The position numbers and the translations under genes are program-made. The notes below the pieces were generated by a model. The model saw nothing but the letters and a program-made list of their open reading frames with translations. It was not told where the DNA came from and ran no database searches. From Mobula birostris (lineage: Eukaryota), in contig NC_092386.1 of NCBI RefSeq assembly GCF_030028105.1, positions 49,964,347 through 50,028,346 on the forward strand: a stretch of 64,000 nt of DNA. The letters are read 5' to 3'. This document shows, one piece after another, positions 1 to 64,000 of this stretch (the first letter of the stretch is position 1; every line of letters starts with the position of its first letter).

Positions 1-275
1 AGGAGAACCTAGAACTGAGGATCACTGCCTTAACATTTATAATGTAGAGAGGAGGAAATTTCACTCCTCCCTGCCCCACAGAGTCTGGAATCTTTAGAAT
101 TCTCTTATTTAATGGTAGTCGACACAGAGACTGAATATTTTAAGTCAAAGGAAACAGATCCTTGATAAGAGTTGAAAGGTTACCATGAGCACAGCTGAGG
201 TTACAGTGAGAACAGCCATGATGTCATTAAGTGGCAGCAGAGGGCTGAAGAAGCAAACTGGCTAATTTCTGCATG
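1..275 (+). mobile_element. Highly decayed CR1 (HER1-type) LINE 3' end
   Basis: Degenerate match to the CR1 RT C-terminus and 3'UTR (cagccatgatgtcattaagtggcagcagagggctgaag), comparable to the intact tail at 20920-20990. Confidence 0.6.
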
Positions 276-360
276 CAATTCACATATTTGTAAGTTACTG
301 GTAATCAAAAGTCCTCAAGGAAGTCAAATTCAATGCTAATTCATAAAAGACACCTTCTAG

Positions 361-438
361 CAGGGGTTCCCAATCTTTCTGATGCTACGGGCCCCTGTCA
401 TTAACCGAGGTGTCTGTGAACCCCAGGCTGGGAACCTG
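361..438. mobile_element. hAT/Charlie-type MITE (~78 bp)
   Basis: Terminal inverted repeats CAGGGGTTCCCA ... TGGGAACCTG. TCTAG flanks both sides, resembling the Charlie NTCTAGAN target. Confidence 0.7.
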
Positions 439-810
439 TCTAGCTTTCAGAAGCTGTTAAACTTCTTAATATATCTCTACATTAAAGTTTTTTTAAAAAA
501 TTGTATTGACATCTTTCATAAACTTTGGGAATCCTAAAACACAATCTGCAGTTGTTTTTTGGATGTAATGTGGAGAAAAAAAAAGCAAAAAATCAAGTAA
601 ACATTTTGATACACAGCAATCTTTCTGGAAAAGCAAAATGATACACTGACTGGATACATTTTTTCAGTAATATCTGAGGGATAGATAACAGACAGTGCAA
701 AGAATGAGACTCTTTGGATCAAGTTGTTAATATTCATCCAAGAAAGTAGATACAAAATCCTTTTTAAAGTTTAGGGCTTCAAAAGTGCAGCATTTGCAGA
801 GGGGCAGTTT

Positions 811-886
811 TCATGCTCAATTCTCTGGAGCAGGACTTGAACCCTTTTTATGACTCTAAAGCAAGAGTGTTACCAATCAAGCAATA
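811..886 (-). mobile_element. tRNA-derived head of a Deu-type (SacSINE/AmnSINE-like) SINE, decayed
   Basis: gctcaattctctggagcaggacttgaaccc contains the reverse complement of a B-box (GGTTCAAGTCC); similar to 14560-14632. Confidence 0.45.
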
Positions 887-1029
887 AAGTCACAATGAAA
901 GGTCAACAACTGTTTCTCTCTTCAAAGATGTTGCTATTTCCAGATTTTATTTTAACTATATACAAGGGCCAAGCACCTTTCAATAATACTTTGAAGTAGA
1001 AGGTCCTTGGTCCATATAAGAAAAATAAA

Positions 1030-1365
1030 AGTAGAAAACAAAACTGCAGATGCTAGAATCAGAAATAAATGCAGAAATGCTGGAAGAGTTCAGCTGGTTA
1101 GACAGCATCTGTGAAAAGTGAAACCAGTTAACATTTGAAGCCAAAGACCCTTCATCAAAACTAAGAGAGGAACACATTGTCAACAACCTGTCACATCAAT
1201 TCTGTTTTTCCTCCCTCTATTGCCTGACCTATTCACAATTTTGGGATATGCAGCACTTTGGATTTGTAAGTCTTTGGAGCTCTTTCTCAGTTCCAGTGAA
1301 CTGTTGTTGACCTGAGGTGTGAACACGGAGTTCTCTTTCCACAGATGACATTTGACTGGATAAAT
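1030..1365. mobile_element. Old PLE-derived unit, two 3' tails in inverted orientation
   Basis: 1030-1163 is a minus-strand PLE tail with a degenerate hammerhead (TTGATGAAGGGTCTTTGG). 1200-1365 holds plus-strand tail remnants. Confidence 0.55.
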
Positions 1366-3856
1366 TATTCTAGCACCTCTGGATTCATGATGCATTTCCA
1401 TTCCAAAACTTACATTGCAGTAAGCTAGAACAATGAAGGCTTATAGCAGAGGAAAATTTCAAAGAACCATTCTTTTAGGTTTTAAAAAAAACTGCATGCC
1501 ATTCTAAAATTAAGAAAGAGAAAAACCAAATTAAGTCTAGATGGTGTATGCCAACAAGTATCGTGGGGAAATTATTAGATTCCATAAACAAGCAGAGTTT
1601 ATTATTGTCCTCACGTTTTGAGAGAGACAGTATGAAAAAGAAAGGGCAGGAGAAATTGAGAAAGAAGGCTTGCAAGGATTTATAAAAAGGTTAGGCTAGG
1701 GTGAGTATTTGAAAATTTAAATAGAAAACATCAGGAGATCACACACATTTATAACAGCATACAGTCAGCTTGAGCCACCCAAAAACAGACTAAGATTTTA
1801 AGAAAGACAGTGGACTTTAAAAGCCATTCTTTGGGAAATAAAACTGCTGTAAGTTTGAAATGGCAATAATTATAATTAAACATCTGCAGCACTGCACTCT
1901 CCATTACACAAATTGGTCAACTTCACTGCCAAATTATACTTCACAGTTTGACTTGATTCAAAGCCAGAACTGACTTTACATCAGCATATGAAGTATAAGC
2001 AGCCAATGAAGGGCATAAGCAAAAGCAAATGGTTAGTAGAACCACGTGGATCCCTTGAATTGTAATTCAAAAATTTCCAGAGTTTTAAATATTGTTTCAT
2101 AAATTCATTGTAAAAACATAATAAAAGCCACGTTAGTGATTAAATAAATCTGCAAATTAACATTTACAGATATAAATGCATGACAGTCATGTCTACAAAG
2201 TTATTTCTGAACACATTTTTAGAAGAAACATCGAAATGTTTCTCCAGGAACTCTACTTAATGCCTAGCGAGAAAAAGATTAACACCTTAAAAAAATATGA
2301 AATTTCAAGAGGCAATCCTAGAAGCAAATCTGATTGATTATTCTATTATAGCATTTCAAATTCAAAAATACTGCATGTTAAAATAGTTACTAATAGTTGC
2401 AAAATATTTTACAATCTTGATTACCAGATGAAAATATCCTAAAAATGAAAATTCAAAGTTTGCAACATCATTTTTGCCTGTAATATACCTTGAATTCAGA
2501 TCAAAATTATTGTGACATATTGCTCCTAAGCATTCAAGGATAGCAAATAAAACATACTTTCATTCTGAGGTAGCTTATGAGACCAATACAGTAACTGCAG
2601 ACGCTTCCACAAATGGGCAGGTTCTTTGTGGGATGGTGTAGTCTTCCTCTCATTTACACAGGGCTTCAGCATGCTACGACCATATGGTTCTGAGTTTCTC
2701 AATACAATCCCGAATATTGCTCTTCTACTTTGAGCACTTATAAACCAGTGATTCACAGACAGCAGAGGTGGCTTTGGGCATAACCTTTTCTTCCATCACA
2801 CATCTAGTGGCAGAGGTCAGAACAGAATGAGATGGGTTATCTGATTCTCCCTGTTGCGAGTGTTGGTCTAAATATCAATATTGATTTGTTCATCCCTCTC
2901 GGAGATCTGAAAGATTTTGCAGAGGCCGCAGTGGTGACATCTTTCCAATGCCTGCCAGGGTCATCCAGGTCTTACAACTATTTATCAGATAGCAGGGATC
3001 ACTGCTCTCCAGCCAAATACAAGTTTTCTGCCAGGTTTGAGGTTTTGATACTCCAACCCTATTTTTTTTTACTTTACCAATTGTGTACTCAAGGCAACAG
3101 GAAATAGCCATATACCAAATGTGTGTTCCTGATAGTTGACAGAACTTTTAATATTCCTTCCCAATGCCTGTCTTCCTTTTTCCTCCTCTCCTTTGAAACT
3201 GCTCCCCCAAACCTACCTGTTTGATGAAAACTTAAGGTCCTTACCTTCTAATCTCCACATCCTTGAACAAGCAGAATATCAGCTTGTTAACATTCCTGAA
3301 AATTATTTGTTTGTGGCAACATGCAAATACAACATGCTGTTCTTCCCACCAACAGTAATACTCTGAAAGAAATCAATTGTGTTTTCACTGGAAACCCTAC
3401 TGCATGTTATACATTTTTACACTAATTTTAATTCACATTCTATTCCCAGATAGTTTCACTGTGAAATCCCATGCCCTCTTTCCATCAGCAAATATTTATT
3501 TTCAATTGATGAAAAATCACGCTAAACAAGGTTTCTTCCAGCAAGGTTCTTGAAACTCAAATGTCAGTGATCTCAAATCAAGACAATTAATATTTACGTA
3601 TGTCTCTGATGGTAAGAAGTTTTTTTTTTTAGAGTAATTTAGACCCTGTAATTAAATTTCTATTATGGCAGAAATATACCTCCACTATAATAAGATGCAG
3701 GGAGTGCAGACTCATCAACTGTATGCTAATAAATTGATTCCTGCTAAAATATGGCAGATAATTAACATGCCTGCATCATGGGGCACAGATCAGTACACAC
3801 TGTATTAAGTCCTTCCGCCCACATATGTGCCAACCATGATACCAGTCCAACTAATC

Positions 3857-4768
3857 CAGCCAAAGTTTCACAGAAATATTTAAAAGGTATAAAAAGACAA
3901 ACTGTCTTTAACTGAGACACAAGTTCTTCATTTAAATGAAATACAGAACTAATTAGAACACAACAAATGCTTCTACTATAAAACTGTGTTTTAGTTCCTA
4001 ATAATTATCAACAGAGGAATTCATACAAAGAATGCTGCCCTGCTCTTTTGATTGACTGTAACTCAGTGCAGACACCTAGTGCAGATAATGGACCACTTTC
4101 TTTGTCTTCCTGCATGAAGTAATATCAAAAATCATCGCTTTTTAATTCAGCATCGGTTGGCTCAAATGAATAACAGAACACAAGCATATACAACTGACTC
4201 TACTTAAAGGCAGTCACTCTAAGCACAGCATAGTGTTCTACGGTTACACAAGTGCACATGACTGACACTAGTAAGAAAATGTTGCATCTTCTGAATCCTC
4301 CAAATCTTTTCCCTGTAACATTCAAGATGATTTTCGATACCTTCAAATTCTTTATATTTCATAACTTCATGAAGTAGTGTAATTGTTTCATTTTCACTCC
4401 TGGCTGTTTCTCACATCTCCAAGACTGAACACTTGACACCTCAGTCAGCAAATCAGTTCTGAATTGTGTCACTGCTTATTTCTCACCAACTGTCAGTGAC
4501 AAAGATCACAGCTTTCTGAACACAGCCACAGGCAACTGACTTTATTTAAAAACTACTCTAAGCATGGTTTAGTGTCTAATAGCCATACAACTGCACAACT
4601 GACTCTTGTTAGAAACTGCTCAGCAACAGTCTCCTGCCCCAGTTAAGTGGTATAATGTCCCAAATAAACAAAGGAAACCCCAGCTATTCTCTCGGTTAGA
4701 TTTTGTTGCTTAAGAGTCGTCCCAAATAAACAGCTGTCTGAATGAACTGAATTAACCGGAAACCACAG
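3857..4768 (-). mobile_element. Internally deleted pogo/Tigger element, copy 1 (left TIR lost)
   Basis: Colinear with 16605-18333 and 24571-26731. Right TIR-like ATTAACCGGAAACCACAG. Acidic transposase C-terminus remnant on the minus strand. Confidence 0.75.
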
Positions 4769-4890
4769 TGCAGGAGTAATGTATCTGTTCTCTATTCGCT
4801 TTGTGTTCTGTGTTGTGCACTTCTTATGTTTATTATGGTAACTAGTCACAATAGTGGGGGGGGGGTGGTAAAAGCAAAGGGAATGATATT

Positions 4891-5203
4891 GTGGGCATGT
4901 GGCCAAGTGGTTAAAGCACTGGACTAGCAACCTGAAGGTCGTGAGTTCAAGCCCCAGCCGAGGCAACGTGTTGTGTCCTTGAGCAAGGCACTTAATCACA
5001 CAGTGCTCTGTGATGACACTGGTGCCAAGCTGTATGGGTCCTTCCCTTGGACAACATCTGTGTCGTGGAGAAGGAAGACTTGCAGCATGGGCAACTGCTG
5101 GTCTTCCATACAACCTTGCTCAGGCCTGCGCCCTGGAGAGTGAAGACTTTCCAGGCACAGATCCATGGTCTCACAAGACTAACAGATGCCTTTATTTATT
5201 ATT
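4891..5203 (+). mobile_element. tRNA-derived CORE-type SINE, copy 1
   Basis: A box TGGCCAAGTGG (4900-4910), B box GTTCAAGCC (4945-4953), CORE-like TGTGTCCTTGAGCAAGGCACTTAA and an AT-rich tail. Two further copies in the window. Confidence 0.85.
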
Positions 5204-5339
5204 CTCCTGAAAACTAGATTCTCTGTTCACTCTGATATAGGTAGTATACATTCAAGCGTATTTTCTGTAACTATCTTTTAATCTATCCATTTGTAGAGTC
5301 CACTCAATCAAACATAAAATTCCTTTAGTCAACAACTCC

Positions 5340-8066
5340 GATGTTTCAGATGTGTTCGAGGCAGAGGAATGAAAGGTGGGGGAGTAGCATTGCTTGTTAG
5401 GGAAAATATTACCCCAGTGCTCAGGCAGGACAGATTAGAGGGCTTGTCTACTGAGTCCTTATGGGTGGAGCTGAGAAACAGGAAAGGTATGGCCACATTA
5501 GTGGGTTGTATTACAGACCACCCAATAGTCAACGAGAATTGGAAGAGCAAATCTGCAGAGAGATAGCAGGCAACTGCAGGGAACATAAAGTTGTGGTGGT
5601 AGGGGATTTTAATTTTCCATATATTGATTGGGACTCCCATACTGTTAGGGGTCTAGGTGGTTAAGAGTTTGTAAAATGTGTTCAGGAAAGTTTTCTAAAT
5701 CAATATATAGAGGGACCAACTAGAGGGGATGCAATATTGGATCTCCTGTTAGGAAACGAGTTAGGACAAGTGATGGAAGTCTGTGTAGGGGAGCACTTTG
5801 GTTCCAGTGATCATAACACCATTAGTTTCAACTTGATCATGGACAAGGATAGATCTGGTCCTAGGGCTGAGGTTCTTAACTGGAAGAAGGCCAAATTTGA
5901 AGAAATGAGAAAGGATCTAAACAGCGTGGATTAGGACAGGTTGTTCTCTGGCGAAGATGTGATTGGTAAGTGGGAAGCCTTCAAAGGAGAAATTTTGAGA
6001 GTGTGGAGTTTGTACGTTCCTGTCAGGATTAAAGGCAAAGTGAATAGGAATAAGGAACCTTGGTTCTCAAGGGATATTGCACCTCTGATAAAGAAGAGGG
6101 AGTTGTATGACGTGTATAGGAAACAGGGAGTAAATAAGGTGCTTGAGGAGTATAAGAAGTGCAAGAAAATACTTAAGAAAGAAATCAGGAGGGCTAAAAG
6201 AAGACATGAGGTTGCCTTGGCAGTCAAAGTGAAGGATAATCCAAAGAGCTTTTACAGGTATATTAAGAGCAAAAGGATTGTAAGGGATAAAATTGGTCCT
6301 CTTGAAGATCAGAGTGGTCGGCTATGTGCGGAACCAAAGGAAATGGGGGAGATCTTAAATAGGTTTTTTGCGTCTGTATTTACTAAGGAAACTGGCATGA
6401 AGTCTATGGAATTAAGGGAAACAAGTAGTGAGATCATGGAAACTGTACAGATTGAAAAGGAGGAGGTGCTTGCTGTCTTGAGGAAAATTAAATTGGATAA
6501 ATCCCCGGGACCTGACAAGGTGTTCCCTCGGACCTTGAAGGAGACTAGTGTTGAAATTGCAGGGGCCCTGGAAGAAATATTTAAAATGTCGCTGTCTACA
6601 GGTGAGGTGCCAGAGGATTGGAGAGTGGCTCATGTTGTTCCGTTGTTTGAAAAAGGATCGAAAAGTAATCCAGGAAATTACAGGCCGGTAAATTTAACGT
6701 CGGTAGTAGGTAAGTTATTGGAGGGAGTACTAAGAGACAGAATCTACAAGCATTTGGATAGACAGGGACTTATTAGGGAGAGTCAACATGGCTTTGTGCG
6801 TGGTAGGTCATGTTTGACCAATCTATTGGAGTTTTGCGAGGAGGTTACCAGGAAAGTGGATGAAGGGAAGGCAGTGAATATTGTCTACATGGACTTCAGT
6901 AAGGCCTTTGACAAGGTCCTGCATGGGAGGTTAGTTAGGAAAATTCAGTCGCTAGGTATACATGGAGAGGTGGTAAATTGGACTAGACATTGGCTCAATG
7001 GAAGAAGCCAAAGAGTGGTGGTAGAGAATTGCTTCTCCGAGTAGAGCCCTGTGACTAGTGGTGTGCCACAGGGATCAGTGCTGGGTCCATTGTTATTTAT
7101 CATCTATATCAATGATCTGGATGATAATATGGTAAATTGGATTCAGCAAATTTGCTGATGATACAAAGATTGGAGGTGTAATAGACAGTGAGGAAGGTTT
7201 TCACAGCCTGCAGAGGGACTTGGACCAGCTGGAAAAATGGGCTGAAAAATGGCAGATGGAGTTTAATACAGACAAGTGTGAGGTATTGCACGTTGGAAGG
7301 ACAAACCAATGTAGAACATACAGGGTTAATGGTAAGGCAATGAGGAGTGCAGTAGAACAGAGGGATTTGGGAATACAGATACAAAATTCCCTAAAAGTGG
7401 CATCAGAGGTAGATAGGGTAGTAAAGAGAGTTTTTGGTACATTGGCCTTTATTACTCAAAGTATTGAGTATAAGAGCTGGAATGTTATGATGAGGTTGTA
7501 TAAGGCATTGGTGAGGCCGAATCTGGAGTATTGTGTTCAGTTTTGGTCACCAAATTACAGGAAGGATATAAATAAGGTTGAAAGAGTGCAGAGAAGGTTT
7601 ATAAGGATGTTGCCGGGACTTGAGAAACTCAGTTACAGAGAAAGGTTGAATAGGTTAGGACTTTATTCCCTGGAGCGTAGAAGAATGAGGGGAGATTTGA
7701 TTGAGGTATATAAAATTATGATGGGTATAGATACAGTGAATGCAAGCAGGCTTTTTCCACTGAGGCAAGGGGAGAAAAAAACTAGAGGACATGGGTTAAG
7801 GGTGAGGGGGGAAAAGTTTAAAGGAAACATTAGGGGGGGCTTCTTCACACAGAGAGTGGTGGGAGTATGGAATGACCTGCCAGACGAAGTAGTAAATGCG
7901 GGTTCTTATTTAACATTTAAGAATAAATTGGACAGATACATGGATGGGAGGTGTATGGAGGGATATGGTCCGTGTGCAGGTCAGTGGGACTAGGCAGAAA
8001 ATGGTTCGGCACAGCCAAGAAGGGCCAAGAGGCCTGTTTCTGTGCTGTAGTTTTTCTATGGTTTCT
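5340..8066 (+). mobile_element. CR1 LINE, 5'-truncated; disrupted ORF2 (APE endonuclease plus RT)
   Basis: Motifs YYRPPN, VVGDFNFP, SDHN, KSPGPD, NYRPV, YMDFSKAFDKV, FADD. CR1 TTCTATGG tail. 6-bp TSD AACTCC at 5334-5339 and 8067-8072. Several stops and frameshifts. Confidence 0.95.
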
Positions 8067-8342
8067 AACTCCTAAATACCGGATCTCAAAGTTGATTCAT
8101 CATGATTAATCAATCCAATAACAGATTGCTCTCAACGTGATGCTAGTATGTTGTAAGCTGGGCACTAACACAACAAAAAGGGACAAATACCATTTTAACC
8201 AGCCTTTGCTACACCTAAAATAAAGAAAGCTGAGTTGAGTTGAAGAACTCTAGCTCATAGCTAAAGTGCATTATTTGATGATGCTTTAACATAAAGCTAC
8301 TTTTACAACACATTGCTGGCCAGTCCCAAAGCTGCATACTTT

Positions 8343-8445
8343 GAGTCCTGATGAAGGGTGCCGACCCAAAACATCGACTGTTCACTCTTTTCCACAGATG
8401 CTGCCTGGCCTGCTGAGTTCATCCAGCATTTTGTGTGTTGCTTTA
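8343..8445 (+). mobile_element. Short PLE 3' unit (hammerhead plus tail)
   Basis: AGTC CTGATGA A GGGT GCCG ACCC AAAAC ATC GACT followed by the family tail cagatgctgcctggcctgctgagttcatccagcattttgtgtgttgc. Confidence 0.85.
8344..8379 (+). ncRNA. Minimal type-I hammerhead ribozyme motif (G12A and G16.2A; probably inactive)
   Basis: Intact CUGAUGA, helix II GGGU/ACCC, helix I AGUC/GACU. Both defects are CpG-to-CpA transitions. Confidence 0.7.
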
Positions 8446-10714
8446 ACCTCTGCACATAATGCTTTGCAACATCGGTGAATCTCAGGCAGGTAAAGTCTTT
8501 AGCACCTGGTATTACTAAACAGCCTCCCATCCAAGACTAACTAGACCTGAGACTACTTGGTTTCTGGGGTCAAGTAGAAAAGGCTTGCAGTATCTCAGCC
8601 ACACACCACTTTAGACATTCTTGCTCATGTCAAATGTCATCATCACAGAACTGCGGGAAAAAATATCAATAGGATTACCTTGTGATCAGACAGCAAAGGG
8701 CAATTCACCTTCGTAACGTTAGATTTTTAAAAATTCAATCACCACAGATCAACACACTCTCAAATAACAAAGTACGGAGTGTTCACAAATAAAACACAAA
8801 ATTTCTGGAGCCAAGTCTGAAAATAAAAGCTGAAACAGTTTGACCTTTTGGGAGTAAATAGCAAATAACTTTACTTTAAACCATTAACTATTCTATCTCT
8901 CACAGAGGTCAACTAAGTTTTCTTTCAGATTTTCGAATTGATTTTACTTATTTATTCCGCTTGTAATTTAAGTGTAAACAGGTTAAGACTTCCATTGAAT
9001 AAGCTCTTTTTTCAAGTTTTAAGCCTTCCATGAAAAATTGTCTTAATGTTTTTTGCCTGTGTGAGAAAAGAAAGTTTTAAAAATTATATACAGTATATAT
9101 AGCTGGGTAACCTGGTTTTCTTTAATAAATTGAGATAGGGTAAATGGATGCTAAACTCCTTTTTCCATGCAGCATACGTAAGCCAGCATTCGTATTGAAA
9201 TTGAAGCATCCAAAAATATTAACCATGTCCAGGCTTTCTCCAGCAGGTTAACCAGTGAGCAGCTTCTCTTTTCAAATTTACAGGCTTGATGTTTTTTCAC
9301 CCTAATTCAAGATCACACCGTGTTTTGATATTCAGGCAATGAACTTTGCTGTTTAAATGTAACAAAATATAATTTTTTTCTACATTAATCCCTAACCCAT
9401 GCAGATGTTTATTGCTGTTCCAAAATTGGATTGCATTTAAAGACAATGTTTAAAAATGATATGGCTTCAAAGTAATCTACCATCCATATGACTCTCTCAA
9501 TCCACCGTATGAATTTCATCCACAATTGCAACAACATGAACTAAACTATGCTCAAAAAGCAGAAATAGCAGGAAAACACAACAATGGTTAAATTATGGAC
9601 ACATGAAAACTGCGATAGTCCCAGAGTATAAAGTAAGGTCTCAAATCCAGAATACAGAAGGGAATAAAAATAGGACTGTCTGAACTATTCTTGAGACAAG
9701 GTAAAGCATAACTGTTAAAAAAAAGTCCAAAGCTCCCAACTGAAGTTTGGGCCTTCTGACAGTACTATGACAAGAATAGATGTGCAACTTAAGAACTGTA
9801 ATTGCATGCCTAATATGATGTCATTGAAGGATTGATGACTTGACTGATTTACAAAGCTCAATATTACTTCAAATAGCTTTGTCATTTAAATCAGGATTTG
9901 ACTGATATTCAATGGTTAGGCCCAAGCAACGATCAAATTCAACAGAGGTGATGCAGACAAACAAGGATAGCTATTGTGAATAGAGGAATTTAAAGATCTA
10001 CAAACCACAGAAGTGCTAATAACTTGCATGTGTGCAGCATCTTTTTATGACCTACTGTACATTTTGCCGTCAGTGATGAAGTGATGGTGCTCACCAATAT
10101 TCTTGAATAAAGCCACCCAGTAAAATGCTGGTCAAACAAAAAAATGAATGAGATCTGGGGCCTGGATTTCACCTTCCCTGAAAGGCTGGTAAATGACACT
10201 GAAAGGATCCTGGCATGGAGTGATGCTTTCATCAGGTCTGCAAAGCACTCATTCACACTACAGCATTCTCAAGCAAGATAGCATTTTCTAAAAACTTTTA
10301 ATACTTTAAACAATGCAAAAGATTGGAGCATGCATATACAGAAAACAAGGAAATCTACATACATAAAACAATTTAATTAGTAGCCAACACGTTTCCCAAA
10401 GGAGGTTATTACAACATATACACATGAAATTAGTTATTTTAGTGCCAGTTTCCCAGGTGGCAATTTTGATCCAGTATAGCTTATTAAAAACTCATTTAAT
10501 ATTAAAGTAACTAAGTTTATCTTTCAGCTCATTTTACAATGAGTGTTGGGCATAAATACCATTAAGTCACCAATTCATTTTACAGGCTAGAAAACTGCGA
10601 AAAAAAGGCACAAACTGGGGAGAAATAAGACCTGATTTACTTGATTTTCTGGTGCAATCAATTAGGGTGCTCTCCACTGTGCATCTATAGAAGTCTGTTA
10701 AAGTTTTTTTATGA

Positions 10715-12400
10715 CAATAGGACATAGGATTTGGCCATTAGGCCCATCGAGCTGGCTCTGCCATTCCACCATGGTCGACTTATTACCCCTCTCAACCTCG
10801 TTCTCCTGCCTTCTCCTCATAACTTTTGACACCCTGACTAATCAAGAACCTATCAGCCTCAGCTTTAAATACATCCAATGACTTGACCTCCTCAGCCATC
10901 CGTGGCAATGAATTCCACAGATTCACCACCCTTTGGCTAAAAGAATTCCTCCTTATCTCTGTTTTAAGTGGATGTCCCCTATTCTGAGTCTCTGGTTTCT
11001 TCCCCCTCCCCCTCAATTGCAACCATCCACTCCACATCCACTCTATCTAGGCCTTTCAAGATTCAATAGGTTTCAATGAGATAAACCCTCATACTTCTAA
11101 ACTTCAGACAGTGCAGGCCCAGAGCCATCAAACACTCCTCATACCTTAACCTTTTCATTCCCAGAATTATACTCCTGAATCTCCTCTGGACACTCTCCAA
11201 TGCCAGCATATCTTTTCTTAGATAAAGGGCCCAAAACTACTCTCAATACTCCAAACGCCGTCTGACCAATGCCTTATAAAGACTCAGCATTATATTCTTG
11301 CTTTTTATATTCCAGTCCTCTCAAAATGAATGCTAACATTGCATGTGCCTTCCTTACAACCAACTCAACATGCAAGTTAACCTTTACGGACCTGTATGAG
11401 GACTCCCAAGTCACCTTACAACTCTGATTTTTAATTTTTCCCCATTTAGAAAATTTCTTCTACCAAAATACATGACCTTACATTTTTACACTATATTCCA
11501 TCTGCCACTTCTTTGCCCAATCTCATCTGTCTGCTTCAAACTCCCTGCTTCCTCAACACTACCTGCCCCTCCACCTATCTTCGTATTGTTCCCAAACTTT
11601 TCCAAAAAGCCATCAATTCTGTTATCCAAATTATTGACATGTAACGTTAAAAGAAACTGCCTCAAGAGCAACCCTTACAGATCACCAATAAATCACTAGT
11701 AGTCAACCAGAAAAAGTCCCTTTATTTCCATTCTTTGCCTCCAGCCAGTCAACCAACTGTCTATCCATGCTAGAAACCTTCCTGTAATATCACGGGCTCA
11801 CATCTTGTTAATCAGCCTCAAGTCCGGCACCCTGCTGAAGGATGGGTTTATCCTGCCTGTTGTTTCCTTAAAGAATTTCAATAGATTTGTCAAGCAAGAT
11901 ATCCCTTTCAGAAAATGATGCTGACTTTGGACTATTTTATCATGTGCCTCCAAGTACCCCAAAACTTCATCCTAAATAATGGACTCCAACATCTTCTCAA
12001 TAACTGAAGTCAGGCTAACAGGCCCATAATTTACTTTCTTCTGCCTTCCTCCCTTCTTAAAAAGAGTACATTTGCAATTTTCCAGTCCTCCAGGATCATG
12101 CAGAATTTAGTGATTCTTGAAAAATTACTAATGCCTCCACAATCTTTTTAGCTACCTCTTTCAGAACTCTGGGCAGTAGACCTTCTAGTCTAGGTGACTT
12201 ATCTAGCTTTAGATCTTTCAGTCTCCCAAGCATCTTCTGCTTAGTAATAGCAGCTACACTCACTTCTGCCCCTTGATACTGTCAAATTTCTGGCATACTG
12301 CTAGTGACTTCCAGAGTGAAGACTGACTCAAAATACTCAAGTTTGTCTATTTCTTTATCCTCCATTACGACCTCTCCAGAGTCATTTTCTATCGAGCCTT
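10715..12400 (-). mobile_element. Older CR1 LINE (RT plus 3'UTR), decayed
   Basis: Minus-strand peptides FSQRVVNLWNSLP and KFGNNTKIGG; HER1-type 3' end at ~10715-10800. Confidence 0.85.
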
Positions 12401-12659
12401 ACTTACTTTAGCCTCTGCCTATTCTTGCAGAAACCCATTGAGCCAAAGCCTCCCACTCTACCCCTCACACAACAGGACTCTGTTTACAACTCATTTCCTT
12501 TTATTGGGCCTTGCTAAGTTACTAATAACCCAAGCAAACCCTCACTCCACAAACAAATCCCGATCAGCCTCACTCTTCTTTAATCCTGGCCCATAAACTC
12601 TACAATGAACTGTCTCCTACTCTCTCTGCTATCTCTCGCTCTATAGACATGCCAATTCT

Positions 12660-12965
12660 ATGCAAACTTTTAGTAGAGGTGCTGCTGTGCCTTCTTTCTG
12701 ATGGCACTTACATGTCAACACCAAGAATTTTAAAATGCTGAACGTCTCCACTAATGAGGACTTGTTCATGAACTTCGGGCTTCTTTTTCCTGTAGTCAAT
12801 AGACAGCTCTTTGGTTTTGCTAATATTGAGTGATAGGATGTTGTTGTGGCACCACCACCAGATTTTCAATCTCCCCCCTATATGCCAATTCATCACCATC
12901 TCTGATTTGGCCAACATCAGTGGTGTCCTGAGCAAATATGGCATTGGAGCTGTACTCCCCCACAC
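12660..12965 (-). mobile_element. Rex1/Babar-type LINE RT fragment
   Basis: Peptides FAQDTTDVGQIRDGDELAYRGEIENL and LSLNISKTKELSIDYRK. Confidence 0.75.
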
Positions 12966-14454
12966 AATCACAAGAAAAAACTTTTCCAGCATTACCATCA
13001 GTAGATTCAGCCATAATGAAACATTGCCAAAATACAAGATCCAAAAGAGGCCAGAGGAATAAAAACAGTAAAACACAGATAAATTGATCAGAAGCAAATT
13101 ATTTATGGAGTCTTAAAAGCAGGAAATCTGCTGCAGTGGACACTTGGGAGTAAACTTAAGCAAATGGAGTTGAAAACACAACCATCAGTACTTGGGATAA
13201 AGACCAAGGAAGGTCCAAATGGTAGCAGTTGGAGAAACACAGACTTCCATAGCCAAGGGTGTTAGAATGTCAGATAGTCCTTGAATAGGGAGCAAGGTGA
13301 AGGATGAAACAGTAGCTGAGGGCATTATTCTTTTTAATTTCAAACGAGGGTTGAATCTGGAAAGAAGTGAATATGTGACATGATCACACAACATGGTGAC
13401 CAGAGGTTCCACACGATAAATGGGATAACTTTGGATGTTATTAAGGACAAGACATGGAATAGTGGACAGGACCAGATCTAGACGCGGAAGACTCTGACTA
13501 CATGCAGAGCCTTACCAGAAAGCACTGAGCTGATGCCTGAATTAATGTTTGCAAAAGAGCAGAAACTCATGTTGCACCACAGTCAGGTTCCTCACACGAG
13601 TAGGCTTAGCAACAAAGGTTCCTGTCAGACTTCAAAGTTCAACATTCAAAATAACCTTATTATCGAAGTACATGTATGTCATCATATACAACCCTGAGAT
13701 TCATTTTCTTGTGGGCATCCTCAACAAATCTATAGAATAATAACTGCAACAGAATACCAAACTAGGCATTAAAGGGCAGTTGCATGCTGCAGATTGCAGT
13801 GATTGTAATTTTAAAAAGGGTATATTTTAAACAATATTTGCAACAATTGCCTCCAATCCACAGAGCGTCGCCAATGCTCACCGGCACCATTTTGAAATCT
13901 TCATTTTATAAACTAAGCGATTAGGCTGGCACTTGATCAAAGCCATAGCCCTGGCTAACAACCGAAAGGCAATGAATCCAGCGGCCTTCAATCACCATAT
14001 TACTGTCCCTAATGCTGCTCATTCAATCCCTGCCATTGGTACGTCACCACCTGCAACCACTGCTGATGTACTGCTCAGCAGTGACAAGGCTGGACTGTAA
14101 CAGCATAATTAATAGGATGCTGTTATAATCATTAATTCTGTAACTATTAGAATGCAGTGCCCTCAGAATGATACATTTACACTTTGAATATTTTCTTGAA
14201 AACCTAAAAGTAGTAAATAATTCTTTGAATAGCATGTGACACCAAAACAGTAGCCAATTAACAAAAAAGGTTGTTATTTCTAAAGCATTTTGCACAGCAT
14301 TCAATATCCAAGCAGAATTCAGAAGCTCTTCATTAAGTACCAACAACACCATAATGATAAAGACAGCAAATGTCTACCATTCAAATGCTTCCACAGACAA
14401 CAGTGGCAATGGTCAGCTTTTTAAAAAGGTAACATTAATCAAGGCACCAAGTGT

Positions 14455-14632
14455 AACACCCCTGATCTTCTGAACATGTGCCACTGGTCCACCTGAGAAA
14501 GCAGTCAGGAGAACCATTCAAAGTCTTACCCCAGAAGCACCATCAATACTTTGCTTGCATTTTGTGTTCAAGTAGAACTTGAACCCAGAATCTCCTGGCT
14601 CAGATAGCACAAATGCAACCAACCAAGTTAAC
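14455..14632 (-). mobile_element. Deu-type (SacSINE/AmnSINE-like) SINE remnant
   Basis: acacccctgatcttctgaacatgtgcc...ccacctgagaaagcag...acttgaacccagaatctcctggctcaga, read as a reversed Deu domain and tRNA head. Confidence 0.5.
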
Positions 14633-14664
14633 TCACACTTGTTCCACATCTCAGTTGAAATGAC

Positions 14665-14793
14665 AACTCAAATCTCTTACTAGCTCTTCTTTCAGTTAGT
14701 CCTGACAAAGGGTCTCGGCCCGAAACGTCGACTGTACCTCTTCCTAGAGATGCTGCCTGGCCTGCTGCGTTCACCAGCAACTTTTATGTGTGT
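14665..14793 (+). mobile_element. Short young PLE 3' unit
   Basis: Hammerhead motif followed by agatgctgcctggcctgctgcgttcaccagcaacttttatgtgtgt. Confidence 0.85.
14697..14734 (+). ncRNA. Minimal type-I hammerhead ribozyme motif, best-preserved copy (single core defect G8A)
   Basis: TAGTC-CTGACAA-A-GGGTCTCGGCCC-GAAAC-GTC^GACTG. Helix I UAGUC/GACUG, helix II GGGU/GCCC, palindromic ACGU helix III, GUC cleavage triplet at 14727-14729. Confidence 0.8.
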
Positions 14794-16604
14794 AGCATAC
14801 TAGATGAGGTGTTTTAAGCATCTTCACTCTGTCGGTATGCCAATATGTAGGAGTGATGTAATCTGAAGTTCAGGCATGTGAACACATCAAGAGGTTAGGC
14901 TTTTCAAAGCACAATAGTCCTTTTCAATGCCAGCAATACTCTCATCCGCTTCCCTACTCTCTCCCTACTCTTGCTACTGGGTTGCCGCTCCAGTCAACAC
15001 CAGTAACTCCCTGAAACCAACACAGTAAAGTACCTTCAGTGCTTAAGGGGAAGCAGGACAAATGCATATCCTACATGGAGCCAGGAGAAGAGGTCAGCAA
15101 TTGACTGGAAAATTCCACGAAGCGCGTGGGTAAGGGCTGAGAATGAAAAGCACAGAGAGGGGAAGAAATTGTTGAGATGTTGCTGGCAACAACGAAGACA
15201 AATGGTTAGCGCCATAGTGGAATAAAGGCTGGTGTTTGAAGTTAACTTAAATGGGTAGAAACTAACAGAGAAATATTAGGACCCGAACAAATGGTCCCTT
15301 CTCTTTTTAATTAACACATCATAAACATTCTCCCTCCCCAGGCTTCCTCCACACATGCCAAAAAAACAATGGCTTTAGTATCAAGGAATAATTCGGTAAG
15401 CAAACCATTTTGTAGAATGCTTTGGAGTGCCAAGTGAAACAGCAAAGTCTCAAGAACGAACAGCAACAAGGATACCCAGCCAGCTGCATCTCACAGATCA
15501 CTGCTTTCATTTTGTCAGTGGTTGCCATTTCAGTTTTGAAACTGTGGCTAAACTCTAAAAGATTTCTTTACTACGTTTCCTGAAGCTGTGCTCCTAACCT
15601 TACACACTTATGGCTTAATAAAACCTTCTATCTTTAATAAGTGAACAAAAAGAACGGTGTATTTTATGTTTTAGTGTATGATTGAATACTATCAGTAATC
15701 ACATGACATGCCCTCAGGCATTTTTCAAAACATATTCACCTCTGTGCTCAAAGGGGCATTTGTTGAATAATTTAGCTTATTTACTTTTTAGCAGATTTAC
15801 CTTCAAATTCAAATATCCACTGATTTATTTCCACTCCATCACTTTGGTGGAAAAACCAAATCTGGCGAAGTGGTGTTCTGAAAGGATTATTTGTTCCCAG
15901 TACAATACCACCTCTAAAGCTGGAGAAAGTATAGAAATTATTACATACAGGAATAAGAAATTAGATTCTTCTTTAAATTCAGATATTACAGAATTTAACT
16001 GTCCAAACAGAACTAAATATTCAGCCTCATTGTTGGTTTAAAAGTAATCTTAGACCATATCTCCCACAAAACTAACAGACCACAGTCATATTGCTCAAGG
16101 CAATCTCTACATGCATAAATTACCAAGCATCGAAATCTAATCCCAAAAGAAAAAACAGGTTAGATTTTGGCAATGTCAGGAGAAGCAGTGGAGTTATTCA
16201 AAAAAAATACAGGACTGGAATATAAGTCTTAGGACACAATAACATTGCAAATTTAGCTGGTAACTTTAATTTTTCTCATGAAGGAAGATTTGAAAAGCAG
16301 TGACTTCTCTGATAGATTCAGCTAAATAACAATGTCATCATTTCAAAATAATACAAAGAAATCATTGAACATTTTCCAGGGTAAATACATCACGTATTTC
16401 TGGTTATTATATATCTAGGCATCAGAAATGTGAAGTAAAAATTTCAAATCCTATGCTTATCTATAAGAATAATTCCATTAAAACATATTTAGATAATTTT
16501 CATAAACTCAATTTAACAACAGTTTAATGCAAGTTACTTCAAATTTACAGTTAAGTTCAGGATATCAAATGCCATTAGGCCTATGATACAGTTAGATTTT
16601 AATA

Positions 16605-18333
16605 CAGTGGATTCTGGTTAGTTGGGGCATATTGGGATCAGTACGTTTGGCCCAATTAAGCAGCTGCCCCCATTAGCCAAAATTTCATGGAATTAGTTAA
16701 ATGGTATATTTAAAAAAGACAAACTACCATTTGACTGAGTAACAATTGATTTAAATGAAATAGAAAACAAATTAGAATACTACCAAATCCTCTACAGTAC
16801 TATAAAACTGCATACGAGTTCCTAATAGTTATTGGAGGAATTAATCTGTATTCTTATGATTAAACAAAATTAGCACAAGCACTTAGGGCAGATCATAAAC
16901 ACAAGAAATTCTGCCCATGCTGGAAATTAAAAGCAACACACACAAAATGCTGGAGAAATTGGTCTGACAGCATCAATGGAAACGAATAAACAGTCAACGA
17001 TTTGGGCCGCGACCCTTGTTCAGGACTGGAAAGGAAGGAGGAAGACCATAGAATAAAAAGCTGGGCGGAGGGGAAGGAGGATAGTTAGAAGGTGAAAGGT
17101 GAAGCTTGATGGTGGGGAAAGGTAAAGGACTGGCAAGGAAAGAATCTGATGGGACAGGAGAGCGGAGCACGGAATAAAGGGAAGAAGGAGAGGCACCAGG
17201 GGAGGTCATCAGTGGGTGAGAAGAGGTAAGAGGCCAGAGTGGGGAATAGAAGAGGAGGGAAGGGGAAACAAAACCTTTTTTTTTTTTACCTGAAAGAGAA
17301 AACAATGTTCATGCATCAGGTTGGAGGCTACCCAGATAGAATATGAGGTATTGCTCCTTCACCCTGGGAGTGGCCTCATCATGGCAGAAGAGGCGGCCAT
17401 GGACCAACATGTCAGAACGAGAATAGAAATTCAAATATTTGACCACTAGGAAATTTTGCTTTTGGATGATGAAGTGGAAGCACTAAACAAAACTGCCCCC
17501 CAATTTACATCGGGTCTCACCAACGTAGAGGAGGCTGCATCAGGAGGACCAAATACAATAGCTGACCTCAACAAATTAGCAGATGAAGTGTAGCCTCACC
17601 CGGAAGGGTTGTTTGGTGCCCTGAATGGAGGTGAGGGAAGGAGTGGGCAGGTGTAGCACTTCAGTTGCTTGCAGAGTTAAGTGCTGGGAGGAAGATTAGC
17701 AGGGAAGCATGAATGGACAAGGGAATCATGGAGGGAGTGATCCCTGCTTACTCTGAATGGAGGTGAAGGTGGTGGTGAATGGGCAGATGTAGCCCTTTGG
17801 CTGCTTGCAGGCATAAGAGGTGGGATTGCTCCGTGATTCCCTTGTCCATTCATTTTGTGTGTTACCTTGTGTAGATAATGGACTGGCTTCATACAATACT
17901 TTTGACAACTGCACCCTCTAAACTTTCATTTTCATAGTAACATTCGAGATGATTGTAGCTACTGTCAAATTCTTCATAATTCCTAACTTGGAGAGAAATG
18001 ATTTCATTTTCATTCCCGGCTGTTCCTGGCTTCTCCAAGCCTGAATTCTTGAACCCGCAGTGAGTAAAACAGTTCCAAATTGCCTTTCCTGCTTATTTCT
18101 TGCCAACTATCAGTGGCAAAAACCACTGCTTTTGGACAAAACCACATGCAACTGACAAGCTGATTGCTCTAAGCATAGTGTCGTGTCCAACAGCCATGCA
18201 AGTGCACTCAACTGACGCTAGCTGAAACTGTTCGGTCAGTCTCTTGCCCCACTTATGCAGCACAAAGGAATCCCAGCTATTTTACAAACAGCTGCCCTGA
18301 TTAACTAGTGGCCCAATTAACCGGAATCCAATG
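16605..18333 (-). mobile_element. Internally deleted pogo/Tigger element, copy 2, with nested PLE
   Basis: TA|CAGTGGATTCTGGTTAGTTGGG ... CCCAATTAACCGGAATCCAATG|TA; TIRs and TA target duplication present. Confidence 0.85.
16897..17863 (-). mobile_element. Penelope-like element 3' part (GIY-YIG region plus tail) with short 5' inversion
   Basis: Minus-strand homology to 54800-55518; hammerhead remnant 16991-17028; inverted segment ~17820-17853; degenerate 16-bp TSD at 16881-16896 and 17864-17879. Confidence 0.85.
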
Positions 18334-18529
18334 TATAAAATCTTTGAAACATCAAACTATGATATCTCATCAGAAGCTCCAAACAAAATTTAGATAGCTT
18401 TGGTAATAATGTTAACAATATTATCTGTATTAATGATTATGCAGCAACCAATACCATCTCAAATCAGACCTCTAACAAAATTATCCCATTATAATTTGTG
18501 TATTGAAAACATTGGTACGTAATCACAGA

Positions 18530-20992
18530 TCAACATGCAGGTAGACTGGAGGAATCCGGTTGGTACTGGACCCCAAGAAATGGAGTTTGTGGAGTCCCTC
18601 CGAGATGGATTCTTAGAACAGCTTGTACTGGAGCCTACCAGAGAGAACGCAATTCTAGATTTAGTGTGGTGCAATGAACCGGATTTGATCAGGGACCTCG
18701 AGGTAAAGGAGCCATTAGGAGGTAGTGACCATAATATGATACGTTTTAATCTACAATTTGAGAGGGAGAAGGGAAACTTGGAAGTGTCAGTATTATAGTT
18801 AAACAAAGGGAACTATGGTGCTATGAGGGAGGAGCTGGCCAAAGTTCAATGGAACAATACCCTAGCAGGGATGACAGTGGAACAGCAATGGCAAGTGTTT
18901 CTGGGAATAATGTGGAAGGTGCAGGATCAGTTCGTTCCAAAGAGGAAGAAAGATCCGAAGGGGAGTAAGGGGAGGCCGTAGCTGACAAGGGAAGTAATGG
19001 ACTGTATAAAAATAAAAGAGAAGTATAACATAGCAAAGACGAGTGGGAAGCCGGAGGATTGGGAAACTTTTAAAGAGCAACAGAAGGTAACTAAAAAGGC
19101 AATACGTGGAGAAAAAATGAGGTACGAAGGTAAACTAGCCAAGAATATAAAGGGGGATAGTAAAAGCTTCTTTAGGTATGTGAAAAGGAAAAAATAGTTA
19201 AGACCAAAACTGGGCCCTTGAAGACAGAAATGGGTGAATTTATTATGGGGAACCAAGGAAATGGCAGATAAGTTGAACAGGTACTTTGGATCTGTCTTCA
19301 CTAGGGAAGACACAAACAATCTCCCAGATATAATAGTGGCCAAAGGACCTAGGGTAACGGATGAACTGAAGGAAATTTATATTAGGCAGAAAATGGTGTT
19401 GGATAGACTGTTGGGTCTGAAGGCTGTTAAGTCCCCGGGACCTGATGGTCTGCATCCCAGGGTACTTAAGGAGATGGCTTTAGAAATCGTGGACGCATTG
19501 GTAATCATTTTCCAATGTTCTATAGATTCAGGATCAGCTCCTGTGGATTGGAGGGTGGCTAATGTTGTCCCTCTCTTCAAGAAGGGAGGAAGAGAGAAAA
19601 CAGGGAATTATAGACCGGTTAGCCTGACATCGGTGGTGGGAAAGATGCTGGAGTCAATTATAAAAGATGAAATTACGACACATCTGGATAGCAGTAACAG
19701 GATCAGTCCGAGTCAGCATGAATTTACGAAGAGGAAATCGTGCTTGACTAATCTTCTGGAATTTTTTTTGAGGATGTAACTATGAAAATGGACAAGAGAG
19801 AGCCACTGGATGTAGTGTACCTGGACTTTCAGAAAGCCTTTGATAAAGTCCCACATAGGAGATTAGTGGGAAAAGTTAAGGCACATGGTATTAGGGGCAG
19901 AGTATTGACATGGATTGAAAATTGGCTGGCTGACGGAAGACAAAGAGTAGCGATTAATGGGTCCCTTTCGGAATGGCAGGTGGTGACCAGTGGGGTACCG
20001 CAGGGTTCAGTGCTGGGACCGCAGCTGTTTACAATATATATTAATGATTTAGATGAGGGAATTAAAAGTAACATTAGCAAATTTGCCAATGATACAAAGC
20101 TGGGTGGCAGTGTGAAATGTGAGGAGGATGTTATGAGAATGCAGGGTGACTTGGACATGGTGGGTGAGTGGGCAGATGCAGTTTAATGTGAATAAATATG
20201 AGGTTATCCACTTTGGTGGTAAGAACAGGAAGGCAGATTATTATCTAAATGGAGTTAAGTTAGGAAAAGGGGAAGTACAATGAGATCTAGGTGTTGTTGT
20301 ACATCAGTCACTGAAAGCAAGCATGCAAGTACAGCGGGCAGTGAAGAAGGCTAATGGCATGCTGGCCTTCATAACAAGGGGATTTGAGTATAAGAGCAAA
20401 GAGGTCCCTCTGCAGCTGTACAGGGCCCTGGTGAGACCACACCTGGAGTATTATGTGCAGTTTTAGTCTCCAAATTTGAGGAAGGATATTCTTGCCATTG
20501 AGGGAGTGCAGCATAGATTCACAAGGTTAATTCCCGGGATGGCGGGACTGTCATATGTTGAAAGATTGGAGCGACTGGGCTTGTACACTCTGGAATTTAG
20601 AAAGCTGAGAGGGGATCTTATTGAAACATATAAGATTATTAAGGGATTGGACATGCTGGAGGCAGGAAGCATGTTCCCGCTGATGGGCGAGTCCAGAACC
20701 AGAGGCCACAGTTTAAGAATAAGGGGTAGGCTATTTAGAACGGAGTTGAGGAAAAACTTTTTCACCCAGAGAGGGGTGGATGTATGGAATGCTCTGCCCC
20801 AGAAGGCAGTGGAGGCCAAGTCTCTGGATGCTTTCAAGAAAGAGATGGATAGAGCTCTTAAAGATAGCGGAATCAAAGGTTATGGGGATAAGGCAGGAAC
20901 TGGGTACTGATAGTGGATGATCAGCCATGATCACAGTGAATGGTGCTGGCTCCAAGGGCCGAATGGCCCACTCCTGCACCTATAGTCTATTA
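18530..20992 (+). mobile_element. CR1 LINE (second subfamily, HER1-type tail), 5'-truncated, disrupted ORF2
   Basis: Motifs [59 protein letters not shown]; 3'UTR gatcagccatgatcacagtgaatggtgctggctccaagggccgaatggccc. Confidence 0.95.
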
Positions 20993-21009
20993 TCAATTCA
21001 TCACATAAA

Positions 21010-21640
21010 GAGACCCTTTGGACCAATTTGCCCATACCAACCCCAAGGTGCCTTCCTGAGCCAGTCATTTGGTTGATGTCCCTATAAAATTTCCTTAGTG
21101 ATGTATTTGTCAAAATGTTTTTTAAACATTTAATTATTACCCACCTCTGTTACTTCCTCAGGGCAGCTCATTTTATGTACATGCAAACCCAGGTAAAGTT
21201 TCTCAGGTCCCCTTTAAACCTTCCTCCTAAACCGATACCCTCTAGTTTTAGATTCATCTACCTGGGAAAAACACTGTAACCATCCATTGTATCTTCACTT
21301 CCCTCATGGTTTTATAAACTCTAAGATCATCCTTCAGTTTCTGTCACTCCAGTGGAAACAATCCTAGTCCCTCCGCACAACTCAAGCCATCCAGTTCCGG
21401 CAACGTCCCTGTGAATCTTTTCTACAGACTCTCTCTAACTTAATCACGTCATTTCTATATTGTGGTGACCGGAACTGCTCAAGTCCAGTGCAGTCGTATC
21501 AACGCCCTAGACAGATGGAATATGATACTACAGCTCCTGCACTCAATGCAGTCAGAAATGTATGGCATGCTTACCTTCATCATCAGTAAGTACATGCACT
21601 ACCATTGTCAAAGACCTCTGTAGTACCTGCAAGTCCCGGC
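21010..21640 (-). mobile_element. Decayed CR1 LINE 3' portion
   Basis: Reverse-complement similarity to the CR1 RT C-terminus and 3'UTR. Confidence 0.6.
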
Positions 21641-21849
21641 TCTCTAAAGCAGTCTCCAAAACAAACCAAACACAATGCCATGATAATGAATAGATGTTGA
21701 GTCTTATCCATGTTATATTTGACATAAGAAATACAAGTTTATGTACATCTTTCCAGGCCTACAAACATCAAAAAAAACTAAAAATGTTGAATATAATAGC
21801 TCATTAGATTACTACACTGTGAATATATGGTTTACCCAACAGAGAAAAG

Positions 21850-21962
21850 CGTCACAAGAAACTGCAGATGCTGTAGACCAGAACAAAAAATCCAGAGGAA
21901 CTGAAGGTCAGGCAGCATCCATGGAGGCATTGTCATTTCAGGTCCAGATCCTGCAGAATCAC
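21850..21962 (-). mobile_element. Short decayed PLE tail
   Basis: cacaagaaactgcagatgctg...aggtcaggcagcatccatggagg. Confidence 0.65.
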
Positions 21963-23289
21963 TAACAATTATGTACCATAGCAAAAGCTAAAATTAAAAG
22001 AGAAACAAAGTCATGTGATTATTCTTGCCATGGTAACTGGTAATGAACAAAATATCATGTCGTCAAGCGAAGTGATCACAATTTAATCAGAATTGCAAGC
22101 TCACAGAAATGTAAAGTGTTTGCATTTTACAGAGTTACAACCTTTGGGAAGCTGTATCTCATATTAGGCTGAAAGAAATAATTTTGTGAACATTAAGAGC
22201 TTCTGAACGTAGTATAATTACCCAAGAATGCACTTAAAGCAATTATTTTTTTCAGAATTTACAAATCCTGGGGTTACCATCTGTTTCTGTAAAGTTAAAT
22301 ATCTTCACTGCTTATTAAAGAACCCTCACAAATCTGATTTTTTTTTGTTGATACAGCTTAAAGACTGTCAATATTTTGACTCTCTTCCTGAACTACAGAA
22401 TCTAACACATCAGTTACACCAGTGTTCAATTATTGTCCCATGGGAAAGAGTGGGAGAGGAGTGGGGTAACAATCATAGTTTAAAAAACCACAAAGATAAC
22501 ACAACTCTTCTTATTCCACCTTCTCCTTGAAAGCAATAGTAATTTCCTCTGCAGAAAATCGTGTTCAGCTTTTTGGGCATGCCTTGAAAGGTGACACATA
22601 ACCATAATTCAGTTCTGCATTGATCCTGCATTCCCACATTTCTGCTGAGCAAATTAATGAGAGGTACTTGCCGGATTACCTCCTGCAATAAACTGGGGCA
22701 ATGAGGAATTTGATTCTCCTCACTAATTCTCCACTGGAGTCAAGACAATTTAATACATGTTTAAACTCTGGACTTTTCCTCCTGACAAGTTTAGTTCCTC
22801 AAACTAAAATATCATCTGACCATTGGGCAAGTTGGCTTGATGCAAACAAGTCATGAGTGTCAGCAATGCATTGTTTTTCTAAAGGAGCCAAGGAGGTGAA
22901 CTTGGGTACTTAGAATTCCAGCTCTAAATAGTGTACTGTTCAACAGTGTTATGTTTACACACATCTCTTTAGAAGGTTTTGTTGTGTTTTTTTTAAATGG
23001 TGGCATTTTCCATTTTTAAATGGTTGGTGATAGCTCAACCAACCAACATATTTTCTGATTTCTCCTCTATCAACCTAGTCCACCTTCATATTGGAGGCGA
23101 GGGATCTATTGAGCTTGACATTCAGGTACACTGAGGTTTTGGAACCCAAACCACCAGACAAATGTAGGCACAAATCATGAATCTGCTCTCATTGGAAAGG
23201 AAGGACAGCATACAGCAAGTTACTCAAAAGTTATTAGAAACCTGTTCAATTGAGATCAACCACATTACTTTTACTTTATATTTTCAAGA

Positions 23290-23535
23290 GAGGACCATTT
23301 GACCCATTGAGTCTATGTCAGCCTGCAAAGCATTCCCAGTCCTATTGTTCCACTTTTATTTACTGTAACCTTTGTCTTTCTCATGCCCATCAACTTTACC
23401 ACGATTCACCTGCCAAAGGGACATTCCAGCAGCCAGTTAACTTACTAGAACATCTTTTGAGCTGAGAGAAGCAGAGACACCCGGAAAAAATCAGACACAG
23501 GTAGGACATGCAAACTCCATACATACATTTGCTGG
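23290..23535 (-). mobile_element. V-SINE (HE1-like), decayed
   Basis: ggacatgcaaactccataca is the reverse complement of the V-domain TGTGGAGTTTGCATGT; CR1-like tail at the left. Confidence 0.6.
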
Positions 23536-23599
23536 AGCCATGCACCAATTCACAAAAAAGTACAGGGAAGGGATTCTACAGCTAGATACGCACCAATAC

Positions 23600-24230
23600 A
23601 AGCAAAGATGAGGACATGGTCTTTCATGGTGTCGTCGCCACGCACAAACTGCACGTGATCAAATACTATCACAGCATGTGCCTCAACTTTGGATCTCAAG
23701 AAGCAGCCCAAGAATATGGTGTTTCCTTCATTAAGCCCAAGCAAATACTGCAAAGTTTGACCTTCAACGTTCAAGGAGTAAGAGAGGTTTCAAAACAAGA
23801 AGAGTTTAATTGTAACCCATCAATCTCTCCTTTATATGCATGGAGTCGTTTTCCTTAAAATTTTAATTACTGCTGGAGGAAAAGCTATTGAAAAGCAGAA
23901 GCTCCCTTCTAAGAGAGTGCTACAGGGCTATTAAAAGAAAATAAATATTTCACGGCATCTTAAAAGTTTCTTCCCCCAGGTTGTTAATCTGCACAACCAT
24001 TCCGGTAAGTCTGTCACTGTTCTGCACTGTAGACACTTAAAACAATGTTTTATAATGCTGTTTACATTGTAAATACATGTTGGCATTCATTAATATATGC
24101 ATATTTCATTCCAAATTGGTCCTTTAATTTCTAACATTTTTATATAATTCTTTATAATTTTTGAACGTTGTTTTTGTGTCACGCCCTGATCAACACACCA
24201 CAGCAAATTCCAAATATATGTAAATGATCC
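23600..24230 (+). mobile_element. Rex1/Babar-type LINE 3' remnant
   Basis: gctcccttct...ctacagggctattaaaa...aaaagtttcttcccccagg and a 3'UTR shared with 60110-60450. Confidence 0.6.
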
Positions 24231-24820
24231 TTGATGCAGATAAGTATTTTTACCTTCTCTTAATTGTGTATTTTTCACTGCCTTTTCAATTGGCTTCCAT
24301 CTAAAATTTAATAATTTACAGTGTATTCCCTGGTTCAGTCCTCAGGTCTCAGTAACAATTCTTCAGCAGATTACTGGCTTGGATTCTGCAGCTCCTGCAG
24401 TGGGGTTTGCATTGTTTTGGGTTTCTGAATGTTGCAAATTGCACTGGTGACTCCCCAAAGAAATTCTTTTGAGCCCATGTAATGAACTCCCTTTATCTGT
24501 CTCTCACCACGAAATAATGAACAATGCCATTAAGCTGGAAACTAGGCTTTTAACTATCTTTCAGTAAATACAGTGGATTCCAGTTAACTGGGACACATCA
24601 GGACCAGTACATTTTGACCCAATTAAGCAGCTGCCCCAATTAGGTGAAGTTTCATGGAAATAGTTATTAAAAAAATCCAAACCACCATTTAATGTAGTAA
24701 CAAATTTTGTACTTAAATGAAATACAGAATAAATCAGAACACTACTAATGCTACTACAGTACTATGAAACTGTATATTAGTTTCTGATAGTTATTGATTG
24801 ATGAATTCATCCAGTGTATG

Positions 24821-26169
24821 TATAGGGTATCCAGGGAAGGGTAGAACCTCTGATGAAGGAGCTTGTCAAGTCCATTTTGGGGCAGGTCACTCACCTTTGA
24901 TTCCCAGCAGATACTCAGCCTTCACCTGTGGCTCCAAGCAACTGTTTGCATGTGACAGTGGTCTAAACCAGGTGAAGAAGGGTCTCATACCCCAGGGAAA
25001 TAGTGACATGAGCAACATACATAAAATGCTGGGGAACTCAGCAGGCCAGGCAGCATCTATGGAAAAAACTATAGCCAATGTTTCGGTCCAAAACTCTTCA
25101 GCAGGACTGGAGAAAAAAAGCAGCTGAGGAGTAGATTTTAAAGGTAGGGGAGGGGAGAGAGAAACACTAGCTGATGGTAAAAACTGGAGGGGGAGGGATG
25201 AAGTAAGGAGCTGGAAGGTTGATTGGTGAAAGAGACAGAAGGCCATGGAAGAAAGAAAAAGGGGAAGGTGCACCAGAGGGAGGTGATGTATTGGCAAGGA
25301 TATAAGGCAAGAGAGGGAAAAGGAATAGGAAATTGGGAATAGGAAATTTGGAAATGGAGAAAGGGGAGGGGGTATTACTGGAAGTTTGAGAAATCTATGT
25401 TCATGCCATCAGGTTGGAGACTACCCAAACGAAATTCAAGGTGTTGTTCCTCTAACCTAAGTGTGCCCTCCTTCTCGATTTCCCATCCCCCTTTCCCTCT
25501 CTCACCTCATCTCCTTGCCTGCCCATTGCCTCCTTCTGGTGCTCCTTCCTTTTTCTTTCTCCCATGGCCTTCTGTCTTCTGCTATTAGATTCCCCCTTCT
25601 CCAGCCATCTCTTTTCACCAATCAACTTCCCAGCTCTTTACTTCATCCATTCCCCTCATCACCTGGTGGTTCTCTCTCCTCTCCCCCACCTTTTAAATCT
25701 ACTCCTCAGCTATTTTTCTCTAGTCCTGCCAAAGGGTTTCGGCCCAAAACGTCAATTGTACTTTTTTTCCCCATAGATGCTGCCTGGCCTGCTGAGTTCC
25801 TCCAGCATTTTGTGTGTGTTGCTCAGATTTCCAGCATCTGCAGATCTTCTCGTTTGTGAAACAGGGACATGCCTGTCCAAACATATGAAGTCAGCTCTGA
25901 TGGACTGGGTAGATGAAATCAACAGTAAGATCTAACCACCAAGGTAGTGGTTCTCCCAACACTTTATGGAAAGCAAAGGGCACAAGCAAGCACATAATCA
26001 GTCACGGTTATCAACTGCAATTAAGGAAGACCCCAGTTTGTGACAGCTACTTATGCCACTGGACCCAGACTTCAGAGGTCAAGAGAGTGGAACTGTCCCA
26101 GTGCAATGGCTTTTCCACTTTAAAAACTCTCCCACACAGGTTTCACTGTCATTGTTCGATACAATGGAC
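24821..26169 (+). mobile_element. Unclassified non-coding insertion, possibly RTE 5'UTR-derived, split by a PLE
   Basis: Absent from Tigger copy 1 at the equivalent site. ~190 bp plus ~310 bp flank the PLE. Family assignment is tentative. Confidence 0.45.
25011..25857. mobile_element. Penelope-like element: two 3' arms in inverted orientation
   Basis: 25011-~25465 minus and ~25466-25857 plus. Each arm has a hammerhead remnant (25072-25109, 25721-25758). 12/14 TSD GAAATAGTGACATG / GAAACAGGGACATG. Confidence 0.9.
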
Positions 26170-26859
26170 ATGCTTCTGTGTTGTTTTGATCGACTGTAAA
26201 TGAACAAAATTTGCTCAGACACCCAAAGACTGCCTTCATACAATCCTTTCGATGATTGTATCTTCCAAATCTTCATTTTCATTGTAATATTCCAGATCAT
26301 TGTCGAGATCTTCAACTTCTTTGTAGTTCCTAACTTGAAGTAGTAAAATCATTTCATGGTCACTCTCAACTGTCTCTGGCATCTTCAAGCCTGGATTCTT
26401 GAAACTGCCATGAGGAAAATAATTCTAAATTGTCTTACTGCCTATTTTACAGCAGTTATCAGTGACTAAAATCACTGCTTCTTTTTAAAACACAAGCAGA
26501 CCCAACTGACACTATTTAAAAACTGTTCATTCCAAGCACAGTGTAGTGTCCAACAGTTACACAAGTCCACGCAACTGACACAAGTTAGAAATTGTTCGGC
26601 AACTGTCTAACACAATTAAGCAGCAGAGTGTCCCAAATAAATGAAGGGAACCCCAGCTAATTTCTCAATTAGTTGCCCCGAATAAGCAGTGGTCCTGCTT
26701 AACCAATGGCCCAATTAACAGAAATCCACTGTACTTTCAGACAGTATCAAATGGGCTCCCAAATTGAAGACAATATTTCTTTTTTCACTGATTATTATGT
26801 TGTATCTAATAGCTACTTGATCATTTTAATAGGCTCACATCGCAGGATTTAAAGTCGTG

Positions 26860-26981
26860 AGCACAAGAGATACTGCAGATGTTGAAAATCCAGAGTAACA
26901 CACACAAAATGCTGGAGGTCAGGCAGCATCTATGCAGAGGAAAAAAAAGAGTCAGCATTTCAGGCTGAGACCTTTCATCAG
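26860..26981 (-). mobile_element. Short PLE tail with hammerhead core, truncated by a HERO insertion
   Basis: Minus strand reads CTGATGA-A-AGGTCTCAGCCT-GAAATGCT-GACTC, then the family tail. Confidence 0.8.
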
Positions 26982-27345
26982 TACGCAGGACTGGTCAGCA
27001 ACTGTCAGCAGGCTGGATGGAGAGTGAGGTGTCTCCCAGTGGAGGTTGGTTGTAGGGGATTCGTAGCCCATTCTTTAGTTAGAGCCTTCAGCATTTTGGG
27101 CATCGAGGGAGAGAGGAAGAGGAGAGCCATCCGCAGTACCACCGATGCGGCAGAGAGGGCCTTGAGATGGCTGTGGCTCAAAAGAGGGGAGCCATGGAGT
27201 CATAAGTAGCTAGCCATCCAGACACAAGCTGGGGTCTGATCAGCCCCAGCTGGGTCACCTGGAGGAGGTTGTATGGTGTTGAAAGACCCGAAACATCCGA
27301 TGATTCCAGGAACATCACTGAAGATGTGTCCAGAAGCATCAATAG
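26980..27345 (+). mobile_element. HERO-type (restriction-like endonuclease) non-LTR retroposon, 3' fragment
   Basis: Open frame 26982-27209 YAGLVSNCQQAGWRVRCLPVEVGCRGF...AAERALRWLWLKRGEPW fits the RLE C-terminus of HERO elements, followed by a 3'UTR (ctggggtctgatcagcc...gaaagacccgaaaca...catcactgaagatgtgtcc). Confidence 0.75.
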
Positions 27346-29369
27346 AAATATGTACACAGTTCTGCAAGAATTCTCTGGCATTTTGTGCGTGTATTTGAAG
27401 TCAGGAGCTGGACCAAAATACAAATTTATTGTCTTCATTTGGTACTGCTGTTGTTACATCTGCAGTCATCTAGTTTCAGAAAAACAGTGTTATTTTGGTA
27501 AAGTTCTGTGACTTGATTAATTTATATAAATTCATTTGAAACATTAAGCAAAGATGGCATCATTTGGGCCACTTGGGACAAAATTCCAAACCTCATCAAT
27601 CTTTAATGTTAACAGTTTTACAATAATATTGACATGGATAAAAGTGAATAAAGCTCAAATTTAACTAATAATAACAGATAATGTACTGGCCCATTAGTCT
27701 GCAGAAACAAGACCCAAGCTGTATCAGATCACATCTAGATATTCCACAGATGCAAACACCAACCAACATAAAGCACTTTCCATTAGAATTGGTTACATTA
27801 CTCAAAATGGTTGGCAAAGTCCCAATATTCAAGTTGTGTTGACAAGAACATTAATTTAATATAATTAATTGTCCTTCAGGGAGAAATTTTTGGAAGGTTT
27901 CAAGACCTTCCAAATTGTAAAGAATTTTCATTTACCAATTTACTGGTGAACACTACTTGGTAAGAGGTGTTAACTACAAATTTTGAGAAGTGATGTTATT
28001 AGTCAATTATTTTTGATACTGTTCTCCTAACCACAAACAGAAAAGGACAGTGCTTGTATTGATCCCAATACATATGATCCAGTATTTTTCCATAACTTTT
28101 AGGAAAATCTATTCTTTTATGCATATCTGCATCTTAAATAAAACCTAATGATGCCTCCTTGATGGCCCCTTCAAACTGTGTGCACAAGCATAGGCCAATG
28201 AATCAGAAGTAGAGTTAATATTATTGGCAAACGTTGTGAAATTTGTTGCTTTTGCAGCAGCACTCTGCATTACACAATCCTAACTGTAAATTAAAGATAT
28301 ATATGTTAAACAGGTAGTGCAAAAAGAGAAAAAAAAAGTAGTGAGGTAATGTACACCAGTTCAATATCCATTCAGAAATCTGATAGCAGAGTGGAAGAAG
28401 CTATTCCTGACTTGTTAACAACAATCTCAATGCTTAACAACAGTTAAAGGAGTGTGTGTAACTTTTAAACCAGCATATGATGAAGAACATTATATCTCTG
28501 TAAAGGGCAAGGGAAAGGTGGCCAAGATGATATCACATATTCAAATTACAGGCATATTTATTTTAAAGAAAAGCATATGAAAGGAATAAGTTTTTATGCT
28601 GATGGAATTAGGTATCATTTGATTAAATATTTGGAAGTTATAGAAGAAGTGAACTAGAAATCTAGAAAACATTGAATGCTGGTATTTCTCATTTCTACAT
28701 AATGTTTTGAAGAGGATTCACTGCAGTGGAGTTCTTGATCTTTTTCTTTTCTTCATGGTGAACTCATCAATATCTACACCATACTTTATCTGATCAATTT
28801 CAAAGAGCCAGTAGTGAGAATTTGCCTTGCACAGATGTGCTTGTGACAACATCTTATTTACTATAAAGTGCTATAGGACATCCTAAGGTCATGAGAAAGA
28901 TTACATACAAAGTTTACTTTCTTTGAGAGTCATTACTCATAGGCATAAATTGCTTAGACATGCTAAGTTACTACAAAACTTTAAGAAAAGGAACATGACA
29001 AGTTCTTCATTTCCAATTACAGGTATTCAGTTGCAAATTAAGTGGTTGAGATGAGCCATGGGCAGTTGAAATCTCTCAGGCATACCCAAATTGCCTTGGG
29101 GATTGAGAGGAGTTTGGGATGCCTTTTTCTCCAAAATGCATTACTTTTTTTTCTCAATGCCTTTACCAGGAGATAAGACAATGATCGGCTGGTGATTGAA
29201 ACATATATAATTCTACACCAGTGACTAGATCACATGCCTTAATTTCCCAAAGTTGCCTCACTGTCAGGAATAACAAGGATTTACATCTGCTTTGTTGTTG
29301 ACCAGGATGTACACTTTTGGAGTACACACCTGCCAAGAAATACAGTAGCACATTCATTACATTAGTGTA

Positions 29370-29500
29370 CCAGACATTCAGGGTGTGGGCTTAATGATTT
29401 AAAGTTCAAATCTCACCACAGCAATTGGGGAATTGAATAAAAAGGCTCTCATCAGTAATAATGACCTTGAAACGTTTGAATTCTGTAAAGTCATCCTATA
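29370..29500 (+). mobile_element. Decayed tRNA-type SINE fragment
   Basis: B-box-like GTTCAAATCTCACC followed by tctcatcagtaataatgaccttgaaac. Confidence 0.35.
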
Positions 29501-29948
29501 ACAAAATCAAGCCGAATGAGGTTCAGGCAGGATACTGAAATTAAAGCAAAATACCCTGTGCCTTATTGCTTACTCCTATAACCATATTAGGTTATAGATC
29601 TGCTTTATCTGTCCCGTTTGTGAGTTCAATTTCAGTACAATGTGAGTGACTCATAACGCTCTCATTTTGCATACAAAGATAACCAACCATACAAAACCAA
29701 GGCAAAAAATTTTAAAAGGTAGGTGAAATTCCCAGACAAGTTAATTCAGAATAGCCTGATGCAGTCATGTACAATGAATCAGATTTTTCAGTCCATAAAC
29801 TAGATTTATTCTCCATTACCATTCACAGCTGAGCCAGTGTCAGTTCCGGGTCAGACAGAAAACTATTTGCCCCAGGACTCCCACCATTCACCCTGAACGC
29901 TATGAAGTTAAAATTCATTGCTTACCTATCTGATCACCGATAACTTTA

Positions 29949-31047
29949 AACACAAAAGATTCTGAAGATGCTGGGAATCTAGAGCAACGCACACAAAATG
30001 CTGGAGAGACTCAGGTCAGGCAGCATCTATACAGAGTTGTCATTTCAGGCCGAGACCCTTGAATAGGATTGGAAAGAAAGGAAGGAAGCCAGGATGTGAG
30101 GGGAGGGGAAGGAGTACAACCCGACAAGTGATTGGTGAAACCAGTTGAAGGGGAAGGTCATTGGGTGGGGGAGAACAGAAGAAATGAGAAGCTGGCAGGT
30201 GATAGGAGAAAGGGGTAAAGGTCCAAAGGAGGAAGAAATTGATAGGACACAAGAGTGGACCAAAGGAGAAATGGAGGGAAGAGGTTATAATCAAGTGAGA
30301 AGTGGAAAAAAAAGAGCCAGAATGGGGAATGGTAAAGTGAGAAGGGGGAATGGGGAGGAAATTATCGTAAGTTCAAGAAATTGATGTCCGTGCCACCCAG
30401 ATGGAATATGAGTTGTTGCTCCTCCAACTTGAGAGTGGCCTCATTGTAGCTACACAGGAGGCCATGGACTGCCATGTTGAAATGAGAATGGGGAGTGAAG
30501 TTAAAATAGATGACCCTGCCTGTTGCGGATAGAGCAAAGGTGTTCGACAAAGTGGTCTCCCCAGTCTACGTCGAGTCTCACCGACGTAGAGGAGGCTGCA
30601 CTGCGAGCACTGATTACAGCAGGTGACCCTGCCAGGTGAAGTGTTGCCTCGCCTAGTAGGACTGTTTGGGACCTTGAACAATGGTGAGGAGGTGAATGGA
30701 CAGATGTAGCACTGTGTGCTGCTTACAGGGAGTGGGGTGGAAGGTGGGGGAGGTAAAGATGTGTTCATTGGTAGGATGTTTAGTGCTGGATACAGGGCCT
30801 TGTGTACTTACTGCTGCAATAACCAGGATAGAGTTCCTCTCATCTTTACCAGCACCATTCCAGCGAGGGAGATCTTCTTGTCCTTTCCTACCACCACATC
30901 CACTATTATCAATGGAATCCTACCACTAACCACGTCTTTACCTCCCTCCCCCCTCCACTTTCCACAGGGATCACTCTCTCCATGACTCCCTTGTTCATTC
31001 ATCCCTCCCCACTGATCTCTCTCCTGGCACTCAACTCCTATCCTCAA
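29949..31047 (-). mobile_element. Penelope-like element with 5' inversion (GIY-YIG region)
   Basis: Minus-strand peptide VTCCNQCSQCSLLYVGETRRRLG (GIY-YIG). Tail at the left. Plus-oriented segment ~30810-31047. Confidence 0.9.
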
Positions 31048-31456
31048 CCTTTAGAAGAGTAGAACTCACAGGTTTGGGAATGGTTGGTGGTGTTCAGCTG
31101 AATTACTTGATTCTGGGTGATTTCGAGATTCGAGAATTGTTAATCCAGGAAAGTAGAAAGTATTCATCTTCTGTGCCTTAGTGGAAAAGCCTTGGGGCTT
31201 GAAAGAGACAGAGTGCAGAAGGCTCTGAACTTCTCTTGTAGCCATACTTATACAGCTGATCCAGTTGATTTTCTGGAGAAGGAGTACCCTTGCAACATTA
31301 ACTTGGAAATGGTAATGTCACTGAATACCAAAATACAGTAGGTGGTTAGACTGTCTTTTATTGGAGATAGTCTTCGCTTGTAGTTTTGTTTAGTGAATGT
31401 TACTTGCCTTTTATCAACCCATGTCTGAATGTTGCCAAGGTCTCACAGGCGTGGGA

Positions 31457-31979
31457 TGTGCAGGAGATACATATTGTGAGCTGTGCATTTATTAATGGTA
31501 TCTAGTCACACTAGTGAGGGGTGTATTATGCATATTATGGTAACTAGTCACACTAGTGTATTATGCGTATTATGGTAATAATACATTAGTGGGTGTATTA
31601 TGCGTATTATGGTAATAACACATTAGTGAGGGTATATTATGCGTATTATGGTAATAATACATTAGTGGGGGTATATTATGCGTATTATGGTAATAATACA
31701 TTAGTGGGTTGGGTGGTAAAAGTTACATATTCTTGCTTATTTCTTGGCAGCTTGTAGCTTGGGAGCAGCGGAGGTCACATCTGTACTGACTGCTGAGATA
31801 ACGCTCAATAATGCTAAACTGCGTGTTTGCTAATTGCTAATGAAGAATCGAAATAAAGAATTTGACTTCTGGAGCAATCATTGGAGCTGAGGGCATGTCA
31901 CACAAGTATAACAAGTCCACACGGTTACAAGCAGATGGCAATTGTTGTGTTTTGATTTGGGATCAGTTTTGCTGCGACA
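31457..31979 (+). mobile_element. Candidate solo LTR (TG...CA) containing a minisatellite
   Basis: Begins TGTGCAGGAG, has AATAAA at ~31853 and ends GCTGCGACA. It interrupts an older LINE remnant that resumes at ~31980. Confidence 0.45.
31490..31710. repeat. Minisatellite, ~36-40 bp unit, about 6 copies
   Basis: Unit GTATTATGCGTATTATGGTAATAATACATTAGTGGG read directly. Confidence 0.9.
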
Positions 31980-32479
31980 GGCTACTTCAGTTGCGGAGGA
32001 TTTGCAAACCAGAGTAATGAACATTCCCACTCTGCTGGAAGGGAGGTCACTGAGGAAGCAACATAAGGTGCTACGTAAAATAAACACCCATAACCCCTCT
32101 GTGCAAGGTCTTTGGATCTACTATTGGTCAAATGCAATTTGATGAAAATCTGTAATAAACAATAGCTACAGATCATATTTTAGGTCCACAACTCTATTCA
32201 TCCCAGTACAACTCCATAGGCTTTCTTCATCTGACTCCACTTTTCCTCACAATCCACCATAAACTGTACCTACACAAAGAAACAAATGCACCAGATAGCC
32301 ACAGCTTCACACTCCTATTTTTGACTTAAAATTAATTCTTCCCTTTCTCCCCACCTGTCATTGTATGAATATTCAGAATTACAATGTGGCTCTTTAATTA
32401 TGCTGCCACTTAGCTTGATTTTATTTGTTTAAGATATCAAGGTTTCATTGTGCCTACATTATAGGATATGCAATTTTTG

Positions 32480-33785
32480 GTGCCTTCCCAAATGCAAATG
32501 CAACTGGCTGGAGTGTTCACTGAGATCTTTAACCTCTCACTTTGGAAGTGCGAGGTACACACCTGCTTCATACAGGGTTCAATTATACCGGTGCCTCAGA
32601 AGAACGTGGTATCGTGGCTCAGTGACTATCATCCGGTACCACGTACATCCACTGTGATGAAGTGTTTGAGAGGTGGTGATGAAACCCATCAACTCCTGCC
32701 TCAGAAGTGACTTGGATCTGCTCCAATTTGCCTACTAGCACAACAAGACCACAGAAGATGCCATCTCATTGGCTCTTCAACTCAACCCTGGAACATCTGG
32801 GCAAGCAAAGATGCATACTTCATGATGTTCTTTATCACCTCGGCATTCAATACTATCACCCTCTCAAAGCTAATCAACAAGCTTCAAGACCTTAGCCTCA
32901 ATATCTCCTTGTGCAATTGGCTCTTGAATTTTCTCATTTGCACACACCCGTCAGTTGGAATTGGCAACAGCATTTCCTCCACAATATCCATCAGCACAGG
33001 TGCACCACAAGGCTGTGAGCTTAGCTCCCTGCTCTATTTGCTTTACAATTAGAGCATAGCACAGCTCCAATGCCATACTCAAGTTTACTGATGACATCAC
33101 TGTTGTTTATTATTTTATATTATAGGCATCCGTTAGTCTCATGAGGCCATGGATTTGCGACTTGGAAGGTTTCTAGGTCGCAGGCCTGGGCAAGGTTGTA
33201 TGAAAGACCAGCAGTTGCCCATGCGGCAAGTCTCCCCCCCTCCATGCCACTGATGTTGTCCAAGGGAAGGGCATTAGGACCCATACAGCTTGGCACCGGT
33301 GTCGTCGCAGAGCAATGTGTGGTAAAGTGCCTTGCTCAAGGACACACATGCTGCCTCAGCCAAGGCTCGAACTAGCGACCTTTGAATCACTAGGCGAACG
33401 CCTTAACCACTTGGCCACGCGCCAACACTATCACTGTTGTAGGCAGAGTCAAAGGTGATGACCATATAGGAAGGAGGCTGAGAACCTGGCTGAGTGGTAC
33501 CACACTAACAACATCTTATTCAATGTCAGCAAAACCAAGGAGTTGACTAGTGACTTCAAGAAGATGAAACCAGAGGTCCCTGAAAAAGTTCACAGAAGAT
33601 AAGAGGTGGAGAGGGTCAGCAACTTTAAATGCAAACACTAATGCCCTTGAATGGTCAATTCTATTTTAAAATAGTGGATTCGGCCCAGTCCATCACTTGT
33701 AAAGCCCTCCCCACCACTGAGCACGTCCACACGGAGCACTGTCACAGGAAAGCAGTATCTGTCATCAGGGACCCCCAACACCTGC
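32480..33785 (+). mobile_element. Rex1/Babar-type LINE RT fragment interrupted by a SINE
   Basis: Peptides IIPVPQK...DYHPVPRTSTVMKC, SAFNTI...[20 protein letters not shown]. Confidence 0.85.
33107..33429 (-). mobile_element. tRNA-derived CORE-type SINE, copy 2
   Basis: A box TGGCCAAGTGG and B box GTTCGAGCC on the minus strand. Perfect 11-bp TSD ATCACTGTTGT at 33096-33106 and 33430-33440. Confidence 0.9.
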
Positions 33786-35387
33786 TGATAAGGGGCACTT
33801 ATAACTTTGAGCTACTTAGAGAAAGTTGCAAGCAATTACTTCCACTGGCAAGAAAGTTGGTAAATATCTTAAAAGTAAAGGTCAAAAAGAACCAAAGGCT
33901 GAAGAGAAGATGTCTCTCCCTCCCATGCAAATGGGTGATAAGATCTGCAATGCACTACCTGATCCAGTGACAAATAAAATAGCATGGGATCTTTCAAAAA
34001 GTAGCTATAGGAGGTGTGAAACACTAAATCTTCCGTTTGAGCAGCAAGAACAAGGGTAGGCGTCTTTCTTGAAGTACCATTATAGGCGGAAAAAAATTCA
34101 AATGGCACCTTATTGTGTTGTACACTCTTATTTCAGTCTGAATAATTCTCCTGCATCTGAATGGTAGCTGCTTTGCTGTTAATGATTTATACTTCTAACA
34201 AAGAGTGCCCCCAATTTTACTGTCACTCCACTGACAAAACAATACATAAACCAGTGGCAGACTTCTTGTTGGGGATCGTCAGCAGGAAGAAAAAGCCAAA
34301 GTAGTGGAAATAATTAAATTTTATTTGGGAACCAATCCTTTTAACAAAACGGATAGAGAGAAAAAGAAAATCTCTGCCCCCTTGCTGGGCTGTAGAATAA
34401 ACAAATGCAAGCAGCTAATTCCTTGTGATATGCAGAGTACAAAATACATTCAGGAGTTTGAACATACTGAACCAAGTCTGTCTTTGCCTTTATAGAATGT
34501 GTTTCAAACTTTCTTCCTCTTCACAGATCCCTACTGCACACTGAACAGAGCTTCGTGTGAGGCCCCCATCCAGAGATTTCGACTGCATTTAAGATACAGA
34601 ACAGCAGACGTAATGGAAATAGTTTCCTAATAGTATCAAAGCCTTTTCTCCTTGGGTTCCTGCCATTCTAAGATGGGGCCAGAAAGAGAAATGCAGTTGA
34701 GAATGGGTGGTAAACTTTCATGATCACTCACTGAAAGACTCGGTGTGGCAGTGGTGAAAGTGAGTGTGCCATTTATGGGGAAGAGTACTGGGGAGGTTGA
34801 CTGTTAGTGGGCAACTGAAACTTTGGTATGATCCATTGTTGGCCGTGGAGTTGGGAATACAGTCAATAAGACAGATGAAAATGTCACAAAAATCCCTGCC
34901 TTGAAGAAACCTTGGTATTTCAGGAAAAGGTCAGGCCTCTTTAAAATGACATCCAACTAGAGAGCACAGTGTTTCACAGGTAATTTCAACAATACATGGC
35001 TGCTCGCTACACAGGCCCAGTGGTCTTTTAATCTCTGCAGATTCAGACTTATCACAACATTGAAACATACAGTGAAATGCATCACTTATGTTAACAACCA
35101 ACACACCCAAGGTTACGGTGGGGCAGCCCGCAAATATCGCCACACGTTCTGACGTCAATATAGCATGTCCAGTAAGCTCAGTAGAACAGCCGAAACGGAA
35201 TACAGCAGGTGACAAAACAACAGCAAAAGAAATACCTGTGGGAGGTACCAGAAGTGCTTTACTTGTGGTTAAATTAATTAATTGCAGGCAACGATCAGTA
35301 CAAGAGAGTTATTTGTGTGCTAAATATAGCATGATATTTTTGGGGCTGTGTACTGAAATCATAAAACATGATAAAGGTCCTTATTCA

Positions 35388-37057
35388 CAGAGCCTATAAG
35401 TATTCACCCCCCCCCCCCAGGAAGTTTTATAGCTTTACAGTACAGTATTGAATTGCAGTGGATTTCATTTGGCTTTTTTAACACTGATCAACAGAAAAGA
35501 CCATTTTGTGTCAAAGTGAAAACTAATGTCTACAAATTGGTCTAAATTTATTACAATTATTAAACACAAAACAATTGTATAATTACTCACCACCTTCAAG
35601 TCACTATTTGGTACTGTAATTGCACCTTTGGCAGCAATTACAGCCTTGAGTCTGTGTGGATCAGTCTCCAGCAGCTTTGCACATCTGCACACTACAATTT
35701 TTTTTCCCCATTCGTCTTTACAAATCTGCTCAAGCTCTGTCAGATTGCATGGGGATCATGAGTGAACAGCCCTTTCCAAGTCCAGCCATAAATTCTCAGT
35801 TGGATTGAGGTCTGGACTCTGACGTGGCCTCTACAGGACATTAACTTTGACGTTCTTAAAGTCATTCCTGTGTAGCTTTAGTTTTACACTTGGGGTCAGG
35901 GCTTTGCTGGAAAACAAATCTTCTCCCAAGCCCCAGTTCTTTTGCACACTGCATCAGGATTTCCCCCCAGGATTTCCCTGTATTTTGCTGCATTCATTTT
36001 ACTCTTTACCTCCACAAGCATTCTGGAGCCTGCTGCAGTGAAGTATCGCTGCAGTGAATAATCCCCACAGCATGATGCAGCGACCACCATGCTTCACAGT
36101 AGGGATGGTGTGGTTTTGATGATGTATGGTGTTTGGCTTACGCCAAACATAGTATTTAGCTTGATAGCCAAAAAGCTCTATTTTGGTTTCACCAGACCAT
36201 AGAACCTTCTTCCAGCTGACTTCAGAGTCTCCCACATGCCTTCTGGAAAACTCTAGCCAAGATTTCATACGAGTTTTTTTTCCCCAACAGTGGCTTTCTC
36301 TTTGCCACTCTCCCATAAAGCTGCAGCTGGTGAAGCACCCAGGCAAGAGTTGCTGTATGCACAGTCTTTCCCATTCCAGCCACTAAATCGAGTAACTCCT
36401 AAGTTGTCATAGGTCTCTAGGTGGCCTCCCTCACTAGTCCCCTTCTTGCACGGTCACTCAGTTTTTGAGGACAGCCTGCTCTAGGCAGATTTACGGCTGT
36501 GCCATATTCTTTCCATTTCTTGATGATTAACCCAACTGTACTCCAAGGGATATTCAGTGACTTGGAAATTTTCTTGTATCCATCTCCTGATTTGTGCTTT
36601 TCAATAACCTTTTTGAGAGTTGCTTGGAGTATTCTTTTGTCTTCATGGTGTAGTTTTTGTCAGGATACTGATTCGCCAGCAGTTGCACCTTCCAGATACA
36701 GTTGTATTTTTACTACAATCAATTGAAATGCCTTGACTGCACACAGGAGATCTTCATTTAATTATGTGACTTCTAAAACCAATTGGCTGCACCAATGATG
36801 ATTTAGTGGGTCATTTTAAAAAGGGAGGGGTGAATGGTGAATACTTATAAAACACAAAATAATTGATTGAATATTTATAATTAATTTAGATCTCTTTGGA
36901 GAGACCTGCTTTCATTTTGACATGAAGGAGTCTTTTTGCTGTTGATCAGTGTCAAAAAAGTCAAACTAAATCCACTGTGACTCAATATTGTAAAACAATA
37001 TAATAGGAAAACTTCCGGGGGGGGGGGGGAGGGGGTGAATACTTCTTATAAGCACAG
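35388..37057 (-). mobile_element. Tc1-like DNA transposon, full length, inactive
   Basis: ~200-bp inverted repeats (CAGAGCCTATAAGTATTCACCCC... / ...GGGGTGAATACTTCTTATAAGCACAG|TA) enclosing a transposase. Confidence 0.9.
35605..36646 (-). pseudogene. Tc1 transposase pseudogene
   Basis: MKTKEYSKQL start, WKKVLWSGETKIELFG, VWRKP, PTVKHGG, RLKAVIAAKG end. Frameshifts present and the first catalytic D is changed to G. Confidence 0.85.
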
Positions 37058-38594
37058 TACAGTGGTTTACCAATATGTCTTTCATCAAACTCACAAAATT
37101 TTAAAAAAGGAATAATTAACTGCAAATTAATCTGAATTAAGCATTAAAATCAATTATGCATAACTGAGGCATATACATTGAGACAAAGTGATTTAACAGA
37201 CCTAGGTTCTAATAAAATGGAGATCTCAATGTTTAAGTAAAGTACTTTTTGTAAATTGTTCAGAGATTATATATTCACTCCAAAAGGCACATATGCAGTG
37301 AACCACAGCACATTGGATGTATGCTCCAAGGAACAAGTTGGTTTTAGTTTAGACCGTTCAGAATACTCACTTCTATAGTATGCTGCCAAGGCCTTTTTAA
37401 ACACAGTGCAAAGAAAAACAATTAAATTACTTTGATGCAAGAAAGCTCCACCTTTAGAAGGTTATTAATGAACTGCCCAAGTAGCTTTGTAAATTAATAT
37501 CCAATGTACAGTGCTCGCCACATAGGTCTGAATTGAGGCAGATTCATATTAGAATAGGGTTCTCTGAGCGAGGGAAATGCTGAAGAAATTAAAATGGATT
37601 CTTTATGCAGTCACTCTTTCTGGAAAAGATTATCTGTGTGTTCAGCTGGAGCTTAGCTGCGATATATGCCAGAAATGAAAAACCTATTAAGATTGCAGAA
37701 GAACTGACACTAAAATCATCCGGAGCCTTGCACTGACTCAGACATTCAGCATCTGGGGAAAATTGACCTTAGCCTACAATAAGAGGTCAACTAAAGAATA
37801 TTTCTCTGCTGCAGTTGCTTCCATGACATCTGATTCATCAAGTGTGTCAGGGAAAAGGCAGCTAGAATTTCAGGTGCCAACGGTGACGGGCTGCAGGATA
37901 AGCGGTTTGACTGGCTGTAGAATCACATGGATTACTTAGATTTATAACTGCAGGCAGACAATAGAGAAACAAAGTTTGAAGGGCAAGAGAGAAGACCCCA
38001 GTGGAGTGATATCACTATTTCAGTCTGAATACAAAAAGGGAATAAAGTAGTGACTCAAAAGTTAGAACCTTCCTTTATTTCACTAAATTTTACCCTTGAA
38101 GAAGTATTCCAGTCACACTTTCAGGATGCACAAGTTTCATTGGTATAAAATTGTTTGAATAATCCTTGCATTATGTGTGGACTCTTCGATTTTGTGCTTT
38201 TTGCTCTTTCTTTAGTTACTGTTTTGTGCAGTTTGTTTTTTTTGTACGTGGGGGGGGTGCTTTGATGTTTTTTTTTGAACAGGTTCTATAGTTTTCTTTG
38301 TTTCGTGGCTGTCTGTGTAGAAGACGAATCTCAGGGTTGTATAGTGCATACGTACTTTGAGAGTAAATATACTTTGAATCTTTTTATATAGTTTGTAATT
38401 AGGCTCCTGATGTCCTTTGCAAATGGTGAGAAACATTTTCATGGTTAGAAGTTGAAATTCTAGCTGCTTTTTCGTCGATACTCTTGAAACATAAGGCAAA
38501 GTCACCAGAAAATCTTGAGTTCCTATAACGAAGTAATAGTTTTGAGGCAACCCTCACTACTAGGCCACTGGTATTTTCCTTCATTATGGATCAT

Positions 38595-38784
38595 GGGCAG
38601 GTGTGTAGTGGCATCAGCACTGGACTTCAAGGCAGATGGTGCTAAGTTCAAACCCAACCAGGTCCCAACCTGGGCAGCAGCGGTATCTGTAAAGAAGGCA
38701 GGCCTGGCAATCTACTTCCATATGTTGCCATGAAAACCCTATGGTCTGTGAGGTCATGAAGAGTCAGACTTGACTAAACAACAA
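38595..38784 (+). mobile_element. tRNA-derived SINE with an RTE/BovB-type 3' tail
   Basis: A-box-like TGTGTAGTGG, B box GTTCAAACC (38646-38654), tail GGCAATCTACTTCCATATGTTGCCATGAAAACCCTATGG...GAGGTCATGAAGAGTCAGACTTGACTAAACAACAA. Confidence 0.7.
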
Positions 38785-39596
38785 TGCATTGCATAGTATC
38801 TTTATATTGAGGCTAGTTATTTTCTTCAATCACCATAAGCACAGGTGTACCACAAGGCTGTGCACTTTACACTTATGTCTGTGAGGCCAAGTACATCTCC
38901 AACACCACTGTCATTGGGTGAATCAAAGGTGGTGACAAATTGGCATATCGGGGGGAGATTGAAACTCTCGTTATGGTGCCAGAGCAACAACCTCTCACTT
39001 AACAATCAGCAAAACCAAAGAGCTGATTATTGACTCATTAGGCAGATGGAAGTGGAGAGGGTCACTAACTCCTTTGCATTATAATTTTAGAGGATCTGTC
39101 TGGGGCCCAGTACATAGAAGGCATGATAGAGCCTCTACTTCCATAGAAAGCTACAGAGATTTAGCATGTTATCTAAAACTTCGACAAATTTCTTTAGATG
39201 CACAGTGGAAAGGATCCTGCGCAGTTGTATCATGACCTGGTATGGAAACACCAATGCCTAAGAAGAGAAAAGCCTATAAAATTTCGCAAGTACCGTCCAG
39301 TCCACTACAGGAAAAGGTCTCCCCACCACTGACTACAACTACAAGGAGCACTGCCACAAGAAAGCAGCGAGGACCTGAACATCCAAGCCCTGCTCTCTTT
39401 TGGTGCTGTCATCAGGAAGGAGGTACAGAAGCCTTGCATCCCATGTGACCAGGTTCAGGATCAGTTATTAACATCAACCATCAGACTCCTGTATCAGCAT
39501 GGATAACTCACTCACCTCAGCACTGAACAGATTCAACAACCTGTGGACTCACTTTCTCAGTTTTATTTATTTATTAACTATTTATTTATAGTTAAA

Positions 39597-39876
39597 TGGC
39601 CAAGTGGTTAAGGCATTGGACTAGCGATCTGAAGGTCGTGAGTTCGAGCCCCAGCCGAGGCAGCATGTTGTTCACTTGAGCAAGGCACTTAACCACACAG
39701 TGTTCTGCGATGACACTGGTGCCAAGCTCCTTCGCTTGGACAACATCAGTGTCGTGGAGAGGGCAACTGCCGGTCTTCCATACAACCTTGCCCAGGCCTG
39801 CGCCCTGGAGAGTGAAGACATTCCAGGCACAGATCCATGGTCTCGCAAGACTAACGGATGCCTTAATTATTATTAT
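39597..39876 (+). mobile_element. tRNA-derived CORE-type SINE, copy 3
   Basis: TGGCCAAGTGG, GTTCGAGCC, same body and tail as 4891-5203. Confidence 0.9.
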
Positions 39877-39952
39877 ATTTGCACAGTTAGCCTTCTTTTG
39901 CATATTCGGTGTTCTTTAGATTTGTGCATAGTTTTTCTTTGATTCTATTGTA

Positions 39953-42900
39953 CGGGTTGAGCACCCCTTATTCAAAATTCCAAAATCTCTGAAATCTAAT
40001 TTTTTTTTATGCTGACATGACATCACTAATATAAAAAGCCACAAGGTACTGGGAAGGTTCCCAGGCAATGCAGTAAATTCACATATGTAGTGAAAATAAG
40101 TTAATGAAAAACACTGCATAAAGTGAAAAATGAAGACATCGATTGTGCATTGAAAGAGTGGAATCATCAGCAGAGTGAACATATGCCACTTAATGGTATG
40201 CTGATCATGAAACAAAGATCAGGTTAAGAGTTTGTAAAATGTGTTCAGGAAAGTTTTCTAAATCAATATATAGAGGGGATGCAATAGTGGGTCTCCTGTT
40301 AGGTAACGAATTAGGGCAAGTGACAGAAGTCTGTGTAGGGGAGCACTTTGGTTCCAGTGATCATAACACCATTAGTTTCAATTTGATCATGGACAAGGAT
40401 AGATCTGGTCCTAGGGTTGAGGTTTTAAACTGGAAGGCGGCCAAATTTGAAGAAATGAGAAAGGATCTAAAAAGCATGGATTGGGACAGGTTGTTCTCTG
40501 GCAAAGGTGTGATTGGTAGGTGGGAAGCCCTCAAAGGGGAAATTTTGAGAGTGCAGAGTTGGTATGTTCCTGTCAGGATTAAAGGCAAATTGAATAGGAA
40601 TAAGGAACCTTGGTTCTCAAGGGATATTGCAACTCTGATAAAGAAGAAGAGGGAGTTGTATGAAATGTATAGGAAACAGGGGGTAAATCAGGTGCTTGAG
40701 GAGTATAAGAAGTGCAAGAAAATACTTAAGAAAGAAATCAGGAGGGCAAAAAGAAGACATGAGGTTGCCTTGGCAGTCAAAGTGAAGGATAATCCAAAGA
40801 GCTTTTACAAGTATATTAAGAGCAAAAGGATTGTAAGGGATAAAATTGGTCCTCTTGAAGATCAGAGTGGTCGGCTTTGTGCGGAACCAAAGGAAACGGG
40901 GGAGATCTTAAATAGGTTTTTTGCCTCTGTATTTACTAAGGAAGCTGGCACGAAATCTATGGAATTGAGGGAATCAAGTAGTGAGACCATGGAAACTGTA
41001 CAGATTGAAAAGGAGGAGGTGCTTGCTGTCTTGAGGAAAATTAAAGTGGATAAATCCCCGGGACCTGACAGAGTGTTCCCTCGGACCTTGAAGGAGACTA
41101 GTGTTGAAATTGCGGGGGCCCTGGAAGAAATATTTAAAATGTCGCTGTCTACGGGTGAAGTGCCGGAGGATTGGAGAGTGGCTCATGTTGTTCAAAAAAG
41201 GATCGAAAAGTAATCCGGGAAATTATAGGCCGGTGAGTTTAACGTCAGTAGTAGGTAAGTTATTGGAGGGAGTACTAAGGGACAGAATCTACAAGCATTT
41301 GGATAGACAGGGACTTATTAGGGAGAGTCAACATGGCTTTGTGCGTGGTAGGTCATGTTTGACCAATCTGTTGGAGTTTTTCGAGGAGGTTACCAGGAAA
41401 GTGGATGAAGGGAAGGCAGTGGATATTGTCTACATGGACTTCAGTAAGGCCTTTGACAAGGTCCCGCATGGGAGGTCAGTTAGGAAAATTCAGTCGCTAG
41501 GTATACATGGAGAGGTGGTAAATTGGATTAGACACTGGCTCGATGGAAGAAGCCAAAGAGTGGTGGTAGAGAATTGCTTCTCTGAGTGGAGGCCTGTGAC
41601 TAGTGGTGTGCCACAGGGATCAGTGCTGGGTCCATTGTTATTTGTCATCTGCATCAATGATCTGGATGATAATGTGGTAAATTGGATCAGCAAGTTTGCT
41701 GGTGATACAAAGATTGGAGGTGTAGTAGACAGTGAGAAAGGTTTTCAGAGCCTGCAGAGGGACTTGGACCATCTGGAAAAATGGGCTGAAAAATGGCAGA
41801 TGGAGTTTAATACAGACAAGTGTGCGGTATTGCACGTTGGAAGGACAAACCAACGTAGAACATACAGGGTTAATGATAAGGCACTGAGGAGTGCAGTGGA
41901 ACAGAGGGATCTGGGAATACAGATACAAAATTCCCTAAAAGTGGCGTCACAGGTAGATAGGGTCGTAAAGAGAGCTTTTGGCCTTTATTAATCTAAGTAT
42001 TGAGTATAAGAGCTGGAATGTTATGATGAGGTTGTATAAGGCATTGGTGAGGCCGAATCTGGAGTACTGTGTTCAGTTTTGGTCACCAAATTACAGGAAG
42101 GATATAAATAAGGTTGAAAGAGTGCAGAGAAGGTTTACAAGGATGTTGCTGGGACTTGAGAAACTCAGTTACAGAGAAAGGTTGAATAGGTTAGGACTTT
42201 ATTCCCTGGAGCGTAGAAGAATGAGGGGAGATTTGATTGAGGTATATAAAATTATGATGGGTATAGATAGAGTGAATGCAAGCAGGCTTTTTCCACTGAG
42301 GCAAGGGGAGAAAAAAACCAGAGGACGTGGGTTAAGGGTGAGGGGGGAAAAGTTTAAAGGGAACATTAGGGGGGGCTTCTTCACACAGAGAGTGGTGGGA
42401 GTATGGAATGAGCTGCCAGACGAGGTGGTAAATGCGGATTCTTTTTTAACATTTAAGAATAAATTGGACAGATACATGGATGGGAGGTGTATGGAGGGAT
42501 ATGGTCCGTGTGCAGGTCAGTGGGACCAGGCAGAAAATGGTTCGGCACAGCCAAGAAGGGCCAAAGGGCCTGTTTCTGTGCTGTAGTTTCTATGGTTCTA
42601 TCATGATGACCTGAAAATTGCAGGTAATTGTGAATATTCAGCTGGCTAGTTCCGAAATTTAAGAAAAAGTATGGCATTAATTTTTTTTAAAAAATGATTT
42701 GTGTCTGATCATGAAGCAGCAAATAAATTGATTGTTGAGCTTGCCAAGATCGTGACTGATGAAAATTTGACATGCTGAATGGCTGCATTTGTGTGATGAA
42801 CAAGTGAAAGGCAAAGACTGCTTATCGGTAGTGTATAAGTTCAGAGGCTGGAATGATGGCTATGCCAAATAGCTGCTGGCTGTCCACCTAGGTGGCTGAG

Positions 42901-43097
42901 GTTGTGACAGCTATTAAAAAATGTTGTATAAAGCTATCTTCAGGGTATATGTATAAGCTGTTTATGTTACGTAAATGGGACTTGGGTCCCATCCACAACG
43001 CATCTCATTATACAGATGCAAGTATTCCAAAATCCAAAAATTTTCTAAACTCTGAAACACTTCCCATCCCAAACATTTAGAATCCTTATTCAAGCTG
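39953..43097 (+). mobile_element. Tigger4/Zombi-like pogo transposon (internally deleted), split by a CR1
   Basis: TA|CGGGTTGAGCACCCCTTATTC ... TATTCAAGCTG|TA. CENP-B-type HTH remnant PLNGMLIMK..KI|YHDDLKIAGNCEYSAG and SDHEAANKLIVELAKIVTDENLT continue across the CR1. Confidence 0.8.
40221..42598 (+). mobile_element. CR1 LINE, same subfamily as 5340-8066, 5'-truncated, frameshifted ORF2
   Basis: ORFs 40239-41213, 41101-41991 and 41978-42586 are nearly identical to the first copy; TTCTATGG tail. Confidence 0.95.
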
Positions 43098-44159
43098 TAT
43101 TTCTTTGTTCTACTGCGAATGCCCATAAGAAAAATTCAAGGTAGTATATGGTGACACATATGTACTTTGATAATAAATTTACTCAGAACTGTTGAGCTCT
43201 GATCCTTTCAGGTTTTAAAAATAAAACTAATGTTTCTTGCTGTACAGTAAAGAACTCGATATCAAAAGCAGTGGGAAAGTAGAGTGATACCCAAAATTAT
43301 TTACTTGAATATTCCCCATTCATCAATCTCTGACTTTGTAGAGAACTTGGAAAAAGCGACGCAACAAACTTCTAACATCATAAATCAGTGCGTTGTCTGT
43401 TATGTCTCCCCTCTCACTGTGAAATAGAGACACCTTTTTCCCTTATTAGGGAGAGAGAGCTCCTGTGGTATCTCAAATTACCAGATGAACAGGTCATTTC
43501 TGGGGTAGTGCAAGTCTGTGTCTTTATTGGTGCTTGCTGCATGCTTGAGTGCTCGGTGGAGGGTGCCAATGCTTTTTGCTGCTGGGGGTGGGGGGAAGCA
43601 TTGCCTTGCTGCTGCTTGTGCGTGAGAGAGGTAGCTCGGGGGGTGGCTTTGGGGTTCTAACATTTAACTTCATTCATTCTTTGGGCACTCCATTTTTGTG
43701 GATGTTTGCAAAGAAAAAGAATTTCAGGAACCTATTGAAATCCTATTGATAAGTGGCATGTTTCTGTGAAATGCAAATGAACAAGAGACTTTGCGTTCAT
43801 GCCACTAAACCTTCAAAGGTTACTGGACAAGCTGTTTAAGCAGTTATAAAAGCATATGGATTTCTTGGGAGTTATAACTAGAGCTAACAAGTAAAAAAAA
43901 AACAAAGTGATCCCATTGGGAGTCAGCTGAAATATCGATGCCAACACTGTACATAAATTTTAAAGCCTTCTGAAAGGTTATTAACAGTGGTTTACTGGGA
44001 CTTTACTAGGGATGAGGGACTTGAACTACACGGAGAGTTTGAATATGTTATAGCTGTTAAACTATTCCAAGAGAAAGACATGATCCACTACATGATGAAG
44101 TTAGCATAGAATTTTATATTCCTCTGATGAGATTATCTTTGCTCAGAGATCATGCATTC

Positions 44160-44700
44160 AAGATTTAAGATTGTTCAAAGTAATTTCCAGTACATAAGTG
44201 TAGAGGAGAATGAAATAATTGTTACTCCTGATCTGATGCATCACAAAAACAATAGGATGAAGAACACAATAATAAGTACAATAAATAAGATAGCTTCTCT
44301 ACATAGATTGATTGTACGCCCATAAAGTGATGCTAGGCACAGGAGTGCCTGTACATAAGGTGACTGACATGAAATGATAAATTCATGGTGGTGGGGAATG
44401 TGGAGGGTAGGTTAGTTGGTAGAGGTGTTTATCAGCCTTACTGCTTGGGGAAAGGTAGCTGTTTGAGAGTCTGGTGATACTGGTGTGGATGCTATGTAAC
44501 CTCCTTCCTGATGGGAGTGGGATGAACAGTCCATGAGCAGGATGGGCGAGTTCTTCATGATGTTACTGGCCTTTTCCAGCACCTTTCTGTATACATGTCC
44601 CTGATGGTTGGTAGGGTGGTGCCTGTGATGCGTTGGGGCAATTTTCAATACCCATTGCGAAGCCTTCCCGTCCACCGCAGAGCAGTTTCCATACCTTACA
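44160..44700 (-). mobile_element. Rex1/Babar-type LINE 3' end
   Basis: Minus-strand WYGNC-like region, PLPSGRRL-type motif and 3'UTR. Confidence 0.7.
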
Positions 44701-44859
44701 GAAGCCATTGGGCAAAGGTCACAATGGAAGACAAGATAAGATTTTCCCAACTTTTGAAGTATCTGCTGAAGAAAGTAGGAAAGCCAAACCAGGCAACCAC
44801 TTTAAAAGAACTGAAGTTAAAAAAAAATCATAACAGAACGAACAGTAAGATAAATACAA

Positions 44860-45020
44860 CGAACACAAGAGGTTCTGCAGATGCTTGAAATCCTGAGATA
44901 AACATACTGTACACAAATATGTGAGGAACTCGGCAGGGCAGGCAGCATCCATGGAGGGGAACAAGCAGTTGATGTTTCTGACCAAGACCCTTCATTAGAG
45001 CTAGAAAGGAAGGTGGAAGA
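44860..45020 (-). mobile_element. Short PLE tail with degenerate hammerhead (44966-45003)
   Basis: Minus strand TAGCT-CTAATGA-AGGGTCTTGGTCA-GAAAC-ATC-AACTG plus tail. Confidence 0.8.
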
Positions 45021-45747
45021 AACCAAAGAAAAAATAATCACATTGCTTTTAGACAAAGCTCCGACACAGAGGATTGAATAGTTTGATTCTGTGCCCTAGG
45101 TTTTAATTCAATGAAATTAAAGTATAAGCAATTAAGACTAAAAAGACGAGAAATGCCAAAATGTTTCCCAAATTACAAAAGAATCAGATTAAGGAGGGAA
45201 ACAGAATACTTTCTTTTTTAAACTCAGGAATAAAAGTAAAATTAAGCCAAAGTAAGATGGTTAATAAAAATCAATAAAAATTTCACAAGAAATCCCTTTA
45301 CATTTATCAAGACCATAGGCTGTATCTATACCCGGCTACATGGCTGGCTCCAGGGGGAGGCTAGAGAAAAGCTTGAGAAAGAAAGGATTGGAAGAATCTG
45401 TTTTTGGAGTTGGATGAAATAGATGGAGCATAAATGCAGGCATGAAAACATTTGGCCAAAATAGTCAGTTTATGTGCTATGAACATTATGCAGTTAGTTC
45501 TGCTTTTGCTCCTGCCTTAAGGCACTAAAGTACAATTCTTCTGATGCCTAACAATAAAAGCTGATTGTTATGGGTGGGTGTATGTACTCAAAATTCCTAA
45601 AGTGTTCCTAGACATTGTCCATATCAAGATCCAAACTAGCTCTTTACTAACTGTGGTGCCAGCTTTTATTTAACCAAGTTATACAACTTAAAATTTGAAA
45701 AGTCTTCTTTTGCAAAGTCCTATAAAGTTTCAAAAATATAGCTGGCA

Positions 45748-45985
45748 TGGGAGTTTGCATATTCTCCCTGTGATACCATGGGTTTACTCCAGCTATTCCA
45801 ACTCCTCTCATGTCCCAAAGAATATGGGTTGGTAAATTAATTGGGGTTATATGCACCCACTTTTGTAAAGTGAGTGGCAGAATCAGGGAGAGTTAATGGA
45901 ACTATGAGAGAAAATTTAAAAATGTAATTGTGTAGGATCAGTGTAAATGGTAGGTGCAGACTCTGTGGACTAAAGGGCCTTTTCA
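45748..45985 (+). mobile_element. V-SINE (HE1-like), decayed
   Basis: GGAGTTTGCATATTCTCCCTGTG V-domain; CR1-like tail ggactaaagggcc. Confidence 0.65.
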
Positions 45986-46059
45986 AATGTGTTTATAAAC
46001 AAGAGATGTAGTTCATATCTTATTGCTCGCACATTTGTTTAGATTTTGATCTTAACACT

Positions 46060-49000
46060 ATAAGACAGAAGGAGCACAATTAGCCACTCAGCCCATCGAG
46101 TCTATTCTGCCATTCTTTCACAGCTAATTTATTATTCCTCAACCCCATTCTCCTGCCTTTTGCAGAGTCATAGAAAAAATACAGCATAGAAACAGGCTCT
46201 TTGGCCCATCTAGTTCCGTGCTGAAATACTTAAGCTGCCTACACCCATCAACCTGCACCCAGATCACAGCCCTCCATACCTGTATCATCCAAATACCTAT
46301 CCAAACTTGTCTTAAATGTTGAAATCAAGCTTGCATGCACAACCTTCATAAAGCCTGCTTTCACTTACCCTATCTATACCCAATTGTCTATACCTTTATC
46401 AATTCTCCCCTCAATCACCCGTTTCAAGGAATAAAGTCCTAGCCTATTCAAACTTTCCTTATAACTCAGATCCTCTAGTCTCTGTAACATCCTTGTAAAT
46501 TTTCTCTGTTTCTTTCAACCTTATTTACATCTTTCCTGTAGGTAGGCGACAACTCAATACTCCAAATTAGACCTCACCAACATCTTACACAACTTCAACA
46601 TAACATCCCATCTCCTACACGCAATACTTTGAGTCATGAAGGCCAAAGTGGCAAAAGGTTTCTTTTTGACCCTATCTACCTGTGCCACCACTTTCAATGA
46701 ACTATGGACCCGTATTCCCAGATCCCTTTCTTCTGCGGCGTGGTTGCACTTCAGTTGGTCTACCATAGTGCAACACCTTGCCTATTCTGCATTAAATTCC
46801 ATCTGCCATTTTTCAGCTCATTTTTCCAGCTGGTCCACATCCCACTGCACACACTGATAGTCTTCCTCACTGTCCACTACACCCCCAGTCTTCGTGTCAT
46901 CCACACATTTGCTGATCCAGTTAAACACATTATCATCCAGATCACTGACAGAGATGACAAACAACAATAGACCTTGCAATGATCCTTGTGGCACTCACTA
47001 GACATAGGCCTCCGGTCAAAGAGGCAACAATCAACCACTCTCTGACTTCTCCCAAAAGCCAATGTCTACACCAATTTACAACCTCATATTAAATGCTGAG
47101 GAACTAACCTTCTTGACCAACCTCCCATGCAGGATCTAATCAAATGCCTTGCTAAAGTCCACGTGGACAACATCTACTGCCCTACCATCATCAATTTTCC
47201 TGGTAACTTCCTCAAAATACTCTACAAGATTGGTAAGAAATGACTTGCCATGCACTAAGTCATGCTGACTATCCTTAATCAGTTCATATCTATCCAAATC
47301 TGCTCCCTTAGAATACATTCCTAACATTCCCACTACTGATGTCAATCTCAACGGTCTATAATTTCCTGGTTTATTCTTAGAGCCTTTCTTAAACAACAGA
47401 ACAACATTAGCTATCCTCCAGTCCTCCGGTACCTCACCTGTCCCGACGGATGATTTAAATATCTCTGCTAGGGCCCCTACAATTTCTGCACTTGCCTCCC
47501 AGAGGGTCCGAGAGAACACCTTGTCAAGCCCTGGAGATTTATCCACTCTAATTAGCCTCAAGACAGCAAATATCTCCTCTTGTGTAATCTGTATCTGGTT
47601 GATGACCTCACTGCTGCTTTGCCTCACTTCGATAGACTCTCCATCCATCTCCCAAATAAATACAAATGCATAAAACCCTTCCAAGAACTCCCCCATCTCC
47701 TCTGGCTCCACACATAGATTACCATCCTGATCTTCCAGAGAACCTATTTTGTCCCTTGCTATTCTTTCACTCTTAACATAGCTGTAGAATCCCTTAGAAC
47801 TCTTCTCAGGGAGTCCTAGTCAATATATGGAAAAGTAAAATCACCACTATAACATCCTTTCTTATATCACAGTTCCACCCATAAAGCCTCACTAGACGAG
47901 TTCTCCAGCCTGTCCTGAGGGAGCAATGCTGCGACATTTTTCCTGACTAGTAACACCACTCCACCCTCTTTAATCCCTCCGGCTCTTTTGCAACTAAAAC
48001 AACAGAACCCTCACCCTGCCCCTCCTACAACCAAGTATTACTAATAGGTACAATATCATAATTCCATGTGTTATCCCATGCCCTGAACTCATCTGACTTT
48101 CCTACAATACTTCTTGCATTGAAATATATGTAGCTCAGAACATTAGTTACAGCCACGCTCAACCTTTTGTCTGAGGTCTTAGCACAACATCTGTTTCTAC
48201 AATCACTCCACTATCTGTTCTGGCACTCTGGTTCCCATCTTCCTGCAACTCTAGTTTAAACTCCACCCCCCGCCACCTTCCCCCCCCCCCCCCCCCCACA
48301 ATGTAGTACTAGAAAACCTTCCCATTAGGATTAGTCCCCCTCCAGTTTAGGGGCAAACAGTCTCTTCTGTACAGGTCCCACCTTCTCTAGAAGAGAGCCC
48401 AATGATCCAAAAATCTGCAGCCCTCCCTCCTATGCCAACTCCTTAGGCACGTGTTAAACCGTATGATCTTCCCATTTCTGGCCTCACTAGCACATGGCAC
48501 AGGTAGCAATCCTGAGATCACAACCCTGGAAGTTCTGCCCTTTCACTTGGATAGGAAAAGGGATGAGGTTCTGCAAAGTGAGCGTGAGGAGTTAGAGGCT
48601 ATGTCATTGGTACCTATAAGGACCACGACTTCTGGCTGTTCACCCTCCCACTTAAAAATGCTGAGGACTTGATCTGTGATGTCCTAGACCCTGGCACCCT
48701 GGAGGCAACATGCCATCAGAAATCTCCTGCTCATCCACTGAAACTCCTTTCTGTTCCCCTAACAAAAGCCCTATCATCATAGCTCACCTCTTCTCCCTCC
48801 TTCTCTACTGAGTCACAGAGCCAGAGACCTGACCTGACTTTTCTCTGCTAGGTCAACCACCTCTCTTCCCACCCCCCACAACAGTATCCAAGGTGGTGTA
48901 CCTGGTGTTGGGGGGGAAATGGCCACAGGGGTACTCTGAACCGGTTGTTTAACTCCTTTCTCGAGTCTCCTGCATCCTGCACCTTGGGTGTAACTCCCTC

Positions 49001-49620
49001 TCTATCACACCCTCAGCCTTCCGAATGATCCTCAGTTCATCAACTATCCTGCCTGGATCCCTGCTGTTCAAGTTGTGCAAAATAAAGAAGGGAAAACAAC
49101 AAAGAAGCTGGGAGAAAAAATCCACCTATAGATTTTTCATCTTCTCTCACTCAAGCTTCTCCTCACTGAAGCCTCAGCCCACTCTAACACAGTCTACTCC
49201 AACAAAGGCTGCTCCACTTGCCTTTGCTGTATTTTAATTTATTCTTGCCAATCAATCCCGGTAGCCGATTGGCTGCTGCTCAAAGCACCAGACTGCTGTG
49301 AGAATGGATATCTTATGTACTCAAGCGGCAAACCCGAGCTAGCTATGTCTTCTTACGCTTCCGATCACTGATTACCCTCTCCCTGTAACCTCTGACAGCC
49401 TGACTGAACAAGAACCCATCAAACTCTGCTTTAAATATACTGGATGACTTGACCTCCACAGGCATCCTTGGCAATGAATTCAAAAGATTCACCACACTCT
49501 AGTTAAAGAAATTCCTCCTCATTTCTGTTCTAAATGGATGCCCCTTAGCTCCTATACTGACCCACTATAGGAAACATCCTGTCCACATCCACTCTGTCTG
49601 GGCCTTTCAATATTCAATGA
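46060..49620 (-). mobile_element. CR1 3' fragment (46060-46160 plus ~49375-49620) split by a second CR1
   Basis: The HER1-type 3' end stops at ccattctcctgcctt and resumes at ctccctgtaacctctgac, colinear with 10790-11070. Confidence 0.7.
46165..49370 (-). mobile_element. Near full-span but deleted CR1 including ORF1 (SGNH esterase) remnants
   Basis: RT ORF 47136-47711 (DKSPGLD, NYRP, DFSKAFD). ORF1 motifs VRGT.R.F and IGTND around 48600-48760 on the minus strand. Confidence 0.8.
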
Positions 49621-50829
49621 GATCTTCTAAACAAAGCAAGATTTGTACACCCTCTAAACCTGTGCTACTGCATTCATGATGTCGGAATCCAGTAAGAATA
49701 ATTTCCAAGTCTGCCATCCATGAAGACAAGTTTAACAAGTCTTCAGGTACTGTCATTCTGAAAAGGAAAATCGTTGGAGTCACTACCAAATTTGCTTTTT
49801 GAGTTTTGAGCACAATTTCTGTCAATTAGTTTTTGTTGAGTGAAACCTTCATTAAGAATTGTTCAACTGAGTATAGCTCAGATGGTATGAAAGCAGTGAA
49901 CTGATATGGAATAACAATTTGAATGCAACTGCAGCTTTCAAAAAAAAAATCACATTCACGAATATCGAAGATAAACGATTTCTAATGTCCTATGCAAAAG
50001 AGCATTAAATTAACCACTCACCAACAACTGAGACTGAAGCAGGAGTTCTTAATCAATACTCATATACTTGTTCAATAAAATAAGACTTTCACTTATATAA
50101 AACCCATTTCATTGTTAGGGAGCATTAAATGTTTCTGTTGGCAAACATAGCAGCTAATCTGCATAGGAAGAACTCATCACCTGTTGAACAAGAGTAAGCT
50201 CTTTCACATCTACTTCAACCAGCCAAAGGATAAAAGGAAACCCTTTCAACACAGTCAGAGCTCAGAATGCACCAAAAACTTCAGAACTGAATATTCTTAT
50301 TTGCATGTTAATTTTTTTGGTATATAAACCAGGAGGATAATCACAAGCAGAAGCACATATTCTTTGTAATTATGATTTAGAAATACATATTTAAAGTATT
50401 TATATTATAGGAAGACAAACTATTTTAAAAACTTATGCAGCATAGCTTTGTATCTATAGCTTTTAGATGCTGTTTGATACCAAGACAAATTTTAAGTTTG
50501 AAGTACAGAAAAGCAGTGGAACAAACTTATCCCATGTATTTATAATTAGATCAGCATACCCTGCTAAACCATGCAGCTTCAACCAGAAATAAACAGGATA
50601 TGAACTTGTTTTTTCTCATAATCAGTCATTGATATATTTAATCATTTTGTTATTTTTAAATCATCTAAGATCGCAAAAGTAGAAACAGATTTGGAGTTAA
50701 AGCATTTGACAATTTAACATGTGTCTCCAGTTATCAGAGACAGCCAGCCAGATGTAGATGGTCTTTGAAGCACTGAATTTCATCACTCTCTCCAGTATTT
50801 CAAGAACTTGAAACAAAACATTTAAATAG

Positions 50830-53070
50830 AGTGCTACATACTGCACTCATGAGCAAAGACTAGCTTAAGAAACTCATGATAAAATGAATGATGAACAAAA
50901 GATGTGGTGGAGGGCTGAGAGATTGGTGGATGTTTGGGGAGGTGGGCAAAATGGCAATTTGGGATTTCGCACAAGGAATAAATCTGGACAGGTGGGAGCA
51001 GCTGCTATAGGGGAAGCTCTGTTTAGCTGGTGATCAAAAATGCAGTTAGATTTAGCGAGTTCTGGAAAGTGACAATATAAGAAACAGTAGTAAAAGTTGG
51101 GATATTCCCAATTTTGCAAGAGTGGACTGGAAACAGCTACTTTAAGGTAAATCATCAATCAGAATAACTAGACATTCAAGGGACTCTGAGCAAACATGTT
51201 CCAATGAGAAAAACAGTTGGGACTGTCAAACCTAGATAATAAAGTGCACAAAGAATAAAATAAGGGGGAATAAGGGGGTGGGGGTGAAGGAAGCTTACAA
51301 GAATCACGGTCTAGAGCTTGCTGTAAGCACAAGAGTGAAATTAGAAGGAAAATTAGGAAATACCAGCTGTTAAAATAAAAAAAAATCAGAAGGTGTTTTA
51401 CATGTGGAAAAAGATCAAAAGAACTATGAAGAGTAGGCTTTACTACAGATTAGGCAGCTAACCGAAATGTGTGGAGGTCAAGTCATACACAAGGTTCGTA
51501 ATTAATACTTTGCAGCTATCTTCACAAAACAAGGAAAGACAGCAGTGCTCTCAATGTGGTCTACATGGTTTTACCAAAGCTTTTGAAATTAGTATACATC
51601 AAGTAGGCAAAAATGTAAAGAATCCATATCGGATAGGTGGTAGGAAGTAAAGGGTTTTGGTTCAAGGATGCTTTTGTGACTGAAAGACATCAGTATGGTT
51701 CTACAAGGGGCAAGAATCTCATGTTCCCAATATTTACTACTTTTTTTTGAATTTGCAGATTTGATGTTCATCCATCTTTGTTGTGTACAGTTTGCCGCTG
51801 ATTCTACTGTGTTTCTTTCTATTCCCTCTGAATGCCTGCAAGGAAAATGAATCTTGTAGTATATGGTGACGTAAATGTACTTTCAGAGTAAATTTACTTT
51901 GAACTTTGAAACATACATGAGGCATGGTAAAGAAGTTTGCAGACATTTCAAAAATTGACAATTTGATTGAGGGGATGGAGAGCCACTTTAGATGCAAGAT
52001 GAGAGTCAGATCAGACCAGACACACAGAAGAAACAAATGTAATTTAACCTTCTTCCCTCCACCATTCTCATTTGCCCACCTCATTTCTTTTATTTCATGC
52101 TCCCCTCAGATTCCATCATCTATATCCCTTTGTTTCTTCCACCCTTCAAATCCCAGCACCTTTCAGACCAGATGAAGGGCTTTGACATGATGCATCAACT
52201 GTCCAATTACCTCCATGGATGCTACCTGACCTGCTGAGTTCCTCTAGCAACTTTTTTTTTGCTACAGATTACAGTATCTGCAGTTTCGTGTCCCCATTAG
52301 TCCAAAGATGTGTTTAAGTATTTCTTTCCGGAAAGGAATACACAGAAGGGTTGTGTGCTATGGAAGAATGATGCTTGGATTGAATGTTCATGTTCCTACA
52401 CAGGCTGCAAGATAGATGGCTAAGACAATCACAATGGCATTCAAGATGATTTCCTTTCTCAGCTAAGGCCTAGAATCTAGCAGAGCAGGGAGGTTATGCT
52501 GGGCCTTTCTACAAATGCTAGTTTGACCACAGCTTGAATCCTGTTTAGAGTTTCCATCACACTATAGAAAAGATGCAATTGCACTGGAGAAGCAGCACAG
52601 AAGCTTTACAAGAATGTTGCCGGGGTTGCAAAACAATTGCAAAAAAAACCTCAGCCTCTCCTTCCTTCTGTCAAAGCTCCAAACAAATTTGAAGGACTTA
52701 ATTAAGGGGCTCAAAATTATGGAGGCAAGATAAAATGTACAGGAAAAATCTCTGAGCCTTAGTAGAGGTTTCATTTTTAACTTTTAAGACGGAGTATGGA
52801 ATTAATGTAACTGGCAGAAGATCAGCTCAATGAAGGAAATAATTTTCACCCAGAAGTTGAAAGACATTTGCTCATTAGCCGAGATGGATGATTAATGTAG
52901 AACAGCCTTACACTTATACACTTACATTGTATCTGGATATGTACTTTAAGAGCCATGATATACAGTTCATTAGGCCTAGTTGTGGAAAATTAAGCTGAAT
53001 AGCTCCTTATAATTGGCATGGGGATTGTGGGCTGAATGGCTTTAAGTTGTAAATTCTGTACGATTCCATG
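50830..53070 (+). mobile_element. Very old CR1 remnant with nested Rex 3'UTR and PLE tail
   Basis: Scattered CR1 ORF2 motifs (gtggtctacatggttttaccaaagctttt; aagtttgcagac; ttttcacccagaag). Confidence 0.55.
52050..52290 (+). mobile_element. PLE tail with degenerate hammerhead (52164-52201)
   Basis: CAGAC-CAGATGA-AGGGCTTTGACAT... followed by gatgctacctgacctgctgagttcctctagca. Confidence 0.7.
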
Positions 53071-54094
53071 AACCCTGCTTTCAAAATAACAACTTCAGAT
53101 AACTGTCTATTTACGTCAATGAACAGAAAAAGCAAATTGGAATCAGATGCAAGGCAATGGAGAATACAGCTTTGTGGGATGAACGGAAACAGAAGTTTAA
53201 AACATGAAATGACAACTAATCAGAACCACATTAACACTGGATCAGAAAATGACATATTAACTGAGACTACCTCTCTCTTTATATTACGTTACATTTAAAA
53301 ATATTAAGAAGAATCCAGGCTCCCAAGGTCATTTTTCAAATCTTTGATTATTCATCTACTTGTTAAATTTCAACTCCAGTTCTCAGCATTTCCTTCCCAA
53401 GAATTCATGCCAATTGTTTCATCTAATTTCCAATGCTATCTGTATCGACATTTACTCTGATCTCTTCCGATCACTAATTGGATCCTGCCACATGCTAAAA
53501 TAAGCATTTCAGACCTGAAACTAGCTTCGGGAGTTGCAATGATATCATTACTGCTGTGTATATTCCATTAATCTTGCATTTGCTTTGCTTTTTTTAAAAA
53601 AAAGTAGGCATTAGATAACTTCTAGTAAGCTTCATAGCTTTAAAATAAAAAGTAGGAATTGTGTTTAGTTAATTTGAGATAAATTACACCAAGCAGTACT
53701 GATAAAAGATTGCTACACCTATTAAGTGTTTAGCCAGCTTCAAGAATTAGAACATCATCTATTAAGAAGTTTGCTCTCCACATTTATCAGTAAATACTGT
53801 AACTTTCACAACAAAGTCTAATCCTCTGGAACTCTGTAGTTTTCTTTCAGGCCTTGGAATGCCAGATGTAAAAGGCACAGAAAAAAAATATTCTTTGAAA
53901 TAAAGCAGAAAATGCCAGAAAAACTTAGTGATGGCAAGAATGCAGTTCAGGAAGGTGCTGTCAAACCCTGTACATTAATCTTCCTGTAAATCTACCTGCC
54001 AAGCACAATCAGTTGCCTTCATGACCATTAGTTTTAATTTGAAAGAGTACACAAAAATGGAAATTTTGATTACTTTCTGAAAAAAAAAACTATA

Positions 54095-55518
54095 TTGGAA
54101 AACTTGGCAGAACTAGTCCTCACTCTCAACAATTTCTCCTTCTGCTCCTCTCACTTTCTCCAAACTCAAGGGATAGCCACTGGCACCCACATGGACCACA
54201 GCTGTGCCTGCCTTTTCACCGGCTACAAAGAACAATTCATGTTCCAAGCCTTCCCTGGAAATGCTCACCAAACCTTCCTCTGCTACATTGACTACAGCAT
54301 TGATGCTGAGCTTGTCAATTTCATTAACTTTGTTTAAACTTCCACCCTGCCCTTAAATTCACTCAAATCATTTCTGATGCCTCCCTCCCCTTTCTTGATC
54401 TCTGTCTCTATCTCTGGAGACAAGATGTCAACTGACATCTCTTATAAACCTACTGATTCCCACTGTTATCTTGACTGTATCTCTTCCCACCCTGTCCCGT
54501 GTAAGAATGCTATCCCCTTTTCTCAGTTCCTTCATTTCCGCTGCATTTGCTCCCAGGATGTGGCTTTGCTTTCTAGGACATCAGAGATGATCTCCTTCCT
54601 CAAAGAACAGTGTTTCCCTTCCTCTACCATTGATACTGCCTTCTCCTGCATCTCTTCAATTTCCAGAACATCTATGCTCACCTCATCAGGGATAGAATTC
54701 CTCTTGTCCTTACCTACCACCCCACGAGCTTATGCATCTAACATATCATTCCCCGCAACTTTCACCATCTCCAAAGGGATCCTACCACTAAACACATCCT
54801 TAGCTCTCCCACCCCCCACTTTCCACAGGGATTGCTCCCTCCGTGATTCCCTTGTCCATTCATCCCTCCCCACTAATCACTCTCCTCATACTTATCCCTG
54901 CAAATGACCCAAGTGCTACACCTGCCCATTCACCTCCATTCAGGGCCCCAACAGTCCTTCCAGGGAAGGCAACACTTCACCTGTGAATCTGCTGGGATCA
55001 GCTATTGTGTCCGGTGCTCCTGATGGGGCCTCCTCCACAGTGGTGAGACCAGTCGTAAATTGGGTGGTTGGGGGGGGGGGGCTTCTTTGTGCACCTCTGC
55101 AGAACTTCCTGGTGGCCAGACATTATAATAATGATTCCTGTCCCGTTCTGTGACGTCGGTCCATAGCCACCTCTTGTGCCATGATCAGGCCACCCTCAGG
55201 GTGGAGCACCAACACCTTACATTCAGACTGGGTAGCCTCCATCCTGATGCATGAATATTAATTTCTCCTGCCCTTTCTCTTATGATCCACTCTGCTCTCC
55301 TATCAGATTCCTCCCCCTCTAGCTCTTTGCCTTTCCTACCCACCTGGCTTCACCTATCACCCTGCTAACCTCCTTTCCCTCCCCACACCCGATCCGGTGT
55401 CTTCCTCCTTCCTTTCCAGCCCTGAAGGAGGATCTTGACCCAAAACATTGACTGTTTATTCATTTCCACAGATGCAACCTGGCCTGCTGAGTTCCTCCAG
55501 TATTTGTGTGTGTTGCTT
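54095..55518 (+). mobile_element. Penelope-like element: RT C-terminus, thumb, GIY-YIG endonuclease, 3' tail with hammerhead remnant
   Basis: LTLNNFSF..QTQGIATGTHM...CACLF, CYID, YKPTDSHCYLDCISSHP, YCVRCS*WGLLHSGET. Hammerhead remnant 55417-55454. Confidence 0.9.
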
Positions 55519-55719
55519 TTTACTATCTTAGCTCATAACTAAAATTAAGGTCTGTGCAATGTTTAATTCTTCAAAAAAAAGCAAGATTAATCCATCAGTC
55601 TAATTCAGATGAAGTTTTGAAATGTTTTATCACTACATCCTTTGGTGCAGTAATCCTTGGTGTCCTTTCCCTTATTTAAAAAATGCAGTAATCGTGCAAC
55701 TTCCAAATACGCAGCAAAT

Positions 55720-55910
55720 TACTGCAGATAGTAGAAACCTGATATAATAACAAAGTTTTGAAAATAGACAGTATTCATGTGGAACCGTGGAAGAGAAAAC
55801 CAGTTAATATTTCAGGCAAATGATTATTCAGAAGTGTTAACTCTGCTCTTCTTTCTCTCCCCAAAGTCGCTGCCTAACCTGCAGAGTAATTCCAGTATTT
55901 TCTGTATCTC
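55720..55910. mobile_element. Old compact inverted PLE-tail unit
   Basis: Minus tail (actgcagatagtagaaacctg) facing a plus tail (gctgcctaacctgcagagtaattccagtattttctg). Confidence 0.45.
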
Positions 55911-57189
55911 TTCCTAATCTAAATGAATGGCTTGTGTTCAAGTCCTAGTTGAAGATACACAGTACTTTCATCAGCAACCACAGTTTGCTAATGATACTAA
56001 TTTAGAGAATATACTAAGTAGAGGAGAATAATCTATTCATGTGTCCCTTTGCTATTATTTACATGATAGACAAACTATGGGGTATTCAGAGGCTACAAAT
56101 CTTGGGAGATAACCCAGCTCATTCTATTGTCCTAAACAGAGTACACTCCTAGCTTGCTGCTATGTCCAAAAGTCACTGAAAGAGCCCATATGCAGGTATG
56201 GAGTCATAATTAAAAAGGAGTCATAAATAAAAAGGAAGTTGGTATACAAAATGAGTACAATAGAAGTCAAAATTGAACAATATTGGTTTATATTCAACTG
56301 GACAAATTAATTAAGTTCTCTACAATACAATTCACAATCTGTCTTGGTGGATTTGCCGTGTTTATTGGTCAGAATGACAGGGATTTTGAAGGTTCACTTA
56401 CAATGACATTAGTATCAGGTTGACTATTTAAATACTTTCCAGAAAAGCCTTGCTCACTTTAATCTGTAAACACAGGATCATCTAATACCCCGTTGCTATA
56501 CCCAAGTTTGCATCATCTTGCAATTCCTTCACTGCTGGGTTCCCCAACTTACATTCACAGTTAAAGAAAAACTTTTAAAATATTCATCCTCATTTCTACA
56601 TCTCCACGACTTGTTCACCACCCCATCAATACCCTCTGAAGACCTCCCACTTTCTAAGACACCTCCTCGCCCACAACCATGGCTTCTAATTGTAATTATT
56701 CCACACTGAATGCCTTCCATTCCTCAGCCAAACCCTAAATTCCAGGATAATTTCTCTGTATGCCCCAGCTTTTCGTTTACAGTTTCCAATAGTAAGAGGT
56801 TCCTTAAAACCAAATGTAGATCTTGAAGTCATGTGAGATTCACTGCCAAATTTTATACAAGTTCCTTGTATCAATTTATGACGTTAAAAACATTGTACAT
56901 AAGGTTGTACTGTCGGGAGCTGGCGGTAAACAGTAACCAATTGCAGGTAGCTCACAAACCTACTAGATATACTTCTGAACTACCATCGCTGTGATCCACA
57001 GCCTGTAATTTCTCTTTAAGAAATGTACTATTGAACTATCTAAACAAACTAGCAATGTTATAATCTCCAAAAGGATTCAGCAAACATGACTCTCAGAAAT
57101 GTACCTTGTACGTCATCTCAGGTATAGCACCAGGAAGCGGGCAAAGGCCAGAAGATAGTGCCAGGGCAAACTTCAAGCTAGATTAAAGC

Positions 57190-57570
57190 ACTGTACAGCT
57201 CCACTGCTCTGTGCCAGCCAAAATCCCCCATCTGAGCCCATCCCACCTTTCTGCATTTTACTCTTTCTTCTTGCTACCACCACTGGTGGAAAGTGCAGCA
57301 GTCTTGGGTCCCATGCCATTAAGTTCAAGAACAGTTGTTGCCCTCAAACCATCCAACTCCTGAACCCATGACTTCACTCACCTCAGTGCTGAACTGACTC
57401 TGTAGCTCATTTGTTTACTTTTAAAAAAATCATTTGCACCATTTGTTCTTGTTTACACATTGGATATGTCGGACTTTGCCAAGTGTGGCTTTTCATGGAT
57501 TCTATTGTACTTCTTTACTTTGCCTGTAAGAAAATTAACCTCACAATTGTATATGGTATACAGTACAGTA
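57190..57570 (+). mobile_element. Rex1/Babar-type 3' end, decayed
   Basis: ttgctaccacc...aagttcaagaacagttgttgccctcaaaccatc and the family 3'UTR. Confidence 0.55.
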
Positions 57571-59069
57571 ATACTTTAGTCATCTCAAGCATGATTTTTT
57601 AAAATTCAAAGTAAATCTATTATCAATGATTTCTTGAAGTTTGAAACAATTTTGCTTCCTAAAATATCTGGAATGAAGCAAGTACCTTTAGAGAAAGATT
57701 ACTGAGTAATGGCACAAATAATCTCTCTATACAAACGGTTACAGAAATCTACAATTCCCTGGACAATGAGACTGAGACAAGGTCAACTGGGGGGGGGAGA
57801 ATAAAATTTGAAACCAGACATTTGATAGGTCATGATATTGAAGGTAAGTAGATCCCAATTATAATAGAGCTTGATCAAACAATGTCAGAGAATGTTCAAG
57901 GGAGTTTGAAATACCAATATTACTTCCACTCTCATATTCAGGTGGCTTTATTAATCACATACTACATATTTCTAGCTTGGGAAAACTTAACTGAATGCAT
58001 CTCGCAGAGACTGATCTATACATCAAATCAAGCTACTTTTTAGAACAGGAAAAAAAAGAGCAAGTTATACTGCTCAAGTCTGCTACACCATTCATCAAGA
58101 TCATTATAGCTTTGGTCTTTGTTTCAGCTTTGCATTCCTGCCTGTTCCCCAATCAACTCCCACACTTACTAATTCGGCTGAATATATTCAAGGCCGAGAC
58201 AATCAATCAGTCTCCATCTATCATTCTCAGGGTAAAGAATTGGAAAGTGGTCTTATTTCAATCTCAGAGATCTCTTATGTTCAAACTACACACCCTTGTT
58301 CTGCATTCCACCACAAGGTGAATGGCCCTTCAGTTTCCACCATGTCCATCCCTCCTCACGAGTCAAATTTTACAACACTATTCTCCACTCCTCTAAATGC
58401 CACCACTGATAGGGCACAACCTACACTATCGTTCCTCTAAAGACAACTGCGTCATCCCAAGAAACAATCTAACAAACAACAATAAATGTTATTGCCAAGT
58501 TTTCCCCATCTCTCCACTTGAACTCTCTGCCAAAAGTGAGACAACCTGAAAGTGGCCCCTTTGATAAATCACATGAACTGATACAGCAGCATTTCCTAAT
58601 TTCACTTGTGGCACATCATGAAAATCAAAGCTTGTTTTTAGTTGTATTACAGTTATTTTACCGTAAAGCAATCAACTTTGCTGCAATGGAGAAGTTAGAA
58701 ACTGCACATTAATCTTGTATAATGGATTCAAAAAGCAACAGAGAGAATGCCATTGGCAATAAATATATTTATGCTCTTCAGTTCAAATTTATTCTACGTT
58801 ATTGTATTTGTATTACTGGGGAATATATTCAAAAATTTTATTCCCATCTTTTGCAAATATGAAACTGTCTGAAAATTTCAGCAACAAGTCAATAGAGTTT
58901 TAGGTCCTGGGCTACCCTACTCCTCTAGTTCAGACAAGAAAGTTTAATTGAAGATTAGAAGCAAATAAAGCATATTCAGGCGTAGATTCATTTAACAATA
59001 ACGATGATAACATAATTGGGCAGCACAATGCCATGTAGCCCAGCAAATCAGTTTTAATCTTGACCTCTT

Positions 59070-59305
59070 GCACTGTCTATGTGGAGTTTGCATGTTCTCC
59101 CTATGGCCATGAAGCTCTTCCCACATTTCAAAGACACAGGGATTGACCAATGTAAATTGCCCTGCAGGTAAGGCAAACAACTAGTTGGGCATGGGGGGAG
59201 TGAGGATGACAAATGTGGAGGGAATAAAAACTAGGAATAGTGTAATTATTTGGTAGTCATTGCACACTTAATGGGCATAAGTGTCTGTTTCTGTGTTGTA
59301 TATCT
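59070..59305 (+). mobile_element. V-SINE (HE1-like)
   Basis: CTGTCTATGTGGAGTTTGCATGTTCTCCC V-domain; tail gtctgtttctgtgttgtat. Confidence 0.7.
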
Positions 59306-59589
59306 AATGTAACCGATGAGTAGAATTCGTACATATTAAAGTATCATGTCCTTTATATTCTAGTAGTTCAAATGGATTACATCAAGAAACTAGGCTTGCT
59401 TATTTATCTCAGTGAAACTTCTAATTTAGCCACCGAACAAAAGACACACATCAAGCATTTAGCCAGATTCGGGAATGGGTTGAGTGTTATCTGCAACTGG
59501 ATGTACTGAGAAGAGTTCTCCAGTGATATATCAATTAAACTGAAAGTTTGTGGACAACACTACTGTTACAGGACAAATGAGAGGCAACG

Positions 59590-60450
59590 AATTCAAGTAC
59601 CACTAAGAAGGAAGAGCTGAATGCCCTCAAAACTGTGGAGATGCATATCGACTTCAGGAGAAAATGTGTCTCTTTTCCACCTACTCATCATGAACAACTC
59701 TACAATTAGCACCGTTTCAACATTCATATTGGGCGTCATTATTTCACAGGACCTTGGGTAGAGATCTACATCTCCTCCACTAACAACAAGGCGCTGCAGA
59801 GGATGAACTTCTTGCAGCAGTTGATAAAATTCTATCTTCCCCAGCACACACTGTGCAATTCTACACTGCCATCATAGTGAGCATCTTCATATCAGCCATT
59901 AGTCTGCTTTGCTGCAACATCCTCGCACAATATACAAAAACTACAGACAACTATCTGGGCAGCATAAAGGTTCATTGGCTGTAGTCTACCAATGTAGTAC
60001 TACATTGGCTGTAGTCTGCAGGAGTTGTATGTGTCCTGCACAAAGAAGCAGGTGGGGGAAAAAAATCATTGCCAAATTACCCACTCAGTAAACCATCTTT
60101 TCCAAAAAGCTTGCTTCTGGAAAGCGCTATGGGGATATTAAAACAAAAACTTCACACCAGCTTAAAAGTTTCTTCCCCCAAGCAATTAACCTCAAACATT
60201 CTGGTTAGCTCTTCCCAATCACTTTCTATTACCTTAGTCACTGCACTGTAAATGCTTTAAACTACATTTTATAATGCTGCTTACATTGTAAATACATGCT
60301 GGTATTTATCTATTTCTGCACATTTTATTTCTATCCAATTCTTTATTCAGTATAATTGTTGAATGTTGCTATTTTTTGTTGCACGTTGTGCAAACACACC
60401 CCAGCAATTTCCTAATCGAATGTACAAAGTGAATAAAGCTGCACCTTGAT
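59590..60450 (+). mobile_element. Rex1/Babar-type LINE 3' part
   Basis: LNALKTVEMHIDFRR, FIL-GVIISQDL and FYTAIIVSIFISAI remnants; 3'UTR shared with 23950-24230. Confidence 0.7.
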
Positions 60451-60939
60451 AAAAGCAGAAGAGACTTGTGATTAGGCTACATATGATAACTAATGGCTAG
60501 GAAAAGAGGAAGTAAAGTCCTTCCCATTAAAGCTTCAGTTTTTCTCTCCCAACCTGCCCTCCCTTTTCTAGTCAGTCTCTCCTGGTTCATCAACTGCTTG
60601 GAATTTCATAATAGCAAAGAATCTACTCAGTGCCTGAGATACAGTCATGGAAACATAAAATCCCAGAGACAGGGATCCTTCTAAGTTATGAATGCTTCTA
60701 AAAGCATCTCCAACAATGGTACTTTTCTTTACATGCCCACCCAATGTTGGTGAGTATGCGTTTATTTTTACATTTCACTTATATTTGGACTATTGAAATT
60801 TGCATACACTGTCATTTGCAAGCATCTGTGGTTGAAGGTACAGCTTTCTAGGGCTTTCCAATCTATTTCAAATGGTCAAGAAGTGCCTCACGTTCCAAAG
60901 CAGCAAACACAAAATGCTAAAAAATTCTACCCTCCTTGT

Positions 60940-61295
60940 CTTTTTTTCTTTTCCCATTCCAGTCTGCCTTTCACCTCTTCCCTTCTCCTCACCTACCCAT
61001 CAGCTGTCTCTGGTGCCCCTCCTTCTTCGCTTACTCCCATGGGAAACTGTTCTCTCCCATCAGATTACTCCTTCTTCAGCCCTTTCCCTCTTCCACCTAT
61101 CACCTCCCAGCTTCTTACTTCACCCTCTGACACCCCCCAACCACTGACCTCCCCCCGGGCATCTGGTTTCAACGATCGACTGTTTATTCCATATTGACAA
61201 TTTACTCCCCTTTGTAGGTGCTGCCTAACTTACCAAGGTTCTCAAGATATTTGTGTAGGTTACTCAAGATTTCCAGCATCTGCAGTATCTCGTGT
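60940..61295 (+). mobile_element. PLE 3' fragment
   Basis: Pyrimidine-rich PLE 3' region plus tail (agatttccagcatctgcagtatctcgtg); hammerhead largely deleted. Confidence 0.75.
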
Positions 61296-61829
61296 TCTTA
61301 ATTTCCCAAAAGCAGCTTTCTCATGGTACCAGTTCTTTTCATATCTCTTCCTTTTCTGAAATTACCAATTTTTCAGTTTATTCTAAGCTGTACTTTGGTC
61401 CTTGCGTTTTTAAACTTTTCTTCTCAAGATGCACTTAAGTTCCAAATGTTTCTCTAAATCTTCAGTTCCGAATATGTGAAATCTCAAACAGAAAACAACA
61501 GAGTATTCTGTGAATGGAACATTCATTCTCAAGCTGGTTACCAAAAAGGGGGGAAAGTGCAACATTCTTTCAGATAAACCTGGTACAAGTTTGAAATTCC
61601 CCAAGGCAGTGACCGAATTTTAAAATGACATCACCCACATCAAAAACTTTCAGATGCTAGTTGGAACCCAGAGACAGCAAATAGATCACACGTCTAAAGG
61701 ATCTAGATTCAAGAAGCAGCAAAAATCTAGGTCAGCCTACATTGAGGGATAAAGCCGAACAAGGGATTAAACTGAAGCAACTTTGATGGTCATAAAAAAA
61801 AGCCCTAATGACAATTCTAAATACAGCAG

Positions 61830-62005
61830 AAGTATTGTCCATGGTATCCTGGCCGATATTTATTCCTTATTCATCACCAAAGCAGAACCAAGGCTGCTTG
61901 CGCAACCTTGCTCTGCACAAATTAACTCCCATATTTCTCCTGGTGCATCATAAGTTGTGAAGGCACTCGGATGTCCAAATGTCTTTAAAGCAGCTTTTTT
62001 TCTTT
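61830..62005 (+). mobile_element. Deu-type SINE body and 3' tail remnant
   Basis: ggtatcctggccgatatttattcc...cttgctctgcacaaatt...gttgtgaaggcactcggatgtcc. Confidence 0.5.
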
Positions 62006-62414
62006 ATACCAAAACGTAAATTTCTTGATAGCATGGGTTTCCTCCCATGAAAAGCCACCGTATGGATCATGTAAGGTGTGGATACAAGTCAAAGGTATAA
62101 TGATCCAAACTTCCCACAATTTGTAGGGAAAAAGAGAGAAATGGACTGTACACTAGGTATTTAGTGATGGAAAACAGGCAAAAAAAAAATCAAGACTTGC
62201 CCCTGGAGCTTTATTATTGCAGATGAACAGTTAGTGGTATAGAAGGGGATGTTCACAAATTTAAGTACTTAATAAATGCGCAAACATAGAAACAGAGTAA
62301 AATAACTTAAAGCGTAATTTGTTCCCAAGCTACAAATGTTCATTTAATTTGCACAATCTGCTAGTTCAGACCAAAGCCGACAGGGAACTGCACCTTTGCT
62401 GGCCAGGAACCATG

Positions 62415-62451
62415 AAACAAACAAACAAACACACACAAACACACACACACC
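62415..62451. repeat. (AAAC)n/(CA)n microsatellite
   Basis: Read directly from the sequence. Confidence 0.85.
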
Positions 62452-63059
62452 CTAGGGCAACTAAATCCAAGAGTTCTCCGAGTATAATTGGCTGTCAAGA
62501 AATAAGGCATGAAAGTACAAACAAGAAATTCTCAAAATGCTTAGTTTTTGAAATACTAAGAATAAGAGTTAGAGAGGAAAACCAAGCCAATGATCTGTTA
62601 ATCACTTCAGAAGTCATTCAAAATGTGCATCTCATCTCCGCTGTAGATTAAGATACAGAGGTGATCAGTCAGAAAATTCAAATGTTTCTTGGAAAATATC
62701 AAATCCATACGGCTAAGAGTGCAGAGGTTTCATTTGAAGAAAGCAGGCAATAGCCTGAGGGATATGGATACATGCGCTAGCATGTCAATTGATTTTATTC
62801 GGAAGGAAAGCAATAAATTGCAGAAAATTATCTCTAAATACTAAAAAGTTTAAAAATGCCATGATACATCTGTGAAAATTAATTTGATTCCTTTTGCTAT
62901 TTATTCTTGATGTTCTTTTATGATTCATCAACGTGAATAACATTCTACACTTACAAGTTTTTGAGTCAGTAACATTTTTTAATACTCAAATTTTACTGTT
63001 TAACTATTTATCCAATTAAACTAATTAAAATTGAATATTTTATCAGTATCAAAGAGATG

Positions 63060-63620
63060 AACAACAAGTTCCATTTATATGGTAGTTTTATCATGGTAAA
63101 ACATTCCATAGCAGTTCACAGAAGTACCATCAATCTGGTGCTAAAAGACAACGGGAGACATTAGTGCTGATTCTAAAAGCCATCAAAGGGGTGGGCAAAA
63201 CTGGAGGCAGAGCATGAAGGCTTGAAGGAGTGAGTTCTGGGATTATAAAGACTGGCCAGATGAAGTTATAACTGACAGTGTAAAGTGATCAAGTTCAGGT
63301 CCAAGTTTCAATAAAAAGCCCAGAATTGTAGAAGCAATGAGACTAATTAGTTAGAGGCAATTTCTGATCCTCCCGGTCCAAATATCAGACAACTTTGAGA
63401 TAGTGAAGGAACGACAGGTGATTGCCAGATAGAACTAGGAAGGGAGATGTGTGATCAAGGAATGATCCTTGGGGCTGGGGAGGGTTATGGTGAGGCACTC
63501 TTCAGGCTGTAATTGTGACCCACTGCAGGCATCCTCCTGATTGTGACTGGATACTGTTGCTGGAGAACAATGGTGTCAACCAGTCAAGGCTGCAAATAGT
63601 TTTCCTTGTAATGCAGTAGA
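63060..63620 (-). mobile_element. L2-type LINE 3' remnant
   Basis: aacaagttccatttatatggtag...aaaacattccatagcagttcacag resembles a reversed L2 3' end. Confidence 0.45.
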
Positions 63621-64000
63621 TCCAAATTACAGTCACAGCTTTGCCTAGAATAACTGCAGTACTGTGGCAGGGGTCAAACCTGACTCCAAATTTCAAAATA
63701 AGCAGCTCAACACACTTGTGCAGGAATTCAGGACGCTACAATACGTTCAAGGACTTGAGAAAACAGGATATTAAATACATAATACAGAGCAGGAGGCTCT
63801 TTATCACATCAAATCCATACCAGCTCCCTCAAGAGTAATCCTATTATTCACATATCCTCTCACCGTGCTACCCCGAAACATATTTATTCTCTGTCACATG
63901 CCCAACAACTAAGCTTTTGATCAATTTTAGTCCCTTAATCATAAAGGAACTATTTTCAGCAGCTAATTCACCAACCAACGCGCCTTGAGGTATGGGAAGA

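Follow-up and report, generated by a model that had tools for sequence, protein, structure and literature searches.

A minimal type-I hammerhead motif in a Penelope-like retrotransposon of Mobula birostris and genomic junctions that may record its cleavage

The stretch of Mobula birostris DNA analysed here (64,000 nt; the window) contains, at 14697, a sequence with the layout of a minimal type-I hammerhead ribozyme, one of eleven such motifs that an initial annotation had placed in a Penelope-like repeat said to encode a self-cleaving RNA. The locus raises the question of what such a motif does in the life of the element that carries it: whether the RNA cuts itself in the animal, and what the genome retains of the event. 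The motif is of a known kind and, like the window copies, which are relics, ordinary in itself; what this analysis adds is the evidence from junctions between copies.

Hammerhead relics in the window

A pattern check of the window found all eleven motifs, of 33-39 nt, at the positions and on the strands annotated. A profile built from them recovers 11/11 and two more degenerate matches, at 21884-21955(-) and 55829-55907(+), and 100 shuffles gave 0 matches to the motif, which, with the empty reversed-pattern controls described below, excludes chance. The features are collected in Table 1; throughout, C3 is numbered 0 (window 14702 for the 14697 copy), which puts the predicted cut just before +28. 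As had been proposed, no copy in the window is fully intact: 0/11 pass a hammerhead descriptor consisting of the core, a helix I with 4 bp or more and a helix II with 3 bp or more. The 14697 copy is a single step from a complete core, its sole core change being G8>A within a CpG, and it has the G10.1-C11.1 pair. An Rfam scan gave no hammerhead family at E<=10, which lends no support in either direction.

The suggestion that helix II varies while keeping its pairing holds in part, with pairing present in 7/11 copies (in one weakly, with three G-U pairs) and broken in the copies at 25072, 44966, 52164 and 55417. Because the four pairs are retained in seven copies and broken in four, the window shows decay of helix II, not compensation. 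Window-level covariation of helix II was rejected on these grounds; the genuine covariation comes from relatives of the element. The eleven copies fall into several subfamilies with different flanks. The consensus offered for them needs amendment in young copies, where N7 is C, not U (62/67 sampled motifs), and helix I begins UAGUC. The repeat is dominant in the sense of being the most frequent by copy number, but LINE-type reverse transcriptase fragments span more bases.

Table 1. Positions of the hammerhead motif and of Penelope-like copies in the window.
Feature	Position	Strand	Remark
Minimal type-I hammerhead motif, G8>A	14697..14734	+	core change at G8 alone
14697 copy, helix I	14697-14701 paired with 14730-14734	+	
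14697 copy, core	14702-14708	+	
14697 copy, extra A	14709	+	
14697 copy, helix II	14710-14721	+	
14697 copy, GAAA	14722-14725	+	
14697 copy, C3	14702	+	
14697 copy, predicted cut	between 14729 and 14730	+	
5'-truncated young Penelope-like end, 129 bp	14668..14796	+	96.9% to L010 (a young copy elsewhere), 91.5% to L061
Longest Penelope-like remnant of the window	54107..55523	+	70.7% to L061 unit over 1231 columns
Endonuclease-containing older remnant	16897..17747	-	decayed hammerhead 16991-17028
Older copies, head-to-head pair	25011..25853		decayed hammerheads 25072-25109(-), 25721-25758(+)
Short copy, homology starting at 5' edge of helix I	8344..8446	+	G12>A
Decayed hammerhead and tail	1072..1163	-	profile match
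Short copy	26870..26984	-	core boxes retained; U16.1 and helix I gone
Older remnant, fragmented	29959..31031	-	decayed hammerhead 30035-30071
Decayed hammerhead and tail	44865..45003	-	
Decayed hammerhead and tail	52164..52291	+	

The young fragment around the 14697 copy begins some 34 nt ahead of C3, includes the hammerhead and has the shorter 3' end, reaching about +94. The longest remnant holds the end of the reverse transcriptase, the linker, the endonuclease, the 3' repeat and a decayed hammerhead (55417-55454). All of the window copies are mutated insertions and likely dead.

Other mobile sequences share the window. Two LINE copies (5659-8063 and 40222-42597) are 94% identical across 2.4 kb and have older relatives at 19380-20975 and 46350-47795, all of which we take to be CR1-like. 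A repeat of about 300 bp occurs three times (4884-5203, 33119-33433 and 39597-39874); its head matches tRNA weakly, at a sub-threshold 23 bits, and it is probably a tRNA-derived SINE. A Tc1/Sleeping Beauty-type transposase remnant lies at 36002-36659(-) (HTH_SB, E 4.7e-18). A Pfam scan for host genes took in 150 of the 210 open frames that lie outside the large LINE blocks and have 62 codons or more; it returned only LINE and Tc1-type domains, and such a scan would miss short exons.

The carrier element, its hammerhead and its copies

An ORF in the longest remnant (54338-54907) was used as the query for a genome search and led to long open frames across the genome. The Penelope-like nature of the carrier was borne out by a reverse transcriptase, a CX4CxxC linker, a GIY-YIG endonuclease and the motif in both terminal repeats. 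Locus L061 has a repeat-ORF-repeat layout in which the two motifs, at 7629-7656 and 3906-3933, are spaced by 3723 nt. Its frame is open for 1005 codons and breaks in a run of C ahead of the linker, the ATG of the element ORF lies 166 nt after C3, and some 690 nt of upstream repeat make the locus longer than unit length. In L063 the DKG motif, reverse transcriptase, CX4CxxC linker and GIY-YIG domain all stand in one frame; the Pfam matches (RVT_1, E 1.3e-5; GIY-YIG, E 6.9e-4) are both below curated cut-offs, with the motifs visible in the sequence, and the protein has 421 homologues at E<=1e-30.

A CX2-5CxxC linker before the endonuclease marks the Neptune/Nematis type among endonuclease-bearing (EN+) Penelope-like elements (Craig et al. 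2021, PMC8557442), and by this criterion the linker assigns our carrier to that type. Like the elements described there, it has a reverse transcriptase with a C-terminal GIY-YIG domain, partial tandems, inverted 5'-truncated copies and a one-sided tail of 30-40 nt. The best named homologue, from a bamboo shark, is 71% identical, and those of marine invertebrates are near 50%; the shark match fits, without proving, the earlier suggestion of an elasmobranch family. In the N-terminal half of the ORF a block of about 80 codons, rich in proline and serine, is duplicated (L061:6440-6860(-)). An inverted arm lies directly upstream of 56/215 motifs, inverted head-to-head pairs usually combine one long and one short 3' end, and many simple stubs have target-site duplications of 8-16 nt, called by script at 22/60 loci (L141-L200), some of them doubtful.

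At the level of the family the proposed interpretation is supported: the consensus has the complete core with the extra A, and its helix III is the palindrome ACGU, as had been described. A sense-strand minimal hammerhead was also found in 22/80 distant relatives (metagenome loci, 27-62% identical in the best segment), and in none of these 80 when they were reversed or in any of 10 shuffles. The descriptor made no demand on helix III, which was palindromic in 22/22 relatives when read by eye, and the extra base sits at offset 1 in 21/22; it is A in 67/67 sampled copies. We aligned 18 motifs, four from the M. birostris genome and, from the 22 relatives, 14 picked because their helix III has no loop. 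In this alignment 92.4% of cells are paired (23-36% in slid controls), 59 cells are changed on both sides against 17.6 when shuffled, the palindrome 15.2-16.2 is paired in 18/18 and G10.1-C11.1 is present in 17/18. The covariation is partly circular, since helices I and II of the relatives were selected for pairing. Two of the metagenome contigs, L213 (3577 nt) and L273 (6150 nt), carry an identical hammerhead at both ends and represent tandem or circular Penelope-like elements assembled at unit length.

These features identify the motif as the minimal hammerhead of Cervera and de la Pena (2014, PMC4209133), so that the novelty implied by the initial annotation was too high. The correspondence takes in type I, the missing loop III, the palindromic 15.2-16.2, the extra base between 9 and 10.1, a helix I of 4-5 bp, presence in both repeats and mostly dispersed single copies; helix II differs, with 4 bp here and 7-8 in schistosomes. 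That paper reports such motifs in the Xena, Poseidon and Neptune elements of fish, with copies running to thousands in a fish or amphibian genome (about 4,000 in coelacanth and 9,000 in Xenopus), and names no cartilaginous fish in the sections covered. Our case departs further from it in some 38,000 exact cores in two pattern classes alone, and in a dominant young subfamily with G10.1-U11.1.

Pattern searches of the genome yielded these cores. In the 4.01-Gb assembly, the exact 28-nt core occurs 10,937 times with a helix II ending in GCCC (two positions free) and 27,342 times with one ending in GCCT, while reversed-pattern controls for both gave 0 genome-wide. With a relaxed core the matches rise to 176,108, while the corresponding control has 23,857, and a 33-nt tail word occurs 55,330 times. 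Of the very large reservoir that had been foreseen, tens of thousands of core-intact copies exist, some of which might lie inside introns or UTRs. We sampled 99 copies, selected by their tails, from the first 5.5 Mb of one contig (C1), of which 67 span the whole motif without gaps. The core is kept in 56 of these 67 and the core with all helices in 38, of which only six have G10.1-C11.1; in the sample of 67 the pair 10.1-11.1 is G-U in 52 and G-C in 13. The commonest young subfamily (for example L061:7624-7661(-)) has a fixed C-to-T change at 11.1 that loses G10.1-C11.1, and a weaker ribozyme may have suited amplification. Base changes in the 67 copies cluster at CpG sites, equally within and outside the core, as neutral decay would give.

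Folding calculations suggest why most of these copies might do little. By nearest-neighbour energies the monomer traps the core, and the active dimer (-11.5 or -16.7 kcal/mol, compared with -22 or -26 for a pair of monomers) is predicted to be disfavoured by about 9-11 kcal/mol, in a model that leaves out tertiary contacts. These values agree with the low or protein-dependent activity described for Penelope hammerheads in vitro (PMC4209133, PMC11167929); cleavage as a dimer is attributed to Luense, Weinberg and Breaker in a review (PMC6765202). Single-strand folding gave z-scores of -0.03 to -2.3 and no structural support. Most core-intact copies stand singly, and the lone copies are predicted to misfold; as a single schistosome minimal hammerhead did not cleave in vitro either (PMC4209133), the reservoir is probably mostly inert. 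Head-to-head pairs carry two motifs on opposite strands, so that a host transcript would have only one of them in sense, and this one would probably sit in a long hairpin.

Ends of copies and joins at the predicted cut bond

The 3' ends of 97 measurable copies fall into two groups, 45 at 80-105 and 51 at 120-145 with one between, which define two sites near +95 and +131, all ahead of the ATG at +166. At the other end, 22/99 copies begin within -8..0 (20 of them at -5..-2), where the upstream rate predicts 1.6. At the cut bond, by contrast, copies do not begin: 0/99 have a 5' end at +26..+29 and one at +30, where about one is expected, and two lie at +34. Were cut RNA the template, copies would start at +28; none do, which points to uncut RNA as the usual template.

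The pile-up is also seen genome-wide. Patterns extended stepwise upstream gave nested counts of 27,342, 24,515 (derived), 22,593, 20,722 (derived), 20,130 and 17,881, a loss per added base of 3.6% in the first step, 7.8% at -4, 8.3% at -5, 2.9% at -6 and 2.3% at -7..-11. Among 60 inspected loci that break at -4 or -5, just five were flagged or read as point-mutated long copies of the same subfamily; other subfamilies may account for a few. Several insertions among the rest that are bounded by target-site duplications (L146, L150, L153 and L162) reach A-4 and continue in untemplated bases, from which we infer a physical RNA end at A-4. The initiator consensus is YYANWYY, and the word around A-4 fits it. 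The Penelope element of D. virilis has a TATA-less internal promoter (PMC2377424). A copied cap as the source of a G before A-4 is unsupported: among 100 matches listed the first base is G in 28, A in 25 and C in 47, and the untemplated bases at duplication-bounded junctions are mixed. For this reason a transcription start at A-4 remains something that we infer.

The same pile-up might instead come from the reverse transcriptase stalling at the folded ribozyme, or from a splice acceptor ahead of helix I. Long copies, like the window at 14676-14695, do carry a branch-point-like word, a pyrimidine run and a CAG (ending at -7 in the long copies) just before helix I, the intron of the D. virilis Penelope ends at helix I (PMC4209133), and letters shared with the target can move apparent ends upstream. 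Yet 0/99 copies start at -6 and the truncated copies are preceded by no common first exon; spliced templates were rejected as an explanation on this count. The four duplication-bounded insertions behave as at the physical end of a template. We regard a stall or an acceptor as unlikely, while giving it real weight.

Nor does the pile-up follow from the model put forward in PMC4209133, in which both hammerheads cut, ligation turns the unit-length RNA into a circle, and reverse transcription rolling around it yields long and partial-tandem copies with a restored hammerhead. Religation would leave the bond free of 5' ends, as observed, and L061 with its upstream repeat exceeds unit length; however, read-through of tandem source copies gives L061 equally well, and circles, having no 5' end, cannot yield the pile-up at -5..-2. 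The model accounts at most for the long class, and we consider it quite improbable.

The scissile bond does appear within copies that are joined directly to one another. We defined a join as the hammerhead end of one unit followed within 16 bases by the start of a new one; the search gave 105 matches, of which 100 were tallied by hand. Among these 100, 30 end exactly at +28, and 20 of the 30 are blunt to A-4 with no shared letters, each being a tandem copy of the predicted 32-nt 5' product; four of the 30 share two letters with the upstream flank. The others end at +27 (10), +29 (4), +30 (1), +24..26 (4), +31 (11), +32 (2), +33..35 (28, several of these rows from one same locus) or beyond (3), and seven are ambiguous. 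Most of the precise cut-bond joins belong to the G10.1-U11.1 subfamily. As a control, the stretch +43..+70 gave 184 matches, 100 of them listed; when about 30 rows that were point mutants or joins in 8 nt of homology are dropped, the matches listed represent about 44 loci over about 25 positions, with at most five per position. On the same contigs (C1-C12) the cut bond has 17 loci. Against a background of seven loci per position, as in the clusters at +31 and +35, away from the predicted cut, the peak has a P of about 0.001, not 1e-11. Direct joins are rare, with 105 matches beside some 38,000 exact cores.

Some joins take other forms. A second group restarts at A-8 instead of A-4 (for example G000:C4:52144336-52144366), and seven have the form GT-G-A, one base before the cut and with an extra G; a second start site and a copied cap are possible sources. 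At L070:8973-9237 four same-strand hammerhead units spaced by 67 nt lie beside an inverted copy, a miniature retrozyme-like array that grew in part at the DNA level, given a CpG change common to three of its units. Further small hammerhead arrays occur among the matches to the joins and to the control stretch.

Occasional cleavage followed by a jump of the reverse transcriptase is the simplest reading of the cut-bond joins, and the main rival to it is nuclease preference. The motif would then be a hammerhead by descent that no longer cuts and is kept as promoter, 5' UTR or protein-binding sequence, with the +28 joins produced by a nuclease such as RNase H or by the GTCGAC palindrome centred on the bond. 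The most prolific subfamily has lost G10.1-C11.1, the active dimer is predicted to be disfavoured, the cut bond has no 5' ends (0/99), joins have side peaks at +31 and +35, and hammerhead mutants of an anole element had no effect on insertion in vitro (PMC11167929), all of which speak for such a sequence. It does not explain why the sharpest peak of joins stands on the scissile bond, with 30 rows against four and one at the next positions among the matches listed, or why the core boxes, the extra A and the palindrome are all retained in the young subfamilies and in 22 relatives. We rate a sequence that no longer cuts as rather improbable.

The small arrays, and a 2026 preprint that derives animal retrozymes from Penelope repeats (Li, Clavereau and Pollet, bioRxiv 10.64898/2026.07.22.740005), could suggest that the short copies form a non-autonomous retrozyme family of their own, moved as ribozyme-cut circles. 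The stubs, however, match the end of the long element, have the same two 3' ends and neither start nor stop at the cut bond, and tandem joins (105 + 184 matches, against 55,330 tails) are not the main form. This possibility is largely refuted and we hold it to be very improbable. Our elements resemble the animal non-LTR retrozymes of the preprint, which it reports in one chondrichthyan, in having type-I hammerheads from Penelope repeats; they differ in that tandem units are rare by-products here and the bulk are dispersed element ends.

A proposed RNA life cycle and its meaning

Taken together, these observations lead us to propose that an endonuclease-bearing Penelope-like retrotransposon carries the motif, a minimal type-I hammerhead, in its terminal repeat (pseudo-LTR), and that the RNA of the element likely has A-4, where the 4-bp helix I begins, as its 5' end. 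Reverse transcription likely begins inside this RNA at two sites, by analogy with the anole element in vitro. On RNA from the start site the enzyme would run off the 5' end and produce the stubs of 90-135 nt, while on read-through RNA it would copy through an uncut 3' hammerhead and produce the long copies. A lone hammerhead is predicted to be inactive; cleavage would require a dimer formed through ACGU, and would probably proceed at a low rate and with the help of protein. An occasional jump of the reverse transcriptase from the 5' end of the RNA to the 3' end of a released 32-nt product would give the cut-bond joins. The DNA junctions thus suggest that templates are mostly uncut, that transcription probably proceeds from helix I and that cleavage in the animal is likely to be occasional. 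We assign the identification of the motif and this scheme of start, template and cleavage, taken jointly, a probability of about 0.7.

The closest described counterpart is the anole Poseidon element PAc (Frangieh et al. 2024, PMC11167929), in which two internal start sites of reverse transcription define a tail of 30-40 nt. The two-site tail, a hammerhead near the start of the ORF and uncut RNA as the main template are common to both. The ORF of PAc, however, begins within the hammerhead, whereas here the ATG lies well downstream and both 3' ends precede it, and the Zn-finger-like motif of our linker points to Neptune/Nematis, not to Poseidon. According to the same source the RNA-seq reads of PAc neither start nor end at the cut site, while here joins in DNA fall on it. 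Neither Penelope hammerheads of elasmobranchs, nor copies that begin at helix I, nor copies joined at the cut bond came up in the literature that we covered, which lay mostly outside subscription journals.

More tentatively, and at somewhat less than even odds, the junctions can be read as a DNA record of the life of the RNA, with a start at helix I, a ribozyme that acts as a self-decapping switch by removing a 32-nt leader, and jumps of the reverse transcriptase onto that leader. If this is true, the joins would be a genome-level sign of cleavage in vivo by a minimal Penelope hammerhead, even with G10.1-U11.1, and would show a route by which tandem retrozyme-like arrays arise. The tens of thousands of young copies amount to a natural experiment on why Penelope elements keep their hammerheads; these copies indicate uncut RNA as the usual template, point to one base as the 5' end of the RNA, and predict a 32-nt product.
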